Shown here one piece after another: positions 1 through 64,000 of a stretch of DNA of 64,000 nucleotides; positions within the stretch are counted from its first letter, which is position 1, and each line of letters opens with the position of its first letter. Origin of the DNA: an uncultured Nitrospiraceae bacterium (GTDB lineage Bacteria > Nitrospirota > Nitrospiria > Nitrospirales > Nitrospiraceae). The notes beneath the pieces are model-generated. The model was not told the DNA's origin. It saw only the letters and a program-made list of their open reading frames with translations, and ran no database searches. The stretch lies in assembly GCA_963730935.1 (NCBI GenBank), contig CAVSTP010000003.1:704001-768000 (forward strand), written 5' to 3'. The position numbers were made by a program, and so were the translations under genes.

Positions 1-853
<853 letters not shown>

Positions 854-937
854 TCTACTTTGCTCCTGATAGACATGGTCTTCATGCAATCACACAGCGG
901 TCAATGCTCGTGAAGACCTGCTTCAGTGTAGAATGTT

Positions 938-1053
<116 letters not shown>

Positions 1054-1060
1054 TTACAAC

Positions 1061-1095
1061 AAAGAGCCTGCTAGAGCAATCTAGCAGGCTCTTTT
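1061..1095 (+). terminator. Rho-independent terminator of rRNA operon
   Basis: AAAGAGCCTGCTAG-AGCAAT-CTAGCAGGCTCTTT followed by a T-rich tract. Confidence 0.9.
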
Positions 1096-1123
1096 ATTTT
1101 GAAGTCAAAGAGCTCAGAGAAGA

Positions 1124-1222
1124 GGCGGGTCCTGCCGTTGACCAGCCCAGCCGGCTTCGCACCCCGCCCGGTGTAGGGACCCCGCTGCAGGCGGCTGGGC
1201 GCCCAGGCCAACGTCACCCGCC
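1124..1222. other. ~100-nt GC-rich imperfect hairpin element
   Basis: GGCGGGT/ACCCGCC, CGTTG/CAACG and GCCCAGCCG/CGGCTGGGC nested stems. Confidence 0.5.
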
Positions 1223-1325
1223 AGTTGATCGGATGTGACCCGTTAACTAAGGAAAGACGAGGAGCGCTGCAATCGCTCATGGATCGCAGCGCTCTCGGAG
1301 GCATTTTGAAGCAGCGTGCTTAGGC

Positions 1326-1354
1326 TTGACTCGCTTTTGATCAAAACGTAGCCT
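1326..1354 (+). promoter_or_regulatory. sigma70-like promoter with palindromic spacer; likely leaderless start at ATG 1362
   Basis: TTGACT-17 bp-TAGCCT; TTTTGATCAAAA palindrome at 1335-1346; no obvious SD before 1362. Confidence 0.5.
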
Positions 1355-1361
1355 CTCGACC

Positions 1362-1766
1362 ATGGTGACTCCAAGCCTCTACGAGCATCTGCATGACTCT
1401 ATTGTCATCAACTACGCTAGACCATTCACGGCCAATGACGGTTACAGCAAGATCGATGGTCGATACGAGAGGTTCAACGAACAAGAGTTTCAAGAACTTC
1501 ATGATAGGTTGCTCCGACTTCGACACAGGGTGCTTGCTCATACCGCCGCGGAGGCATCAAAAGTTCTAGAGGAGTTTGAGGAGCATGCAAATTCCAAATG
1601 TTATACGGTGAAAGTGAACCGCGCGAGGATGCCGCGAGAAGAATTTCACAAGGTGCGGCGACTTTGTCTCGATCTACTGGTCCGACTCGAAGGGGAAGCT
1701 TTTGGGAGGATAGAAGCATTGGAGCGAATTACGGGCATGACGATGCCAAAATCTTGGGAACTCTAG
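1362..1766 (+). CDS. Hypothetical protein, HEPN-like (Rx4-6H) putative RNase
   Basis: 134-aa helical ORF with INYARPF...LRHRVLAH. Confidence 0.6.
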   Translation: MVTPSLYEHLHDSIVINYARPFTANDGYSKIDGRYERFNEQEFQELHDRLLRLRHRVLAHTAAEASKVLEEFEEHANSKCYTVKVNRARMPREEFHKVRRLCLDLLVRLEGEAFGRIEALERITGMTMPKSWEL

Positions 1767-1798
1767 CCGATGAACCCAGGCTATCCTTCTTGCAATCC

Positions 1799-2239
1799 AT
1801 GAACGAACCACGCCTTGCGGCCAATGAAATCCAGGAGCAGGTACTTAATAGACTTGAAAAGTACAAGAGCTTCAATGTCCTCGAACAATTCGCGATGTTT
1901 ATGGGAATGGCGCAAGTTCTAGAAGTTGGCTTAAAGAACCTGCTGAGTCGTCGGTACAAGTATGACCTTGAGAAAATAGAAACCTGGACACTAGGGAAAA
2001 CCACAAGGGAGCTGAAAGAGTGCGGTCTGCGAGCTGACTTTATTGCACTTCTAGAGAGCGTCGTTCAGTATCGCAACCACATTGCTCACGAGTTGTTAGT
2101 GAATGACGCAATGCTGAAATGTATCTTGGGCGGTGAGAGCGGAAGGCTTGAACTGAAACAGCTGGAGAAAGGAATCTACGAGCTGGAGCAAATTATCTTC
2201 CTGCACGACTGGTGCGAAGAGCATAACGCGTGGGGCTAG
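1799..2239 (+). CDS. Hypothetical protein, HEPN-like (RNHIAH) putative RNase
   Basis: Start taken at MNEPRL; YRNHIAHE motif; lower GC than flanks. Confidence 0.65.
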   Translation: MNEPRLAANEIQEQVLNRLEKYKSFNVLEQFAMFMGMAQVLEVGLKNLLSRRYKYDLEKIETWTLGKTTRELKECGLRADFIALLESVVQYRNHIAHELLVNDAMLKCILGGESGRLELKQLEKGIYELEQIIFLHDWCEEHNAWG

Positions 2240-2245
2240 CATCGC

Positions 2246-2317
2246 GCGCAACATGGCGCTCCACTCGATAGTTCAACCGCTACGCAATTTTTCCCCAGCT
2301 GAGCTTTGACGTTGTTT
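2246..2317 (+). mobile_element. attC-like integron recombination site (degenerate, solitary)
   Basis: GCGCAAC-ATGGC-GCTCCAC...GCTGAGC-TTTGAC-GTT box architecture directly after a stop codon. Confidence 0.55.
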
Positions 2318-2375
2318 CAGATAAAGGGGATAGGCTGATTTCTTACAGCCATCCGATGCAGCAGAGTCGCTCGGT

Positions 2376-2548
2376 CCTGTGGCTCATCGCTCGTTCTGCA
2401 GGCGCACGGCAATTCGCGAATCCGCTGAATCCCAGCCGGCATCGAACGGATAGCCGGCGCTGTCGATGTCGATGACCTACGGGGCGTGATCCGAGGGTTT
2501 AGGTTTTCCCTTCCGCGCCTCGCGATCGATTTTCGCGCAGGCAACGCG
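2376..2548 (-). pseudogene. xth 3'-end remnant R1
   Basis: Ungapped match (~82% by eye) to 9663-9835; translates RVACAKIDREARKGKPKPSDHAP*VIDIDSAGYPFDAGWDSADSRIA. Confidence 0.93.
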
Positions 2549-2795
2549 TCTTCTCGCTTTGTGAAGTTGCGCGCCGATCTTTCGGCAGCTGCCGATAGGA
2601 CGGCGTAGAACGCTTCGTCACGTTAGTCTTTCCTCATCATCAGACGCCAGGTTCTTCAGCAACAATCCCTTTGCTGTCCATCACTTGCGTCCTCAATGTC
2701 CGATCCTCTGTCGCTTGGAACGGTCTATGCGCGAGAGGTATTGGTACAAACGATCTGAAGAGACAGAAGCTGGCAATAGTGCAAGGAGGAACTAT

Positions 2796-3782
2796 ATGAA
2801 AGCCGCAATCGTCCCCGCCGTGAGCAGTTCTTGGCAGATCAAAGATGTTCCTCAGCCTGAGCCGGGACCAAGCCAGGTGCTCGTGAAGATGCACGCAAGC
2901 GGCATCTGCTACACCGATGTGCACCAAACGCTCGGCCACATTCCAGGACCATTTCCTCGCATCCTTGGACATGAGCCAGTGGGCGAGATCGTCGCCATCG
3001 CTCCTGATGTGACCGCTCGCAAGGTCGGCGAGCGGGTCGGCTCGGCATGGGTTCAGTCCACCTGCGGACGCTGCGAGTGGTGTCAGCGCGGCCGCAAGAT
3101 GTTCTGCCCCTATATGAAGGGCACGGGCGGCGAGGCGCAAGGCGGGCACGCCGAGTACATGCTGATGAACGCCGACGCGACGTACCTGATTCCTGACAAG
3201 GTGACCTACGAGCAGGCCGCACCGATCTTTTGCGCCGGGTATACCGTGTATAGCGGGCTTCGCTGGGCCGATCCGCAACCCCACGAGCGCGTGGCCGTAC
3301 TGGGAATCGGCGGGCTTGGGCACCTGGCCGTGCAATACGCGAAAGCTGCGGGCTTCGAGACCATCGCGATCTCGCATTCCCCCGATAAGGACAAGATGAT
3401 TCGCGAGCTGGGCGCGGATGAAGTGGTCCGCAACGGAAAGAGCCTTGCCGATGCGGGCGGCGCCGACATCATCCTCAGTACCTCCAACTCGACCAAATCC
3501 ATGATGGACAGCATTCAGGGTCTGCGCCCGGACGGCCGGTTCATCGTGATGGGCGCGGACGTGGAACCGCTTTCGCTCTCGTTGGCCGAGTTACTCTTCA
3601 AGCGCATCAAAATCATCGGCAGCCAGCAAAATGGCCCCGAATATCTGTACGAAGCCCTGGACTACGTCGCCAAAGGAAAGGTCAAATCGATCATTGAAAC
3701 TTACCCGTTGGCCGAAGCTGTGAAGGCCTACGAGCGCGTGGCGGAGGGCAAGACCCGCTTCCGCGCTGTGCTCACAATGTAA
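2796..3782 (+). CDS. Zinc-dependent alcohol dehydrogenase (AdhP-like, MDR family)
   Basis: GHE motif, CGRCEWCQRGRKMFC Zn site, GIGGLG; SD AGGAGG. Confidence 0.93.
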   Translation: MKAAIVPAVSSSWQIKDVPQPEPGPSQVLVKMHASGICYTDVHQTLGHIPGPFPRILGHEPVGEIVAIAPDVTARKVGERVGSAWVQSTCGRCEWCQRGRKMFCPYMKGTGGEAQGGHAEYMLMNADATYLIPDKVTYEQAAPIFCAGYTVYSGLRWADPQPHERVAVLGIGGLGHLAVQYAKAAGFETIAISHSPDKDKMIRELGADEVVRNGKSLADAGGADIILSTSNSTKSMMDSIQGLRPDGRFIVMGADVEPLSLSLAELLFKRIKIIGSQQNGPEYLYEALDYVAKGKVKSIIETYPLAEAVKAYERVAEGKTRFRAVLTM

Positions 3783-3824
3783 TGGGGCTGTGCCCGACCG
3801 CTAATTCATTGCATGAGGTGTTCT

Positions 3825-4682
3825 ATGACTACACACACGAAACTCATTCTGGTGACCGGCGCGACAGGACAGCAAGGGGGCGCAGTAGCCAGGGTTTTGC
3901 TCAACAAGGGGCAGAAAGTTCGGGTCATGACGAGACGCCCGGAAAAAGCCGCCGCACTTGCGAAGGCGGGCGCAGAGGTGGTCAAAGGAGACCTGACGAA
4001 CCAGGCCGACCTTCAGGCGGCATTGCGTGGGATATATGGAGTGTTTGCCATGTCCACTCCGTTTGAGGCCGGGATGGAGGCGGAGGTACGTCAGGGCGTC
4101 TTGCTGGCCGATGCGGCCAAACAAGCCGGGGTCGCGCACTATATATATACGTCTGTGAACGGCGCCAATCGTCATACGGGAATCCCGCACTTTGACAGCA
4201 AGTGGCAGGTCGAGCAACACATCGCGAAGATCGGCTTGCCCACGACCATCCTGCGCCCTCCCTTTTTTATGGACAACCTTACGACCGTTGGAAAGCCGTC
4301 TCCTGAGGGCGTGCTCACCATGCCGATGCGACCGGATAGAAAGCTGGGCATGGTCGCAGTCAGGGACATTGGCCAGTTCGGGGCGGCCGCATTCAGTCGT
4401 CCGAAGGATTTTCTCGGGAACGCTATCGACCTGGGGGGCGATGAATTGACCATCCCGGAGGTGGCCGCGCTATTAACTAAGGCCATGGGGAGATCCATCC
4501 GGTTCCAAGAGTTTCCACTCGACCAGGCGGAAGCCGCGATGGGCCATGATCTCGCCACGATGTTTCGCTGGTTTAACGACGTTGGATATACAATCGATGT
4601 ACCAGGCCTGACGAAGAAGTTCGGGATTCCTCTGACCTCTTTTACAGAATGGATGAAGACGGTCGAATGGCCGAAGGGCTGA
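3825..4682 (+). CDS. NmrA/HSCARG family NAD(P)-binding protein
   Basis: ILVTGATGQQGG, PHFDSK. Confidence 0.92.
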   Translation: MTTHTKLILVTGATGQQGGAVARVLLNKGQKVRVMTRRPEKAAALAKAGAEVVKGDLTNQADLQAALRGIYGVFAMSTPFEAGMEAEVRQGVLLADAAKQAGVAHYIYTSVNGANRHTGIPHFDSKWQVEQHIAKIGLPTTILRPPFFMDNLTTVGKPSPEGVLTMPMRPDRKLGMVAVRDIGQFGAAAFSRPKDFLGNAIDLGGDELTIPEVAALLTKAMGRSIRFQEFPLDQAEAAMGHDLATMFRWFNDVGYTIDVPGLTKKFGIPLTSFTEWMKTVEWPKG

Positions 4683-4751
4683 CCGCTAAAATTGCCGATG
4701 TACTGAACGCGCATATCGCAAGCCGTACTCAATGCCAAGAGGAGACAAGCC

Positions 4752-5114
4752 ATGGCCTTCAGCATTTCGACCTTGCTGACCCGCAACCTCCATGACGTTT
4801 TTGGTGAAAACGATCCCGTGCGTCGGCGCGCGGCCATCGACGAGATCTTCACTGAAGATTGCATATTCTATGAGCCCAGGGGTGTCTACCATGGGCGCGA
4901 CGAGATCGATCGCATCGCTGGCGCGATCAAGGCTACTCACCCTGACTTTCGATATCAGCCACTTGCCGAGCCCGAGGAATTGGGCAATGTCGGGCGAGTC
5001 CGGTGGGTATCGGGTCGCCCTGGTGAGGTTCCAGCTTACGCCGGGACTGATTTCATAATCGCCAGGGATGGCCGCATTGCTGGCGTGTATCTCTTTTTCG
5101 ATAAGGTGCCCTGA
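4752..5114 (+). CDS. SnoaL/NTF2-like protein
   Basis: NLHDVFGENDPVRRRAAI...GTDFIIARDGRI; SD GAGGAG. Confidence 0.88.
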   Translation: MAFSISTLLTRNLHDVFGENDPVRRRAAIDEIFTEDCIFYEPRGVYHGRDEIDRIAGAIKATHPDFRYQPLAEPEELGNVGRVRWVSGRPGEVPAYAGTDFIIARDGRIAGVYLFFDKVP

Positions 5115-5208
5115 GCAGTGAACTCAATTGCGGGCCCACGTCTGACAGGCCATCACACATGGTGGAGCCTACGGTCTGAGGGTGCCATTAGAAAACAAGG
5201 AGAATGCC

Positions 5209-5832
5209 ATGAGCAATCAATCCCATCCCTACCTGCCTCTCACTCCACAAAACGCAGCGCTTGTCCTCGTCGATCATCAGGTCGGTCTCATGACCGGCGT
5301 CCGTGACTATTCAACCGGCGAACTGAAACACAACGTCGTGGCCCTGGCCAAGGCTGCGAAAGCCCTGAAACTGCCCATTATCGTCACCACGACGGCGCGC
5401 GACAGCATGTGGGGTCCGACCTTCCCCGAGCTTGTGGAAGCGCTGCCAGGTATCGAGATCATTGATCGCTCTTCCGTCAACGCCTTCGACGACGCACGCG
5501 TCGCTCGTGCGATCGAGGCGACCGGCCGCAAGAAGCTCATCTTTGCCGGAATCTCACTCGAAGTCTGCGCGGCGTTTCCCGCCATCACAGCGGTGGGTAA
5601 GGGGTTCGACGCCTATGTGGCAGTCGATGCCTCGGGGACCTTCAGCGAGACGAAGCGGCAAGCTGGGCTCTTGCGCATGCTTCAGGCAGGGGTCGTTCTC
5701 TCGGACTACGCGACCTTGATGGTGGAAATCCTCAAGGACAACGCGCGACCGGAGGCCGGTGAGGTCTACGGCGCTATGGATATGGCTTGGGCCAAGCTTG
5801 TAGGTCAAATCGCCCAGGCTTACGGAAAGTAA
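5209..5832 (+). CDS. Isochorismatase-family hydrolase (YcaC-like)
   Basis: LVDHQVGL, GISLEVCAAFPA. Confidence 0.9.
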   Translation: MSNQSHPYLPLTPQNAALVLVDHQVGLMTGVRDYSTGELKHNVVALAKAAKALKLPIIVTTTARDSMWGPTFPELVEALPGIEIIDRSSVNAFDDARVARAIEATGRKKLIFAGISLEVCAAFPAITAVGKGFDAYVAVDASGTFSETKRQAGLLRMLQAGVVLSDYATLMVEILKDNARPEAGEVYGAMDMAWAKLVGQIAQAYGK

Positions 5833-5870
5833 GAGGCAAACTGCCTTTTGAAGGGCATCCGGTTGGGCGC

Positions 5871-6017
5871 GACCCTGTGGGCTCATCGCTATTTCCGGAG
5901 GCGCCCCGCGATTCGCGACTCCGCCGAAGGCCAGCCGGCGTCGAAGGGATGGCCGGGGTTGTCGATGTTGATGACCAGCGTGCGTGACTTTTCGTGAAGG
6001 CCAGTAGACATCGCGGT
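5871..6017 (-). pseudogene. xth 3'-end remnant R2 (internal deletion)
   Basis: 5871-5987 matches 9660-9776 and encodes LVINIDNPGHPFDAGWPSAESRIAGRLRK*; AGACATCGCGGT at 6006-6017 resembles 9826-9837. Confidence 0.92.
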
Positions 6018-6093
6018 CGACGGCGGTGACTTCGTGAGGCGGGCCCGCTAATATTCCATTGCGCTGTCCGTAATCTAAGCCAAAGGAGATCGG

Positions 6094-6636
6094 ATGAACA
6101 CCAGAATCGGGACGTTCTCTTGGGCCGCGTTGTTGCTCGCTCTGTGGATGGTTCCCGCATGGGTAGAGGCACAAACGCCGCGTCAGCAGGCGGAGAAAGA
6201 GCTGCAACGAAAGGCACCGAACGCCGGAGTGGAGGCCTGTTCTCTGATTACGCGCGCCGACGTGAAGGCTGCCACCGGCAGGGATCCGTTTGTCGACCCC
6301 GAGTCCGCCGGCCAGGGCGGCTGGATGTGCAACGTCGGCACTGGCGAATTGAAGGTGTATTCGGGCCCGAAATCGTCGGAGACATGGGAGTCCACACTGC
6401 AGAGTTTCAAGATGGACAAGGAGCCGCGGACGCCGGCTCCAGGCTTCGGCGAGCAATCCTACTTCCTTTACCCAAAGCCGGCGAAGAAGTCTCAAGGCAA
6501 CGTCGCGGTCTTGGTTGCGAAGTCTGGCAACCACACGCTCGTTCTGTCACTCGACGCACCCGATGACAAGCCGGCCGAGTCAATGCGCCCAGCGCTCGAA
6601 TCGCTGATGAAAACGATCCTCGCCCGGCTGCCATGA
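6094..6636 (+). CDS. Secreted protein (DUF3558-like ACSL-T motif)
   Basis: Signal peptide; EACSLITRADVKAATG; SD AAGGAG; resembles 11886-12419. Confidence 0.8.
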   Translation: MNTRIGTFSWAALLLALWMVPAWVEAQTPRQQAEKELQRKAPNAGVEACSLITRADVKAATGRDPFVDPESAGQGGWMCNVGTGELKVYSGPKSSETWESTLQSFKMDKEPRTPAPGFGEQSYFLYPKPAKKSQGNVAVLVAKSGNHTLVLSLDAPDDKPAESMRPALESLMKTILARLP

Positions 6637-6643
6637 GAAGGTA

Positions 6644-6759
6644 CCAGCCGGCGTCGAACGGATGGCGGGCTGTCGATGTCGATGACCAGCGGTTCGTGAT
6701 CGGAGGGCAACGGTTTTCCCTTCCTCGCCTCACGATCGATCTCGGCACAGACATCGCGG
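6644..6759 (-). pseudogene. xth 3'-end remnant R3
   Basis: ~94% match by eye to 9719-9829 with a 2-nt deletion. Confidence 0.94.
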
Positions 6760-6900
6760 GGTTGATTTGCTGTTCGCCGACCCTAAGGCCGGCTATGGAG
6801 CCTTGACAGAGACTGGCAAACGGGATAATGAAACGCTCCCGTCTGGGCTCCCTGTGCTGATCAGGTCTTCGTACTACGGTGGCCAGCAGCAGACCTTTCA

Positions 6901-8187
6901 ATGCTCCTTATGCCTAAGGATCAAGTCCAGCCTCCCGTCATCGTCGTTCCAGGGATCACAGGAACGGGTCTGGAGGACTATTATCCAATCCCACCGGAGG
7001 AAGTGTGGTCCGCCGTTCTCAAGAAGAATTACGAACGTATCTCGATGCATCCGGATAATCCTCGCTATGAGGCGCTTGAGCCGGCGCGGGTGCAGCCACA
7101 TGGCATCTTTGGAATCATCTACGAAGATCTGGTCGAGGCCCTACGTCACGACTTGATGATAAGACGTACGGAGCCAACCCCAGTCTTTCCGTTCAGCTAT
7201 GACTGGCGACAGGACTGCACGCAGTCCGCTGACTTGCTCGCTGGTTTTATTGAAGAGGTCATCGAACGGACCGTACTCCTTCCTCATTACCGAGAAGCAA
7301 GTAAATCGCTCTGTGTCGACCTCGTGGCCCACTCGATGGGTGGCCTTATCGTAGCTGACTACCTGACACGTTACGGCAAAGAAAAAAAGGTTCGTCGTGT
7401 CGTATCGATTGCTTCACCTTTCGAGGGTGCAATCGACGCCATAGAAAAAGTTTCAACAGGCATGGGTACGTTGACCGGCTCATATCCACGAGATAGAGAA
7501 CGCGAAGCGTCCCGTACCATTCCGGCTATCTACCAGCTGCTACCGTCATATAGTGGTGCCATCGAAGACGAGCCTGGACAGCCGAATGACATCTTTGACG
7601 TTCAGACTTGGCGCGTATGGCAGCGTTCAGTCTTGATGACTCTGCGCGAGTACATCCGCCTGCATAAGGCCGAGATAGACCCCGAAAAGCTTCTGGGACA
7701 GTATCTAGAGACAGCATGGAAACATCGGCAACGGATCAGAAAACTAAATTTGGCGCAAGTTCTGTCGGAGGGCGTGAAGGGTTGGATGGCGATAGCGGGG
7801 CTAGGAGAGCCGACCCGAATAAAAGTCGAAACAAAAAAGGATGTCGGAGGACGGTGGTTTGCATTTGCGCCGCCGGTCGAAGAGTGGAAGAATGATCACA
7901 GCAGTATGAAAACCGGGGATGGGACCGTTCCATTTGCAGGGGCGATACCACGCTTTCTTAAAATTGAGAATCTAGTCTGTATCAGCCGAGCCGAGTTCGG
8001 CATATTCGAACTTGGTGATCGGGCACTCGCCCTGGGGGCCGGGCTTCATGCGGCTCTCCCTACAGTCAACCTCGTTCAACGGCTGACGATTAAATTCCTG
8101 CGCCGCGAATATTCCGGCGATATCGAGGCGAGGCCCGCTCCCGGAGTGACCACGCCGGAATGGCCAATGGACATTCCGGTAAAATAA
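6901..8187 (+). CDS. Alpha/beta-hydrolase lipase/acyltransferase (LCAT-like)
   Basis: VVPGITG, FSYDWR, AHSMGG nucleophile elbow, GDGTVP. Confidence 0.85.
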   Translation: MLLMPKDQVQPPVIVVPGITGTGLEDYYPIPPEEVWSAVLKKNYERISMHPDNPRYEALEPARVQPHGIFGIIYEDLVEALRHDLMIRRTEPTPVFPFSYDWRQDCTQSADLLAGFIEEVIERTVLLPHYREASKSLCVDLVAHSMGGLIVADYLTRYGKEKKVRRVVSIASPFEGAIDAIEKVSTGMGTLTGSYPRDREREASRTIPAIYQLLPSYSGAIEDEPGQPNDIFDVQTWRVWQRSVLMTLREYIRLHKAEIDPEKLLGQYLETAWKHRQRIRKLNLAQVLSEGVKGWMAIAGLGEPTRIKVETKKDVGGRWFAFAPPVEEWKNDHSSMKTGDGTVPFAGAIPRFLKIENLVCISRAEFGIFELGDRALALGAGLHAALPTVNLVQRLTIKFLRREYSGDIEARPAPGVTTPEWPMDIPVK

Positions 8188-8250
8188 GTCCCAACCGGAT
8201 GTTCATGGCGTCAGTTCAGAAACAAGGCCGAAGCACGAAAGAGGTCAGGC

Positions 8251-8345
8251 CTATTGAGGCTTTGACACGCGCCCTGCAATTCGCGATCGGCCCAGACAAC
8301 GCACTGTTTTAACGGCGCTGTCACGAGCAGGTGATCGATCCGCAT
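8251..8345 (-). pseudogene. xth 3'-end remnant R4 (large internal deletion)
   Basis: MRIDHLLVTAPLKQCVVWA (cf. xth MRIDHLLVTTTLQHRVVWA) joined to SRIAGRVSKPQ*. Confidence 0.85.
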
Positions 8346-8364
8346 CATTGCGTGTTTTAGCCGT

Positions 8365-9567
8365 TTACCTGGGCGAATCCATTCTTCTTCGGACGAAGGG
8401 TGAATCCCAACGACTCCACAGAATTCCAAGAGCATTAAGCCATGGCGTCATGATCATCGTGGCCGCGACGACAATGATGCCAGTGGAGAATTGAACCTGC
8501 GTTTCTGTGCCGAGGGCCAATAACTCGCCAAGTGCCACGAAAGCAAATTCGCTGCATTGAGCGAGGAGAAAGGACATCCGAGCCGCCGCACCGTGTTGCA
8601 TGCTCATCGCTCGGGCGGCCAGATATAGCACGACAATCTTGAACGCGATGATCGCAAGGACGTGCAGAAGAATTATTGCGACATGTCCGCGCAGTACGCT
8701 GAGATCAACCGTCAGTCCTACGGAGACAAAAAACAGTCCCAGCAAGAGATTCTTGAGTGGCAGAACTTCCTCTTCCAATCGATGTCTGTACTCCGAGCTG
8801 CCCAGCGACACACCCGCGATGAACGCTCCCATGGCCATCGAAAGACCCGTGGAAGAGGCGAGCCATGCGCCGCCGAACAGGGCAATAAAAATGATTGCCG
8901 TAAAGGTTTCGCCGAAGTTTGGGGCCACCGCGAGGCGCAGGAGTCGGGGCCAGACGTACCGGCCAACGACGAAGATGATGATCATGGCCCCTGCGGCGTA
9001 CAGGACATCCCCCCATACGAAGCTCTCTGCTGATCCAGTCCCGGCAAACACCGGCAGCAAGGCGAGGATCGGTACGACGGTCAAGTCCTGAAATAGAAGC
9101 AGGGCTAAAGTCGCCTGTCCATATTCTTGCTCCAGTTCGCCTTTTCCTTTCAGGAGCTGGAGCACAAGCGCTGTAGATGAGTTTGACGCGACTAGTCCGA
9201 AAAGAAGCGCAAGAGACCAGGAAGGCGCGAAGAAGCGCCAATAAAACATCATCGCCAGACCGGTTCCAATCACTTGCGCGGCTCCAAGGCCGAAGGCATA
9301 TCGTCGCAGCGACCAGATTTTCCGAGGATCGAGCTCGAGTCCGATCACAAAGAGAAAGAAGACCACGCCCAGTTGCGAAATGTCGGTCAGGCGTCCAATC
9401 TGGCTGGTATTGAGGACATGTGATGATCCCAAAATGATTCCGGAGAGTAACAGCCCGAGTTCCGGACCGATCCCAAGCCGCCGAGCGAGGGGAATCATCA
9501 CGGCACTGATGGTGAGCAGCAACGTGACGGCCACTACTATATCCGGCAATGAGATATAGGGGTTCAA
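8365..9567 (-). CDS. CPA2/KefB-like cation:proton antiporter, membrane domain only
   Basis: GVVFFLFVIGLE, LLFQDL, LGLFFVSVG, QCSEFAFV; no C-terminal KTN domain; TTG start with SD GGAGG. Confidence 0.85.
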   Translation of the reverse strand: MNPYISLPDIVVAVTLLLTISAVMIPLARRLGIGPELGLLLSGIILGSSHVLNTSQIGRLTDISQLGVVFFLFVIGLELDPRKIWSLRRYAFGLGAAQVIGTGLAMMFYWRFFAPSWSLALLFGLVASNSSTALVLQLLKGKGELEQEYGQATLALLLFQDLTVVPILALLPVFAGTGSAESFVWGDVLYAAGAMIIIFVVGRYVWPRLLRLAVAPNFGETFTAIIFIALFGGAWLASSTGLSMAMGAFIAGVSLGSSEYRHRLEEEVLPLKNLLLGLFFVSVGLTVDLSVLRGHVAIILLHVLAIIAFKIVVLYLAARAMSMQHGAAARMSFLLAQCSEFAFVALGELLALGTETQVQFSTGIIVVAATMIMTPWLNALGILWSRWDSPFVRRRMDSPR

Positions 9568-9676
9568 GCTGAGCCTCCCAATTCGACCACGCGTGTCATC
9601 GCGGATTTCGTATTGCTATGCCGACCGATCGTCAGGACAAGTGCACCTTGGACGCCTCAGACCCTGTGGCTCATCG

Positions 9677-10552
9677 CTATTTCCGCTGGCGCCCCGCAAT
9701 GCGCGACTCGGCCGAAGCCCAGCCGGCGTCGAACGGATGCCCGGGGCTGTCGATGTCGATGACCAGCGGTGCGTGATCCGAGGGCAACGGTTTTCCCTTC
9801 CTCGCCTCGCGATCGATCTCGGCCCAGACCACACGGTGTTGTAAGGTGGTGGTCACCAATAAGTGGTCGATGCGCATGCCGATGTTTTTGTGAAAATTGC
9901 CTGCGCGATAATCCCACCAGGTGTAACGCCCCGGTTCCGGGTGATGCAATCGGAATGCATCGACGAATCCCGCGCTCGAAAGCCCTGCAAAAGCTTGCCG
10001 CTCGCGCTCGGAAACGTGTGTCCCGCCTTGACAAGCACTGGGGTCCCACACATCGGCATCTTCGGGCGCCACATTGAAATCACCGCCGATGACGGCCGGT
10101 GTATCCGAAGTGACGGCCCGACTGATCCAGCGAGCCAGCCTGTCGAACCACACGAGCTTGGCTTCATAAAACGGTGAATCCACGAGCCGGCCGTTCGGCG
10201 CGTACACGCAGATGATGCGCACGCCGCCGCATTCGGCAGCGAGCATCCTGGCCTCAGCCATCGGTTCATCGTCACCGGTTTCAGACGTACGGGCCGGCCG
10301 TAATGGCTCTCCAAAATTTGTGATGACGCTGTCGATGCCGCACCGACTCGCGATCGCAACGCCGTTCCATCGACCCTCACCGTGGTGCACCAGCTCGTAT
10401 CCGGCCTGCTTGAAGGGTTCGACAGGCGCATCCGCGTCCCCCAGCTTCGTTTCCTGCATCAGAAGCACGTCCGGCTTCGCCCGATCCAGCCACCACATGA
10501 CCTTCTCAAGGCGAGCCTTCAGCGAGTTGACATTCCAAGTGGCAATCCGCAT
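9677..10552 (-). CDS. xth: Exodeoxyribonuclease III
   Basis: MRIATWNVNS, QETK, GDFNVAP, YTWWDYR, RIDH, SDHAP. Confidence 0.96.
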   Translation of the reverse strand: MRIATWNVNSLKARLEKVMWWLDRAKPDVLLMQETKLGDADAPVEPFKQAGYELVHHGEGRWNGVAIASRCGIDSVITNFGEPLRPARTSETGDDEPMAEARMLAAECGGVRIICVYAPNGRLVDSPFYEAKLVWFDRLARWISRAVTSDTPAVIGGDFNVAPEDADVWDPSACQGGTHVSERERQAFAGLSSAGFVDAFRLHHPEPGRYTWWDYRAGNFHKNIGMRIDHLLVTTTLQHRVVWAEIDREARKGKPLPSDHAPLVIDIDSPGHPFDAGWASAESRIAGRQRK

Positions 10553-10594
10553 GGCTAATGATTCTTCCATTCGGGCCGCGGCGTATGGCGGCAG

Positions 10595-11314
10595 TCACTT
10601 AGCATCATGGAAGATGACGCCGAGCGTAAAGCGTGAACCAGAGTGAATCGTGCTCACGCCGTGCCGCATGTTGACCCGGTAATAGCCCCGGCTTCCTTGG
10701 ACGGGACGGTGCCGCGTCGCAAAGATCACGATTTCTCCCTGCTGAGGGGCCAGGACTTCACCGCGTGATTGTGCCCGCGGTCGCTGTTCCACGAGCAGAA
10801 ATTCACCACCGACAAAATCGCGGTCAGGGCGACTGAGAAAGGCGGTGAGCTGCAGCGGGAAAGCGACGGCTCCATAGATATCCTGATGAAGGCAGTTATA
10901 ATCCCCCGCACCGTAACGAAGTAACAACGGTGTGGGCTTCGTCTGTCCGTTCCGACGACAGACGGCGAGCAGTTTCTCGTGACTCGGCGGAAACGTATCC
11001 CTCTGTCCCAATGCCTTTGTCCAGGCGTTGGCGATCACCGCAAGACGAGGATAGATGTGTTCGCGCAGCGTTTGGACCAGCGACGGCAAGGGATAGGTGA
11101 AGTATTTGTACTCCCCCTCGCCAAACCGAAAGCGCTTCATGTCGATCCGGCTTCGGAACAATTGGTCCTTGCCGTACAGGGCGACAAGAGCCTCGCACTC
11201 GTCGGCCGTCAGCAACGGGTCGGTTTTGGCATAACCCCGCTCCCATAACGATGCTTCAATGGCCTTCCAGTCTAGCTGGACCAGTCGGTCTTGGATGTTG
11301 ACCACTTCAGCCAT
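10595..11314 (-). CDS. 2OG-Fe(II) oxygenase (DUF2086-like)
   Basis: LHQDIYG, GGEFLLVEQRPRAQS, RHGVS, GVIFHDA. Confidence 0.9.
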   Translation of the reverse strand: MAEVVNIQDRLVQLDWKAIEASLWERGYAKTDPLLTADECEALVALYGKDQLFRSRIDMKRFRFGEGEYKYFTYPLPSLVQTLREHIYPRLAVIANAWTKALGQRDTFPPSHEKLLAVCRRNGQTKPTPLLLRYGAGDYNCLHQDIYGAVAFPLQLTAFLSRPDRDFVGGEFLLVEQRPRAQSRGEVLAPQQGEIVIFATRHRPVQGSRGYYRVNMRHGVSTIHSGSRFTLGVIFHDAK

Positions 11315-11353
11315 TTCGTCCTAAGTAATGGATATAATTCGACACCATCCCTA

Positions 11354-11379
11354 TGTCGATTTTGGCCATCGAGAACGAC
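11354..11379 (+). promoter_or_regulatory. ECF42-type promoter
   Basis: TGTCGA-16 bp-CGAC upstream of a YCII/DGPF gene. Confidence 0.65.
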
Positions 11380-11426
11380 TATCTGTCAAGAACATCGTTT
11401 CACAGTCAAATTGGAGGGTCGAAGCC

Positions 11427-11789
11427 ATGAAATATCTGCTCCTGTGTTGCCACGAAGAGAAGAAATGGGACTCCATGTCCAAAAGCGACTGCGACGCCGT
11501 GATGGAAGAGACCATGGCCTATGTCGAGGCGCTGAAGAAGAGTGGTCAGCTTCTTGCGGTAGAGCAACTCGACCCCATAAAGACGGCCATAAGCGTGAGA
11601 ATCCGGAGCGGGAAGTTGTCCGTGACCGACGGTCCCTATGCTGAAACGAAAGAGCAGCTCGGTGGCTTTTTCCTGATCAGCGCCCGAGATCTGAACGAGG
11701 CGATCCAGGTGGCCTCGAAGTTTCCGTCGGTGCGCTTCGGAACCATGGAGGTGCGGCCGGTCAGGGAAATTCCCGGCAGCGGCCACTAG
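11427..11789 (+). CDS. YCII/DGPF-domain protein
   Basis: MKYLLL...VTDGPYAETKEQLGGFFLI...MEVRPV. Confidence 0.92.
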   Translation: MKYLLLCCHEEKKWDSMSKSDCDAVMEETMAYVEALKKSGQLLAVEQLDPIKTAISVRIRSGKLSVTDGPYAETKEQLGGFFLISARDLNEAIQVASKFPSVRFGTMEVRPVREIPGSGH

Positions 11790-11885
11790 TCGGCGCGGCG
11801 TTGATGCTATGAATCACGTTTGGCTGTTGCTATACTGCCGGACTCCGATTTCCCGCCAGTCGTCGGTTTCAAACCGGAGGTGCAG

Positions 11886-12419
11886 ATGCTGCCGTTCAGT
11901 CTTGCCATGATCCTGATCGCGTTGCTCATATCGCCTGCCGACGCGAAAGAAAAATCGGCTTGCTCATTGCTGACCTCGAGCGATATTGAGGCTGTCGTTG
12001 GCGGGAAAGTGAGCGCGAGCCAGCCGATTCATTTTGATGACATTCCGAGTGGCAAGAAGACCGTGAAAGCGTACGGCTGCCTGTGGGGCGTCTCTACTAT
12101 AGGGCAAGTCTCCATCAGTTGGTTTGAAGGACCCCTCACCGATGACGAGATCGCCCAGTTGATCAAGATGACCAAGAACAATCCGGGAACCGAGGACCTT
12201 AAAAAGGCCAACTATAAAGAAACAGCAAAAGATTTTCCCCAAGCCTCGTGCTCAAGCTATACACCCCCGGCCGGTGCCAAAGATGGCATGCCCATGTCCA
12301 CCTGTGCCGGTGGAGCAAAGGGGCATGGTCTTACGCTCACGTTCATGAGCCCCAGCAAGACACTCACGATTGATCAGACGAAGGCCCTCTTGGACAAGGC
12401 CGCTTCGCACGTCCACTGA
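11886..12419 (+). CDS. Secreted protein (DUF3558-like)
   Basis: Signal peptide; SACSLLTSSDIEAVVG; SD GGAGG. Confidence 0.78.
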   Translation: MLPFSLAMILIALLISPADAKEKSACSLLTSSDIEAVVGGKVSASQPIHFDDIPSGKKTVKAYGCLWGVSTIGQVSISWFEGPLTDDEIAQLIKMTKNNPGTEDLKKANYKETAKDFPQASCSSYTPPAGAKDGMPMSTCAGGAKGHGLTLTFMSPSKTLTIDQTKALLDKAASHVH

Positions 12420-12513
12420 GGCTGCACCTGGTCAATGCTATCCTGCCGAGTTTGGCGAGAGCGCTCGTCGATCGATTCCAACCACCGCTTGAACACTTAG
12501 CCTTTGAGGGCGG

Positions 12514-12539
12514 TGTCGATTTCTGGAATCTCGTTCGAC
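12514..12539 (+). promoter_or_regulatory. Second ECF42-type promoter
   Basis: TGTCGA-16 bp-CGAC, same spacing as 11354. Confidence 0.6.
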
Positions 12540-12601
12540 TACAAGATACGAGGTTACGTCGTAATCGTGCTGGGCATCAACTAGAAAAAGGAGAAATAGC
12601 C

Positions 12602-13048
12602 GTGGGAACTAATACCATTCGACTCCATCGCGTGCTTCGTGCAACACCGGAACGGATCTATCGGGCATTTCTCGATGCAGATGCCATGGTGAAGTGGCTG
12701 CCGCCAAATGGATTTACGGGCAAGGTGCATCACATGGATGCCAAAGTCGGCGGCACTTTTAAGATGTCGTTTACGAATTTTACGACAGGCAAGAGCCACT
12801 CCTTTGGCGGTAAGTATCTTGAACTCGTGCCCCATGAGCGCCTGCGGTATACGGACAACTTCGACGACCCGAACCTGCCTGGAGAAATTCACGTGACGGT
12901 CACCTTGAAGAAAGTCTCTTGCGGAACGGAAGTTCATATCGTGCAAGAAGGCGTGCCTGATGTGATTCCGGCAGAGGCCTGCTACCTCGGCTGGCAAGAA
13001 TCGCTCATTCTTCTTGGGAAACTCGTCGAAGCGGAGATCCCAGACTAA
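12602..13048 (+). CDS. SRPBCC/AHSA1-like protein
   Basis: TIRLHRVLRATPERIYRAFLD...CYLGWQESL; GTG start after AGGAGA. Confidence 0.9.
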   Translation: MGTNTIRLHRVLRATPERIYRAFLDADAMVKWLPPNGFTGKVHHMDAKVGGTFKMSFTNFTTGKSHSFGGKYLELVPHERLRYTDNFDDPNLPGEIHVTVTLKKVSCGTEVHIVQEGVPDVIPAEACYLGWQESLILLGKLVEAEIPD

Positions 13049-13117
13049 TATCGCCGGCTGAGGAATAGAAAGGGGGTCGCAAGTCTCTCTTGCTGACGGG
13101 GTAGTAAGGAGGGCTGC

Positions 13118-13762
13118 ATGAGCAAGGTGAAAGTCGCGGCGTTTACGGTGTCGCTCGATGGATTTGGTGCGGGGCCCCGACAGGATTTGCAGAATCCGCT
13201 AGGAGTTCGTGGGGAAGAACTGCATTCCTGGTTTGTAGACACGGACGTCTTTAAGAAAATGAACGATCAAGGCGAAGGGTCGCATGGCATCGACAATGAT
13301 TTTGCCGCGCAGTCAATGGACAATATGGGCGCCTGGATTTTGGGGCGGAATATGTTCGGGCCGGTGCGCGGTCCCTGGAAAGACGAGTCCTGGAAGGGCT
13401 GGTGGGGGGATAATCCGCCGTACCACACGCCGGTATTTGTGCTCACGCATCACTCACGAGCGCCCCTGACGATGGAAGGCGGCACGACCTTTTACTTTGT
13501 GACCGATGGCATCGAGTCGGCCTTAAAGAAAGCGAAAGCGGCGGCCAAAGGCAAAGACGTTCGGATTGGTGGCGGCGTTGCCACGATTCGTCAGTACCTG
13601 ATCGCCGGCCAGATCGATGAGATCCACCTAGCCATTTCGCCGATTTTGTTGGGAGAAGGGGAGCATCTCTTTGCCGGCCTCAATCTCCACGCTCTCGGGT
13701 TCACATCCATCAAAACCGTCGCCAGTGAAAAGGCAACGCATGTTCTGATGAAAAAAGGATGA
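13118..13762 (+). CDS. Dihydrofolate reductase/RibD C-terminal family protein
   Basis: SLDGFGAGP, ILGRNMF, IGGG, PILLGEG. Confidence 0.9.
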   Translation: MSKVKVAAFTVSLDGFGAGPRQDLQNPLGVRGEELHSWFVDTDVFKKMNDQGEGSHGIDNDFAAQSMDNMGAWILGRNMFGPVRGPWKDESWKGWWGDNPPYHTPVFVLTHHSRAPLTMEGGTTFYFVTDGIESALKKAKAAAKGKDVRIGGGVATIRQYLIAGQIDEIHLAISPILLGEGEHLFAGLNLHALGFTSIKTVASEKATHVLMKKG

Positions 13763-13842
13763 ACGGGTCGCCTCCGCTGCATAAGTCCTTCCGAAGAGAC
13801 CGATGCCGGCCTGCGATCGGCTCATGACGACCTTTTCTCGTT

Positions 13843-14535
13843 TTAACGGGTAATAAGCCCATCGGTGATGCCGTAGGCGAGGGCATAGCAAATGAAGATT
13901 CCTATGCCGCCGGCGATACCTGCCAGGACGGAGTCCCTCCACCCGCCGTTGGTCACGTGTCTTGCCATCAGCGCAAAAATAATCGCGATGCCGAATTCGC
14001 CAAGGATGATGTAGTAGGGCGTGTTGGACAGCATCCGGCAATTGCTATATACCCACCAGTTGATTCGGCGTGCCATTTCTTCATAATAAGGGATGTTGAT
14101 CGCACCCAAGACACCAATCGCGACCAGTCCCCACCTGTCGAACCGATTCCAAAGCCACAGACCGATATAGCCGAACTGCACAGCGACGACTTCCCAGGCA
14201 AAAGGCATCCAGAGGGGAGAGCGCCAAATCATGGGTCCGCCGCCGATGGCATAGTCCAACGTCTTGGTGTAATCCACCAGCCACGCATCGGCAATCAACT
14301 CAGCAAATCCTACGGTAAGGCCGAAGACAATGAATCGCGCCAGGACCCAGTCACGGCGCAAGATGATGAAACCGGCCAGCAGGGAATTATCGATGATATT
14401 AAGCGCGACTCCGGTTTTCCAATCCGACCACGGTGCGAGGCTCAGCAATGCGACGGCGACAACGTTGATGGCGATAGTAGCCAAGATGATTTTGAGACGG
14501 GCATCAGCAAGCGAGCTTTCAGCGGTCAGTTCCAT
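13843..14535 (-). CDS. Hypothetical integral membrane protein
   Basis: 230-aa multi-TM ORF. Confidence 0.8.
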   Translation of the reverse strand: MELTAESSLADARLKIILATIAINVVAVALLSLAPWSDWKTGVALNIIDNSLLAGFIILRRDWVLARFIVFGLTVGFAELIADAWLVDYTKTLDYAIGGGPMIWRSPLWMPFAWEVVAVQFGYIGLWLWNRFDRWGLVAIGVLGAINIPYYEEMARRINWWVYSNCRMLSNTPYYIILGEFGIAIIFALMARHVTNGGWRDSVLAGIAGGIGIFICYALAYGITDGLITR

Positions 14536-14576
14536 GCCTGATCTACGTGTTGGAGCATGCGCTGGATGTTTCGATG

Positions 14577-14644
14577 GGGTTGGATCAGAAATGCACGCAT
14601 TTCTCTTCCAACCCGTTGACGCTTGTATTCACGAAGAGTACCCT
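14577..14644 (+). promoter_or_regulatory. 38-bp palindrome abutting a sigma70-like promoter
   Basis: GGGTTGGA-TC-AGAAATGC-AC-GCATTTCT-CT-TCCAACCC, then TTGACG-17-TACCCT. Confidence 0.55.
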
Positions 14645-14710
14645 TACCTGATTTCTCCTCAGGTGATCAACCGAATCTGACTGCCTTTTCGGTTACCCCA
14701 AGAGTATTCC

Positions 14711-15322
14711 ATGAATGAAACGATCGTGGCGGCGATCATAGGTGGGGCGGCCGGCGTTTTGCCCGTTGTAGTGACAAGAATCTTTGGGCGGCTCGAGAGT
14801 CGAAATCAGACGAGGCAGCAGGTGCAGGCGCTTGATCTTGCCAAAAAGCGAGTGGACTTCTTGCAATCTTGGATGGGCGCCCGGAAGAGCTGCCTCCCGC
14901 GAGAGACCGTTGATGTCTCAATTCAGGAAGCCTTCAAGGAGCTGGATGAAATCCGCTTATCCCTTAGGCGCGTCCTTGAGAAGACGGTAAGTCACGCGAG
15001 AAGTCATGAAGAGCGCCCATTCATACAGCGTCTGTTGTTGGCCTATAAGCCGAAGAGGATGTCTGGTTGGTGGTGGCGGGTGGCCTATTACACATGGACC
15101 GGTGCCATTGCGGCGAGCATTCTCGACGGGGTCATTCGACGGGACTTCTTTACGGGGAGAGACGATGATGGAAGCTTTTCGGTGGCTGTACTTATCGGTG
15201 AAATAATCGGCGCGGTCTTGCTGATTCTTCCTTCTGTATTCTTTCATCGACGCGCCGTGCGATCTGATATCGCTCAAATGAAAGGTGCCGCTAAAGATCA
15301 GACAGGACAAGTTGCGGGATGA
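14711..15322 (+). CDS. Hypothetical membrane protein
   Basis: N-terminal TM, coiled region, two C-terminal TMs. Confidence 0.7.
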   Translation: MNETIVAAIIGGAAGVLPVVVTRIFGRLESRNQTRQQVQALDLAKKRVDFLQSWMGARKSCLPRETVDVSIQEAFKELDEIRLSLRRVLEKTVSHARSHEERPFIQRLLLAYKPKRMSGWWWRVAYYTWTGAIAASILDGVIRRDFFTGRDDDGSFSVAVLIGEIIGAVLLILPSVFFHRRAVRSDIAQMKGAAKDQTGQVAG

Positions 15323-15360
15323 CCGGCTTCCTGAGGATCGTAGTGAGTCTGTGTGAGGCT

Positions 15361-16746
15361 TCAGGGTTCTTTTTCTACTAGATCGATTGCCGCATCCGCT
15401 TCCAGCGCAAAACGGCCTCGGCCTCGCTGGACAAGTCTCACCTCCGGGCATTTCTGCTCAAGGCGTCGGCGGAGTAGGATCAGTCGCGTTTCGAGATTGT
15501 CCTTTAACTCCGGTAGTCCGAGCCAAGAATCCATCCGTAGCTCCCGGTTCGTGAACTCCACCCGACCCTCATCACGATACTGCTTCAGCAAGCGCCAGAG
15601 AATCCGGGCCGGAACATTGCGAATGAGATAGTCGCCATCCACGCAGATGCAGTCGTCCTTCTGAAAGAAAGTAAAGCGGCGTATAGCACCCGAGCGAGAC
15701 GCAGGGATCGGGGCTGCACTTCTGATCCGGTCCATCGGAGCATCGTCCGTCTCGCGGCTGAGTTGGTCGATTGCGGTCGCGAGATGTAAGCCTAAAGTAG
15801 TGAGCAGCGTGTTCTCACGCGGGAGAAAGGCGAGCGGATCCTTGCTTTCGACAGCCAGCACACCGACCAAACGTCCACGACTTACGAGGGGCACGGCGAT
15901 CTGACTGGCCGCGTCGGGGAGACCGGGAAGGGGGATTTCTCGTGCGATCGCCTCGGTGCATCCTAACGCTTCGGCGCGGTCCCGCACCGCGCGTGCATAT
16001 CGCAAGCCATGATCCATGGCCGACAGATAGAGCGTCCGCCGAGCCCGCGCGACCATGCCGATGAGACCTTCGCCGGCTCCAACCTCGGATCCCACTCCAT
16101 TTTCTGCATAGCCGTGGCTCGCAATTGTCAGCAGCTTCCTATTCTGCTCATCTGCGAGCAGGATCTTCGAATGATGGAATCCAAACTGTTCATCAAGGAG
16201 CCGCAGCGAGGCTTGAAGGACTTCATCGAGCGACTGTGCCTTGTTCAGGCACTCGGAGATCACCCGCATCGAAACCAGGCCCGAGTCCACAAAGAGGCGT
16301 GACGAACGCTCGGATGGTTGGGGAACAGGTAGTCGTGTGAATCCCTCCAAGCATTCGACGTCGAGCACCTCGTACACATCGGCGGCGAGTAGGCGAAACA
16401 CGTCAGTCATGCCCGAGTAGGATGCCACCGCCTGGAGTTGAAGCGACATGGACTCGAACAACGGGCCGGTCGATTCCGAATGATCAAAGCGGAGTCGAAA
16501 GCGATAGGCATGCAACGTTCGTGGGTCGAGGACCATGATGCAGGCAAAAGGATTCTCACGAACGTTGCGATGGGTCTTGTTGAAGAATTGAAACGAAATG
16601 GCTACGTGCTTCGTGTCCACATAGTAGACCTGACTGATAAACGTGATGTTCGGCGTGCCGTCGCTCGCGCAGGTACTCAAGGCTGCGGGAACGATCCCCT
16701 GAAAGCATGCCCATAGATCCTCAAGTTGCGGCGGCGTCTTTTTCAT
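15361..16746 (-). CDS. PNPOx-like (FMN split-barrel)-GAF-winged-helix transcriptional regulator
   Basis: N-term STCASDGTPN..FFNKTHRNV; central GAF; C-term FTNRELR..NLETRLILLRRRL..GRGRF. Confidence 0.85.
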   Translation of the reverse strand: MKKTPPQLEDLWACFQGIVPAALSTCASDGTPNITFISQVYYVDTKHVAISFQFFNKTHRNVRENPFACIMVLDPRTLHAYRFRLRFDHSESTGPLFESMSLQLQAVASYSGMTDVFRLLAADVYEVLDVECLEGFTRLPVPQPSERSSRLFVDSGLVSMRVISECLNKAQSLDEVLQASLRLLDEQFGFHHSKILLADEQNRKLLTIASHGYAENGVGSEVGAGEGLIGMVARARRTLYLSAMDHGLRYARAVRDRAEALGCTEAIAREIPLPGLPDAASQIAVPLVSRGRLVGVLAVESKDPLAFLPRENTLLTTLGLHLATAIDQLSRETDDAPMDRIRSAAPIPASRSGAIRRFTFFQKDDCICVDGDYLIRNVPARILWRLLKQYRDEGRVEFTNRELRMDSWLGLPELKDNLETRLILLRRRLEQKCPEVRLVQRGRGRFALEADAAIDLVEKEP

Positions 16747-17204
16747 CCCCCGATCCTCTTTCCCGCACCTGGCCCTGGCGTCTGATCGAAGACATCAGTG
16801 ACGGTCATTTCCACGGCGACGGTCGGTTCGGCGATCCAGGCTTCACCCAGCGTGGAGGGCACGCCAATGGCTGTGAGCTCGGCCATGAATTCACGATGCC
16901 ACCGCTTGCTCGTCTCTCGATCAACGGACGTGACCGACTTCATGCTTCGGACCTGACCTTTCAGCTGGCAGGTGATGTGGTCCGTAGGTCGCGTGCACGT
17001 CACTGCAATTTTGCCGTTTTCACGCAAGTTCTCGATGGTCTTGCCGGCGATCGCTTTGGACAGAAGAATCGTGACGGTACGCCGGTCGGCCGCGGTGTGG
17101 ATGCCCCACGCACGCGTGCACTCCGGCATGAGTGACGCATCGCGAGTGCCGACCATGACCGAGATGCCCGTCTGGAGGAGAGCGACGATCGAGTCGGGAA
17201 TCAT
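16743..17204 (-). CDS. Pyridoxamine 5'-phosphate oxidase family protein
   Basis: VGTRDASLMPECTRAWG, QLKG, FDQTPGPGAG; ATGA-coupled to the regulator. Confidence 0.85.
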   Translation of the reverse strand: MIPDSIVALLQTGISVMVGTRDASLMPECTRAWGIHTAADRRTVTILLSKAIAGKTIENLRENGKIAVTCTRPTDHITCQLKGQVRSMKSVTSVDRETSKRWHREFMAELTAIGVPSTLGEAWIAEPTVAVEMTVTDVFDQTPGPGAGKRIGG

Positions 17205-17219
17205 GAATCGATGTGGCGG

Positions 17220-17257
17220 TTAGGAAAGATTTAGGTAAACCTTAGCATAGTTTTAGG
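17220..17257. promoter_or_regulatory. Four TTAG(G/C) direct repeats with 11-bp phasing
   Basis: TTAGG 17220, TTAGG 17231, TTAGC 17242, TTAGG 17253 in a divergent intergenic region. Confidence 0.65.
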
Positions 17258-17341
17258 AACCGTGTCGCGGACCTCCATGTTACTGTCCCCCACACAAAGG
17301 GGCGCGTTCAACGTGGATCGCGTCAAACACAGGAGGATCCA

Positions 17342-18193
17342 ATGCGAGACTTGTTATACGCTTCAATAATGGTTTTGTTCATTGCCGTAGCATCTGCGCC
17401 AGCCTGGGCGGAAGATCACGGCCGTGCCGCTGTACGGCGCGGCGGGGAGACGACCGTCGTGTTTGTCGCTCGTGACTACGGCTTCAGTGGCCCCGAACGT
17501 ATTCCTGGTGGACTCACGACCGTTCGGATAGTGAATGAAGGTCGCGACCTTCATCACATCCAGTTCTTGAGATTGCTGGAAGGCAAGTCAGCTGCCGACT
17601 TCCGTGCAGCTATCGCGGCCGATCCAAGTCGGCTGCCAAGTTGGGTGCAATATGCCGGTGGACCGAATGCGCACCTGCCGGGCAGCCAGGCTTCCGCCAC
17701 GGTAAATCTGACCGAAGGAGACTACGTGTTGATGTGCTGGATTCCGGACAAGAACGGCGTGCCGCACGTGGCGCTGGGGATGCAGAAGGCGCTGTTCGTG
17801 CGCGGCGGAAAGCCGACGAAGGTCTCAGGGGCTAAAGCTCCAATCACCATCACGCAAATTGATTATCAGTTTATTCTCTCAAAGCGAATTGAATCGGGCA
17901 TTCACACGATCGAAGTCATCAACCATGGCAGTCAGCCACATGAGCTCGTCGTCGTGAAGCTTGCACCGGGCGCTACGGTCCAAGACGCCATCGCCTCCTT
18001 CGAGCCGGGCGCCTCCGGGCCTCCTCAGGGTGAATTGGTGGGAGGAATTACCGGAATCGAAAGAGGGGAGCGCATGCACTTTACCGGCGAATTCGAAACT
18101 GGTAGATACGGACTCATCTGCTTTGTCCCTGATGCGGCTACCGGGCGACCTCACTTCCTTCACGGCATGACGACCGAATTCACGGTTGAGTGA
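17342..18193 (+). CDS. Exported tandem cupredoxin-like protein
   Basis: Signal peptide; two H...C-x8/9-H-x4-M sets (CWIPDKNGVPHVALGM, CFVPDAATGRPHFLHGM). Confidence 0.8.
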   Translation: MRDLLYASIMVLFIAVASAPAWAEDHGRAAVRRGGETTVVFVARDYGFSGPERIPGGLTTVRIVNEGRDLHHIQFLRLLEGKSAADFRAAIAADPSRLPSWVQYAGGPNAHLPGSQASATVNLTEGDYVLMCWIPDKNGVPHVALGMQKALFVRGGKPTKVSGAKAPITITQIDYQFILSKRIESGIHTIEVINHGSQPHELVVVKLAPGATVQDAIASFEPGASGPPQGELVGGITGIERGERMHFTGEFETGRYGLICFVPDAATGRPHFLHGMTTEFTVE

Positions 18194-18230
18194 GCTACGC
18201 TCAAAGGTCGAACGAGGGCTGGCAAGACAG

Positions 18231-18266
18231 AAAAAGGGCCGGTCAGAATCTACTACCTGACCGGCC
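18231..18266 (-). terminator. Rho-independent terminator
   Basis: GGCCGGTCAG/CTGACCGGCC stem with a minus-strand T tract. Confidence 0.7.
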
Positions 18267-18356
18267 TGGTCCGCTGGTCGGGAAGCATCTTTCAGCCGGT
18301 GTGTGTCGGTTGGTGACGGAAGACATTCGCTATCGTCGCGGCAGGTAGTGTGACGG

Positions 18357-19835
18357 CTATTGAGGCTTCGAAACGCTCTGCGGCTGGCCGTTGCGAAATT
18401 TCTCCCTCTCAGCCCGCTGTTCCTCGACCAGTTTGTAGGCGACGTAGTACTTATAAATGTTGGCCACATAGGTGACCGTTTCCTCGCCGATCCGTCGTGC
18501 GGCGATGATCTCGACGTTGTTGAACCAGACATTCGGATTAAGCCCGCGTTGCGCCGCTTCCTTTCTGAGTTTCTGAACACGGGCTGGCCCGCAATTGTAG
18601 GCGGCGAATGAAAAAAGGATCTTGTTGCGCGTGTCCATGGGCTCGTTTTCAAAAAATTGGTCCCGCACGAACCGCATGTACTTGATGCCGGCATGGATGT
18701 TCGGTTCGAGCTGTGTCACGTCTCCGGTCTTCATCTCTTCGGCCGTGGCAGGCATCAGTTGCATGACCCCGATTGCACCGACACTGCTTCGAGCATTCTG
18801 ATCAAGCAGAGACTCCTGGTACCCCTGGGCGACCATCAAGAGATAGTCCATATCGTACTGAGAACCGTATTTGCGAAAGTACTCGACCGTCTTTTGGAAT
18901 TTCTTGATCTCGCCGGCCGAAGTGGCCTGTTTCACGATGCGCGGATTACCATCCCCGCCATACTTCTTGATCAACTCATTGCCGAAAGCGGATTTCCCGC
19001 CGTGCTCTTTGGCAAACGCGGCAATTTCCGCTTTCAATTTCGGGCTGTCCTTCCGGATCATCCAGGCCAAGTCGCCTCCTGCGTTAATCACGATGCCTCT
19101 GTGCGGCTTGAGGTTTTTAAAAACCTTCGCCCAGAGGAGCGCTTGGTAGCGATCCACCACGATAATTTCTACGAGCCCGGCATTGACCATCTCCAACAGG
19201 TCGTCGTCCTGGAGATCCTCAGGGGCGGCCTTGAGCACCACCGGTGCTTTGTGCTCTTGAACGAACCGCTCATTGAGACGCTCCAGATGAGTCCAGTAGC
19301 TCGATGACTTGCGGACGAAGACCTCCTTACCTGAAAGATCATCGAGTGATTTCAGTTCCGGCGATGCAGGCCCCGTCACGGCGATTTCCCTGACTCCATG
19401 GAAAAAAGGTGCGCCAAAATCTACCTGTTCGAGTCGTTCCGGTGTGACGGTTAGGATACCTGCCGCAATGTCCCCGCGTCCCTCCAGAAGCCCCTGGATC
19501 AGCTGGTCCCGCGAGGTCGGAATAAAGACCACATGGATAAGGATGTGCTTGCCCTGAGCCTTGTAACGATTATTGATTTCCTCCTGGAAGGCCTTGAGCA
19601 GTTCATATTCGGCGCCGGTCTGCCGGGGACCATTGAGCCAGTAGGATGTGCGGGAGGGTGCCACAAGAGCACGAATGACACGACGTTCGATCATCCCATC
19701 GAGGTCCCCGGTCCATGATTTGAGGATCGAAGCCTGGATCAGTTCATTCTGGTCCGGTTTAGGTTGGTCCTGGGCGAAGACAGGTAGAGCTAGTGATGAG
19801 TAAATGAAGACGACGGTAAGAAGTGCGTGCTTCAT
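18357..19835 (-). CDS. MltF-like lytic transglycosylase (SBP family 3 + SLT)
   Basis: WTGDLDGMIERR, QGYQES, GAIGVMQLMP, AYNCGP, ETVTYV. Confidence 0.9.
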   Translation of the reverse strand: MKHALLTVVFIYSSLALPVFAQDQPKPDQNELIQASILKSWTGDLDGMIERRVIRALVAPSRTSYWLNGPRQTGAEYELLKAFQEEINNRYKAQGKHILIHVVFIPTSRDQLIQGLLEGRGDIAAGILTVTPERLEQVDFGAPFFHGVREIAVTGPASPELKSLDDLSGKEVFVRKSSSYWTHLERLNERFVQEHKAPVVLKAAPEDLQDDDLLEMVNAGLVEIIVVDRYQALLWAKVFKNLKPHRGIVINAGGDLAWMIRKDSPKLKAEIAAFAKEHGGKSAFGNELIKKYGGDGNPRIVKQATSAGEIKKFQKTVEYFRKYGSQYDMDYLLMVAQGYQESLLDQNARSSVGAIGVMQLMPATAEEMKTGDVTQLEPNIHAGIKYMRFVRDQFFENEPMDTRNKILFSFAAYNCGPARVQKLRKEAAQRGLNPNVWFNNVEIIAARRIGEETVTYVANIYKYYVAYKLVEEQRAEREKFRNGQPQSVSKPQ

Positions 19836-19983
19836 GAAGGCGTTCCCCTTGTGCAGGCGAGTGATTGACTATCTTGGGGCTATCGAGGAGAGCGAGGCTA
19901 ACATTCGTAGTTTGATCGGTCAAGGATGTGCTCGGGAAGCGGTCGATTGAAAATCCTCGGCACCTTTGCTTTAGTATGGCCGG

Positions 19984-20580
19984 ATGACAAGCATGAAAAC
20001 AGAAGGTCATGCTGTGCCGGTTTGCGCCATCTTTGCCGGCGTCAGCCTGGATGGATTCATTGCGCGGCCGAACGGTGATCTGGATTGGCTGATGGGCGAG
20101 GGTGGTGAAGACGGGGACGGCTCAGACCACGGGTACAACGAGTTCATTGCCGGCATTGACGCCATCGTCATGGGTCGGAAAACGTTCGAGAAGGTGTTGA
20201 CGTTCGACAAGTGGTATTACGCCGACAAACGAGTGGTCGTCTTGAGCCATCAACCACTTGATCTATCCGTCGCGCAGGCGCGCGGAGCCGTTGTTGGGCA
20301 AATGGCAGGGGCTCCCTCAGAGATTGTCTCCAAGCTGGCTGCTTCGGGTGCTAGCCGTCTTTACGTGGATGGTGGAATCACCATTCAGGAGTTTTTGCGG
20401 GCAGGACTTATCCACCGTCTGATCATCAGTCGACTGCCGGTGCTCATTGGGGAAGGCATCCCCCTCTTCGGTTCGGTTCCGCACGACATCCGGCTCAGCC
20501 ACATCACGACGCGCACCTATCCAGGGGGCATGGTTCAAGACGAGTACCATGTCGTTAGCCGAGCTGGCGAACTTTCATAG
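19984..20580 (+). CDS. Dihydrofolate reductase/RibD C-terminal family protein
   Basis: SLDGFIAR, VMGRKTF, YVDGG, PVLIGEGIPLF. Confidence 0.9.
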   Translation: MTSMKTEGHAVPVCAIFAGVSLDGFIARPNGDLDWLMGEGGEDGDGSDHGYNEFIAGIDAIVMGRKTFEKVLTFDKWYYADKRVVVLSHQPLDLSVAQARGAVVGQMAGAPSEIVSKLAASGASRLYVDGGITIQEFLRAGLIHRLIISRLPVLIGEGIPLFGSVPHDIRLSHITTRTYPGGMVQDEYHVVSRAGELS

Positions 20581-20789
20581 ACGCAATTTGTCCCACCATT
20601 GCCTTCCTCGATGAGGCAGTACTCCGACCGTCCTCGTCAGGCCTTGCGTTGTGTTCCGTGTGTGGCTTGCATGAGGAAAGTTTTGACTAGTACAACTACC
20701 CGATACTAGGGGCTTTCCTAGTGGGCCTGTACGTATCTGAGCGCAAGCTCTGCCCCTACATCAAGAACGATCAACAAAAGGAGGGGGCC

Positions 20790-21116
20790 ATGCAACAGAA
20801 ACAGTTTATCTTGAGCAGCGCGGGAAGTGTTCTCCTCGTGCTTGCATCAGCATCGTATGCGGCGGATATGACTGCCGAAGCCACCGCCAATCCGATGCCC
20901 GAGGTCACGGCCAGCCCTCCGGCTGACGCAGTGGCCACGCCGGCGCCCGAGGCGGCGAGCAGTCCACCTACCGAGGTAACGACCAATGCACCGGCCGCCG
21001 CACCCTCGGACACGGCGACCAATCCGCCGCCTGAACAGTCGATGTCCGCTCCGGCGGAGACACCTGCTGACGCAAGTGCCGGTTCAGCGTCAGCCTCTGT
21101 CTCTCCAGAGCGATGA
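20790..21116 (+). CDS. Secreted Pro/Ala/Thr-rich small protein (paralogous N-terminus to 21488)
   Basis: SD AAGGAGG; LLVLASASYAAD signal shared with 21488. Confidence 0.7.
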   Translation: MQQKQFILSSAGSVLLVLASASYAADMTAEATANPMPEVTASPPADAVATPAPEAASSPPTEVTTNAPAAAPSDTATNPPPEQSMSAPAETPADASAGSASASVSPER

Positions 21117-21156
21117 GCTAACAGGGCCAAGAGGTAGGGCACCTGATATTGTCGAT

Positions 21157-21191
21157 GGGGTGAGCGAGGCGGAGCCTGGCTCACCCCTCAC
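21157..21191. repeat. 35-bp hairpin repeat copy 1
   Basis: GGGGTGAGCGAGGCGGAGCCTGGCTCACCCCTCAC, 34/35 identical to 22391-22425. Confidence 0.9.
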
Positions 21192-21229
21192 ATGCACGCC
21201 TTACCATGCACGCCTTACGTAGTTCGCCT

Positions 21230-21293
21230 CTACATTTGTTCCACCACAATCGCCACTGCCTCTCCGCCGCCGATACACAGACCTGGCTAACCC
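21230..21293 (-). pseudogene. Thiolase C-terminal remnant
   Basis: Minus frame 21280-21230 = LCIGGGEAVAIVVEQM*, preceded (1-nt shift) by GLA; thiolase C-terminal signature. Confidence 0.8.
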
Positions 21294-21487
21294 TTGGCTG
21301 GCGCCGGTCGTTGCCATCCAGCCGTATCAAGTACTGGCGCGAGCAAAGCACAGCCCTGTCAAAAGTGACAGTTCCTCTTCTAGTGCTTTTCTGCCATAGT
21401 CCCCTTCGTAAAACTCTGGCAAGTGGAGGCTGATATTCACCCTCGAGTTGGCCTCTCAGCGCCAACTTTTCACAAAAGGAGCTAATC

Positions 21488-22348
21488 ATGACGAAACCAA
21501 TCTCTCAGGCGTTGAGTTGTGCAGGAGGTCTTCTCCTGGTGCTTGCATCGGCCTCGTATGCGGCCGACACGCCAGCTGGAGCAATGGCCAGTCCAACGCC
21601 GGAAGCAGCGTCCAATCCAACGCCGGAAGCAGCGTCCAATCCACCTCAAGTTGCGGCAGAGCCACCAGCCAATACAGGGATGACTTCTGCTCCTGCCGAA
21701 CAGAAGGCCTCGATCGAGAAAACAGCAGTGGCTCCTCCCGTGGTGAGCGATCCCGGGAAAGTCTATCTTATCAGGGAGAACCCCTTCTACTGGCAGCATA
21801 TTGACAAGTCTATAGAACATGCCCGTGCCGCTGAAATTGCAGGCAACATGGGACAGGCTGCAGAATTACTGGAACATGCCAAGATGTCGTTGATGCAAGC
21901 CCGGGAGGCACAGCGTGCGGGCAATGTGGGTGGCTTGAATGAAGGGATTGCCAATTTGAGAAAAGCGCTGAGTCTCCCGACATGGTTGACGCAATCCTCA
22001 ACACAGACTTCTCCTTCCGCCCAGGGCGCAGATCCTCAGTGTATCGAGGAGCTTGAGAGACAATGCGGGGAGGTTGAGCCTGGCAGCGGGCGTCTCCAAC
22101 AGTGTTTTGACGACAAGATAAACAACTTCTCATCGATGTGTCAGGAGAAACTTAAGGAGGGAAAGGCCGGGATCGCTGCCGCTTTTTTGGGGAACAAGCA
22201 GCAAAAGGAACTAAGAGGGATACCCCGTGAAGAGGCTGCCGTGCGTTCGGCGACTGGCTTTGTTCGTGAAGCTCGTAAGAACTTGTCGCAGGCGGCTGGA
22301 ACGAAGTACGTCGAAATTCAGCCTCAGAAAGCGACAGCATCGAATTGA
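21488..22348 (+). CDS. Secreted SmbP-like helical protein with inserted Cys-rich module
   Basis: HIDKSIEHARAAEIAG..LLEHAK; C-x7-C-x12-C-x11-C module; 24-bp tandem repeat 21592-21639. Confidence 0.75.
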   Translation: MTKPISQALSCAGGLLLVLASASYAADTPAGAMASPTPEAASNPTPEAASNPPQVAAEPPANTGMTSAPAEQKASIEKTAVAPPVVSDPGKVYLIRENPFYWQHIDKSIEHARAAEIAGNMGQAAELLEHAKMSLMQAREAQRAGNVGGLNEGIANLRKALSLPTWLTQSSTQTSPSAQGADPQCIEELERQCGEVEPGSGRLQQCFDDKINNFSSMCQEKLKEGKAGIAAAFLGNKQQKELRGIPREEAAVRSATGFVREARKNLSQAAGTKYVEIQPQKATASN

Positions 22349-22390
22349 TCCGGTACCTGTCTCTTCCTGACGCCGGGTAATAGTGTCGTA

Positions 22391-22425
22391 GGGGTGAGCG
22401 AGGCGGAACCTGGCTCACCCCTCAC
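22391..22425. repeat. 35-bp hairpin repeat copy 2
   Basis: Direct repeat of 21157-21191. Confidence 0.9.
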
Positions 22426-22463
22426 GAGCTCGCCTACAATCGCCAGGGACGGACGGAGGCGGA

Positions 22464-24356
22464 TCACTCTTGTATGTTACGGGGCACTCCGTCCTTTCTC
22501 AAGCAAGGCACAATCCCTTCTTCAAGCCAGGTGTACTCGCCGCTCATGATCGCCTTTGACAGGTGATATACGACCGAGTCTTTCTTGTACCGTCGTATTC
22601 TTCCAACCACGGAGGAGGGAGGATACAGGCGATCCGCCATATCCTGGCAGAAGTAGGTGACCAGCTCACGGATCCCCGGCTTCGTTCGCATCTCTGGTTG
22701 AGACGCAAACCAGAGTATTGCAGCCATGGGAAACAGCAACAGACTGTCGTTCACGAGATGGTGCAGCAGGAGTTGTTTATTGTGCAGTTTCTGCCGGTGG
22801 TGAAGGGTCGCAAGCAGTGTCGCTCGGGTCAGGCCTCGTGAGGAGGACTCGATAAACCGTATCCACCTTGCATACTCTTTTCCGCAGGCCGCGGAGGCCG
22901 AGCGGGAATGCAGAAAGGGGAGACAAGAGGAAAGGGACATGCGGGCGTAATAGAGCGCCGCGGCGACCTTGCGTGACATGGATCCCTGGAGAATGGCCAA
23001 GCCCTGTTCGACATAGGGAGCGAGGGACTCGCGTGCCATCCAGATTCGCAGAATCTCGCTGGTTCCCTCCCAGATGAGATTGATCCGGGCGTCGCGGAGC
23101 ATGCGCATTACTGGAATGGCCTGCTCGCCACTCTTGTGTTGCGCCTCCGTGGTCATGAATCCTCGTCCGCCGCGAACTTGAAACAACTCATTGACGGCTT
23201 CCCAGTACCACTCGCTTCCAATAATTTTGGCTGCGGCCGATTCCAACCGGAGATCGCCTTTCTTGTTGGCCCAAGCTCCGCAGAATGCCATGACGGCATC
23301 GAGAGCCAGGGTATAGGCAGCCACTCGGCAGAGCTTTTCTCCAATCAAATTGTGCTCCCCGATAGGCTTGTTCCATTGTACGCGGATGCGTCCCCACCAA
23401 CGCATTGCCGAGAGACATTGCTTGAGTCCCCCCAAACAAGCGGCGGGAAGGGTCAGGCGCCCTACCGTAAGGGTGGCGAGGGCGATCCTCAGGCCGTCTT
23501 CTTCGCTGCCCAGCCGGTTTTCAACAGGGACGTAGACGTTGTCGAACCGCGGCACCCCGTTATAAATCCCTCTGACCCCCTCGAAACGGAGACGTGTAAC
23601 GGAACATCCCGGCCACTGAGTTTCGACGATAAACGCTCCATATCGTTTCTGCCCCTGCGGGTCCCGGAGGTCTTCTGGACGATCCACGATCCGCGCGATG
23701 ACGACCAGCATGGAAGCCAGAAACTCGCCGTCCCGCTTGGCAGAATTGGTAATAAAAAATTTCTCTCCGGTGAGGCGATAGCCGACAGTCCTGCCGGCTT
23801 CTGTCACTCTGACTGCGTAGGTCTCCACTTTGGAGATGTCGCAGCCGACGTTTCGTTCCGTGAGAGCAAACCCTGAAATCTCCCCGCCCGCAAGCCGGGG
23901 CAGATACTTCGCTTTCTGCTCAGGCGTTCCGAAAAGCCGGAGTGGTTCTGGCACGCCGATCGATTGCGCCGCCGATAACAGCACCGTCAATGAGGCGTCG
24001 ACGCTTCCACAGAGGGTAGCGACTTGTTGATACTCGTATTGGGTAAATTCCTGCCCGCCGAAGGATCTTGGAATCTTGATGCCAAGTGCGCCGAGGTTGG
24101 CTAATGACTTAATGAGGGATTCGGGCAGCTCGCTCTCGAGATCGACCCGGTCGGGATCCAGAGAGAACAGGAGAGGCTTGAGCCCTTCCAGAAAGTCAGC
24201 GGCTTTTGGCGAAATCTCTGGAATGCTGATCTCGCTAAAGAGGTTCCAGCGAACATCAGCCTCAAACAAACCCGCAGTAAATCCGGTGTAGGCAGCTTTG
24301 TCCCGGGCCGCTTCCGCTATTGCCTCGGACCCCTGAAACAGCCCCGATTTTGCCAT
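22464..24356 (-). CDS. fadE: Acyl-CoA dehydrogenase
   Basis: FALTE, GEKFFITN, GGRGF, IWEGTSEI. Confidence 0.92.
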   Translation of the reverse strand: MAKSGLFQGSEAIAEAARDKAAYTGFTAGLFEADVRWNLFSEISIPEISPKAADFLEGLKPLLFSLDPDRVDLESELPESLIKSLANLGALGIKIPRSFGGQEFTQYEYQQVATLCGSVDASLTVLLSAAQSIGVPEPLRLFGTPEQKAKYLPRLAGGEISGFALTERNVGCDISKVETYAVRVTEAGRTVGYRLTGEKFFITNSAKRDGEFLASMLVVIARIVDRPEDLRDPQGQKRYGAFIVETQWPGCSVTRLRFEGVRGIYNGVPRFDNVYVPVENRLGSEEDGLRIALATLTVGRLTLPAACLGGLKQCLSAMRWWGRIRVQWNKPIGEHNLIGEKLCRVAAYTLALDAVMAFCGAWANKKGDLRLESAAAKIIGSEWYWEAVNELFQVRGGRGFMTTEAQHKSGEQAIPVMRMLRDARINLIWEGTSEILRIWMARESLAPYVEQGLAILQGSMSRKVAAALYYARMSLSSCLPFLHSRSASAACGKEYARWIRFIESSSRGLTRATLLATLHHRQKLHNKQLLLHHLVNDSLLLFPMAAILWFASQPEMRTKPGIRELVTYFCQDMADRLYPPSSVVGRIRRYKKDSVVYHLSKAIMSGEYTWLEEGIVPCLRKDGVPRNIQE

Positions 24357-24558
24357 GCCGCGTTCTTCCGACGTGAGCTAGAGGCGTAGCGTCCGGCTCA
24401 TCTTTGTTAGTGTACCACCTTTTCAATTCGCACGCTGTCATTTAGGCACCTGACCCTAATGGGGGAGGCTGGATTGCATTCAAAAAGGATGAAAATCGCC
24501 ACTTGCGTGGTAGGATGGGTTGAGGGCATTACTCCTGATTTCTTACGGGGTATGCATC

Positions 24559-25884
24559 ATGCGCAATGTCGTCGTCGTTGAGGGATTTCGTACTCCTTTT
24601 TGTAAGGAAGGAACAGATTTCCGCGAGATAGACGCGGATGTGCTTGGCGCGTGGGTTGTGCGTGAAATGATCGCGCGCTGTCACCGCTGGAATCTTCCGC
24701 CGAGCACCATTGATTGCGTAATAGGAAGCAATGTCGCCACGCCGATGCACGCAGTGAATCCGACGCGTGTCGCTGCGGTCACCGGCGGCCTTCCCCCCAG
24801 CATCCCTGCCGATACTGTCGCTGGTAAGAATTGCGGTTCCGGCGTCACCGCACTCTACTATGCGAGCCTGCGCATCCGAAGCGGCGATGTCGATACCGCG
24901 CTCGTCATCGGCATGGAGGCGATGAGCCGGATCCCTGTGGCGTATGACCGTGCAGTCGCAGACCTGCTCCTGAAATACGGCAGAGCGAGAACGCCTCGCG
25001 AAGGTGTCATGACCGCTCTGACGCTCATCCCTAAATTGCTCAATCTCAAGCGCTATCCCCCTCGTATCGGACTCGTCATGGGTCTCACCGATCCGATGTG
25101 CGACCTCATTATGGGACAGACCGCGGAGAATATCGCCAAGGATCCCTCCCTGGGCATCACGCGTGAGGAGCAGGATGCATTCTCGATTCGGTCGCACAAG
25201 CTGGCGGCAGAAGCCTGGAAACGCGGACTCTTGGCAGAAGAAGTCGTGCCTATGTTTGTCCCGGAGAGAAACAGCTATGTTGAGCGGGACAACGGGATTC
25301 GGGAAGATGCCGACCCAAAGACGTTTCACGATGTGAAACCTGTCTTCGACAGGCGTCATGGATCGGTGACACCAGCCAACGCCTCGCAAATTACGGATGC
25401 CGCCGCAGCCATGCTATTGATGGACGAGGACAAGGCCAAGTCGCTTGGGCTCCCGATTCTTGGGTATGTGAAGGACTATGCCGATTTCGGCTATGAACCT
25501 TCCTGCATGGGCCTCGCTCCTGTAGGAGCCATCGCCAAACTACTGTCGAAATCTGGGTTGACCCTTAAAGATTTTTCGGTCTGTGAGATCAACGAAGCCT
25601 TTGCATCCGTGGTGCTAGGGATCACCCGAATTCTTGCGTCATCCTCTCTCATGGAGCGCAAGTTCGGCAGATACGGATGGACGGAGCGTCTGGGCGAGAT
25701 TCCCCCTGACGATCTGAATCCGCACGGCGGAGCGATTGCGCTCGGTCATCCGGTTGGCGTATCCGGTCTGCGCCTAGCGATGACCTCGCTGTACGAGCTC
25801 AAACGACGTGATGCCGAACGAGCCCTGATCAGCATGTGCGTGGGAGGCGGGCAGGGAGTCGCGATGATTGTGGAGAGAAAATAG
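24559..25884 (+). CDS. fadA: Acetyl-CoA C-acyltransferase (thiolase)
   Basis: NCGSG, NEAF, GAIALGHP, CVGGGQG. Confidence 0.93.
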   Translation: MRNVVVVEGFRTPFCKEGTDFREIDADVLGAWVVREMIARCHRWNLPPSTIDCVIGSNVATPMHAVNPTRVAAVTGGLPPSIPADTVAGKNCGSGVTALYYASLRIRSGDVDTALVIGMEAMSRIPVAYDRAVADLLLKYGRARTPREGVMTALTLIPKLLNLKRYPPRIGLVMGLTDPMCDLIMGQTAENIAKDPSLGITREEQDAFSIRSHKLAAEAWKRGLLAEEVVPMFVPERNSYVERDNGIREDADPKTFHDVKPVFDRRHGSVTPANASQITDAAAAMLLMDEDKAKSLGLPILGYVKDYADFGYEPSCMGLAPVGAIAKLLSKSGLTLKDFSVCEINEAFASVVLGITRILASSSLMERKFGRYGWTERLGEIPPDDLNPHGGAIALGHPVGVSGLRLAMTSLYELKRRDAERALISMCVGGGQGVAMIVERK

Positions 25885-25886
25885 CG

Positions 25887-28040
25887 ATGTCCAACGAGTT
25901 CAAACACTTCAAGGTCGCTCCTGTCCACGACGGAATTCTCCTGGCAGGGTTTGATTACGCCGGAAAATCGGTCAATGTGCTCAATGGGGAGAGCTTTGCT
26001 GAATGGCAGGAGCTCGTCCGGTTCGCACAGCACTCGAGTGCGGTCTCCAGTGTGGTGCTCGTAAGCATGAAGGAAGGAAACTTCTGTGCCGGAGCCGATC
26101 TGGAGCAGATGCATGGCGCACAGGAGCAGCGGTCCTTTGAAGCATTAGAGCAATTGGTCAATACGGCCCATACGGTCTTCGACGAAATGGGGCGCTCGCC
26201 AAAACCGTTTGTCGCTGCGGTGGAAGGGGCTTGTCTCGGCGGCGGGCTCGAACTCGCGCTGGCCTGCCATGCGCGGATTGCCAGCGCCCACGCGAGGACC
26301 ATGTTCAGCCTGCCGGAAGTCAAGCTCGGCATTCTTCCCGGATTTGGCGGCACGCAACGTCTTCCACGGTTAGTCGGCGTGCCGGCAGCCTTGGAGATGA
26401 TCACAACGGGAAAAACGGTGTTCCCGCGGCAAGCGCTGAAGATGGGGCTTGTGGACGCCATGGTGACCTCGATCCCTTCCACGGTCAGGACGCTGGAGCA
26501 GATTCAGCGCGAAGCGTTCGTTCAAGTCGCCATCTCCCAAGCACGTGAGCTTCGTTCATCGCCTGTTCGGCGGCGTTCGCTTCACGGGAGCCAAAGACTT
26601 CTGAGCGCACCGGGAATTCGTGCGCTCGTCTGTGGCTATGCGCGGCGTCAGGTCATGAAGCGAGTGCGACACTTTTATCCCGCTCCGCTTTGTGCCATCG
26701 ACGCGGTGAAACGGGGGATGGGTATGGCTGTACTGAAGGGATCGATGGCAGTCGAGAAGCCTCTGTTATTGGATCTCATGGCCAGCCCGGTTTCTGCCCA
26801 CCTTGTTGGCTTATTCCTGAGAGGTGAAGAGGTTAAGCGGAAGGCTGCGAGTGTCTCGGAGCCCGTGATGCGAGTGGGAGTGCTGGGAGCCGGCTTGATG
26901 GGCTCGCAAATCGCCGGTCAGCTTGCCGAAAAGGGGTATTCAGCCGTGCTGCGGGATGTGGCCTCGGACATTCTGGCGAAAGGCATGGGGAGGATCCATC
27001 AGGCTCAATCCGTCCAGGTCCGGAAACGAATCATTCTTCCCTCCGACCTGCGTTATCGCATGATGCGGATTACCCCGACCATCCGGCTGAGCGATCTGGC
27101 TTCCGTTTCCCTGGCCATCGAGGCAGTGTCGGAGAAGTTGGATGTGAAAAGGGCCGTACTGGCTGAATTCGAATCCGAGGCGCGTCCCGATGCCATCTTT
27201 GCCACGAATACGTCATCCTATACCTTGACCGACATTGCGGTGAAGGCCACCCATCCCGAACGGTGCGTCGGACTCCACTTCTTCAATCCAGTCGCTAAGA
27301 TGCAGTTGGTCGAGGTGGTGCGCGCGCCTTCCACGTCCGAGCAAGCCTTGGCGCAGGCCTCCAGCCTGGCGAAGCGGTTGGGCAAGTTTCCGCTCGTGGT
27401 CCGCGACGGACCAGGATTCCTCGTGAACCGGATTCTGGCACGCTATCTCGCGGAGGCGGTGATCTTAGCTGGCGAGGGCATCCCTATTCGTCGCATCGAT
27501 GCGGTCGCGAAGGACTTTGGGATGGCCGTGGACAGCGGGCACCCCATGGGACCTCTCGAACTCATCGATTTGATCGGACTCCCCGTCGCCGTGCACGTGC
27601 TCGCCTCGCTTGCTGTGCTCGGATCGCGCATTGAATCGCGTGACACGCTGCTGCGCGGCTTCCTTTCCGAGAAACATCCGGTCACATTTTGGAAGTCAGG
27701 AAAAGAAAACCCACAAGCCATCGACCTGATCAGGCAGTATCGTCGGACCGAGTCGTCAGATAGCGGCCCTGTCACAGACGACATGCTTCACCAACGCCTG
27801 TTCCTGCCGATGGTGGACGAAGCGGTGCGCTGTTTGAAGGACAAGATTGTGGACCATGCCTGGCAGGTGGATTTTGCCCTGACATACGGGATTGGATTTC
27901 CCGCGTTTCGTGGAGGTCTCCTGACCTGGGCGAGGCAGCAGATGGCGCCGGCGCAGCTCACAGCGGCCCTGGATTCACTGTCCCGCAGGTACGGAAAACG
28001 CTTCGAGCCTTGTCCGGCGATTGCGCACGGAGGATGGTAG
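25887..28040 (+). CDS. fadJ: Fatty acid oxidation complex alpha subunit (enoyl-CoA hydratase/3-hydroxyacyl-CoA dehydrogenase)
   Basis: FCAGAD, GGGLELAL, PEVKLG, GAGLMG, TNTSS, HFFNP. Confidence 0.92.
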   Translation: MSNEFKHFKVAPVHDGILLAGFDYAGKSVNVLNGESFAEWQELVRFAQHSSAVSSVVLVSMKEGNFCAGADLEQMHGAQEQRSFEALEQLVNTAHTVFDEMGRSPKPFVAAVEGACLGGGLELALACHARIASAHARTMFSLPEVKLGILPGFGGTQRLPRLVGVPAALEMITTGKTVFPRQALKMGLVDAMVTSIPSTVRTLEQIQREAFVQVAISQARELRSSPVRRRSLHGSQRLLSAPGIRALVCGYARRQVMKRVRHFYPAPLCAIDAVKRGMGMAVLKGSMAVEKPLLLDLMASPVSAHLVGLFLRGEEVKRKAASVSEPVMRVGVLGAGLMGSQIAGQLAEKGYSAVLRDVASDILAKGMGRIHQAQSVQVRKRIILPSDLRYRMMRITPTIRLSDLASVSLAIEAVSEKLDVKRAVLAEFESEARPDAIFATNTSSYTLTDIAVKATHPERCVGLHFFNPVAKMQLVEVVRAPSTSEQALAQASSLAKRLGKFPLVVRDGPGFLVNRILARYLAEAVILAGEGIPIRRIDAVAKDFGMAVDSGHPMGPLELIDLIGLPVAVHVLASLAVLGSRIESRDTLLRGFLSEKHPVTFWKSGKENPQAIDLIRQYRRTESSDSGPVTDDMLHQRLFLPMVDEAVRCLKDKIVDHAWQVDFALTYGIGFPAFRGGLLTWARQQMAPAQLTAALDSLSRRYGKRFEPCPAIAHGGW

Positions 28041-28069
28041 CCGCCGAGTCACCTCAAAGGGAGCACATC

Positions 28070-29803
28070 ATGCCCGAACAACCTTGGTTGGTCCATTATC
28101 CTCAAGGAGTTCCCCAGGAGCTCTCCCTGCCTGGTGAGACGCTCACGGCGATGTTCTCCAGAAGCGCGCAACGATTTGCGCGCCGACCGGCCCTGTATTT
28201 TTTTGGCAAAACCCTCTCCTACCAAGAATGTCATGCACTGGTTGAGCGATTCGCCTGTGGCCTTGCGGCACGGGGCATTCGCAAGGGCGATCGCGTGGCG
28301 CTTTGCCTGCCGAATTCACCGCAGGCGGTGATTGCGTACTTTGGCATCTTGCGGGCAGGCGGCATCGTCGTCGCCTGCAACCCGACGTACACGGAATATG
28401 AGCTCGCCCATCAACTGCGCGACTCTGGAGCACGAGCCATTGTCGTGCTCGACTTGATGCATCAAAAAATTCAACACCTCAATTTGGAACTGGTCATCGT
28501 CACCCGGATCACCGATTTCATGACGACGATCGCGAAATATCTATATCGACATCGAAATGGTCACCATCCGTCTCCTGACATTCAACCGGACGAACGAACG
28601 CGTTTCTTCCATGATGTGCTCGATGAGGCGTCTCCTGTCGCGCCGGAGCAGCTTCCGGTCGCCTCGCCGGACGATATCGCATTGCTGCAGTACACCGGCG
28701 GCATCACAGGGATCTCAAAAGGGGCGATCTTGCTCCACCGGAATCTGACGGCGAATATACGGCAGCTGGTCAGTTGGTTTTCTCCCGCAGAGCGGGTGGA
28801 GAGTTTTCTTGCGGCGCTTCCGCTCTTTCACGTCTTTGGCATGACCGTCACGCAAAATATCTGCCTGGGGATCGGAGGATGCATGGTGTTGGTGCCCGAT
28901 CCCCGCAACATCCCCGTGCTGGTCACGTTGTTGCGCAAGAAGCAACCGACCGTGATCACGATCGTTCCGGCGTTCGTGCGAAAACTGCTTGAGCACTGTG
29001 ATGCAAAGGATTTTACGTCGACGCGGTTTGTGATCTGCGGCGGGGCGGCGTTGCCGTACGACCTGCTGAAGCAGTTCAAGGAGCGCACTGGGCATCTCAT
29101 CTGCGAGGGCTATGGTCTCTCCGAAGCCTCGCCCGTCACGCACTGCAATATTGCTCGTGGGCTCTCCGTCAAGCGGTCGATCGGACTGCCCATCGGCAAC
29201 ACCGAGGCGAAGATCATGGATGAGAAAGGCCAAGAGGTTGCGACCGGCGAAAGCGGGGAGCTCTGGGTGCGTGGCCCCCAAGTCATGGCCGGGTACTGGA
29301 ACAATCCTGTCGAGACCGCAAACGCCCTGAAACCCGGTGGCTGGCTCGCCACCGGCGACATCGCACGTATGGATCAAGACGGCTTCTTCTACATCGTCGA
29401 TCGGAAGAAGGACATGATCTTGTCGACCTCCGGATTGAATGTGTACCCGGCCGAAATCGAGCAGGTGCTCACGCTTCATCCTCATGTGCGTGAGGCAGCC
29501 GTCATCGGAGTGCGGGCCATGGATGGAGGCGAATCCATCAAGGCGTTCATCGTGCCGGCGAACGAGTCCGTCTCCGTGGATAACCTCACCGCGCATTGCC
29601 GGAGTCATTTGGCCTCATACAAGGTTCCGAAGAAGATTGAGTTCCGCACGGAACTGCCCAAATCAATTCTGGGCAAGACGCTCCATCGGGTCCTGCGCGC
29701 CGAGGAGGATGCGCGCCTTCAACTTGAACGATCTACAGACGGTGAGTCACAGCCGAAGAACCCATCGGCCGGAAATGTTGTTGGATGCAAGGCAGGTCAC
29801 TGA
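28070..29803 (+). CDS. fadD: Long-chain fatty acid-CoA ligase
   Basis: YTGGITGISKG, EGYGLSE, TGDI, DRKKD. Confidence 0.92.
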   Translation: MPEQPWLVHYPQGVPQELSLPGETLTAMFSRSAQRFARRPALYFFGKTLSYQECHALVERFACGLAARGIRKGDRVALCLPNSPQAVIAYFGILRAGGIVVACNPTYTEYELAHQLRDSGARAIVVLDLMHQKIQHLNLELVIVTRITDFMTTIAKYLYRHRNGHHPSPDIQPDERTRFFHDVLDEASPVAPEQLPVASPDDIALLQYTGGITGISKGAILLHRNLTANIRQLVSWFSPAERVESFLAALPLFHVFGMTVTQNICLGIGGCMVLVPDPRNIPVLVTLLRKKQPTVITIVPAFVRKLLEHCDAKDFTSTRFVICGGAALPYDLLKQFKERTGHLICEGYGLSEASPVTHCNIARGLSVKRSIGLPIGNTEAKIMDEKGQEVATGESGELWVRGPQVMAGYWNNPVETANALKPGGWLATGDIARMDQDGFFYIVDRKKDMILSTSGLNVYPAEIEQVLTLHPHVREAAVIGVRAMDGGESIKAFIVPANESVSVDNLTAHCRSHLASYKVPKKIEFRTELPKSILGKTLHRVLRAEEDARLQLERSTDGESQPKNPSAGNVVGCKAGH

Positions 29804-30908
29804 CGTGCCTCGCCAGCGCCAACGCAGCCGACAACCCGGGCGATTCAATGCCGACCAGATTGATGAGGAGGGGGGTCTCTCGGTCGACGGAGACAATAAA
29901 ATCGCTCTTTTTATGCTGGCCGATCATCACGCAGGGCCGGATGCCCGAATAGCCCCAGCGGAGATCAGACTCCTCCAGCACGGGAAGAAACCTCCGCAGA
30001 GCCTCGACGAAGAACCCCGGCGGCGTCTTTTGGGACAGATAGTCAGCTTTGTCCTTCACCGGTACCTCGTTAGGTCCCACGAACAATTGTCCATTCGGCC
30101 GGGGGCTGAAGTGGATACCTTTGCCGGTGGCTTTGGGCGGCAGGGCGGGGTACACGAGGCGTCGGATCAAGCGCGTCTTGGACGGATTGGCCAGCTCGTA
30201 GTACTCCCCTCGGACCGGGCGAATGCTATATTTACTATGGGAGAGTGCGAGGGCGGCGATCTCATCGGCATGGAGGCCTGCCGCATTGATCAGGCAGGCG
30301 ACTCGCAACTTTTGACGGTCGGTCGTAATGAGGAACTCGGTGCCTTCGTCTTCGATGCCGACGACCCGGTTATTGAACGCGAATTCGACCCCACTGGCTG
30401 CTGCGTCGTTTTTTAGTGATTGCACGAAGGCAGGCGAATCGATGACACACACACTTGGAATGACGATGCCACACGAGGCGCGAAGGTTCGGCTCGAGGGC
30501 CCGCAAGCCGGATGGCGTGACGAACGACATCCGGATATTCGATCTCCATGCGTTCAGCCACAGGCGTCGGAGCATGGACAGTTCACGCCAGAGACCTCGA
30601 CGGATATCCTCCCGCGAAATGGCGATGACCATGCCGCTGCGGAGGAGGGGGATGTTCTGTCGTGCCGCATATGCCACGGCCAAGGCGCTCCCTTCTCTTG
30701 CCAACCGCGCCTTGAGTGAACCCGGATGTTCGTGGATTCCGCTGTGCAGGACGCCGCTATTGCGTCCGCTGGTCTCCTCCGCCGTCCTCTCGTGTCGTTC
30801 CACCGTGATGATACGGAGTGGGCGCTGCCAGCGACGGCCTCCCAGTTCTCTGGCAATGGCGCATCCGACGACCCCCGCACCGACGATGCCGATGTCATAC
30901 GTCTTCAT
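29733..30908 (-). CDS. FAD-dependent oxidoreductase (LhgO/glycerol-3-P dehydrogenase-like)
   Basis: GAGVVG, TSGRNSGVLHSG, RGEY, GIESPGLSA. Confidence 0.88.
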   Translation of the reverse strand: MKTYDIGIVGAGVVGCAIARELGGRRWQRPLRIITVERHERTAEETSGRNSGVLHSGIHEHPGSLKARLAREGSALAVAYAARQNIPLLRSGMVIAISREDIRRGLWRELSMLRRLWLNAWRSNIRMSFVTPSGLRALEPNLRASCGIVIPSVCVIDSPAFVQSLKNDAAASGVEFAFNNRVVGIEDEGTEFLITTDRQKLRVACLINAAGLHADEIAALALSHSKYSIRPVRGEYYELANPSKTRLIRRLVYPALPPKATGKGIHFSPRPNGQLFVGPNEVPVKDKADYLSQKTPPGFFVEALRRFLPVLEESDLRWGYSGIRPCVMIGQHKKSDFIVSVDRETPLLINLVGIESPGLSAALALARHVSDLPCIQQHFRPMGSSAVTHRL

Positions 30909-30964
30909 CGCATTGGGTTCTCTCAGGCCGTTCACCGGTAAGATTCGTATCCAGGAGTCGTTGT

Positions 30965-32182
30965 ATGCCAGATAGCCCCTCGACCAAATACGGCAAAATC
31001 CTGTTCGTGTTTTGTGGGGGAGGGTGCAAGGCCATCCACCAAGCGGTTGCGGCCGCAGAGGTAGTCAATGCCGGCTTTACTCCCTCCCACATCATGAGTT
31101 CCTCGGCTGGCACATGCAACGCTCTCGGATTTGTCGAGAATCCCGGTCCCGTCGGAGCCGAGAAAACCATCCGCATCTGGGAAAACTATATCACTTCGCC
31201 CGAATCGATTTACGAGGTCCATCCCTTCCTCAGGGACAAATTGACGCGCCTCTTGGGAGTCGTGCCGGCGGCGACGCAAGATTGCGGACCTTCCGGATCG
31301 ATCCTCCACGACGTTCGGAGAGCCATCAAATTCCTGCCGTTGGTGCTCTCGTTCTGCGTGCGCATGCCATTGCGTGTGGCTGGCCGCACGGTCAGTTTCC
31401 TCTTTCGACTCATGGATACGTTCGAGGCCCAACATCAATCGTTCCGGAGACTTGTCCAAGCACCGGAGATTCTCGAAGCCTTCGATGAGGTGGATAAATA
31501 CTTTGAATTCAAACGGATGAAGGCTTTTCTCGACCCCTTCCCGCTCTTGGCCAGACTTGGCGAACAAATCGATCTGCAGAAGGTGCTCACCAGCTCCATT
31601 GTGTGGCACATCATTACCGAACGATATGAGGATGGAGCGACGGTGCTTTTTTCAAACAAGGATCCGGATCTCGTAATCGATGAACGCACAGACGCACGAA
31701 GTCAGAAGGCAAAATACGATACGTTCTATAAACGGATTCGCGCCTCTATGGCGTTGTATCCCCTGTTCGAGTTGGTTGAAATGGACGGCTTCCGGTATCT
31801 TGACGCCGATCTCGCGAATCCCCTCCCGGTAGAGGAGGCGTTCAACCTTGGATGTGACACGGTCTTCATCTTCCTCAATGTTCCGAAAAGGAGCGTGCGC
31901 GTCGATCCGCATCCATTGCGGGACCTTGTGGAGCTCAATGACCTGCTGCGATTGAATGAACGATACATCCATCACCGCCTTAAGGAAGCACAGGTGAGAG
32001 CCAAGGAAGTAGGGATCAATCTTTTCGTCATCCGTCCAGACGAGATTCCTGCGGGTCTCGGACTCTTAGAGATCGATGCCAAGGTGATCGAATTCGTCAA
32101 GGGGCAGGAACGAAAAAAGATGAAGGATTATCTCGCGGATTTGGAAGCACACAATCTTCGATTTGCACCGCCGCTAAGCTGA
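30965..32182 (+). CDS. Patatin-like phospholipase (variant motifs)
   Basis: CGGGCK, SSSAG, RASMA, YLDADL. Confidence 0.8.
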   Translation: MPDSPSTKYGKILFVFCGGGCKAIHQAVAAAEVVNAGFTPSHIMSSSAGTCNALGFVENPGPVGAEKTIRIWENYITSPESIYEVHPFLRDKLTRLLGVVPAATQDCGPSGSILHDVRRAIKFLPLVLSFCVRMPLRVAGRTVSFLFRLMDTFEAQHQSFRRLVQAPEILEAFDEVDKYFEFKRMKAFLDPFPLLARLGEQIDLQKVLTSSIVWHIITERYEDGATVLFSNKDPDLVIDERTDARSQKAKYDTFYKRIRASMALYPLFELVEMDGFRYLDADLANPLPVEEAFNLGCDTVFIFLNVPKRSVRVDPHPLRDLVELNDLLRLNERYIHHRLKEAQVRAKEVGINLFVIRPDEIPAGLGLLEIDAKVIEFVKGQERKKMKDYLADLEAHNLRFAPPLS

Positions 32183-32228
32183 TTCCTCTCTTCGCCATGT
32201 GCTCTTCGGGAGACAACACGGAACGCTC

Positions 32229-32909
32229 ATGCCTCGAGTGTTGAGAATCGGCCATCGCGGTGCTGCCGGACATGCGCCGGAGAATACCTTAGCCGCTGTT
32301 CGTAAGGGGATCGAACTCGACGTCGATTTCGTGGAGATCGACCTGCGTCAGACGGCAGACGGCGTCCTCGTTGTGCTTCATGATGCGACTGTCAATCGAA
32401 CCACCAACGGGAAAGGACGAGTCGATGCTCTATCCTTTGCCGAAGTCGGGGGGCTCGATACCGGGAACGGGGAGCGTATCCCGATGCTTGAAGAGGTGCT
32501 CAAGATGGCTGGAGGACACACAGGACTGATGTTGGAACTCAAGGTCGCTGGGCTGGCTCATCTGACTGTGGAAGCCGTGCAGAAGGCCCGATTGGACACT
32601 CCCGTCATCTATGCCTCGTTCTTACATGAGGAACTCACGCACGTTCGGGCGATCGAGACAGAGGCTGCGCTCATGGTCTTGTTCGATAGGCTGCCGCACG
32701 CTCCGGTGGACTATGCGATGCAATATCACCCGGCTTACGTCGGTCTTCGGCACGACAGAGCCACCGAACGGCTTGTCGACGCATTCCATCGAGAGCACGT
32801 GCTGGTGTGGGTCTACACCGCGAATAGCCTCGCTGAAATCACGCGTGCAATCTCTATCGGTGTTGACGGCGTGATCTCCAACTTTCCTGAGCGCATCCCC
32901 ACCCAGTAA
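32229..32909 (+). CDS. Glycerophosphodiester phosphodiesterase
   Basis: GHRGAAGHAPENT, HD, GVDGVISNFP. Confidence 0.93.
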   Translation: MPRVLRIGHRGAAGHAPENTLAAVRKGIELDVDFVEIDLRQTADGVLVVLHDATVNRTTNGKGRVDALSFAEVGGLDTGNGERIPMLEEVLKMAGGHTGLMLELKVAGLAHLTVEAVQKARLDTPVIYASFLHEELTHVRAIETEAALMVLFDRLPHAPVDYAMQYHPAYVGLRHDRATERLVDAFHREHVLVWVYTANSLAEITRAISIGVDGVISNFPERIPTQ

Positions 32910-33141
32910 CTGACTCAGACATGTCCGTGCTCTCTACGGACCATGGGCTGACGTCGGGTTCTATGCGCGAATCATTTGGCTCGAATGACTGCCAACTCGG
33001 TTGCCCATCTCAATAGTTACCGCTGTTCCGAGAAGGTCCTAGCTGGGCTGACCCTTGGTTGAGACGCTTTCGACCCTGGGCACGTGCGTTGACGCGCTAT
33101 AGAAGGATGGGCTAGGCTCCCTCTTCGCCTTTCCAGGAGAG

Positions 33142-33810
33142 ATGGTTATGAAACCTTGTAGGATTTCGCTTCTAACTTTCATGTTTGCCTGTTGTTTGGC
33201 AACCGGTGCCTGGACGGTCAAGGCGGCAGAGCCTTCCTTCGAACTAACCGCCCGCTATATTTTCGAGGTCGTCAAGGCGTTTCGAACGGCCTACGTGCTA
33301 AAAGTCGTCGAGCATGCCAGGGACGGTGGTGTTCGACCGAACGAGGAGTGGCAGAAGGATTCGCATTTCATTCCGTTACCGGCGCAGTTCGTCAAGGCGG
33401 CTGCCGATCAACTCGACAATTTCGAGATCGGCCTGATCGGGCTCACACCGGTCAATCAGGCCAATTTTCCAAAGACGCAGGCCGAGACAGACGCGCTTCT
33501 CCAGCTCATGAAAAATCGGGAGCGGTCGGTGACCTCCTTTGTTGACGGCGATCAATTCAAAGCCATTTCAGCAGACTTGGCGCTGGTGCAATCGTGCGTG
33601 GACTGTCACAACCACCACCCGAAAGCCACGCGACGGAATTTCCAACGATGGGATGTCATGGGGGGGCTCGTCGTGCGATTGAAACGCGAGGCACGCTCTG
33701 AAGGCTCAGAGATCGGTCCAGAGATCGGCCCAGAGCCTTCAAACCGTCCCATGGGCCCGATTGAGAGGATGACCCCTCCGATGACGACCCCGCCGCCCTG
33801 GGTTCGATAG
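33142..33810 (+). CDS. DUF3365/Tll0287-like c-type heme protein
   Basis: Signal peptide; CVDCH. Confidence 0.82.
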   Translation: MVMKPCRISLLTFMFACCLATGAWTVKAAEPSFELTARYIFEVVKAFRTAYVLKVVEHARDGGVRPNEEWQKDSHFIPLPAQFVKAAADQLDNFEIGLIGLTPVNQANFPKTQAETDALLQLMKNRERSVTSFVDGDQFKAISADLALVQSCVDCHNHHPKATRRNFQRWDVMGGLVVRLKREARSEGSEIGPEIGPEPSNRPMGPIERMTPPMTTPPPWVR

Positions 33811-34117
33811 GCGAGACCACCTCTTGACGCTCAACGCCAGGGGGGCGTAGGCTTCACCTAGTACTTTTGCCGCCTCGCAATCGAGGTCGCATTATGGTCC
33901 TCCGTGGTAGCCAGAACCGGCCGCGTGGACCTGCCAGGTGTTCGCCTCTCACCAGACGGGACCTACTCCCTCAGACTGTGCCATGTGAGCCATTACCGCG
34001 CTGTGGTGTTCCAGCCGCGGTTTCTCTCTCGCCAGCGTCATTTCACCATACATGTCCAAGTCGGCCGAAACTTCAGGCCATGGCCGCGGTTTTGCCCGAT
34101 GCGGAAAGGAGGTTCGT

Positions 34118-35065
34118 ATGCCCTATCGCTTCAACAGCGTAGACATCCTTGTGGGTGTCGGTCTGTGCGCGATCGTTTTTGGTGCGATGATACTTGTTGT
34201 AGCAACCAGCGGCGCGTTTCTCGTCAGCGGGCCGCAGTCAGCAGCGATAGATGAGGCACTCCCCTCAACAGAGGCAGCCTGGCTGCAGCCGGCCTTGGGG
34301 CAGGCCATTGTTGAGCGGGCGATACTGCAACAGCGTACGGACCAGATCACGGCATCAGCGACAGCTGAATGGAATCAGGCCATGATGGCGCACCGTAACC
34401 TGCAATCGATCCAGGGCGGCCCATTGGCCTTCGTGATGGACCGTGCAGCAAAGGTTCCCCAAGAGCATGACGCGAGGGTGCAAACAGTGATGGGACGGAC
34501 TATTGTGAATTTCACGCAGCGCGGGATTCGCAGTGGTGTGCTGTCGGCTGACTTGTATCTCTCGGATTACAATCAAGGCATGATTGCTGCCACTGAAATC
34601 CGTGGCCGGCGGATGCACGACGAGTTTGCGTCGACATGGCAATCAGTGCTCGGGCGATGGATTGTCGATGTGAGTCGCGAGTACATGCGCCGGACGGCCG
34701 AAGTTCAAGAGCAATTGGGGACCGCAATAGTGCATATGACACAGGCGAAAATGGGCTTGGAGGGTGCGTGGGCAACCAATCAGTACCAGCTGGGCAGCCT
34801 GATGGCTGCTGTCGACCGCACCCCCCCAATGGACGAGGGGGCGGCATTTCTCGCCTCAGGCGATGGCACGCGATCACAGTTCAGTACCTCCTTTAGACTG
34901 CCTTTGATTCCCGACATTCAGGTCGGTTATCTCCTTGCCGCTGCCATGCTGTTGTGCGGTGTTTTCTTCGGAGGCCTCGTCCTGTCTGCGGCATCGCGAG
35001 AGGCGAAAGCGCTCGCAGAATCGAGACGAAACGCCGGCAGATGGGTCTACCGCATGGCATCGTAA
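34118..35065 (+). CDS. Hypothetical membrane-anchored protein
   Basis: SD AAGGAGG; N- and C-terminal TMs. Confidence 0.8.
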   Translation: MPYRFNSVDILVGVGLCAIVFGAMILVVATSGAFLVSGPQSAAIDEALPSTEAAWLQPALGQAIVERAILQQRTDQITASATAEWNQAMMAHRNLQSIQGGPLAFVMDRAAKVPQEHDARVQTVMGRTIVNFTQRGIRSGVLSADLYLSDYNQGMIAATEIRGRRMHDEFASTWQSVLGRWIVDVSREYMRRTAEVQEQLGTAIVHMTQAKMGLEGAWATNQYQLGSLMAAVDRTPPMDEGAAFLASGDGTRSQFSTSFRLPLIPDIQVGYLLAAAMLLCGVFFGGLVLSAASREAKALAESRRNAGRWVYRMAS

Positions 35066-35301
35066 TAGGCCGGAAAGATCTTCTGCGGGCCATCGATGTG
35101 TGGCCCGCAGAAGAGTGATTGCGCCGCCCAACTTTCCCTGCTCCGCCCTTTCTCGCCGATACCCGAGATCTTGCATCCCCCTGCGTTCTCCACGAGAGGG
35201 GACACTGACCCCATCAATGCTCTTAGAGCCTCCGTCTAGAAACCTAGGATGTGATGAGGCTATGCTAGCCAGGCCGCAGCGTTCACCTAAGGAGATGTCA
35301 T

Positions 35302-35661
35302 ATGAAGGGTTACCCGTGGCTAAGCTTCGTCATCCAGTTGACGGTGTGTGTGACGGTGGCGGGAGCGGGAGCGGCTGAAGTGGTCACGCCCGTGGTCAAA
35401 TCGACCTGTATGATCTCCTGGGATCCGAGCGAGGATGATACGCGAATTATCGAATACCGCCTCACCGTCTGGATGGTAAACGGGCAGCGAGCTGCCGAGA
35501 AGACCACGCATGTCGTCAAGGCTCCGACGACGCAAGTCTCCTGCAAGGAGGTCGGAGCGACCAAAATCGGCCAATGGCAGGCAACGGTTCAGGCGTGCCT
35601 CAACGACGGTACGTGTAGTCAGGCGAGCAAACCCCTGTCGTTCAAGGTGGCCGAAAAGTAA
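35302..35661 (+). CDS. Secreted fibronectin-III-like small protein
   Basis: SD AAGGAG; ISWDP..Y..V.A..S.PL. Confidence 0.7.
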   Translation: MKGYPWLSFVIQLTVCVTVAGAGAAEVVTPVVKSTCMISWDPSEDDTRIIEYRLTVWMVNGQRAAEKTTHVVKAPTTQVSCKEVGATKIGQWQATVQACLNDGTCSQASKPLSFKVAEK

Positions 35662-35774
35662 ACGAGGTCGGGTTCGACTTCTGAGCCCTTACGTCGGCCT
35701 TCCAGCCCGTTCACAGCTTGTACAAATCTCAAAAATCGTTACCTGATCCATCGGTCCTTGTGTAGAGTAGGCCC

Positions 35775-36170
35775 ATGCAGGGCTCTCCGCTAGCGCCAGA
35801 GGTGTCGCGGCCTCCCACGCTCAATCGCTTCCGGCGTCACCCCCGTGTCCGCATCGAGACGCCGTTTGCATGCGCGCTCTCACCGCTGCGGTCTCGCCGT
35901 TGGCTGAGAAGGCCTCCAACGAATCTGGGCCTGGTATACGATCTCTCGGTGCGCGGCGCGCGCGTGTGTACGGAGGCCCCGTTTAAGCCGGGGGACGAGG
36001 TGACGGTGAGTATGCGATTGCCCAGGCAAATCCGTTCGGCTGAGATCGCCGTGGCGACCATCCGCTGGACCAAAGACCAGTTTTACGGACTGGCGTTTCG
36101 ACGCCTATCCTTCGACGCTCATGACCGGCTGAAGAAATTCGTTTCGATTGCATCACGATCGATGAGGTAG
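35775..36170 (+). CDS. PilZ domain protein
   Basis: RRHPR, DLSVRG. Confidence 0.88.
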   Translation: MQGSPLAPEVSRPPTLNRFRRHPRVRIETPFACALSPLRSRRWLRRPPTNLGLVYDLSVRGARVCTEAPFKPGDEVTVSMRLPRQIRSAEIAVATIRWTKDQFYGLAFRRLSFDAHDRLKKFVSIASRSMR

Positions 36171-36174
36171 CCTG

Positions 36175-36552
36175 ATGGAGGAAGTCGAACCACAACGCGA
36201 GGTGGGAGTAGATCTACGCCGGTATCCGAGGTATCGAGTGTCGGCTCCATTTCCCTGTGCGTTTTCCCTCTTGGGCCTGAAGCGCTGGACGGCCGTCGAC
36301 CGCAACGGCCTGGGCGTCGTCCTCGATGTCTCGCTGGGGGGTGCGAAGGTCATGAGCACAGCGGTGATGAACCCGGGAGACCACCTGGCCGTGAGCTTCC
36401 GAATGCCCGACCACGTGACGGCTCTGCAGCTGGATGCGAGGGTCAGGTGGATCAAGGATCAGCTCTTCGGGCTGGAGTTCCTCTCGATCCCTCTTCCGGT
36501 CGAAATGCGCCTCAAGAAGTTCCTTGCCCGCTCGTCGCAGCCCTCGGCCTGA
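36175..36552 (+). CDS. PilZ domain protein
   Basis: RRYPR, DVSLGG. Confidence 0.88.
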   Translation: MEEVEPQREVGVDLRRYPRYRVSAPFPCAFSLLGLKRWTAVDRNGLGVVLDVSLGGAKVMSTAVMNPGDHLAVSFRMPDHVTALQLDARVRWIKDQLFGLEFLSIPLPVEMRLKKFLARSSQPSA

Positions 36553-36640
36553 CGCCACGACGTCTTCGCCGGTCTGGTCCCCATACTGAAATCGACACAT
36601 CCGTTTACTTGAGAATTCGACTCGAGGGCAGAGGAGGGGA

Positions 36641-36667
36641 AGGATCCCGACGGAATGCCGGGATCCT
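36641..36667. terminator. Hairpin between convergent genes
   Basis: AGGATCCCG/CGGGATCCT. Confidence 0.6.
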
Positions 36668-36668
36668 G

Positions 36669-38996
36669 CTACTTGATGGCGACCGCTTTCACTTCTTTGA
36701 AGGTGGTCAGGCCCTGCAAGCACTTCTGGATGCCGTCCTGCATCAGGGTCGTCATCCCATCTTCCATGGCGGCTTTGACCATTTCTTCCGTCTTGGCTTT
36801 CGTCTGAATCAGCCGTTTCAGCTTGTCGGTCCCCAAGCACAATTCGTGCAGAGCCACTCGGCCTTTGAATCCCGTCCGGTTGCAGGTCTCACAGCCTTTC
36901 CCGCGCGAGAGCCGGAAGGCATTGTCCAGCGGGATGCCGAGCTTGTCCCACCCGTCCGGCCCGTAGCCTTGGCGGATTTCCTCATATTCTTCCTTTGTGC
37001 CCACATACTGCTCCTTGCAGTCCTTGCAGACCCTGCGCGCCAGGCGCTGGGCCATTACGCCGAGCATGGCATCGGCGAAGCTGAAGGAATCGCAGCCCAT
37101 GTCCAGCAAGCGGGTCACGGTTTCCACCGCGCTGTTGGTGTGCAGCGTGCTCAGCACGAGGTGGCCGGTGAGCGAGGCTTCAATGCCAATTTCGGCCGTT
37201 TCTTTATCGCGCATTTCTCCCACCATGATCACGTCCGGGTCGGCGCGGAGAAATGCCCGCATGGCCTTCGCAAAGGTGAAATCGATCTTGGGCTGTACCT
37301 GGACTTGTCTGAGCCCATATTGAGTGATTTCGACCGGATCTTCCGCCGTCCAAATCTTGATGTCGGGCGTGTTGATGAATCCCAGGACCGAATGCAGCGT
37401 CGTCGTTTTTCCGGAGCCAGTTGGGCCGACGCAGAGAATGATGCCGTAGGGCTTTTCGGCGATGTCCTTGATCGCCTTCAGATTGCGATCGGAAAAGCCC
37501 ATCTTGTCGAGCGGCAGTGGTTCGCTCGCCGCGAGAATACGCATCACCACGTCTTCGTTGTAGCCGGCGGTCGGAATCGTCGCGACACGAAGCTCGATTT
37601 CTCTGGTCTCGCTGAGTTTGAATTTGATCTTCCCGTCCTGCGGTTTTCTGCGCTCCGCAATGTCGAGGCTCGCCATGATCTTTAAGCGCGACACGATTGC
37701 CCGCCGATAGCTCTGCGGGATTTTCATGTATTCGAAACAGTCGCCATCGACCCGAAAGCGCACCAACGTTTCCCGTTTCTCACCATACGGCTCGATGTGG
37801 ATGTCCGAGGCGTTCTGCCGGTATGCATCGGCGATGATCTGGTTGGCCAGGCGGACGATCGCACTGTCGTTTTCGTCCAGGCCGCCGCCCATGCCTGATT
37901 CTTCCGCGGCTTCGGCCTGGGCTTCCGTGACCAACTCGCCCAGAATGTCGGAGACGTTTTCGTCCAGTTTGCGTCCGGCATTGCCATCGCCGGTGCCGGT
38001 GGCCGAATTCAAGAACTGGGCAATGTCCCGTCTCAGGCTGACCGCAAATCGGATATTGAGGCCGGGGAAGGTGCGTTTGATGTCCGCGACGCGGTCGAGA
38101 TCGCCTGGATCGTCCGTTAGGATCTCGATGGCCGTTCGGTCGCGCTTGAGCGGCATCCAATGATTCTTTTTTAGATAGTCGACATTGAGGTTTCTCAGCA
38201 GTTCGATATCGACGAGGGTGCGCTCGCTGTATTCGATGTAGGGACACTTGTGAAATTGCGCGATGGACCTGCCGATCTCCATCTTAGGCACTTTGTATTT
38301 TTCGATCAGAATGCCTTCGAGGTCCGAGGAAATGCTTTTGCGTGCCTCGGCGATGGCGTTGTCGAGCTCGTTTTGAGTGATTTTGCCGTTGGTCACGAGC
38401 ATGTCGAACTTGGTCGAGGCTTTCTTCGTTGTGACCTTCTTGAGATTGAAGAAGGCAATGCCCAGCGCCTTGGCGATTTCGGCGACCGATTCCTCGTCCT
38501 TCCGTGTGAAACGGAGTCCGCTTTTCTTGTTAAGCAGCTGCAGGACGCCCATAAGGTACTTATTGTCCGCGACGATCGGATACGTCAGGACCTGTTTGGT
38601 CTTGAATCCCGTGCGCTTATCGTAGGACGTATCATGACTGAGCGACGGATGGATGCCCTGCAGTTCCGCCGTGTTATAGGCGTCCGCAATGTTCACGGGC
38701 CGCAAGTATTTGGCGCAGAAGCCGGCCAGGCTCTGCTCGGTGATCGGGATGCGGACCTCCTCGATCGTATCGATGTGGGGGACCTTGTAGAAGATTTCTT
38801 TCTTGTCGGCGTCAAAGGCAAACAGGGTGAGGTCCTCGGCATCAAAGAGGCCCAGAATATCCTTGTGCAGGTCGAGCAGGATTTGGTCTAGATTGCTGGC
38901 CGCGTGGATTTGATTGGTGATCCGCTTGACATGTTCCGCGAATTCGACTTTTTGCTGAAGTTCCTGCAAGTTTTGCGTCGGAGGTTTGGCCTGCAT
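36669..38996 (-). CDS. GAF-domain GspE/PilB family ATPase
   Basis: N-terminal GAF; SDIHIEP, GPTGSGKT, LRADPD, Cys pairs. Confidence 0.93.
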   Translation of the reverse strand: MQAKPPTQNLQELQQKVEFAEHVKRITNQIHAASNLDQILLDLHKDILGLFDAEDLTLFAFDADKKEIFYKVPHIDTIEEVRIPITEQSLAGFCAKYLRPVNIADAYNTAELQGIHPSLSHDTSYDKRTGFKTKQVLTYPIVADNKYLMGVLQLLNKKSGLRFTRKDEESVAEIAKALGIAFFNLKKVTTKKASTKFDMLVTNGKITQNELDNAIAEARKSISSDLEGILIEKYKVPKMEIGRSIAQFHKCPYIEYSERTLVDIELLRNLNVDYLKKNHWMPLKRDRTAIEILTDDPGDLDRVADIKRTFPGLNIRFAVSLRRDIAQFLNSATGTGDGNAGRKLDENVSDILGELVTEAQAEAAEESGMGGGLDENDSAIVRLANQIIADAYRQNASDIHIEPYGEKRETLVRFRVDGDCFEYMKIPQSYRRAIVSRLKIMASLDIAERRKPQDGKIKFKLSETREIELRVATIPTAGYNEDVVMRILAASEPLPLDKMGFSDRNLKAIKDIAEKPYGIILCVGPTGSGKTTTLHSVLGFINTPDIKIWTAEDPVEITQYGLRQVQVQPKIDFTFAKAMRAFLRADPDVIMVGEMRDKETAEIGIEASLTGHLVLSTLHTNSAVETVTRLLDMGCDSFSFADAMLGVMAQRLARRVCKDCKEQYVGTKEEYEEIRQGYGPDGWDKLGIPLDNAFRLSRGKGCETCNRTGFKGRVALHELCLGTDKLKRLIQTKAKTEEMVKAAMEDGMTTLMQDGIQKCLQGLTTFKEVKAVAIK

Positions 38997-39184
38997 CTGT
39001 GCTCCTCTGAGGAACCGATCACACGATTGCGGTCATGCCGGTGGCTGTCCTACAGCCGCGGCGCAAAGATATTCTTTTTTGAGTCGAGACTCAGTCTAGC
39101 CCAACAGAGCGGGAAGGCAAGGAAAAGGCGCTTTCGCGATGAAGTCGCTTGGTGGCGGAAACGGCGCAGAATAAATGGTTGGAA

Positions 39185-40897
39185 TCAGGAGTCCGATCGT
39201 CCCGAAGAAGCCATGGCGAGAATGCCCTGCGGGACGTCGGTTGGAGGGAGTTTGGTCTTCACGCCGGTATTGCGGGATTTCACTTCCAGCAGGCCTTCGG
39301 CGAGGCCCTTATCGCCGACGATCACTTGATACGGTGCGCCGATCAAGTCGGCATCGTTGAATTTCACCCCTGCGCGCTCGTCCCGATCATCCCACAGGAC
39401 CTCGAGACCCACCGCTTCCAACGCCGTATAGAGCTTGGTGGCCGCATCGATCACGGTGGTAGATTGGCCGAGAGCGATGAGATGCACATGGAACGGCGCG
39501 ATGGGAAACGGCCATACGATCCCCTTGTCATCATGGTTCTGCTCGACCGCCGCCGCTGCCGTCCGGCCGATACCGATCCCGTAGCACCCCATGACCGCCA
39601 GGCATTCCTTCCCGTTGGGATCGAGGAACGAGGCACTCATGGCCTGGCTGTATTTGGTGCCGAGCATGAAGACGTGGCCCACCTCAATCCCCTTGGTGGT
39701 CTTCAGGACGCCGTCCTTCCGTGGCGAGGGATCCCCGGCCCGGGCGTTGCGCAGATCCGCGAATTGCTCCACGTGAAAATCGCGCGGACAGTTGACGTCG
39801 ACCAAATGCGTATCGAGTTGGTTCCCGCCGACGACGACGTTTGTGCTCGCCTTGACGGCATGATCGGCGACGATACGTACCTTCAACCCTACCGGCCCCG
39901 CGAAGCCCACCGGCGCGCCGGTCACTTTTTCCACAGTCGCGGGACCGGCCAGTTCCAGATCGGTCACGCCGAGCAGGCGCTTGAGCTTGATTTCGTTTGC
40001 GTCATGGTCGCCGCGGATCAAGACGGCCACGGTCTCAGAGCCCGTCGAATAGAGCAGGGTCTTGACCAGCTTGGATGCCTCGACCTTCAAAAACCTCGTC
40101 ACTTCCTCGACGGTTCGGCAGCCCGGAGTGTTGACGCTGCGCAGAGGGCGGAGCGCTTCCTTGCTCTCCTCATTCGGTGGCAGCACCTCGGCGCGTTCGA
40201 CGTTGGCCGCATAGGTGCCTGGTTCGCTGTAGACGACCGTTTCTTCTCCGGTGTCCGCGAGAACCATAAACTCGTGGGAGGACGTGCCTCCGATCAAGCC
40301 AGTGTCGGCTTCCACGGCCCTGAAGTTGAGCCCACAGCGGGCAAAAACGCGGTGATACGCGTCGTACATCTTCTGATAGCTCAGGCGCGCTCCTGCCTCG
40401 TCCCGGTCGAAGCTGTAGGCGTCTTTCATGATGAATTCGCGCCCGCGCATGAGTCCGAAGCGGGGCCGGATTTCGTCACGGAACTTCGTTTGAATCTGAT
40501 AGAAATTCAGCGGCAGTTGCCGGTAAGAGCGGACTTCACGGCGGAACAAATCCGTGATGACCTCCTCGTGAGTCGGGCCAAGGCAAAAGTCGCGTTCGTG
40601 CCGGTCCTTGAAGCGAATCAGTTCCTTGCCGTAGTAATCCCAGCGGCCGGTTTCCCTCCACAATTCCGCGGGGGAGGCAATCGGCATCAACAGTTCCTGG
40701 GCGCCAGCCCGGTTCATTTCTTCCCGGACGATCTGTTCCACTTTGCGGATGATCCTCAGACCCAGTGGGAGATAGGTATAGATGCCGGCGGCCACCTTGC
40801 GAATCAGTCCAGCGCGAAGCATTAGCCGGTGGCTAACGGTTTCGGCTTCCCCGGGATCTTCCCGCAGGGTGGGGAGAAGGAGTTGAGACGTGCGCAT
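39185..40897 (-). CDS. proS: Proline--tRNA ligase
   Basis: [19 protein letters not shown] domain, MGCYGIG. Confidence 0.97.
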
Positions 40898-40903
40898 GAA
40901 GCG

Positions 40904-42301
40904 TCAGTGGGAGAAGAAGATCCGTTCGAGGTCGTTCCAAAAAGCAAAGATCATGACGCCTACGAGAAGGACCAATCCGACCTGCTGCGCCAATTCTCGC
41001 TGCCGTTCGCCCAACGGCTTGCGCAGGATGCCCTCGATCAGGAAGAAAAGCAAGTGGCCGCCGTCGAGGATCGGAATGGGCAGGAGATTCAACACACCCA
41101 GGTTGATGCTCAGCAGCGCAATAAGGAAGATCACATTGGCCGGGCCTTGCGCAGCGGCTTCGCCGGAAATCTTGGCGATCGTCAAGGGGCCGCCGATGTT
41201 CTTGCTCGAGATATCGCCCACGATCATCTTGTACAGACCCACGACGGTCAACTCGGTCCACTTATAGGTGGCTTCCAGGCCGTTATAGATCGCGGCCAGC
41301 GGAGTCGCGGATCGCATCAGCGAGCGGTCTGGTCCCGCGATACCAATTTTGCCGATCTGCACCGTCTGGCCGTTCACTGTCGTGCTTTCTGCGACAGGCG
41401 TGACCGACAGAGAGACCCGATGACCGTCGCGCAAGACGTCCACCTGGAGGGTTTTCCCCGGATTGTCTTTCACCAGGCTCGTCATCTGCGTCCAGGTATG
41501 GATGGGGGTGCCGTCGATTGACAGGACCCGATCGCCTTCCTTGAAGCCTGCAGTCGCCGCTGGTTTGCCGGGCACCACTTCGTTGACGACGGGAGGAATC
41601 TCCTCGATGCCGAGATAGTAGCCTGCCTCCTCGCCCTTATGGGCCGGTCCAGGCGCCGGAATCGGCGTCACGGTCAGGGTTTCAAGGCGGCCGTCCCGCA
41701 ACACTTCCAGCGCGAGCGGGGCGCCCTTTCCTTTGGCGGCGGCGTCGAGCAGTTCCACGCGGGTCGCAATGTCGCGGCCGTCGATCTTCTTGATTTGGTC
41801 GCCAACCATCAGCCCGGCCTTTGCGGCCGGGGAGTCGGGTGCCACCGCTTCCAGAACCGGCGCGATATCCTTGAACGACGGCACCGGCAGCGTATAGCCG
41901 GTGGCGAGCCAAGCCGCAAAGATGAGATAGGCAAGAATGAAATTGAACCCGGGCCCGGCGGAGACGATCAGCACCTTGCCCCACAGATTCTGATGGATGA
42001 AGGACCGTCTTCGATCCTCGGGAGTAATCGCCTCCGCCTCATCTTCGCCGAAGAGCTTGACGTAGCCGCCCAATGGGATGGCAGAGACCAGATACTCCGT
42101 TTCTCCGACTTGCCGCCCAAAGAGCTTCGGTCCGAACCCCAGGGAAAACTTCAACACCTTTACGCCGACCCAGCGCGCGGCGAGGAAATGGCCGAGTTCA
42201 TGAAAGGCGACGAGTACCCCGAGCACGACGAGAAACCACCAGGTCTTCTGCAACAGGAGCCAGAGACTATCGGGCGACAAGGTCCAGGCGAAAAAGGTCA
42301 T
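40904..42301 (-). CDS. rseP: RIP metalloprotease
   Basis: HELGH, two PDZ domains, NLLPIPILDGG. Confidence 0.96.
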   Translation of the reverse strand: MTFFAWTLSPDSLWLLLQKTWWFLVVLGVLVAFHELGHFLAARWVGVKVLKFSLGFGPKLFGRQVGETEYLVSAIPLGGYVKLFGEDEAEAITPEDRRRSFIHQNLWGKVLIVSAGPGFNFILAYLIFAAWLATGYTLPVPSFKDIAPVLEAVAPDSPAAKAGLMVGDQIKKIDGRDIATRVELLDAAAKGKGAPLALEVLRDGRLETLTVTPIPAPGPAHKGEEAGYYLGIEEIPPVVNEVVPGKPAATAGFKEGDRVLSIDGTPIHTWTQMTSLVKDNPGKTLQVDVLRDGHRVSLSVTPVAESTTVNGQTVQIGKIGIAGPDRSLMRSATPLAAIYNGLEATYKWTELTVVGLYKMIVGDISSKNIGGPLTIAKISGEAAAQGPANVIFLIALLSINLGVLNLLPIPILDGGHLLFFLIEGILRKPLGERQRELAQQVGLVLLVGVMIFAFWNDLERIFFSH

Positions 42302-42352
42302 GGTTCATACTCGATGGTGAAGGTTTGCAATGGTCACGGCTTGTATACTTTC

Positions 42353-43513
42353 TCAGCGGGCCAACGTATGGACCAGCGAGTCGGCCTTCTCCCGCGCCCA
42401 CCGGTCGGCTTCCAAGGCCGCTTCCACCGAGAGGACGGGCTGTGGGGTATGAGCCTGCATGGTGCTCTGGATGATATCAGAAATATCGGTAAAACGGATG
42501 CCGCCGTTGAGAAACGCGTCAACGGCGATTTCGTTGGCGGCATTCATCGCGGCAGGCATCGTCCCGCCGATCCGCAGCGATTCATATCCCAATCGCAGGC
42601 ATGGGAAGCGATCATGGTCAGGCTTGCAGAACGTCAGAGTGCCGATCTCGGTCAGGTCCAATGAGGGCAAATCGAGCGGCAGCCGGTCCGGGTAGCGCAT
42701 CGCGTACGAGATGGGCGTCCGCATGTCCGGCAATCCGAGTTGTGAAATCATGGATCGGTCTTCGTATTCTACCAGAGAGTGGATGATGCTCTCCCGATGA
42801 ATCAGCACGTCGATGCGTGATTCCGGGATGTCGAACAGCCAGCGGGCTTCCACCACTTCAAGTCCCTTGTTCATCAACGTGGCAGAATCGATCGTGATTT
42901 TCGCGCCCATTTTCCAGTTCGGGTGCTGCAATGCGCGCTCCGGTGTGACGTCAGGGAGCGCCTCTTTCGGCAAGTTCCACAGCGCGCCTCCGGACGCCGT
43001 CAGGATCAAGCGGCGGACATCCTTGATGCGGTGCCCCTCCAGCGATTGAAAGATCGCGCTGTGCTCGCTGTCGACGGGAAAGATTCTGACGCCTGCGCGT
43101 CGCGCTTCCTCCTGCATCAGCTGGCCTGCCATCACCATCGGTTCCTTGTTCGCCAGCGCGATGTGCTTCTTGCCGCGAATCGCTGCGAGCGTCGGCACGA
43201 GCCCCGCGCCGCCGACGATGGCCGACACCACCAGTTCGGCGTCAGGAAGCGAGGCGACTCTGGCGAGGCCCTCTTGACCGCTGACGATCTCGGTCGGCAG
43301 TCCCGAACAACGCTCTCTGAGCCTGACCGCCGCGGCTTCCGTGGACATGGCGACGGCCTGCGGCCGGAAGCGGCGGACCTGCTCAGCCAGCCTCTCGTCG
43401 TTATTGCCGGCCGTCAGGCCGACGACGCGAAACTCGTCGGGGAACCGCTCGACGATGTCGAGCGTGTTGGTGCCGATGGATCCGGTCGAGCCGAGGATGA
43501 CGATCGATTTCAT
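42353..43513 (-). CDS. dxr: 1-deoxy-D-xylulose-5-phosphate reductoisomerase
   Basis: LGSTGSIG, LANKE, PVDSEH, MNKGLE. Confidence 0.97.
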   Translation of the reverse strand: MKSIVILGSTGSIGTNTLDIVERFPDEFRVVGLTAGNNDERLAEQVRRFRPQAVAMSTEAAAVRLRERCSGLPTEIVSGQEGLARVASLPDAELVVSAIVGGAGLVPTLAAIRGKKHIALANKEPMVMAGQLMQEEARRAGVRIFPVDSEHSAIFQSLEGHRIKDVRRLILTASGGALWNLPKEALPDVTPERALQHPNWKMGAKITIDSATLMNKGLEVVEARWLFDIPESRIDVLIHRESIIHSLVEYEDRSMISQLGLPDMRTPISYAMRYPDRLPLDLPSLDLTEIGTLTFCKPDHDRFPCLRLGYESLRIGGTMPAAMNAANEIAVDAFLNGGIRFTDISDIIQSTMQAHTPQPVLSVEAALEADRWAREKADSLVHTLAR

Positions 43514-43523
43514 AAGCGGGTCC

Positions 43524-44399
43524 TCAAGGGTGAGGGGCGACTCGTCCCATGAACGCTACATAGTAGTAGAAGGCAGGTGCGGTGAACAAGAGACTGTCCA
43601 ACCGGTCGAGCATCCCGCCATGGCCTGGGAGCAGACCTCCGGAATCCTTCACGCCGACGCCGCGTTTGATGGCCGATTCCACAAGGTCCCCCCACAAGCC
43701 GGCGAGCGTGAGAAAGACGGCCAGGACCAGGGTATCGAGATTGGAGAATTCCGGCACGAACGTCCAGCGCGCGACAAATGCCACGATGGTTGCGCCGATG
43801 AGTCCTCCCACCAATCCCTCGACCGTTTTCTTCGGACTGATTCTGGGCGCGATCGCACGCTGTCCGTACAAGGTTCCCACGTAGTACGCTCCCGTATCGG
43901 CCGCCCAGGTCACCAGCAGGAGAAAAAACAGGAGCGATTCTCCCTCCGGCCGGAGCCGGACCAAGACCAGATAGCTGAGGGTGAGACCGACGTAGAGCAT
44001 TCCCGTCAACACGATGGCTCCCTGCCTGAGACTCTCCAGCAGGGGGACCTCGACCAGCAGCGGAATCGAGAGGATGGCGATGACCGCGACGAGCAATCCC
44101 GTCTGTACAAGGGCGGGGTAATGCGGTCCGACGATCAACCCAGCGCAGCCCAGCAGGCCCACGCCGACAGCCAGGGGCCGGGAGGAGTCCTGAAAGCAGA
44201 GTCGGTAGAGTTCCATGAGGGACAGGCAGCCGGCGAGGGCTACGATGCCGGTGAAGGCGATGGGAGGAAGATACCGGATGGCGCCATACAAGAGCGGAAC
44301 GACCAGCAACACAGTGTAGATCCGGCGGGGATCGAAGCGAGCCCGCGTCTTGTGGACGGTTTTCGCCGGTTCTTGATTCGTCGATCCGCACTCGAGCAT
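43524..44399 (-). CDS. cdsA: Phosphatidate cytidylyltransferase
   Basis: SPKKTVEG, KDSG..PGHGG.LDR.D; start uncertain. Confidence 0.94.
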   Translation of the reverse strand: MLECGSTNQEPAKTVHKTRARFDPRRIYTVLLVVPLLYGAIRYLPPIAFTGIVALAGCLSLMELYRLCFQDSSRPLAVGVGLLGCAGLIVGPHYPALVQTGLLVAVIAILSIPLLVEVPLLESLRQGAIVLTGMLYVGLTLSYLVLVRLRPEGESLLFFLLLVTWAADTGAYYVGTLYGQRAIAPRISPKKTVEGLVGGLIGATIVAFVARWTFVPEFSNLDTLVLAVFLTLAGLWGDLVESAIKRGVGVKDSGGLLPGHGGMLDRLDSLLFTAPAFYYYVAFMGRVAPHP

Positions 44400-44419
44400 G
44401 TCGGTGGTTCCTGGGCGGA

Positions 44420-45205
44420 CTATGAAGACAGGCTGCTGAAGACGCGGCCGAAGCGTCGTTCCCGCCGTTGAAATTCGAGCAGGGCCAGCAACAGCTCACG
44501 CCGCCTGAAGTCCGGCCAGAGCGTCGGGGTAAAATAGAGCTCTGTATAAGCCAGCTGCCAGAGGAGAAAATTACTGATGCGCGTCTCGCCGCTGGTGCGG
44601 ATGAGCAGATCGGGGTCGGGCAAGTCGTGCGTGTACAGGTACTGTTGAACGTGGAGTTCGTCGATATCCTCCGCCTGAAGCTTCCCGTCCTGAGCGTCGC
44701 GTACCAGTCCTCTGACGGCGTCCACGATCTCTGAACGCCCTCCATAGCTCAGCGCGACCGTGAGATGCAGCTTGTCGAGGTGCGCCGTCTCCTGTTCGGC
44801 CGCCCGTACCCACTGAAGGGCGGAAGCAGGAAGCGCATCGGTACGACCAATCGTGCGGAACCGCACGCCCTGTTCGATCAACTTGTTGCGTTCGGTTGAA
44901 AGGTAGTGCTCGAGCAGTCCCATGAGGCCGTCGATCTCCGTCGTCGGACGGTTCCAGTTTTCCTGCGAGAATGCGTAAATCGTGAGGGCCCGGATGCCGA
45001 GTTCCAGGCATAGCGAAATGGTGTCGCGAACGGACTTGATGCCCTCGCGATGTCCGGCAATCCGTGGCAGACTCCGTGCCTCGGCCCACCGCCCGTTGCC
45101 ATCCATGATAATGGCGAGATGCTTGGGGAGCAGGTCAGGATCGAGTTTTGCCGTCAGTTCTGTGTCCGACAGGTGGTCAAGTCTAGAAGGTAATCGAGTG
45201 TCCAT
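44420..45205 (-). CDS. uppS: Undecaprenyl diphosphate synthase
   Basis: IMDGNGRW, FSQENW, RTSGE.RISNF. Confidence 0.96.
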   Translation of the reverse strand: MDTRLPSRLDHLSDTELTAKLDPDLLPKHLAIIMDGNGRWAEARSLPRIAGHREGIKSVRDTISLCLELGIRALTIYAFSQENWNRPTTEIDGLMGLLEHYLSTERNKLIEQGVRFRTIGRTDALPASALQWVRAAEQETAHLDKLHLTVALSYGGRSEIVDAVRGLVRDAQDGKLQAEDIDELHVQQYLYTHDLPDPDLLIRTSGETRISNFLLWQLAYTELYFTPTLWPDFRRRELLLALLEFQRRERRFGRVFSSLSS

Positions 45206-45414
45206 GAGTGCCGGTCTGGCAGCGATCCTTTCACATGAAGCGCGTATGGCAGGTGAGGAAAGTCTACTGACGGTCCTGGCGAAAGTCAAACGATATTTCC
45301 TAAATCCTTTGCAAAAGCGAAGAGTTGGAAGCGCTCGCATTGCGCCTCGAAAAATGAATCGGCTATACTCTGCCTTCTCGCGTATATCAACTATTTTATA
45401 AGGAATTTTCAACG

Positions 45415-46848
45415 ATGGGACAACTCATTCCCTTGGATTCGTTCGGGGTCACAGAGCATGACGTGCTGGAGGCCTTGGGGCGAGTGAAGGTCCGCGACGT
45501 GGATTACGCGGACCTCTACTTCGAATCCTGCATTTCGGAATCCGTCTCGATGGAAGAATCGCTCGTGAAGCGAGCGACGAAGAGTATTTCTCAGGGGGTG
45601 GGGGTACGCGCCACCGCCGGAGAAAAAACCGGTTTTGCCTACTCCGATGATCTGACCCGACGCGACCTCGAACTCGCCGCCGATACGGCCCGGTATATCG
45701 CCAACTCACCAGGAGGGTCCCAGCCTGTCCCTGTCCCGGTCCATTCCAGGCCGGCAAGAGATCTCTACCCGGTCCCCCACGAACAAGCGGATGTCGCCAC
45801 GGCGGACCGCGTCGCGCTGTTGAACCGCATCGATGCGGAGGCGAGACGTTATGACCCTCGCATCAAAAATGTCATGGCCTCTTTTAATACGGAATACAAG
45901 ATTGTGATGGTGGCGACATCGGACGGCACGTTGATCGGCGACGTGCAGCCCCTGTCCCGCTTGCAAGTGACCTGTATTGCCGAGGATGGTGGAAATCGCC
46001 AGATCGGATCCTTTGGCGGAGGCGGTCGCATCGGCTTCGACTTTTACCGCCAAGGGGACCGTTATCTCAATTACGCAAAGGAGGCCGCCCGTATTGCGAT
46101 TCTCAACCTGTCAGCGGTCGATGCGCCGGCTGGCGTCATGCCGGTTGTTCTAGGGGGCGGGTGGCCTGGAATTCTTTTGCACGAAGCGATCGGCCATGGA
46201 CTCGAAGCGGATTTCAACCGGAAAAAGACCTCTGCCTTCTCGAATCTTCTGGGTAAACGAGTCGCCTCCGATGTCTGTACGATCGTGGACGACGGCACAT
46301 TGCCGGACCGGCGCGGATCGCTCAACATGGATGACGAAGGCACGGCGACCGCTCGTACCACGCTCATCGAGAAAGGGATCTTGCGCGGCTATATCACCGA
46401 CAAGTTGAATGCGCGTCTCCTGGGCATTCCTCTGACAGGGAATGGAAGGCGAGAAAGCTATCAGAGCATCGTCCTGCCTCGCATGACGAATACGTTCATG
46501 CTGGCCGGGGAGTCGAATCCAGAGGACATCATTAAATCGGTCAACAGGGGTCTCTACGCCGTGTCGTTCGGAGGAGGCCAGGTCGATATCACGAACGGCA
46601 AGTTTGTGTTCTCGGCCAGCGAAGCGTATTTGATCGAAGACGGAAAGGTGACCAAACCGGTCAAAGGAGCAACATTGATTGGGAGCGGGCCGGATATTCT
46701 GACGAAGGTCTCGATGGTCGGCCATGATTTGAAGCTGGACGAGGGCATCGGGACCTGCGGTAAGGAAGGACAATCCGTGCCGGTCGGCGTCGGATTGCCG
46801 ACGATACGAATCGATGAAATTACCGTCGGCGGCACCCAGGCGGGATGA
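45415..46848 (+). CDS. tldD: Metalloprotease TldD
   Basis: HEAIGHGLE, CGKEGQ. Confidence 0.95.
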   Translation: MGQLIPLDSFGVTEHDVLEALGRVKVRDVDYADLYFESCISESVSMEESLVKRATKSISQGVGVRATAGEKTGFAYSDDLTRRDLELAADTARYIANSPGGSQPVPVPVHSRPARDLYPVPHEQADVATADRVALLNRIDAEARRYDPRIKNVMASFNTEYKIVMVATSDGTLIGDVQPLSRLQVTCIAEDGGNRQIGSFGGGGRIGFDFYRQGDRYLNYAKEAARIAILNLSAVDAPAGVMPVVLGGGWPGILLHEAIGHGLEADFNRKKTSAFSNLLGKRVASDVCTIVDDGTLPDRRGSLNMDDEGTATARTTLIEKGILRGYITDKLNARLLGIPLTGNGRRESYQSIVLPRMTNTFMLAGESNPEDIIKSVNRGLYAVSFGGGQVDITNGKFVFSASEAYLIEDGKVTKPVKGATLIGSGPDILTKVSMVGHDLKLDEGIGTCGKEGQSVPVGVGLPTIRIDEITVGGTQAG

Positions 46849-46861
46849 AGGACGAATCACC

Positions 46862-48250
46862 ATGAGTGAAACACGAGAGCCTAGTCGATCACTCCAGCCG
46901 ACAAACGGCCATCTGTCGCAACTGGCCTCTGACGTGCTCGCCATGGCCAAGAAACATGGCGCGACGGAAGCCGACGTGGTCGTGGCCGACGGCGAAAATC
47001 TCTCCGTTCAAATCCGTCTGGGATCTGTCGATCGGCTTTCAAAGGCTCGGGAAAAACGGTTGGGGCTGCGCATTTTCGTCGGCAAGCGGTCCGCCACCTC
47101 GTCCACCTCTGACTTTTCATCTGAATCCCTACGACGGCTGGTGTCGGAAACCTGTACGCTGGCCAAGGCTGTCGTCGAAGATCCCGTCTCCGGCTTGCCC
47201 GGCACTGATCAACTGGCGACGGACCAACCGGACCTCGATCTGCATGACGAGACCCGGCTGGATACGGATCGACAGATCGATTTGGCCAAGCGGGCGGAGG
47301 CCGCGGCATTGGCCAGCGACGACCGCATTACCAACTCAGAAGGAGCAGATTTCGACTCTTCCTGGGGGCGTGTAGTGCTGGGGAACAGCCACGGATTTAT
47401 CGGAGACTACCGCAGTTCCAGCTATTCGCTGGCCGTGTCGCCGATCGCCGTCGATCCGGTCTCAGGCAGTATGCAACGCGATGCATGGTACGACGTGCGG
47501 CGAAAATTTCACAAGCTCGACGCGCCGGAGGCCATTGGCCGTGAAGCCGCCAAGCGGACGGTCAGACGGTTGGGCGCACGCAAAGTGGGGACCAAACGGG
47601 TGCCGGTCGTGTTCGATCAGGAAACTGCCGGGAGCCTGCTCGGCAATTTGTGCAGCGCTGTGTCGGGGTATGCCCTCTATAAAGGGGCATCCTTTCTGGG
47701 TGGACAGTTGGGAAAACGGCTGGCACCCGACTGGTTCAGCGTGTATGACGATGGCCGGATAGTCGGGGGACTTGGCTCGCGCCCGTTCGATGGGGAAGGA
47801 CTGCCGACGAGAAAAAACACGGTCGTCGACAAGGGGGTGCTCACCAGCTATCTGCTTGATACCTATTCCGGGAAAAAGTTGGGATTGCCATCGAGCGGCA
47901 ATGCCTCAAGAAGCGTGGGAGAAAGTCCCTCGGTCGGTCCGACGAATTTCTACCTCACTCCTGGGACCTGCTCGCCGGAGGACATGATCCGCGGTATCAA
48001 GGACGGCCTGTACGTAACGGAACTGATCGGCTTCGGGATCAATATGGTGACCGGAGACTATTCCCGGGGGGCAGGCGGATTTTGGATCGAAAATGGTGAA
48101 CTGGCCTATCCAGTGGAGGAAATTACCATCGCGGGGAACTTGAAACAGATGTTCCGCGACATCGAAATTGTCGGCAGTGATCTCGTCTTCCGAGGGCGGA
48201 TTGCCAGTCCGACCTTGAAGATCGCGGAAATGATGGTGGCGGGGGATTGA
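46862..48250 (+). CDS. pmbA: TldE/PmbA
   Basis: FDGEG, TGDYSRG; follows tldD. Confidence 0.93.
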   Translation: MSETREPSRSLQPTNGHLSQLASDVLAMAKKHGATEADVVVADGENLSVQIRLGSVDRLSKAREKRLGLRIFVGKRSATSSTSDFSSESLRRLVSETCTLAKAVVEDPVSGLPGTDQLATDQPDLDLHDETRLDTDRQIDLAKRAEAAALASDDRITNSEGADFDSSWGRVVLGNSHGFIGDYRSSSYSLAVSPIAVDPVSGSMQRDAWYDVRRKFHKLDAPEAIGREAAKRTVRRLGARKVGTKRVPVVFDQETAGSLLGNLCSAVSGYALYKGASFLGGQLGKRLAPDWFSVYDDGRIVGGLGSRPFDGEGLPTRKNTVVDKGVLTSYLLDTYSGKKLGLPSSGNASRSVGESPSVGPTNFYLTPGTCSPEDMIRGIKDGLYVTELIGFGINMVTGDYSRGAGGFWIENGELAYPVEEITIAGNLKQMFRDIEIVGSDLVFRGRIASPTLKIAEMMVAGD

Positions 48251-48345
48251 CGGGGAGACCTCCATATCTGTATCGGGCGCTGCGAGCCGCGACGCTGACT
48301 GCGGCCATGACGGCGATGGCCGTTTCAACCCGAGGGGAGGGCAAC

Positions 48346-48810
48346 ATGCGGATTGTCTCAACCGCGTTCACCCATGAGGGTGCGATCCCTTCGCTCTATA
48401 CCTGTGAAGGCAACGATGTGTCTCCCCCCCTCTCCTGGTCGGAGGTCCCGCCGGGGACGAAGAGTTTGGCCCTGATCGTCGATGATCCGGACGCTCCCGA
48501 TCCGGCCGCGCCGAAAATGACCTGGGTGCATTGGGTCCTTTATAATTTGCCGCCGAAGAGTGACGGACTGCCTGAAAGCGCGAAGCCGCTGCCGGTGGGA
48601 ACTAAGGAAGGCATGAACGATTGGAAGCGCACGGGCTACGGAGGACCATGTCCGCCGATCGGTCGCCACCGGTATTTCCACAAGCTGTATGCGTTGGATA
48701 CCGTGCTGCCGGATCTGAAACAGCCGACCAAGGGGAAGCTCGAAGAGGCCATGAAGGGCCACATTCTTAGCGAAGCCCGTTTGATGGGGACCTATCAGAA
48801 GACCAAATAA
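48346..48810 (+). CDS. YbhB/YbcL (PEBP) family protein
   Basis: DPDAP, HW, GPCPP, HRY; start could be 48247. Confidence 0.9.
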   Translation: MRIVSTAFTHEGAIPSLYTCEGNDVSPPLSWSEVPPGTKSLALIVDDPDAPDPAAPKMTWVHWVLYNLPPKSDGLPESAKPLPVGTKEGMNDWKRTGYGGPCPPIGRHRYFHKLYALDTVLPDLKQPTKGKLEEAMKGHILSEARLMGTYQKTK

Positions 48811-48858
48811 ATCAGCCAACAGGCATTGAACAGCGGCCAGGAGAAGAGAGGAGAACGT

Positions 48859-49413
48859 ATGCGACGGGCATGGAGCGTGGTCCTGACACTACTTGTGCTT
48901 CCGAGTCTAGCGGCGGCAGCCGATTTTCGGTTGACGAGTCCGACCGTGAAAGATAAGGGCATCATCAGCAACGAACATGTCTTCAACGGGTTTGGATGCA
49001 ACGGCAACAACATTTCGCCCGAACTGCGGTGGGAGCGAGCGCCGAAAGGCACAAAGAGCTTTGCGGTGACGGTCTATGATCCCGACGCGCCGACGGGAAG
49101 CGGATGGTGGCATTGGGTGATCTTCAATATGCCTCCGGAGACCACGTCCTTACCGGCAGGCGCCGGCAAACCTGAGGGCGGAGGAGCGCCGCAAGGCAGC
49201 GTCCAATCCATGACGGATTTCGGTCAGCCGGGTTACGGCGGGCCCTGTCCGCCTCCGGGGGATAAGCCGCATCGGTACATCTTTACGCTGTACGCGCTGA
49301 AGCTGGATCAATTGCCTTTGCAGAAGGAGGCGTCGGGTGCGATGGTGGGCTACTACCTGAATCAGAATAAGTTGGCAAAAGCCTCGTTCACGGCGAAGTA
49401 CGGTCGGAAATAA
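48859..49413 (+). CDS. YbhB/YbcL (PEBP) family protein, exported
   Basis: Signal peptide; DPDAPTGSGWWHW, GPCPP. Confidence 0.92.
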   Translation: MRRAWSVVLTLLVLPSLAAAADFRLTSPTVKDKGIISNEHVFNGFGCNGNNISPELRWERAPKGTKSFAVTVYDPDAPTGSGWWHWVIFNMPPETTSLPAGAGKPEGGGAPQGSVQSMTDFGQPGYGGPCPPPGDKPHRYIFTLYALKLDQLPLQKEASGAMVGYYLNQNKLAKASFTAKYGRK

Positions 49414-49475
49414 GAACCTTTTCACACGTTGGACTGACGGCATAAAGGAAGAGATGCCGCTGACGGAGGAATTGA

Positions 49476-49934
49476 ATGCCGCTTGATACCGAACTCGGAA
49501 AGAAAATGCTGCAGCTCGTGACGTCACGGTATGACGATCGGCATTGGCGCAAGAAGATCGAAAAGACGTTGAGCCTGCCTCAGTCGGGTGTCAGCGACCC
49601 CATTCAACAGCAGATCTTCATGTATCTCAAGGTCGGGCTGAAAGCCTACAAGTCCCGACGCGCTGATCCGGACTCCTGGATTATTGGCGGCTTTGCCACC
49701 AAGGAAGTGATCGAGCGGGCGAAATACCAGCCGAAACAAGTTGGAGCCGACCTCACCAAGGATGATGTCGCGTTTCTGGGCACCGATCCGGGTAGTGACA
49801 TAGATGAGGTCTGGTGGGATGAGATGCTGGTCCAGTGGTTCGACGTGCCGGAGGAAGAGAAGCCCGCCAACGAAGACGAGGTAGTCGCTCATGAGGATCC
49901 CGCCGTCGTAAGACCTCCTGAATCACCCAACTAA
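49476..49934 (+). CDS. Hypothetical protein
   Basis: SD GGAGG; 152-aa ORF. Confidence 0.8.
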   Translation: MPLDTELGKKMLQLVTSRYDDRHWRKKIEKTLSLPQSGVSDPIQQQIFMYLKVGLKAYKSRRADPDSWIIGGFATKEVIERAKYQPKQVGADLTKDDVAFLGTDPGSDIDEVWWDEMLVQWFDVPEEEKPANEDEVVAHEDPAVVRPPESPN

Positions 49935-49972
49935 GCCTCGCTCGCTCAATCCTGTAAACTCGCAAAGAGGTT

Positions 49973-50178
49973 GGCCGCGTCTCGCGACGGCCGCTTCCGC
50001 CAGCGCCTGCTGGCTCGCCGTTACGCTCAGTCACACTTGGCACAGAAACTAGTTCCGTTCAGACCGTTTGTCGAACGGAACGTCAAACATCTATGCCATC
50101 CGCGAAGCGCGGCCAGCGCGACTTCGCTACGGCGAGAAACGCGGCGCTGATGCGTGCGTCAGCCCGCGCGACGCGGCC
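49973..50178 (-). repeat. Structured element A (~205-nt rod hairpin; ncRNA or REP/MITE-like)
   Basis: Nested stems ending in GTTCCGTTC-N12-GAACGGAAC; core shared with element B in inverted orientation. Confidence 0.75.
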
Positions 50179-50307
50179 TTGATGAAAACGGGCAGCAAGC
50201 TCGGTAGGATCTTTTGTGGCAGTTGTGTCTCGATTCATCCGGTCATCGGCGGCCACGATCCTCGTGAGCGACTTGAGGAAGGGAACAGCTCTCTTCTCGC
50301 GGGGTGA

Positions 50308-50492
50308 GGATAGTTGGGACTCCGGCGACTTGCGATGGGTGGCATAGCCCTGTCGCCGCGGGCGCCGAAGGCGATGGCGAGCATTGTTCGAAGTTCCGTT
50401 CGGATGCAATCCGGAACGGAACAAGTTGCGGAGCCAAGTGGCGACAGGCTATGCGGTCTAACCCATCGCTGAAGCCGGGTTCTCAACTATCC
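50308..50492 (+). repeat. Structured element B (~185-nt rod hairpin)
   Basis: GGATAGTTG/CAACTATCC termini, nested stems, same core as A; overlaps the udg stop codon. Confidence 0.75.
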
Positions 50493-51131
50493 GAACAAAT
50501 CCATCTGGGCGGGATTGGGCGGTTCGATGGTGAGAACCGGGGCGGCGGGTGCGGCAGCTTCAGTCTCAGCAGACTGTTGCGTGTGCCGGTCGAGGAAGTC
50601 CTTCAGTTTCTTGAAATCCTCCTTCAACGTATCGAGCAGGTTGCCCTGGTGTAAGGCGGCTGCCGGATGCAGGAGGGGGAAAATGACGAAGTCCTTCATA
50701 TAGAAGGCCTGCGCCTTGACCTTGGTAATCCCGACTTTCCTCTCCAACAGTGTCTGGGTGGCCCAGTTGCCCAGCGTGCACACCAGCTTGGGCCGGATCA
50801 TCTGGATTTGTTGCATCAGGAACGGCTTGCAGGTGTCCACTTCATCAGGTTCCGGATCGCGGTTGTTCGGGGGCCGGCACTTGATGACGTTCGCGATGTA
50901 GATCTGGTCGCGCGATAGATTCGCCGAGGCCAGCAGATCGTTCAGGAGTTTTCCCGCTGCACCCACGAACGGCTCGCCCTTTTGGTCTTCGTTGAATCCG
51001 GGCGCCTCGCCGACGAACATGATGCTCGCATGCGGATTCCCTACGCCGAACACCACCTGGGTTCGGCCCAGCTTCGCGAGTTTGCACTGCTGACAGTTGT
51101 GAAGTGATTTGGCGAGTTCTTGAAGCGTCAT
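50487..51131 (-). CDS. udg: Uracil-DNA glycosylase family 4
   Basis: CQQC, GEAPG, KCRPP, HPAA. Confidence 0.94.
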
Positions 51132-51212
51132 GATGAGAGAGATGATCGAAGGAGGGCATCTTAGGAGCGGTACCGAACGTTGTCAACGGTAGAAAATGCC
51201 AACGAGGAAACG

Positions 51213-52523
51213 CTAGAGACCCAAGGGCTGCAGAATGATCTCTGCGCATCGTTCGCCGCTGACAATGGCGCTTTCCAGATTGGCCGGCCAACCGGTGTCT
51301 GTCCAGGCTCCAGCGAGGAGCAGATTGCGAATGGGACTCCGCTGAAGCGGGCGTCGGACTTTCGTGCCGGGTGGTAGTGCCAACCAGGCATGGGCTCGGT
51401 CTTCTTGTCGGAATCCCGTGATCTGACGGTCCGGTTGAAGCAAGTTGAGCGATCGAAGCAGCGTGGAGACTCGCTGGACGGGCTCCGTGACCGCTTGATC
51501 CTGCGGCATCGTCACGGTCGCGACCAGGCCGCGATCGAATTGCGACGGCTTACACGCAATCCAATTAAACGGGCCGGAGCCCATCAGGATATGACGGGGA
51601 CTCGTCATCGGTTCCCCCGTCCGAACTTGCAAGACAGTGGGGGAGAAGGTCTCAAGGTCGACGATTTGCTGGAAATAGGCGTAGCGGCTGAGCCACCGTT
51701 CCGGCAACAAGCCCGTCAGCCCACGAGGTGGCAAGGCCGCGACATACCAATCGGCTTGAAGAGAGGTTCCATCGTTGACGCGCAGCCCGGTGATCCGATC
51801 GTCATGATACTCGAAGCCCACAGCAGGCATTCCCGCACACACCATGGCCTGTGCCTTTGCAAGGGCATCCGTCACCGGCTGCACGAACGCCCGGTCCCAG
51901 GCTTGGCTGGGAACCCAGATACGGCTGTCCGCCGCATGTGAGAGAAAGAACGGCTTCAACGCCATGACCAACGCATCCGCCGAGAGGTGGTGCAGATCGT
52001 TGCCGGTCAGCCAGCGGGCGAGCGGAGCCCAAATGGTCTGTCGGGATGACGGGCTATGGGAGAGCGAGTCAAGCCAACTCTCCGCTGTGCGCTGTTCGAG
52101 ATCGACCGGCAACTCGACCGACCCTTCCCAAAGCTGTTCCAGCCAGGAAAGCAGTTTCCACCGTTCGCCTGCTCGAAGGCCTGAAAAACGACCGATCGTC
52201 AGGAGTTGCTGAATGGGAGTTGGGAAACGCGTTTTTGGATAGCGGACCACTCGACCGCTTGGGAGCAGGAATTCCAACTGGGCTTCGGCGAAGCATGGCT
52301 GATCCGGCCGAAGACCGAGCGCATCCAGGAGTGCCCAGGTTGCTCCATGACAACCCAGGATGCTGGTCGGCGGATCGCTTTCGCGTCGCAGATGTTCGCC
52401 GATCCGAGCAGATGGAGTGAGCACAGTGACCCGAAGGCCGCCCAGTGCCAGCCGATAGGCAGCGGTCAGTCCCGCCGGTCCGGCGCCAAGCACAATTACC
52501 GATTGGCGGCCATCCGGCGTCAC
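51213..52523 (-). CDS. hpnE: Hydroxysqualene dehydroxylase HpnE-like FAD oxidoreductase
   Basis: GAGPAGL, AGAWTDTGWPANLESAIVSG; coupled to hpnD. Confidence 0.82.
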   Translation of the reverse strand: MTPDGRQSVIVLGAGPAGLTAAYRLALGGLRVTVLTPSARIGEHLRRESDPPTSILGCHGATWALLDALGLRPDQPCFAEAQLEFLLPSGRVVRYPKTRFPTPIQQLLTIGRFSGLRAGERWKLLSWLEQLWEGSVELPVDLEQRTAESWLDSLSHSPSSRQTIWAPLARWLTGNDLHHLSADALVMALKPFFLSHAADSRIWVPSQAWDRAFVQPVTDALAKAQAMVCAGMPAVGFEYHDDRITGLRVNDGTSLQADWYVAALPPRGLTGLLPERWLSRYAYFQQIVDLETFSPTVLQVRTGEPMTSPRHILMGSGPFNWIACKPSQFDRGLVATVTMPQDQAVTEPVQRVSTLLRSLNLLQPDRQITGFRQEDRAHAWLALPPGTKVRRPLQRSPIRNLLLAGAWTDTGWPANLESAIVSGERCAEIILQPLGL

Positions 52524-53386
52524 GAGAATTTCGAGCGAAGCCACACGCCGCCGGCAATGGCCAACCGATGAGAGGTCGATAGGCGGACCCGCGGGCCGAA
52601 AACCGCATGATCGGGACGTTCAATGCGTTCCAGGATCCGGGAGTAGACGGCCCTCATGATTTCAGCGACGGTCAGCGCACGGCGATCTTTCGACGGCAGG
52701 GAAGCGAGCGCAGCCCGGGCCTTTGCATAGTAGGCCCTCGCCCTTTGCGCTTCGAAACGGACCAATTCGTGATGGCGGGGGTTCTCTTTCCGCTCCAGGA
52801 ATTCCGCTTCACTGCAACCGAATTGTGCCAAATCCTCGTGAGGAAGGTAGATGCGGCCCTGTTCGGCATCGGTCGCCAGGTCGCGGAGAATGTTGGTGAG
52901 CTGAAAGGCCATTCCGAGATCCACCGCATAGTCCTGTGCATGGGCCGAAGTCGAACCGAAAATGTGCAGACAGATCAGACCGACGATCGAGGCGACACGG
53001 TAACAATACAGCGATAATTCTTCGAAGGTACTATAACGCGTTGTCGCCAGATCCATTTCGACGCCCTTGATGAGTTCCTCGAAGTAGGCCTTCGGGATTG
53101 AAAGCCGCTTGGCATGATGCGCCAGGCTGATCATGAGCGGCCATGTGGGTTCACCGGCATAGACCAAGTCAAGTTCGGAGCGCCAGCGACGAAGCTCTTC
53201 CTTGGGGTCGCTCCCGGGCGGCGGCTCGTCGACGGCGCTATCCACCGCTTTGCAAAAGGCGTAGACGGTGTACATCGCCTCGCGCCGGGCCTTCGGCAAG
53301 AACATGAACGAATAATAGAAGTTGCTTCCGCTTTGTTTTGTGAGATTGGTGCAGTATGCCTGAGCCTCCGCAGACGTCATGGTCAT
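52520..53386 (-). CDS. hpnD: Presqualene diphosphate synthase
   Basis: SNFYYSF, YCYRVA, QLTNILRD..D. Confidence 0.88.
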   Translation of the reverse strand: MTMTSAEAQAYCTNLTKQSGSNFYYSFMFLPKARREAMYTVYAFCKAVDSAVDEPPPGSDPKEELRRWRSELDLVYAGEPTWPLMISLAHHAKRLSIPKAYFEELIKGVEMDLATTRYSTFEELSLYCYRVASIVGLICLHIFGSTSAHAQDYAVDLGMAFQLTNILRDLATDAEQGRIYLPHEDLAQFGCSEAEFLERKENPRHHELVRFEAQRARAYYAKARAALASLPSKDRRALTVAEIMRAVYSRILERIERPDHAVFGPRVRLSTSHRLAIAGGVWLRSKFS

Positions 53387-54321
53387 CTCGATTGACCTGT
53401 GAGACATACGCTGCCCGTCAAATCGCGAACGGCATCGTTCGGGCGGTCGGCATGCACCGTTCCGGTACAGATGTCGGCCATCAGCTCCACGCCGTCCACG
53501 AGACGAGGACCGGGACGACTGAAGTATGAGCCGGCATCGACAACATAGGTTTTGGCGGCGGAGAGCAGAAGACGCGAGGAAGCCGAATCCTCCCGGCAGA
53601 GAACGGTCAGTTCAGAGACGGTGCGGGCCAGCGAAAATCCGCAAGGCATGACGATGAGAATGTCGGGCGCCGCGTCTCGCACTTCTTCCATGGTGACTTG
53701 CCGGGAGGGCTCGCCGGCATGTCCTAGTACATCGAGCCCCCCGGCGGCGTCCACCATTTCTGGAATCCAGTGTCCGCCCACATACAGAGGGCTCAGCCAC
53801 TCGAGGCAGACGATGCGTGGCCGTGGTTGTTGCGTCGATCTCTCGCGAACGGCGGCCATCCGGCTCCGGAGCGAACCCGCAAGGTTGCGTCCACGCAAAT
53901 CCACCCCCAGTGCGGCTCCGATACGTTCGACATCGTTGATCACATCGGTGAGCGAATGGGGAGCGAGCGTCAGGAGCTGCGGTTTCCGGGGCAGCGATTC
54001 CATGGCGCGCTCGAGCTCATGCGGCGTCACTGCGCACACGTGACAGACGTCTTGGGTCAGAATGATGTCGGGCCGCGCCTCAGCCAAGGCCCGCTCATCC
54101 ACGCGATACAGCGGTTGTCCCGACGACGTCAGCGCCTTGACTTGGCGGTCGATCTCGGCGCTGTCCGTGCCGTCCGAATCGACAATGGGGCGCACCATGA
54201 GCGGAACACCGCGGACGGCCGGTGGATAATCGCACTCGTGGCTGATCCCGACGAGCGAGTCGGCCAACTCGAGCGCCATGACGACCTCGGTTGCGCCCGG
54301 CACGAGCGAGCAGATTCGCAT
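53383..54321 (-). CDS. Cobalamin/Fe-siderophore-binding protein-like (BtuF family)
   Basis: MRICSLVPGATE, SHECDYP, RPGPRL. Confidence 0.85.
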   Translation of the reverse strand: MRICSLVPGATEVVMALELADSLVGISHECDYPPAVRGVPLMVRPIVDSDGTDSAEIDRQVKALTSSGQPLYRVDERALAEARPDIILTQDVCHVCAVTPHELERAMESLPRKPQLLTLAPHSLTDVINDVERIGAALGVDLRGRNLAGSLRSRMAAVRERSTQQPRPRIVCLEWLSPLYVGGHWIPEMVDAAGGLDVLGHAGEPSRQVTMEEVRDAAPDILIVMPCGFSLARTVSELTVLCREDSASSRLLLSAAKTYVVDAGSYFSRPGPRLVDGVELMADICTGTVHADRPNDAVRDLTGSVCLTGQSR

Positions 54322-54333
54322 ATCAGCGTCCTC

Positions 54334-55023
54334 TCATGCGGCCGGCCAGAGACGTGTGCGCAGCTCTTTGAGATCGGTCTCCAGGAGGCTATTCGTGATG
54401 GCATGAGCCTCGTGCAGGTCCTGAACGGTGTGCGTGTTTGTCACTGCCAACACCTTCATGCCGGCGGTTCGTGCACCGCGTACTCCAGGTAGCGAATCTT
54501 CGATCACCAGGCACGAGGACGGGATGAGACCGGCGTCGTGTTGCTGGAGCGCTTTCAACGCCAGGAGAAACGGCTGTGGGTCAGGTTTGCCTCTGGTCAC
54601 GTCTTCCGCGCTGGTGATGTGCAGAAATGCTGGTCTGAGACCGGCGGTATCTAGAATGTACTCAATTTCATGCCGCAACGCGCCGGACGCAATGGCCAGA
54701 GGGTAGGTGTGGGCAGCCTCACGGACGAACTCGGGGACACCGGGAAAGATCACCTGATGGTGCCTGACTGATTCCAGGTATGCCTCGGCTTTCCGCTTCA
54801 TCAGACGCCCGACAACGGCGGCGTCGGCAGGACGATGATTCGCTGCCAGCGCGGCCAGAATACAGCCGCGGTCGTCATATCCGAGGTAGTCGGCGTAGTA
54901 TTCCGCTTCAGTCAGTTCGATGCCGATTTCTTTGAGCGTTTGGCACAGGCCGGCATAATGCAACGGCTCTGTGTTGGCAATGACGCCGTCGAAATCGAAA
55001 ATGAGAGCTTGAAGTGTCGACAT
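54334..55023 (-). CDS. HAD family phosphatase
   Basis: FDFDGV, KPDP, EDS. Confidence 0.92.
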   Translation of the reverse strand: MSTLQALIFDFDGVIANTEPLHYAGLCQTLKEIGIELTEAEYYADYLGYDDRGCILAALAANHRPADAAVVGRLMKRKAEAYLESVRHHQVIFPGVPEFVREAAHTYPLAIASGALRHEIEYILDTAGLRPAFLHITSAEDVTRGKPDPQPFLLALKALQQHDAGLIPSSCLVIEDSLPGVRGARTAGMKVLAVTNTHTVQDLHEAHAITNSLLETDLKELRTRLWPAA

Positions 55024-55113
55024 AGAAACGACGGGAAGATCATGTTGGAAGTTTCGGCGCGGATTATAGCACAGGGGTCACAAAAAGAAGGCGGACCAAC
55101 GCAGTCGTAGGCT

Positions 55114-55764
55114 TTAGAACTTCAATCGCAGCCGCTTTTCCGGGATCCAGCCCTTGACGCCGTCGTCCGTCCGAACCGAGTAGACCCAGCCGCTCGGTTG
55201 GAGATCGCCGTCGAGCACGCTCAATGTGACGCCGGGACGGACCACAGGACCCGGCTTCACACCCGCGGGGTCCAGAGAGAGCGGAATCGTTTCGCCTGGA
55301 GCGGTCGGATTCCCGATCGCGGTCACCTTTTGCCCTTCGGCAAACATTGGAGAAGCAACAGCGGATGCCGGTGCTGTCGGAGCCATCGCTGGAGCGGTCG
55401 CAGAAGGAGGCATCGGCGCGGTCGGAGTACCTGAAGGAGCTGTTTCGGAAGGGGTCGGTGGCGTTACCGGAGCTGTGGAAGCGGGCGGAGGAGCCGTCGG
55501 TGGCGCAGTCCTTGGTTTTGTCGCCGTCGCGTGCGGTTCAGGCAGATTGTCACCCGTAAAGGGAGCCAGCCAGTCCGCGAGTTGTTCCGGTTCCATGGCG
55601 AGGTAGCCGATCCCTGCGACCAAGAGGAGGAGGAAGATCCACAGCAGCGGTCGTCCGCCACGCGATTTCTTTCCGGACTTCATGGAAGAGGCAGGTTTGG
55701 TGGCAGTCGTCTGATCCAGTTCCTCTTCAGTAAACTCCAAATCCGGCTCCGGTTGACGGGCCAT
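55114..55764 (-). CDS. Membrane-anchored Pro-rich protein with C-terminal SH3-like domain
   Basis: TM, PAT linker, W.YSVRTDDG.KGWI. Confidence 0.78.
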   Translation of the reverse strand: MARQPEPDLEFTEEELDQTTATKPASSMKSGKKSRGGRPLLWIFLLLLVAGIGYLAMEPEQLADWLAPFTGDNLPEPHATATKPRTAPPTAPPPASTAPVTPPTPSETAPSGTPTAPMPPSATAPAMAPTAPASAVASPMFAEGQKVTAIGNPTAPGETIPLSLDPAGVKPGPVVRPGVTLSVLDGDLQPSGWVYSVRTDDGVKGWIPEKRLRLKF

Positions 55765-55853
55765 CGAATACCTCCAAACTAACGATAGAAGCTTGTCTTA
55801 TCACCATCCCCCCTGAGAGTCAATTTTCCCTTTGAAAATGCCGCGAGTCGCGA

Positions 55854-57626
55854 TCAGCAGGGTTGTGCGGGAGAGCAGGACAGGACCTGAGCTTCACGGC
55901 TGCCGCTGCGAAAGACCGTCAAGCCCTTACACCCCAGCTCATAGGCCAGGAGAAATGCATCGGCCACGTCTGCCTTGGTGGCGGACGATGGCAAATTGAT
56001 CGTTTTTGACACGCCGCTGTCGCTGAGGCGCTGAAAGACGGCCTGCATGCGAACATGTTGCTGCGGCGGGACGTCGTGTGCGGTGACAAAGAGCCGGCGG
56101 ATCTCTTGCGGAATACGTGCGATATTCTGAATGGAGGGGCTCGCTGACAGCTCATTCCGAAGCGTATCGAGGGTAAGGCCGTGCGCGCGGATCATGCGCG
56201 CAAAAGCCGGGTGGACCATCGTCAGTTCCAGGTCTTCCAGAGCCCGGCGCAGAATGCGCACTCCATACAGCGGTTCAATGCCGGGCGAACAGCCTGCGAT
56301 GAGACTGATCGTTCCCGTTGGCGCGATGGTAGTCACCGTGGCATTGCGCCGTCGCTCGTGGCGGGCTTCAAGCTGGCTTCCACGGTAGGCTGGGAAGAGC
56401 CCTCGCTCCAAAGCGAGTTGGCGTGAGGCGTCGTGAGCACGCGTCTGGACAAACGACATCAGCGTGGTCGCCTGGGCAATGGCGGCGTCGGTATCATAGG
56501 GGATGTGCAGGGCAATCAACAAATCGGCGAATCCCATGATCCCAAGTCCAATCTTTCGCGTCCGTAGTGTAGCGGTTTCGATGTCCTTGAGCGGGTAGTG
56601 GTTGCGATCAATCACATTGTCCAGGAAGCGGACAGCCAGGCCGATCGTTTCCTCGAGCCTCGCATAATCGATGGTTGCCGTGCCGCCGGTACGCAGGACG
56701 AACTTCGAGACATCGATGGATCCGAGGGTGCAGGATTCGTACGACAGCAGCGGTTGTTCGCCGCAGGGGTTCGTGGCTTCGATGTTCCCTAGCCGGGGCG
56801 TCGGATTGGCCGCGTTGATCCGGTCCAGATAGATGACACCTGGCTCTCCCGTGGCCCAGGCGGCCTCCGCCAGCCGATCAAACACCATCTGGGCTGGCAG
56901 CCGCCTGACCGCTTTTCCGGTGCGCGGATTAATGAGGCCATAGCGCCGCCCACGTTCGAGGGCACGCATGAAGTCCGGCGTGATCCCGACCGACAGATTG
57001 AAGTTGGTCATTTCAGCCGGATCCTGCTTCAACCCGATGAATTCTAGAATGTCGGGATGATCCACACGTAAAATGCCCATGTTGGCTCCGCGCCGTGTGC
57101 CACCCTGTTTGATGACGTCCGTGGCCATGTTGAAAATGCGCATGAACGACACGGGGCCGGAAGCGATGCCATGCGTAGAGGCCACGAGGTCGTCGTGTGG
57201 GCGAAGCCGACTGAACGAAAATCCCGTCCCGCCTCCCGACTGGTGGATCAGCGCCTGCTGCTTCACCGCATCGAGGATGGAACTCAGCGAGTCTTCGACC
57301 GGCAGGACGAAGCAGGCAGCCAATTGTTGCAGGGGACGTCCGGCGTTCATGAGTGTCGGCGAATTGGGGAGAAATTCCAGGCGTGCCATGCATTCGTAAA
57401 ACCGTTGTGCGGCGCCGGCAAGGCGCGTTGAGCCCGGATAGAGCTGTTCGGCTTGTGCGACGTCAGTGGCAATGCGCCAGAACAATTGCGGGATCGTTTC
57501 CGTGACGACGCCGTGGTGATTCTTGATGAGGTATCGCCGCCGAAGCACGACCTTCGCTTCGGGCGACAACCGCGGGACGGGCCTGGAAGGGGGCGCCGTC
57601 GACCGGACAGAGCGGGGAGAACGCAT
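55854..57626 (-). CDS. nrdJ: Adenosylcobalamin-dependent ribonucleotide reductase (class II, short form)
   Basis: [31 protein letters not shown]. Confidence 0.92.
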
Positions 57627-57721
57627 GCGGTATTATAACCGCCGCACCTCCGTTTGACGATATTACCGGGCTTGAATCTTCTCGGCTTCCGGTCTCACAA
57701 TGCAGTGCCGGTGACACGATC

Positions 57722-58135
57722 ATGCGCTCTTACCGCGAAGAACTCTGGTTCGAAACGAAGACACGGCGCGCCTACCTCAACATCACGCCTCAGGTCGAGC
57801 AGATCGTCAAAAAGAGCGGCGTTCAGGAAGGGCTGGTGCTGGTCAATGCCATGCACATCACGGCCAGCGTCTACATCAACGACGACGAACAGGGGCTGCT
57901 GCACGACTACGATCGCTTTTTGGAGCGGATCGCGCCTCATGACGACGTGTATCGCCACAACGAAACGGGTGAGGACAATGGGGATGCGCACATCAAGCGG
58001 CAAGTGATGGGTCGTGAAGTCGTGGTAGCGATCACCAACGGCCGGTTGGATTTCGGACCGTGGGAACAGATTTTTTATGGTGAGTTCGACGGCCGGCGCA
58101 AGAAGCGGGTGTTGGTGAAGGTCGTCGGTGACTGA
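57722..58135 (+). CDS. YjbQ/UPF0047 family protein
   Basis: HITAS, NGDAH, GPWEQI..EFDG. Confidence 0.93.
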
Positions 58136-58251
58136 GGCATCGACTGTGAGAGTCGATAGGCGAGGTTCAAACCGATTGAGCGCTTGCTCCTCGATGGAAA
58201 GTTTGGCAACATGGATGTCTACGGCTCATCGTCTACTGCCCGGAGTATTTC

Positions 58252-59265
58252 ATGCAAAGTTGGTCTCGTCCCGATCCCCTGACCAGAGACTTGGTTCATC
58301 TGATCAACGCCCGCCGTCACGATCACGGTGACACCGACGCGGCGATCGATACGCTTCAGGCGTTTCTCGAGCAGGGGCGTGAAGAAGATCTGTTGACGGT
58401 GCTCGCCGCGCTCGATGAGGACATGGCGGAATGGCTGTTCGATCTAGTGGCCGAGGCGTCCTGTTCCGTGATGCTCGACACCACAGCCGACGAAAAACTC
58501 TCCTACGCTGTGATGGCTGCGCTGGAGCTTCCGCTTCAGGCCAACCTTTCCCACCCGTTGAAGCTCAAAATCGATCCCGTCGCCACGGCTGAAGTGTTGC
58601 ATCGGCATCTTCGGCTGTCCTCGGGGACCGTGGTCCGCGTGGAGCCACGGCTGTTGACGGATGCCACGCTCGAGGCGTTGAGTTTGCAAGCGTTGAACGA
58701 GCACCTGACCACAGTGGCGGAATCCCAGCGCGGCCGCTCGATCGCGGCTCGGTTGTATCCTCCGGTCGAGAACACGGCGTTTCTGTTTTTCGAATTGATC
58801 GGCGTGCCTGATGCCGGTCTGCCGGATTCGCTCGAGGATCCGCACCGCCGTGCATTGTTGGAGGGCTTGGTCGAGCAATGTCCCGAATTGGCGCTGGCTC
58901 CCGACACGATCGAGGCGCCTGTATATGCCGCCTACGCCATGTTCGATGCGCAGAACGCTGTCCGCCTTCATCATCTGGCCGACGAAACCGCTGCCGTCTG
59001 GCGGGATCTTGATCCGCTCGTCCGTGCCCGAACCATCGTGCACCTCCACACGCAATGCGGGAACGGGGTGTATATGCCGGTGTGGACCGATCTGTTCGAC
59101 CCCGAACTTCCCGAGGAACACGGTCCTGTCTGGACGTCGCCCGATGTATGGGTCTTCACCGCCGACCTGCCGATCGAATGGCCGGGGGAGATGCTGACCA
59201 ATCGCCTACTGGCCGAAGGCTGCACAAGGTTTGAGAATCATATCGTCGAAGCCCCCGAGAACTAA
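58252..59265 (+). CDS. Hypothetical protein
   Basis: 337-aa ORF, no family recognised. Confidence 0.75.
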   Translation: MQSWSRPDPLTRDLVHLINARRHDHGDTDAAIDTLQAFLEQGREEDLLTVLAALDEDMAEWLFDLVAEASCSVMLDTTADEKLSYAVMAALELPLQANLSHPLKLKIDPVATAEVLHRHLRLSSGTVVRVEPRLLTDATLEALSLQALNEHLTTVAESQRGRSIAARLYPPVENTAFLFFELIGVPDAGLPDSLEDPHRRALLEGLVEQCPELALAPDTIEAPVYAAYAMFDAQNAVRLHHLADETAAVWRDLDPLVRARTIVHLHTQCGNGVYMPVWTDLFDPELPEEHGPVWTSPDVWVFTADLPIEWPGEMLTNRLLAEGCTRFENHIVEAPEN

Positions 59266-59389
59266 CTTCTACTGATCTCCCGCTGACCTTCCGCGGAAAT
59301 TCACTGGTTTCTGCTTGTCCGAATCCGCGCATTTCGTCGATTTTTTGAGCCTCTTGACCTATGCTCAGGACTCGTCGAGAGGAGCTCTC

Positions 59390-59998
59390 ATGAGTCAGCA
59401 GCCGCTTTCCACCCGGATTCTGGCAGGTGCGATTACGTTTATTGGGCTTGGGTTTGTCTGGATGGCGATTGCCAGCAATTTGCCTTCTCAACAGGAACTA
59501 TCCGCCAAGGAATCGCCGCAGCCGCCGGCTCATGCGGTGCCGGTACCGCCTCTGCCAGAACCGGTGCTTGATCTGTCGATTCCTGGCGTGCCAGCGACGC
59601 CACCGGCATCCGAGATCCCGCCATCTGCGTCGGCCGACAGACCGTCGGTCTCGAGACCGACGGATCGTCGTGCAGCCCAGGTGGCCCGGTTGCGGTGTGA
59701 GGCTGAAGTCGAGCAGCTCTGTCCGGAGGCATCGGATGGGTCAGGACGCCGCCAATGTCTGGAAAAGCGCGCGCAACAGTTGTCAGCGCCCTGTCATCAG
59801 CAAATGCGGGAGCGTTTGGTCAGGTGGAAAGAGGAGCGGAGTCGATTGACGCTGGCCTGCCACGCCGACATCAGGCGATTCTGTCCCGACGTCAAACCGG
59901 GTGGCGGGGAGACGCAGTGTTTGCAACACCATGCGCAGGAATTATCCGACGGCTGTTACGGGATGCTTCCCAAGGGCACGCTGCACTTCAAGCAGTGA
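59390..59998 (+). CDS. Membrane-anchored protein with two Cys-rich repeats
   Basis: CEAEVEQLC...C...C and CHADIRRFC...C...C. Confidence 0.8.
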   Translation: MSQQPLSTRILAGAITFIGLGFVWMAIASNLPSQQELSAKESPQPPAHAVPVPPLPEPVLDLSIPGVPATPPASEIPPSASADRPSVSRPTDRRAAQVARLRCEAEVEQLCPEASDGSGRRQCLEKRAQQLSAPCHQQMRERLVRWKEERSRLTLACHADIRRFCPDVKPGGGETQCLQHHAQELSDGCYGMLPKGTLHFKQ

Positions 59999-60033
59999 GC
60001 CCTGCCTTCTCGCTCGAACAATGAACATGGCAA

Positions 60034-60224
60034 TTTCTCACCCGCCCGCCCAGGCGAACTAGTTTTTCACCCTCCCACCCACCGATTGCTTTGCAATCGT
60101 TATCCCGCGGCGCGCCTCACCCAAGCATCGTTCTCGCTTCTTCGCTCCCTGCGACGTACCTAAAACTGTACGCCTCGGGGGCTCAGTCGCCCGGACCTTA
60201 CGGGAACCCATTTTGATCATCCTG
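60034..60224. repeat. Intergenic repeat-like element between convergent genes
   Basis: Tandem TTTYTCACCCKCCCRCCC boxes; hairpins CGATTGC-TTT-GCAATCG and CGTAC..GTACG; end TTTTGATCATCCTG. Confidence 0.5.
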
Positions 60225-60232
60225 GACTGAGT

Positions 60233-60937
60233 CTATTTCGTTTTCGGCGGGATGACATAAAACGTCATCGACACGCCGGCTACTTCAATTACATCCCCGT
60301 CCTTCAGTGCCTGCGGCACGGCCACGTCTCTTCCGCTGACCAGCAGCCGCTTGCATCCCTCTGAAGGGCTGATGGTGAAACCGCTTCCACGACTCGAAAT
60401 CAGGGCCGCCGCCTTGGGTGCGAACCATCCGGTCAGGCGGATGGCCGCGCCTTCCTGCGATCCAATCAGGTTCGCCGTTTTTGTGAGATGGTACTCCAAG
60501 CGGTCCGTCTTTCCCCAAGTGATCACGACCTTGGCCGTGATCGATGGCCCAGGAGAGAGATGTTTGCCGGAGATCGCCATGGTTTGGTCCAAATCCGACG
60601 AGGCTGAGACGGACACCGCACGAGATGGCGCGGTGTCCTGGAAGATGATTCGATGATGCCCGATCGTGATCACATCGGCATCGTGGAGCTGAGCCCGCTC
60701 GACCGGCTTGCCATTCACCGCCGTGCCGTTCGTGCTCTTGAGGTCTTCGAGGAAGTACACCGATTGCACCCGCACGATCTTGGCATGACGGCTTGAAACC
60801 GTGTGGTCGTCGATCGGCAGATCGTTATCTGGTTTGCGGCCGATGGTGAAGCTGTCCGCAGTGAGATCGATGGACCGCGAGCCTTGGCCGTGTAGTTTGA
60901 CCAGAAGTTTCGCCGAGTCAGTGAGGATGTTACCCAT
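60233..60937 (-). CDS. Double FHA-domain protein
   Basis: IGR..ND..VSSRHA..DLKSTNGT; second degenerate FHA. Confidence 0.9.
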   Translation of the reverse strand: MGNILTDSAKLLVKLHGQGSRSIDLTADSFTIGRKPDNDLPIDDHTVSSRHAKIVRVQSVYFLEDLKSTNGTAVNGKPVERAQLHDADVITIGHHRIIFQDTAPSRAVSVSASSDLDQTMAISGKHLSPGPSITAKVVITWGKTDRLEYHLTKTANLIGSQEGAAIRLTGWFAPKAAALISSRGSGFTISPSEGCKRLLVSGRDVAVPQALKDGDVIEVAGVSMTFYVIPPKTK

Positions 60938-60955
60938 ATGCTGCTCCTGTGAGGG

Positions 60956-61777
60956 TTAAGACGCTTTCAAAAACCACCGTTGCTTGATGCGGTGCCAGAG
61001 GCGACCGACGGCACCGTCTTCGACGGCGACTAGCATGACGGTGATGTTGTCCTCTCCTCCGGCATCGTTGGCCAGAGCGATCAGCCGGTCGGTCTTCTCG
61101 CTCAACTCGCCGTCCTGTTCCAGCGTTCTCAGCATCTCGCTGCAGCGGACGCCGCGAGTGAGTCCGTCCGAACACAGCAGCAACAGGTCGCCGGTGGACA
61201 CCGGCAGTTCCGCTAACTCGATATCGACGATATTCTCGACGCCTAACGCACGAGTGACGATATTCCGTCGCGGCGAGCGTTCCGCTTCCTGTTCCGTCAT
61301 GTATCCCTGCGCGACCTGTTCGGCCACCCACGAATGATCGACGGTCAGCACCTGCATGACTCCGTCCCTGATCAGGTACACGCGGCTGTCTCCGACGTGA
61401 GCAATCGACAATGTGTGCCCTGACAGACGGGCGGCGGCGACGGTGGTGCCCATCCCGGCGTATTTCGGATGTTCCCAGGACGCACGGAAGATGGCAGCGT
61501 TGGCGGCACGGATCGCCTGTGCGAGCTGATTGGTTGCCGGTGTCAGGTTGGGATCGTCCTCTGGGGTGTCGGCTGTGGGTTGGTCGCTCGGCGATTTTAT
61601 GCGGGCCAGAATGGTCTCGATTGCCATGCGGCTTGCCACTTCACCCGCGTTGCCTCCTCCCATGCCGTCACAGACGACGTAGAGCCCGAGCGAGGAATCC
61701 GCGACGAAGCAATCCTCGTTATGGGGCCGTTTCCGCCCGATGTCGGATTTGGCGGAGTGCAGCCGGTCAATCGCCAC
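60956..61777 (-). CDS. PP2C family Ser/Thr phosphatase
   Basis: NED, CDGMGG, HVGDSR, CSDGL, GGEDNIT. Confidence 0.94.
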   Translation of the reverse strand: MAIDRLHSAKSDIGRKRPHNEDCFVADSSLGLYVVCDGMGGGNAGEVASRMAIETILARIKSPSDQPTADTPEDDPNLTPATNQLAQAIRAANAAIFRASWEHPKYAGMGTTVAAARLSGHTLSIAHVGDSRVYLIRDGVMQVLTVDHSWVAEQVAQGYMTEQEAERSPRRNIVTRALGVENIVDIELAELPVSTGDLLLLCSDGLTRGVRCSEMLRTLEQDGELSEKTDRLIALANDAGGEDNITVMLVAVEDGAVGRLWHRIKQRWFLKAS

Positions 61778-61792
61778 GACCTACGTTGCCTC

Positions 61793-63196
61793 CTACGCTG
61801 CGAGGCTGTGCAGACAGGCCCGCAGGTCTTGCGCCAACTCTCCTGCCCGACGATACCGCTGCGGCAGCTCCTTCTGCAGGGCGCGGTTGATGATCTCCTG
61901 GAACATCGGCGGAAGCTCGGGGCGAAGCGTGTGCGGATCTGGATGTGGATGGTGGGCAATCGCGAAGAGCAGTGCCGACAGGTTATCGGCGGTAAAGGGC
62001 GGCTGTCCGGTCAGCAACTCGAAGAGCACGACGCCCAGGGAAAAGACATCCGACCGGCCGTCCACCTTCTTGCCCGCGATCTGCTCCGGAGACATGTAGG
62101 TCGGCGTTCCGAGCACGACGTCCGTCTGAGTCTTGCTGCTCGAAGAGATTTTGGCGATGCCGAAGTCCATGACTTTGACCAGCCGGTCCTTGGTAATCAT
62201 GATGTTTGCGGGCTTAATGTCGCGGTGCACCACGCCTTGCTGGTGGGCATAGTCGAGCGCCTCGGCGACCGAGGCTATCGTCGGCACAACTTGGAGGAGC
62301 GGCATCAGATTCGGTTTGCGCGACCAGTCCTTGAGCGACTGACCCTCCACGAGCTCCATTGCGATGTATCCCAGCTCGTCCTGTTCGCCTGCGTCGTAGA
62401 TCGTCACGATGTTCGGATGCGACAGGCGTCCTGCCGACTCGGCTTCCCGGAAGAAACGGACCTTGATCTCCTGAACCTTGTCCGGCTCCTCGATTTGGTC
62501 CAAACGCATGGTCTTGATCGCGACAAAGCGTTGAATGGTCGGATCTTTCCCGAGATACACGAGACCCATGGCGCCGCGTCCGAGTTCCTTGAGGATCTTG
62601 TAGCGGCCGAGACTCGCCGGTGGTTGTCCATTGCCATTCATCACGATGGCCGTGCTTTTGTCGACCGGCTCAGCGGCGATCTCCGCACTGTCGTCAGGAA
62701 CCGGCGACTCCTCAGGCGCGGGTGCACGGACCGGCTTTCGTTTGACGGGCGCAGGAGCAAAAGTGTTGCGCAGGAGCTCCAGATGACGCAGCCAGGCGAT
62801 GGTGAGCCAGAGCCCGGATGCAACGAGCATGATCGTATAGCCTTGCGCAAACAGGGAGGGGCCGATCTGGAAAATGAGCGGGGAGCCAAGGGTGCGGAGG
62901 GTCCTCGCACCGAAGATCACCACGGCCAACGCGGCTGATGGCAGCACGATGGTGCGAAGAAAGCTCGATCCGCGCCCATTGTCCGGGAGCTGCTGATAGG
63001 CGGACGCGGCAAGCGCCATGAGAAGGCCAAGCGCGATCCCCTGGCTCACCAGCCGCACGGCGTTGGCCCCGGTCACAGAGGTCAGCGGGATGCTGAAAAA
63101 CTCGACCCATGCCATCCCGCTGAGCAGAGGGCCCAGGAGGAGAGCCGCGAGAATGCCGCTTGCCTGAGGGATAATCCAGTGCAGGGTCTTGGACAT
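61793..63196 (-). CDS. Membrane-anchored Hanks-type Ser/Thr kinase
   Basis: N-terminal TMs; LGRGAMG, HRDIKPAN, DFG, YMSPE. Confidence 0.94.
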   Translation of the reverse strand: MSKTLHWIIPQASGILAALLLGPLLSGMAWVEFFSIPLTSVTGANAVRLVSQGIALGLLMALAASAYQQLPDNGRGSSFLRTIVLPSAALAVVIFGARTLRTLGSPLIFQIGPSLFAQGYTIMLVASGLWLTIAWLRHLELLRNTFAPAPVKRKPVRAPAPEESPVPDDSAEIAAEPVDKSTAIVMNGNGQPPASLGRYKILKELGRGAMGLVYLGKDPTIQRFVAIKTMRLDQIEEPDKVQEIKVRFFREAESAGRLSHPNIVTIYDAGEQDELGYIAMELVEGQSLKDWSRKPNLMPLLQVVPTIASVAEALDYAHQQGVVHRDIKPANIMITKDRLVKVMDFGIAKISSSSKTQTDVVLGTPTYMSPEQIAGKKVDGRSDVFSLGVVLFELLTGQPPFTADNLSALLFAIAHHPHPDPHTLRPELPPMFQEIINRALQKELPQRYRRAGELAQDLRACLHSLAA

Positions 63197-63343
63197 AGTA
63201 TTGCCGTATTGCAGTAAAAGTGAATGGACATGTATCGCCGGAAAACTGAATGGACTTCAGTCTAACGGACGGCGACCGAGAGTCAACGAATTGAGGGAAA
63301 TGTGCGGTGATTGCGCTTGAAGAACGGTGCTATGCGATCGGCT

Positions 63344-64000
63344 TCAACGTCCGGCCGCGGCTGCTTTGAGCGGCTCCAGCAGACGGGGATTCACTTTGAG
63401 GTCGCCTCGTCCATACCCGACTTCGATGTCGGGCTTCGTGATCCCGTGAAAATCGCTTCCGCCGGTGACCAGCAAGTCGAGGCGCTGCGCCAATTCGAGG
63501 TAACTCGACGTCTGAGATTTGCTGTGAGTGCTGTAATGGACCTCGACACCGTCAAGGCCTGCTTCTTTCAAGGCGGTGACGCAGCCGCGGAGCCCGTCGC
63601 CGCTGTCTTTGACCCAGGTCGGATGCGCGAGCACCGCGACCCCCTTGGCCTCCCTGATCCACTTGATCGCTTCGGCGGGCGCGGGAAGCTCGCGGGCGAC
63701 GTAGGCCGCTCTCCCCTCCGCCAGATATCGGTCGAAGGCCTCTTTGGCGGACGACACATATTTCTTCTGCATGAGTAACTGCGCGATATGAGGGCGTCCG
63801 ACCGATTCAGTGCCGGCCAGTGCGCGGACTTCCTCGTAAGTGACGTCCAGTCCGGCGGACCGGAGGCGCTCGATGATGAGCGGATTTCTCCGATGCCGAC
63901 TGGCTCGAAGCGTCGCCAGCCGCTCATTAAACAGGGGGTCTTGCCAATCGAGGCAATAGCCGAGAATGTGAAGTTCGCTCCGGCCGTCAAAGGAGCTGAT
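63344..64000 (-). CDS. PHP domain protein (partial, starts beyond window)
   Basis: LHILGY, GRPHIA, AHP, GGSDFHG. Confidence 0.9.
   Translation of the reverse strand: MSSFDGRSELHILGYCLDWQDPLFNERLATLRASRHRRNPLIIERLRSAGLDVTYEEVRALAGTESVGRPHIAQLLMQKKYVSSAKEAFDRYLAEGRAAYVARELPAPAEAIKWIREAKGVAVLAHPTWVKDSGDGLRGCVTALKEAGLDGVEVHYSTHSKSQTSSYLELAQRLDLLVTGGSDFHGITKPDIEVGYGRGDLKVNPRLLEPLKAAAAGR

Follow-up and report, generated by a model that had tools for sequence, protein, structure and literature searches.

Displaced 3' ends of an accessory exonuclease III gene appear to separate exchangeable cargo beside the single rRNA operon of a Nitrospiraceae bacterium

The 64,000-nucleotide stretch analysed here (the window) contains an array in which 3'-end copies of an accessory exonuclease III paralogue, xth2, alternate with unrelated cargo. 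In the source genome (G000, 4.05 Mb), xth2 lies tail-to-tail with the sole rRNA operon (one 23S match, C3:701848-704855), and the 5S rRNA gene bounds the array (Table 1). Comparison with related genomes supports the view that the copies, hereafter remnants, are former xth2 gene ends separating exchangeable cargo. We tentatively propose, at slightly less than an even chance, an additive island without an integrase, enlarged through homologous recombination at xth2, in which the remnants serve again as homology arms.

Table 1. Features of the xth2-5S rRNA interval and its surroundings (positions of the window).
Feature	Position	Strand	Details
23S rRNA, 3' part, single operon	1..855	+	
5S rRNA, facing anchor	936..1056	+	3' end displaced in many relatives
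rRNA terminator hairpin	1061..1094	+	15 pairs
Partial 'P' hairpin repeat	1238..1295		z -3.4
Fifth module, two low-GC ORFs without family	1362..2239	+	ORFs 1362-1766 and 1799-2239; start codon of the latter chosen manually
Remnant R1	2376..2548	-	xth2 nt 717-888; 143/173 identical (83%), zero gaps, one in-frame stop; BLASTN, profile HMM
Cargo: Zn-ADH, NmrA, SnoaL, isochorismatase	2796..5832	+	Pfam/NCBIfam
Remnant R2	5871..5987	-	xth2 nt 777-886; 106/118 identical (90%); BLASTN
Cargo: 180-aa protein, no family	6094..6636	+	hydrophobic N-terminus
Remnant R3	6644..6764	-	xth2 nt 712-835; 112/123 identical (91%); BLASTN
Cargo: LCAT-like lipase	6901..8187	+	Pfam/NCBIfam
Remnant R4, chimera	8251..8345	-	8287-8345: 43/59 identical (73%) by BLASTN
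Cargo: CPA2/Kef-like antiporter, membrane part only	8365..9567	-	Pfam/NCBIfam
Intact accessory exonuclease III, xth2	9677..10552	-	
Older accessory block upstream of xth2: 2OG oxygenase, YCII, AHSA1, RibD-like, GAF, others	10595..18193		
Hairpin resembling relatives' 5S terminators	18231..18266	+	likeness by eye, no HMM match

xth2 shares 41% identity with the core xth gene (C2:771284), passes the exonuclease III equivalog TIGR00633 at 248 bits (cut-off 99) and contains all of the motifs WNVNS, QETK, YAPNG, GDFN, RIDH and SDH, to which we assign their presumed roles, taking RIDH and SDH to be catalytic. BLASTN identified four partial copies, all downstream of xth2 and co-oriented with it on the minus strand, as a first-pass annotation had described, and no xth2 fragment elsewhere in the source genome. 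A genome-wide profile HMM recovered the remnants at E-values of 1e-10 to 1e-40 with the core xth as the sole other match, and reversed loci gave none. The annotation had missed the accessory status of the gene, the 5S rRNA as the end of the array and the fifth module between R1 and 5S. Its estimate of 50-65 codons per copy held only for R1 (~57 codons), and the identity of 80-95% that it gave was measured as 73-91%. The limits of R1 were retained, R2 ends at 5987 instead of 6017, and R3 ends at 6764 instead of 6759. R4 is a chimera of a piece of nt 676-749 and the last ~13 codons, joined across a ~100-nt deletion with the microhomology ATCGCGA, and the originally proposed end at 8251 is therefore correct. 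The nt 676-749 piece is of a foreign type, and the gene end and tail are of the type found in a relative, G030. R2 has the same post-stop tail as the resident xth2; R3 lacks a stop codon, has an orthologue in G030 and bears bases specific to the source genome.

Domain searches with Pfam and NCBIfam agreed with the cargo first assigned (ADH, NmrA, SnoaL, isochorismatase, LCAT and the Kef antiporter) and placed the supposed secreted protein (6094..6636) in no family. Modules measured 478-10973 bp and held one to many genes, with Kef opposite in orientation to the other cargo of the source genome. Some modules are found behind intact xth2 in certain genomes and behind remnants in others. Cargo behind 13 of 80 remnants sits behind intact xth2 elsewhere, and remnant-bounded modules are common to different genera at different array ranks (G009/G290b, 89%; G084/G218, 86%). 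The isochorismatase also lies behind a remnant in G218, and the 180-aa protein is encoded upstream of xth2 in G012 and G026. Some genes of the older block upstream of xth2 sit within arrays of other genomes. The hairpin beyond this block, possibly an old island border, occupies the slot where G076 has two displaced-5S junctions. The 'P' repeat, near 5S here, is also repeated co-oriented within arrays of relatives.

The LCAT-like module lies directly behind xth2 in G030 (92%), in the order xth2-LCAT-remnant, an arrangement that resembles the array prior to arrival of the Kef module. Relative to G030, the source xth2 is mosaic: it is closest to G030 at the 5' end (3.6% divergence), its last 90 nt are more divergent (16.7% at nt 780-870), and the G030-type end is kept in R4. 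R3 and the resident xth2 also have common bases that the G030 orthologue lacks. The xth2 mosaic and the chimeric R4 form the pattern expected if Kef had been inserted through two arms, but the pair of genomes would fit its loss by pop-out equally well.

Across 68 related loci we identified 84 partial xth2 copies, 83 of them co-oriented and all derived from the 3' two-thirds of the gene, with none comprising the 5' part alone. Arrays held 0 to 12 copies, and the gene content was variable rather than fixed; the largest array, in G009, has 12 remnants in 38 kb. Comparable copies were not found at 67 xth2 loci of other lineages, nor at xth2 copies away from rRNA (G134, G125, G132, G146). xth2 was multi-copy in 28 of 72 loci, compared with one case among 15 other island genes, and the pieces numbered 56 from the 3' side against one from the 5' side. 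No 5' remnants were found in 253 kb of DNA preceding 46 intact xth2 genes; the two upstream copies were 3'-half pieces. Among 80 self-compared 5S-flanking loci without intact xth2, no similar array on another first gene was seen except for the 5S copies of G102. A few Nitrospira-like loci among 80 metagenome loci had the same layout, with no recombinase found.

The remnants decay neutrally: mismatch at invariant columns was even (4-9% over nt 590-860), with no segment conserved over the others. Most are of a foreign allele type, the resident xth2 allele being nearest in only six of 44. When remnants and the gene's own 3' end were compared for kinship with its 5' half, the remnant was the nearer of the two in only 19 of 35 cases. 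A tree of 81 ends (169 columns) was mostly unresolved, with 10 of 78 branches starred; the G009 remnants were not demonstrated as a clade, one origin was compatible, and the two remnants of G076 grouped together (99/91). Array rank and decay were uncorrelated (rho -0.04, n=51), and the copy farthest from xth2 was less decayed in eight of 10 arrays (p=0.11), opposite to the prediction of growth at xth2.

In the proposed process, the island would sit between two conserved genes facing each other, xth2 and 5S rRNA. DNA of another Nitrospira would be taken up, probably by natural transformation, and would pair through RecA with the resident xth2, to which it is 80-90% identical. The crossover could fall anywhere in the 3' half of xth2, the donor strand would provide a new end with RIDH and SDH, and the donor cargo behind that end would come along, so that new material would enter at xth2. 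The far end of the incoming DNA would join the chromosome within the old 3' half, either through a remnant already in the donor acting as the second homology arm, or through a rare illegitimate or microhomology joint that would seed a new remnant, as may have happened for the first ones. The old end would stay downstream as a 5'-truncated remnant and decay neutrally. A surviving remnant could then serve as a landing pad for swaps, conversions and pop-outs, by which modules and remnants would move between genera, and the 5S end would accrete in parallel from the opposite side.

The joints are consistent with this process. The 5' limits of the remnants form a continuum between nt 393 and 831 and have no flanking arm in common; crossovers would give such a spread and an att site would not, which argues against the att-type docking site in xth first suggested. 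In G087, a copy lying 5.5 kb downstream of its own gene begins at nt 463 and differs from that gene at a single position over 148 nt. The mosaic anchor and variable joints expected of homology-facilitated recombination were both observed. Microhomology was seen at one joint, that in R4. A homology-driven process, the last option of the first-pass annotation, fits the data best. The source genome encodes a ComEC domain in an 845-aa frame and a DprA domain in a 382-aa frame, both stop-free; competence genes are near-universal and offer little proof of transformation. Growth at xth2 leaves the absence of 5' remnants upstream of xth2 and the remnant-free xth2 genes away from rRNA unexplained.

The main rival, which we consider unlikely though a serious contender, is capture from the rRNA side, with remnants representing donor xth2 ends and the newest material lying beside 5S. 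Homologous recombination in the operon (91-97% identical across the family), or a site-specific element acting in trans at the 5S 3' end, would bring in donor cargo with a variably long piece of the donor xth2 3' end, much as the tycheposon model has flanking DNA from other hosts building up. The 5S rRNA 3' end is itself a repeatedly displaced insertion site: displaced ends with their terminators occur at one fixed junction, 11 nt before the 5S end and with a conserved flank, at 19 sites in 14 of 68 loci. The junction pattern was present in 51 of 371 genomes (56 matches against nine for the reversed control), with G102 and G295, which have longer fragments, as exceptions. In G102, two 5'-truncated 5S copies have cargo between them. 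In G218, G230 and G277a, intact xth2 is also preceded by displaced 5S ends at a distance of 80-110 bp, and in G076 they are ~9 kb upstream of it, which suggests that xth2 itself arrived at 5S. Such capture would account for the 3'-only bias, the need for rRNA adjacency, the genes on either side of xth2 and the decay trend in eight of 10 arrays, and LAGLIDADG introns in the 23S genes of G009 and G031 could supply breaks. Against this reading, for only two of 84 remnants is there a displaced 5S end at most 400 nt from the truncated side, the source genome has no displaced-5S junction, and scans of 60+20+68 loci revealed no integrase next to 5S. It would also require donor ends to fall in a 0.5-kb stretch of xth2 far above chance, as in the G009 array, and R4 is chimeric rather than a pure donor end. 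Intron nucleases as a general driver were rejected, as the introns occurred in only two of 20 23S genes read across the site and are absent from the source genome.

A site-specific integrase or homing endonuclease at a fixed site in xth2, supplying a replacement end and later lost while the 5' borders eroded, was the main idea of the first-pass annotation and resembles mobile ORFs (mORFs); we consider it improbable. Replacement ends do restore xth2, remnant starts cluster at nt 690-730 with repeated starts at 463 and 689-690, and, outside the array, the source genome has 13 tyrosine and three large serine recombinase matches. Starts also vary among members of one module, deletions moving the borders within it, which a fixed site eroded in this way could explain as well. 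However, when the longest member of each module is taken, the starts are 394, 443, 463, 476, 523, 573, 591, 603, 632, 661 and 671, and the flanks are unrelated. Scans of the array intervals found neither tyrosine nor serine recombinases, and no IntI or homing nuclease. Pfam scans and a profile of the source genome's tyrosine recombinases found no integrase in the same 148 loci, a search that a rare transient element could escape. HNH, GIY-YIG and LAGLIDADG domains were absent from all 133 ORFs beside xth2 ends and in arrays, where Pfam-less ORFs could hide a distant nuclease. A mobile carrier was not found either: phage and plasmid BLAST gave no match for xth2 fragments, three 5S/junction patterns had no match in viral contigs, and the xth2 motif matched only two such contigs, by chance, inside unrelated phage ORFs.

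The term integron-like, used at first for the array, does not fit. The cut-off of TIGR02249 (IntI) was not exceeded in the source genome and was exceeded in one of five relatives, on another part of the chromosome; cassettes are not single co-oriented ORFs; and a home-made attC pattern found nothing in the source genome. A hairpin or attC role of the xth2 end was rejected, since its fold is no better than that of shuffles (z -0.95 to +1.07) and it does not match the attC pattern. Positions 2240-2320 look attC-like by eye, with a fold z of about +1.

Very improbable, in our judgement, is that whole second xth2 copies, imported with their neighbours or locally duplicated, decayed from the 5' side while the 3' end was kept for the convergent cargo genes. 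Genomes with only decayed copies and no intact xth2 (G025, G031, G290, G295, G378), the presence of upstream neighbours of xth2 within arrays and the grouping of the two G076 remnants are in its favour. The even mismatch, the excess of 3' over 5' pieces and the foreign allele type of most remnants oppose it, as does the unstructured xth2-end region, which has no terminator call in a promoter and terminator scan that showed no excess over shuffles. The chance of a dispersed repeat or assembly artefact is negligible: the near-identical copy in G087 does end at a contig break, but BLASTN and the HMM confine the copies to one interval per genome, they diverge by 9-27%, arrays occur in single-contig genomes and the complete chromosome L082, and soil contigs from four studies agree with the Kef/xth2 side at about 99%, one bridging Kef to the xth2 tail (9197-9696). 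In four sequencing runs, bins 1304-2111 and 6152-6555 were uncovered and 8576-13000 was nearly all covered; at a contig depth of 3-5, which cannot show absence, the gaps were not counted as evidence. Joints listed in these contigs are short and probably from other organisms.

Growth by homologous recombination at xth2 is the reading we favour, at somewhat under even odds. If it is true, integron-like arrays of small modules with defence, toxin-antitoxin, repair and metabolic genes could be built and passed between genera by ordinary recombination and pseudogene scraps. The arrays would let past gene acquisitions be read in key nitrifiers (nitrite-oxidising Nitrospira), offer a safe landing site beside their only rRNA operon, and point to a site-specific element targeting 5S rRNA. 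A broader proposal, which we regard as doubtful, is that Nitrospiraceae keep a self-priming, integrase-free cassette platform, whose modules are re-inserted, swapped and excised by RecA alone via xth2-tail arms, together with an undescribed element that inserts at a fixed base pair close to the 5S 3' end and restores gene and terminator. A literature search limited to non-subscription papers and their main texts, integrase target tables in supplements possibly listing xth or 5S, turned up neither arrays anchored on xth or 5S in Nitrospira nor a site-specific element aimed at 5S rRNA.

The closest known systems are additive islands at tRNA/tmRNA genes (Islander, PMC4383910), the tycheposons of Prochlorococcus (bioRxiv 10.1101/2020.12.28.424599) and the additive fGI-2 of Methylopumilus (PMC10872708). 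In these, too, a replacement 3' end makes the target whole again, successive modules are marked by displaced fragments, the island persists without a resident integrase, and flanking DNA of other hosts accumulates. A replacement 3' end with a displaced old end was observed here for both xth2 and 5S, whereas a fixed crossover with a shared arm was observed at the 5S 3' end and not at xth2. The present anchors differ in being a protein-coding repair gene and a 5S rRNA gene, face to face, and the xth2 fragments measure 50-500 bp and begin at varying positions, compared with the 20-40-bp att repeats described for tRNA-type islands. Protein-coding docking sites with tandem insertions are also known at dusA (PMC4482086), trmE/SGI1 (PMC2297512) and yicC (PMC8978831), and such sites have a cognate integrase and a fixed attB, neither of which was found here. 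Replacement islands share a variable interval between two conserved recombination anchors, here one of them rRNA, but in this array genes of unrelated function come and go in small portions, and the anchor ends are duplicated. Integrons and CALIN likewise have small tandem cargo units with related repeats between them, common to several lineages; here IntI was not found and attI is probably lacking, the repeats are pseudogene fragments instead of attC hairpins, and modules are multi-gene and in either orientation. Fungal mitochondria have homing-endonuclease mobile ORFs in which a foreign 3' end takes the place of the resident one, leaving a displaced remnant; unlike in those, no endonuclease match was found among the 133 ORFs scanned. 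Homology-facilitated illegitimate recombination, or insertion-duplication, in natural transformation was reportedly described by de Vries and Wackernagel in 2002 and by Prudhomme et al. in 2002 as single laboratory events that usually delete recipient DNA. It shares with the xth2 array one homologous anchor and a variable, microhomology-type joint made without a recombinase, whereas in the Nitrospiraceae the events are repeated, the anchor ends are retained, and arrays of up to 12 remnants are common to several genera.

The window opens inside the genome's sole 23S rRNA gene and the array stops at the 5S rRNA gene, so xth2 (the accessory exonuclease III gene, 9677-10552, minus strand) and the rRNA operon lie tail to tail. 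The gene scored above the xth equivalog cut-off and is a second, accessory paralogue with 41% identity to the core xth. Its nearest named relatives belong to Nitrospira and Nitrospiraceae, and a close copy occurred in only 15 of the 32 other genomes of the genus. BLASTN searches with xth and its flanks returned partial copies at only four sites in the whole 4.05-Mb genome (remnants R1-R4, table), all downstream of xth2 and in the same orientation. The first-pass annotation had placed four co-oriented copies at these sites, and they are not a genome-wide dispersed repeat. A profile of related xth2 alleles detected all four (E 1e-10 to 1e-40), with the core xth as the only other match in the genome, and reversed loci used as a control gave no matches. 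The annotation's description of the copies as the last ~50-65 codons was right about the gene-end region, but their extents differ; likewise, its estimate of roughly 80-95% identity suits R1-R3 but not R4. R4 does reach 8251 as annotated, where the last ~13 codons follow a deletion of ~100 nt bounded by two ATCGCGA words. The cargo assigned to the modules between the copies also held in domain and family searches.

Partial copies of the xth2 3' end in the window
Remnant	Position	Strand	Orientation	BLASTN identity	xth2 nt	Lesion
R1	2376-2548	-	co-oriented with xth2	83%	717-888	in-frame stop
R2	5871-5987	-	co-oriented with xth2	90%	777-886	frameshift
R3	6644-6764	-	co-oriented with xth2	91%	712-835	frameshift
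R4	8287-8345	-	co-oriented with xth2	73%	676-749	

The xth2 gene-end array is real and family-wide. The 3' end of xth2 was matched in 79 of 371 family genomes, representing 14 of 39 genera. The 68 loci fetched, the choice of which partly favoured loci with several matches, contained 84 partial copies, 83 of them co-oriented and none derived from the 5' part alone. Most finish at the gene end, while their starts are scattered over xth2 nt 393-831 (an extra start at nt 293, where a contig end truncates the gene, was set apart). Of the 46 loci whose xth2 is intact, 26 had at least one downstream copy. Closed xth2-to-5S intervals ranged from 425 bp with no copies to 38 kb with 12 (G009), and length correlated with copy number (rho 0.48, p 0.045, n = 18). 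The complete chromosome of N. moscoviensis NSP M-1 (L082) carried one remnant. As the first-pass annotation anticipated, cargo downstream of xth varies among relatives, as does remnant number (0 to 12). Of 67 control xth2 loci taken from other lineages, 43 of which extend 5 kb or more downstream, none adjoins rRNA or carries a 3' copy longer than 47 bp; two 28-bp matches lay downstream and one 47-bp match upstream, compared with remnants in 6 of 13 Nitrospiraceae loci. The sole sizeable self-copy outside Nitrospiraceae was a 63-bp, 95% copy of the 5' part ~4 kb downstream of xth2 in a Gemmatimonadales locus (L128:14784-14846). Across 148 scanned loci, xth2 was multi-copy in 28 of 72 (56 3'-pieces, six internal, one 5'-piece), and 15 other island genes gave one multi-copy case in all. 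Four intact xth2 copies without rRNA within 14-16 kb (G125, G132, G134, G146) had no remnants; in G134, the 5S gene is megabases away. Two further layouts were observed: only the 5' half of xth2 remains beside 5S in L385 (G378), and an intact xth2 is inverted relative to a remnant and 5S in L172/L328 (G165).

Judged by sequence comparison, the remnants are former xth2 gene ends. At codon positions 1 and 2 of columns invariant among intact genes, mismatch was ~7% in remnants versus 0.6% in intact genes and was spread evenly along them, showing neutral decay. Only 6 of 44 remnants had their own genome's allele as the closest one, so local duplication does not account for most of them. The modules between remnants, on the same type of evidence, move among genomes. 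Behind 13 of 80 remnants lay cargo that follows an intact xth2 in another genome, and several of the closed modules (n = 58, 478-10973 bp), with their bounding remnants on either side, were common to different genera. G009 and G290b share one deaminase module (89%), G084 and G218 another (86%), and a PIN module recurs in G009, G025, G216 and G283 (71-82%). In G030, the LCAT module and R3 lie directly behind the xth2 gene (92% to the window); xth2 divergence between this genome and ours, 5' to 3', was 3.6, 8.2, 11.8, 9.2 and 16.7%. R4 joins a G030-type gene end and tail to a foreign-type 5' piece, and R3 carries bases specific to our xth2 that are absent from its G030 orthologue. A G087 copy that begins at xth2 nt 463 differs from that genome's own gene at one of 148 nt, and 5.5 kb of DNA with TIR-domain genes and others separates the two.

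Defence-type cargo (SAVED with a DncV-like cyclase, TIR-domain, PIN/HTH toxin-antitoxin pairs, AbiEii) was seen in the intervals of G001 (L040:11365-13750), G087 (L162), G216 (L054) and G266 (L181), and nitrile hydratase alpha/beta with CobW in those of G230 (L058) and G218 (L069). DNA-repair genes (Fpg, Ada, HhH-GPD, ATP-dependent ligase, primase-polymerase, 2OG oxygenase) were common beside the rRNA operon (intervals and 5S flanks of G009, G029, G218, G230, L340-L389), and UDG was the first gene there in many genomes of two genera. According to one report, mycobacterial XthA takes part in excision repair together with LigC and Prim-PolC (PMC5663958). The G230 interval contains ligase and primase-polymerase genes of this kind, and the G218 interval a ligase gene.

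The 5S end showed its own displaced copies. In many relatives, the final 11 nt of 5S together with a terminator recur behind the same flank, giving a fixed junction. Of 68 loci, 14 carried it, at 19 sites in total, G231 (L063) having a tandem of three; the junction pattern was present in 51 of the 371 genomes (56 matches versus 9 in the control). The units mostly span 146-240 bp and contain hairpins; they are inserted 11 nt before the 5S 3' end with end and terminator restored (G231, G098, G242, G283, L316-L333); they occur also in genomes lacking xth2, and no enzyme was found for them. Our genome has none of these junctions, and a displaced 5S end lay near the truncated side of only 2 of 84 remnants. 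In G102 (L334), two 5'-truncated 5S genes, 1.4 and 3.3 kb out, separate GDPD and SLT genes, which is the layout seen in the xth2 array. Such truncated copies, 80-110 nt with terminators, were seen there and in G295 (L315:9135-9260), where one lies 2.4 Mb from the rRNA operon. Because two junctions lie just before the SLT gene in G076, 9 kb from xth2 on its upstream side, and the matching slot of the window (18231-18266) holds a terminator-like hairpin, xth2 itself is probably an old passenger in a 5S-rooted island. The third repeat to be co-oriented, P (~180 bp, strong hairpin), lies near 5S, recurs in arrays at their rRNA-facing side (as many as six times in G009) and is almost confined to the 5S-xth2 interval (window 1238-1295; G009, G025, G001, G030). 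A short recurring C/T-rich motif, possibly a REP-like repeat, lies beside several remnants (G009, G001, G031, G076; window ~2320-2345). Insertions with LAGLIDADG endonucleases occur at ~nt 2030-2050 of 23S rRNA in G009 (L031:18475-19062) and G031 (L035:10189-10683), the latter called a group I intron by Rfam.

We tentatively favour growth of the arrays by recombination at xth2, which would supply a new gene end and displace the old one outward, remnants serving again as second homology arms; DNA would enter by transformation and recombine through RecA. ComEC and DprA are present in our genome. This reading predicts that starts vary, that genes are mosaic, that some remnants are chimeric (R4 is one) and that modules move with their borders, all of which were seen. 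Capture from the rRNA side seems less likely, yet it accounts better for the 3'-only bias and for the need for rRNA adjacency. Kinship (19 of 35) and decay (least-decayed copy on the 5S side in 8 of 10 arrays, p 0.11; no overall gradient with position) did not separate the two, and both may operate. Of the growth routes in the first-pass annotation, homology is preferred to an integron-like process whose fixed-site integrase or nuclease was lost from every array, an improbable reading that fits worse than the two leading ones. The hunt it proposed for co-occurring recombinases came back empty: Pfam scans of selected interval and 5S-flank ORFs (135, 149, 73, 67 and 135) showed IS transposases (rve, IstB, IS110, DDE and Y1 domains) but, in the intervals, neither recombinases of the tyrosine or serine type nor homing nucleases, and a profile of our genome's tyrosine recombinases had no match in six-frame translations of 148 loci. 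The integron-like array itself was abandoned, as the genome has no IntI, the xth2 end folds no better than shuffles and the long remnants have no common flanking arm. After a 146-aa ORF, window 2240-2320 looks attC-like by eye; it folds no better than shuffles, and a pattern scan for attC made no call. Decay of whole xth2 duplicates also fits worse than the leading readings and is the least probable of the four.

Homology-facilitated capture in transformation is the closest mechanism to the xth2 array; the tests for an integron were negative. The literature accessible to search held no account of xth2/5S-anchored arrays. Additive islands of the tRNA type and tycheposons (bioRxiv 10.1101/2020.12.28.424599; PMC10872708) work alike, but they have a fixed crossover and a cognate integrase, whereas the xth2 array has no fixed crossover in xth2 and no integrase was found for it. 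The array is an additive island that differs in these two features. It may amount to an integrase-free platform, and a 5S-specific element may act at the opposite border.

Follow-up and report, generated by a model that had tools for sequence, protein, structure and literature searches.

Stacked relics of xth gene ends beside the rRNA operon of a Nitrospira genome: probable additive insertion anchored in xth homology

Introduction

How does a DNA repair gene come to be followed by a row of fragments of its own 3' end, with unrelated genes in between? The question is raised by a genome of Nitrospira (G000; 4.05 Mb in 6 contigs), a genus of nitrite oxidisers and complete ammonia oxidisers. In the window, by which we mean the whole 64,000-nt stretch of DNA that was analysed, four such fragments lie between the exodeoxyribonuclease III gene xth and the rRNA genes. 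The original prediction for this locus held that the fragments are not decayed local duplicates of the present gene but ends of functional alleles, and that the C-terminal part of xth, including its catalytic SDH motif, has been repeatedly replaced by incoming alleles. A survey of the Nitrospira literature at the level of titles and abstracts found no account of an xth/rRNA locus with such relics.

Results

The interval and its borders

The gene at the head of the row is intact. It occupies 9677..10570 on the reverse strand as a 297-aa ORF that matches PF03372 and, with 248.4 bits against TIGR00633 (cut-off 99) and 223.1 bits against TIGR00195 (cut-off 182.6), is an ExoIII (xth) equivalog by the curated cut-offs; the conserved start is probably the methionine of MRIATW at 10552. 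The ExoIII profile stops at residue 268 of 291, and the last ~23 residues, which lie beyond it, form a lineage-specific tail. The resident protein ends RQRK*, its TAG sitting two codons ahead of the TGA of related 'RLRKQR*' alleles. At 9677-9685 this resident TAG stands against a CAG in related 'type L' alleles and the downstream TGA is still in frame; the same TAG occurs in one of the fragments, R2. The window xth is a second ExoIII gene of G000, with a 41% identical paralogue on contig C2. The type of that paralogue is present in nearly all genomes of the family, and the window type in only ~40 of 201 (tallies over these 201 family genomes include G053, G099 and G121, which are flagged as unpublished and on which no conclusion here rests). 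Outside the phylum, the window-type xth is 65-78% identical to genes of Acidobacteriota, Rokubacteria, Binatia, Methylomirabilota and others.

Immediately upstream of xth, a gene for a 2OG-Fe(II) oxygenase (10595..11314, reverse strand; PF09859) forms a conserved near border that is colinear with the genomes G047, G013, G017 and G001. The far border, likewise conserved, is made up of rRNA genes on the forward strand, identified with Rfam: 23S with its 3' part (1-855), and 5S (938-1054). The rRNA genes are thus convergent with xth, and the 8.6 kb between them hold the four xth-tail fragments, all on the xth strand. Starting at xth, the order is cargo A, R4, cargo B, R3, cargo C, R2, cargo D, R1 and then 5S/23S, where R1 to R4 are the fragments and cargo is the DNA between them. 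The same xth-to-5S arrangement is found in L043, L045, G006, L048, G047 and G001, with an interval that ranges from ~1.25 kb to ~11.5 kb.

Just past the 5S gene, at 1120-1222, lies a GC-rich element of ~100 nt that can fold into a long hairpin and is probably a REP- or MITE-like repeat. It has 19 more matches in G000 (27-109 nt, 71-93% identity, both strands, three contigs), and similar matches of 80-95% identity occur in many of the 99 family genomes, out of 201, that matched the query. No Rfam family was found for it at E<=1, and its fold is no better than that of shuffled sequences (z = -1.0).

The four fragments can be delimited by comparing the 261-nt xth tail with the whole 4.05-Mb genome. 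Five places match at E<=0.02, namely the gene and the four fragments, all of them within 2376-9900 and on the reverse strand; the remaining 15 matches listed span 15-26 nt at E>=0.9. Because the significant tail matches all fall in this one part of the window and on one strand, the relics are not chance matches. R1, the outermost relic (2376-2554), covers xth nt 730-908 at 83% identity to the resident gene; it has an in-frame TAG and, like the resident gene, a 'type L' ending. R2 (5867-5987; xth nt 795-911) is 90% identical to the resident gene and has a 1-nt deletion, and R3 (6643-6764; xth nt 730-852) is 91% identical with a 2-nt deletion. R3 breaks off at nt 852, directly against the 3' flank of cargo C, and R3 and R2 overlap by 58 nt in xth coordinates (795-852) on either side of that cargo. 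R4, the relic nearest to xth (8251-8345), consists of a 5' part at 8290-8345 (xth nt 694-749) and a 3' part at 8251-8286 that reads SRIAGRVSKPQ*. An internal deletion of ~112 nt (xth nt ~750-864), flanked by two copies of GCCGA, separates the two parts, and after it R4 resumes with SRIAGR, again by silent changes. Homology of R4 upstream of nt 694, back to ~655, is doubtful.

The cargo next to xth, cargo A, encodes a CPA2/Kef-type cation:proton antiporter of 400 aa (8365..9567, reverse strand; PF00999 at 1.2e-54, TIGR00932), from which the xth stop codon is separated by a spacer of ~100 nt (9568-9676). G001 has an 83% identical copy at an unrelated site; the homology spans only window 8382-9576, and no fragment of xth is close to that copy. 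The joint between cargo A and R4 falls at about the stop codon of the antiporter and may involve microhomology of the GGTGA/TGGGA type, a placement that is not base-exact since the sole comparator is this 83% identical copy. Cargo B, which is convergent with xth, encodes an LCAT-like alpha/beta hydrolase of 428 aa (6901..8187, forward strand; PF02450 at 5e-12). Cargo D comprises four genes on the forward strand (2685..5832), assigned by Pfam to a zinc alcohol dehydrogenase (2685-3782), an NmrA-like protein (3813-4682), a SnoaL-like protein (4752-5114) and an isochorismatase-like protein (5182-5832). None of the window cargo genes stood behind xth in the 120 loci first collected; later family-wide DNA searches matched G047 and G213.

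Cargo C (6094..6636, forward strand) is a predicted lipoprotein-like ORF of 180 aa with no Pfam or NCBIfam match, and window 6068-6642 is 85% identical to a G012 gene that lies between YCII and AHSA1, upstream of the G012 xth. Judged by eye, cargo C resembles the 199-aa ORF at 11820-12419, which is likewise placed between YCII and AHSA1. Both ORFs have a signal-peptide-like start followed by a C-S-L-[IL]-T motif, and the two look like paralogues. At the YCII/AHSA1 position G012 has the cargo-C type and G006 the 199-aa type, so that the array may preserve a variant of the gene that has been supplanted in its home position, 5 kb distant.

Silent differences between relics and working gene

The case for functional ancestry was first made on one end of R4. 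Read on the reverse strand, 8319-8345 pairs with 9851-9877 of xth (gene nt 694-720, codons 232-240), and 7 of the 27 bases differ, in five codons. All seven differences are synonymous, as had been claimed, both versions translating to MRIDHLLVT. Simulations that put seven random substitutions (ts/tv 2) on the resident sequence gave no trial out of 20,000 in which every residue was kept, with 4.4 changed codons expected on average. These 27 nt are the best-looking part of R4 and were picked post hoc; whole relics were therefore tested too, by simulations of the same design. Across nt 694-747, R4 has 16 differences, which fall on the three codon positions as 6/0/10 and alter 6 codons silently and 5 with a change of residue (P=0.0014). 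Its residue changes (TAPLKQ versus the resident TTTLQH) are states present in working alleles elsewhere. R1 differs from the resident gene at 27 positions, distributed 6/6/15 (P=0.0019), and the ten differences of R2 show a weak synonymous bias (P=0.04). Both also keep the protein motifs that had been ascribed to them: R1 retains YPFDAGW and SRIA in the presence of its in-frame stop, and R2 retains HPFDAGW and SRIAGR behind its deletion. The eight differences of R3 show no synonymous bias (P=0.15-0.17) and are compatible with neutral decay of a local copy.

For comparison, the median pN/pS of working alleles in this region is 0.17 (153 pairs from 18 Nitrospira genomes), and the best-preserved relics in other genomes have values of 0.14-0.27 against their resident allele. 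The table behind these ratios takes in 15-nt pads and frameshifted stretches, which makes the values upper bounds, and we prefer the trimmed simulation tests. The view that the copies are not decayed local duplicates thus holds for R4 and R1, which are relics of working ends; it is weakly borne out for R2, but R3 gives it no footing.

This outcome leaves room for an account in which the xth tail was duplicated locally in tandem and the duplicates decayed, their silent look arising from later allele replacement or conversion of the working gene. Tandem duplication is common in bacteria, the two relics closest to the resident allele are R3 and R2 (91% and 90%), and R3 is the one without synonymous bias (P=0.15). 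Yet each relic is followed by different DNA and not by repeated cargo, and the comparison with other genomes also weighs against this account.

A relative with another ending

In G047, a partial assembly of the same genus that is ~8% diverged from G000 in xth, the working gene is followed directly by the hydrolase gene of cargo B and an R3-like relic. The match of G047 to window 6644-8287 spans 1651 nt at 90.7% identity, and the R3 relic in G047 is orthologous to that of the window. Where R4 ends SRIAGRVSKPQ* before the hydrolase, the G047 xth ends SRIAGRVSKPR* before the same hydrolase; the 3' part of R4 with its downstream DNA matches G047 at 61 of 67 positions, and all other alleles align over the first 7-46 nt only. 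Because this ending is attached to a full-length xth in a relative, the 3' part of R4 together with cargo B represents a displaced or alternative functional xth end. The description of R4 as the end of a functional allele, already favoured by its silent differences, thereby gains a counterpart in a relative.

Relative to G047, G000 has as extras cargo A, which is missing at the G047 locus, with its 100-nt spacer, and in addition the RQRK* ending of its resident gene and the R4 5' part. The two xth genes are colinear to nt ~882 (codon ~294) and unrelated beyond it, with 37 of 52 positions different; their divergence is 7.9% over nt 19-749 and 10.5% over nt 750-882 (Fisher P=0.31). An insertion in G000 and an excision in G047 would give an identical picture, and either would be recombination between xth-tail repeats. 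The G047 xth (L149, G047:C3:286000-300000, about 7850) has a 1-nt insertion near gene nt 309 and is split over two frames (aa 6-105 and 102-296), which points to either a frameshift in a pseudogene or an assembly error.

The two parts of R4 have different affinities. The 56 nt of its 5' part match G075 at 52 positions and G109 at 51, both from other genera, as against 45 in G047 and 40 in the resident gene, so that alleles from outside the genus are nearer to this part than any from within it. With 4 versus 11 mismatches over 56 nt, the comparison is suggestive of a chimera whose cargo side would be foreign and whose far side local. Neither the working ending that R4 shares with G047 nor the foreign affinity of its 5' part sits well with local duplication, which we hold to be the least probable of the accounts weighed here.

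As for the extent of replacement, the data from working alleles do not bear out what had been proposed. Exchange of the last ~55 codons with the SDH motif finds no support in G000: G000 and G047 diverge only after codon ~294. Nor did the expected breakpoint between the first ~240 and the last ~55 codons appear: in pairwise tests of 5' versus 3' divergence, 0 of 153 allele pairs passed the Bonferroni threshold of 3.3e-4 (smallest P=0.003), and maximum-likelihood trees built from 19 alleles, one for the 5' part (675 nt) and one for the 3' part (192 nt), have a star-like shape with support under 70 on most branches. There is a hint of mosaicism elsewhere from max-chi-square scans, in which G000 versus L043 gives a signal at nt ~449 and not at codon ~240. 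What demonstrably varies with the neighbour is the last 3-4 codons of xth and the DNA downstream, and each ending type has its own conserved post-stop sequence, in working genes and relics alike. When the two haplotypes at nt 709-727 are set against the two main ending types, all four combinations occur among the 19 alleles (4, 3, 3 and 4), and the exchange of xth ends within the genus is therefore real.

Distribution among the Nitrospiraceae

Stacks of relics like that of the window recur in the family. A blastn search of a first set of 19 genomes with the 19 allele tails gave 29 relics in 10 genomes; nine further genomes held 9 relics in 7; and G213, from another genus, has two relics, one of which is followed by a convergent isochorismatase gene, as is R2 in the window. 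Altogether, 40 relics were found in 18 of the 29 Nitrospiraceae genomes examined, a sample of the ~40 with an xth of this type, and the 11 genomes without a relic include several with less than 1.5 kb of flank. Of the relics in the first set, 13 are spread over 33 kb in G009, whereas N. moscoviensis (L047) has a single one, ~0.85 kb behind xth. Position and orientation could be judged for the 39 relics on the same contig as xth, and every one of them is downstream of the gene and on its strand; only 3' relics were seen, with no 5' relics upstream of xth. This is the layout by which C-terminal displacement is defined: orphan 3' fragments that retain homology to the conserved part of a complete gene stand behind it in the same orientation. 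In the other phyla that carry xth of this type, a second tail fragment was found in 0 of 68 loci at E<0.1.

The relics begin at scattered positions, from xth nt 412 to nt 865. A loose grouping of about 11 among the 40 is seen at nt 724-751, close behind the hypervariable codons 238-244; this may be an alignment effect or a mark of shared descent, a preferred site being possible as well.

The G009 array has sequence in common with working loci in other genomes. The DNA found directly behind the working xth in L043 (92%), L049 (80%), L042 (78%) and G001/G004 (84-85%) recurs 14-25 kb deep in the G009 array, and in the cases of L043, L049 and L042 the matching G009 DNA sits just behind a relic. 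G004 and G009 have a unit in common with the same junction, at xth nt 844/845. That the DNA behind G009 relics stands behind working genes in other species is a further point against local duplication.

One could also imagine that the relics were never local ends. Foreign fragments starting within a donor xth would have been anchored by the rRNA operon, which is 95-97% identical, and joined illegitimately at the xth side, new units gathering at the rRNA end. In line with such anchoring, conservation is much higher at the 23S/5S border than in xth, and G000 and G047 differ also at the rRNA-proximal end of their interval. It gives no reason, however, for xth-tail ends in 40 of 40 cases, nor for their co-orientation. 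Moreover, the unit beside xth by which G000 and G047 differ (cargo A and the 5' part of R4) is xth-proximal, and the ending of the working gene changes with its neighbour. We regard an rRNA anchor as very unlikely.

Two further observations concern partial and unrelated arrays. The complete genome of G071 (L151, G071:C1:1828000-1842000) has only an xth tail fragment at 7109-7408 (aa 198-297, 81%), with no full-length xth of this type within the 14 kb around it, and may be an array whose working gene was lost. A self-comparison of G000 also brought up several other arrays in which direct repeats are dispersed, and the four looked at are non-coding repeat families rather than gene ends: ~25 copies of a ~110-nt non-coding unit in one orientation, 0.3-13 kb apart over 50 kb, at G000:C4:800899-851717, and three smaller arrays of different non-coding repeats at C4:1761086-1795282, C4:1382024-1410297 and C4:775946-793359.

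Mobility genes and target sites

Tandem direct repeats of a gene 3' end, all in one orientation, are the classic scar of integrative elements. It could thus be that elements with a site-specific integrase repeatedly hit an attB in the xth tail, each bringing a replacement tail in the manner of phage-like elements at tRNA genes and certain protein genes, and that the integrases and most of the element DNA were later deleted; the loose cluster of ~11 relic starts at nt 724-751 would suit such a target. In Pfam scans, however, no recombinase or transposase was found among the 17 window ORFs, and the 41 ORFs of the G009 array include two IS transposases only (rve and IS110-type) and no tyrosine or serine recombinase, serine recombinases being covered through these two scans. 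The arrays of G000, G009, G047, G062 and G173 contain no tyrosine recombinase either (0/73 PF00589 matches). Relic starts that vary from nt 412 to 865 are unlike the fixed core of an integrase, and cargo units that are single ordinary chromosomal genes are unlike integrative elements. Cargo A, in particular, is joined at its own stop codon, and around its nearest relative, which has an unrelated position in the chromosome, no fragment of xth is seen. Repeated integration of this kind thus has a low probability in our estimate.

Other target-based systems were considered and set aside. An integron was rejected as no integrase was found and the repeats are co-oriented xth coding fragments of variable extent, not attC-like palindromes. 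ARAGORN finds no tRNA in the window that could have served as a target, and Rfam gives only the 23S and 5S rRNA in 1-14000.

Discussion

An important outcome of this analysis is that the relics can be read as a series of displaced gene ends. We put the probability at roughly 65% that they arose by additive insertion anchored in xth homology, in which no integrase took part and former gene ends were pushed outward. Incoming DNA consisting of an xth tail and new genes would recombine with the resident xth by ordinary homologous recombination; the cargo would thereby be added beside xth, and the former tail with its neighbours would shift toward the rRNA operon. The four fragments at 2376-8345 would then be relics of earlier or foreign working xth ends, left by such events. 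Within this scheme, we infer the direction of each event, the route by which DNA entered and the way in which the far-side junction was formed.

In the latest event, that of cargo A, a ready-made unit of xth end, cargo, junction and xth fragment might have entered by a single crossover of a putative circular intermediate or by two crossovers within the xth homology. If the mechanism is of this kind, import of such a unit seems the likelier origin of cargo A, and a fresh illegitimate join (homology-facilitated illegitimate recombination) a somewhat less probable one. The latter would be expected to leave a wholly local relic, and the foreign look of the 5' part of R4 argues against it. A foreign 5' part with a local 3' part would fit a reciprocal crossover, a pattern that a wholly local relic would not predict. 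This make-up of R4 and the 58-nt overlap of R3 and R2 both fit insertion-duplication (single-crossover, Campbell-type), and the overlap around cargo C is a hint that insertion-duplication via a short internal xth fragment left a footprint there. With xth-like repeats on both sides, a cargo unit could then pass from genome to genome, or drop out, through plain homologous recombination. The absence of 5' relics is explained only by assuming selection for an intact, co-transcribed xth. G000 has genes of the ComEC and DprA families, but these do not count as evidence for DNA uptake, since 10-11 of 14 control genomes have them as well.

Additive insertion could also be part of something larger. As a tentative and rather unlikely extension, the xth tail might be the landing pad of a gene-capture platform of the Nitrospiraceae that runs on housekeeping recombination alone: a 'cargo plus xth fragment' would loop out by recombination between tail and relic and re-enter the xth tail of another cell. 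Were this true, an integron-like cassette array would be growing beside the single rRNA operon in the absence of an integrase.

The proposed process could matter beyond this locus. If part of the flank is duplicated at each step, earlier neighbours and gene ends stay recorded in order along the chromosome, and with such a record the mechanism, the succession of events and the donors can be tested directly on sequence data. There could also be a practical use. Many foreign insertions appear to have been tolerated by Nitrospira at the xth tail beside the rRNA operon, which makes it a candidate neutral landing site for constructs that enter by homologous recombination; we know of no established genetic tools for Nitrospira.

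How does the locus compare with known systems? Islands at tRNA genes and the element e14 in icd of E. coli are integrative elements that restore the 3' end of the gene they enter. Like the xth array, they leave a displaced gene end with silent differences behind inserted DNA. They differ in needing an integrase and a fixed core site, whereas the xth arrays have scattered relic starts and no integrase among the ORFs scanned.

Closer in setting are the hotspots of gene gain described by Oliveira et al. (2017, PMC5635113). According to the parts of that study used here, hotspots without integrases but with recombining core-gene flanks are common, 27% of hotspots lack both integrases and transposases, and half lack recognisable mobile elements. 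The xth locus resembles them in its variable interval between a conserved gene and the rRNA operon, in the lack of mobility genes and in its high turnover among relatives. The difference lies in the far side: the model set out in those parts of the study is a scarless double crossover in both flanks, and here the flank would be partly duplicated at each step. The entry of DNA into hotspots free of mobility genes is deduced only from recombination signals in the flanks, and it is in this respect that stacked relics could be informative.

The effector-immunity arrays of the V. cholerae T6SS offer a nearer parallel in mechanism. For these, homology-facilitated illegitimate recombination, followed by spread through ordinary homologous recombination, has been proposed in the passages of Kirchberger et al. 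(2017, PMC5361080) relevant here. Serial insertions there push older units and effector 3' ends downstream, and a conserved upstream stretch serves as the anchor, much as we propose for xth. Two differences stand out. Retention of immunity genes is clearly beneficial in those arrays, on the same passages, and no such benefit is evident here; in addition, the chimeric make-up suggested for R4 would fit a reciprocal crossover better than a fresh illegitimate join.

The closest likeness is to the 'C-terminal displacement' of Rhs loci. In the sections of Jackson et al. (2009, PMC2935791) that bear on this process, orphan 3' fragments lie behind a full-length gene in its own orientation, each with a piece of the conserved part and an alternative end, and homologous recombination via a circular intermediate, with no integrase, is proposed. 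The variable part in those sections is a toxin tip with its immunity gene, for which selection for diversity is obvious, whereas the gene at hand encodes the repair nuclease ExoIII. What is displaced also differs, a conserved tail in our case, and the cargo is miscellaneous. In place of the toxin tips and immunity genes of Rhs, CdiA and T6SS arrays, we find an antiporter, an LCAT-like hydrolase, oxidoreductases, an isochorismatase and a lipoprotein-like ORF, and only the last 3-4 codons of xth vary. If our reading is right, C-terminal displacement is not confined to the polymorphic toxin loci for which it has been described so far but extends to an ordinary repair gene, and at xth it would need no selection for toxin diversity.
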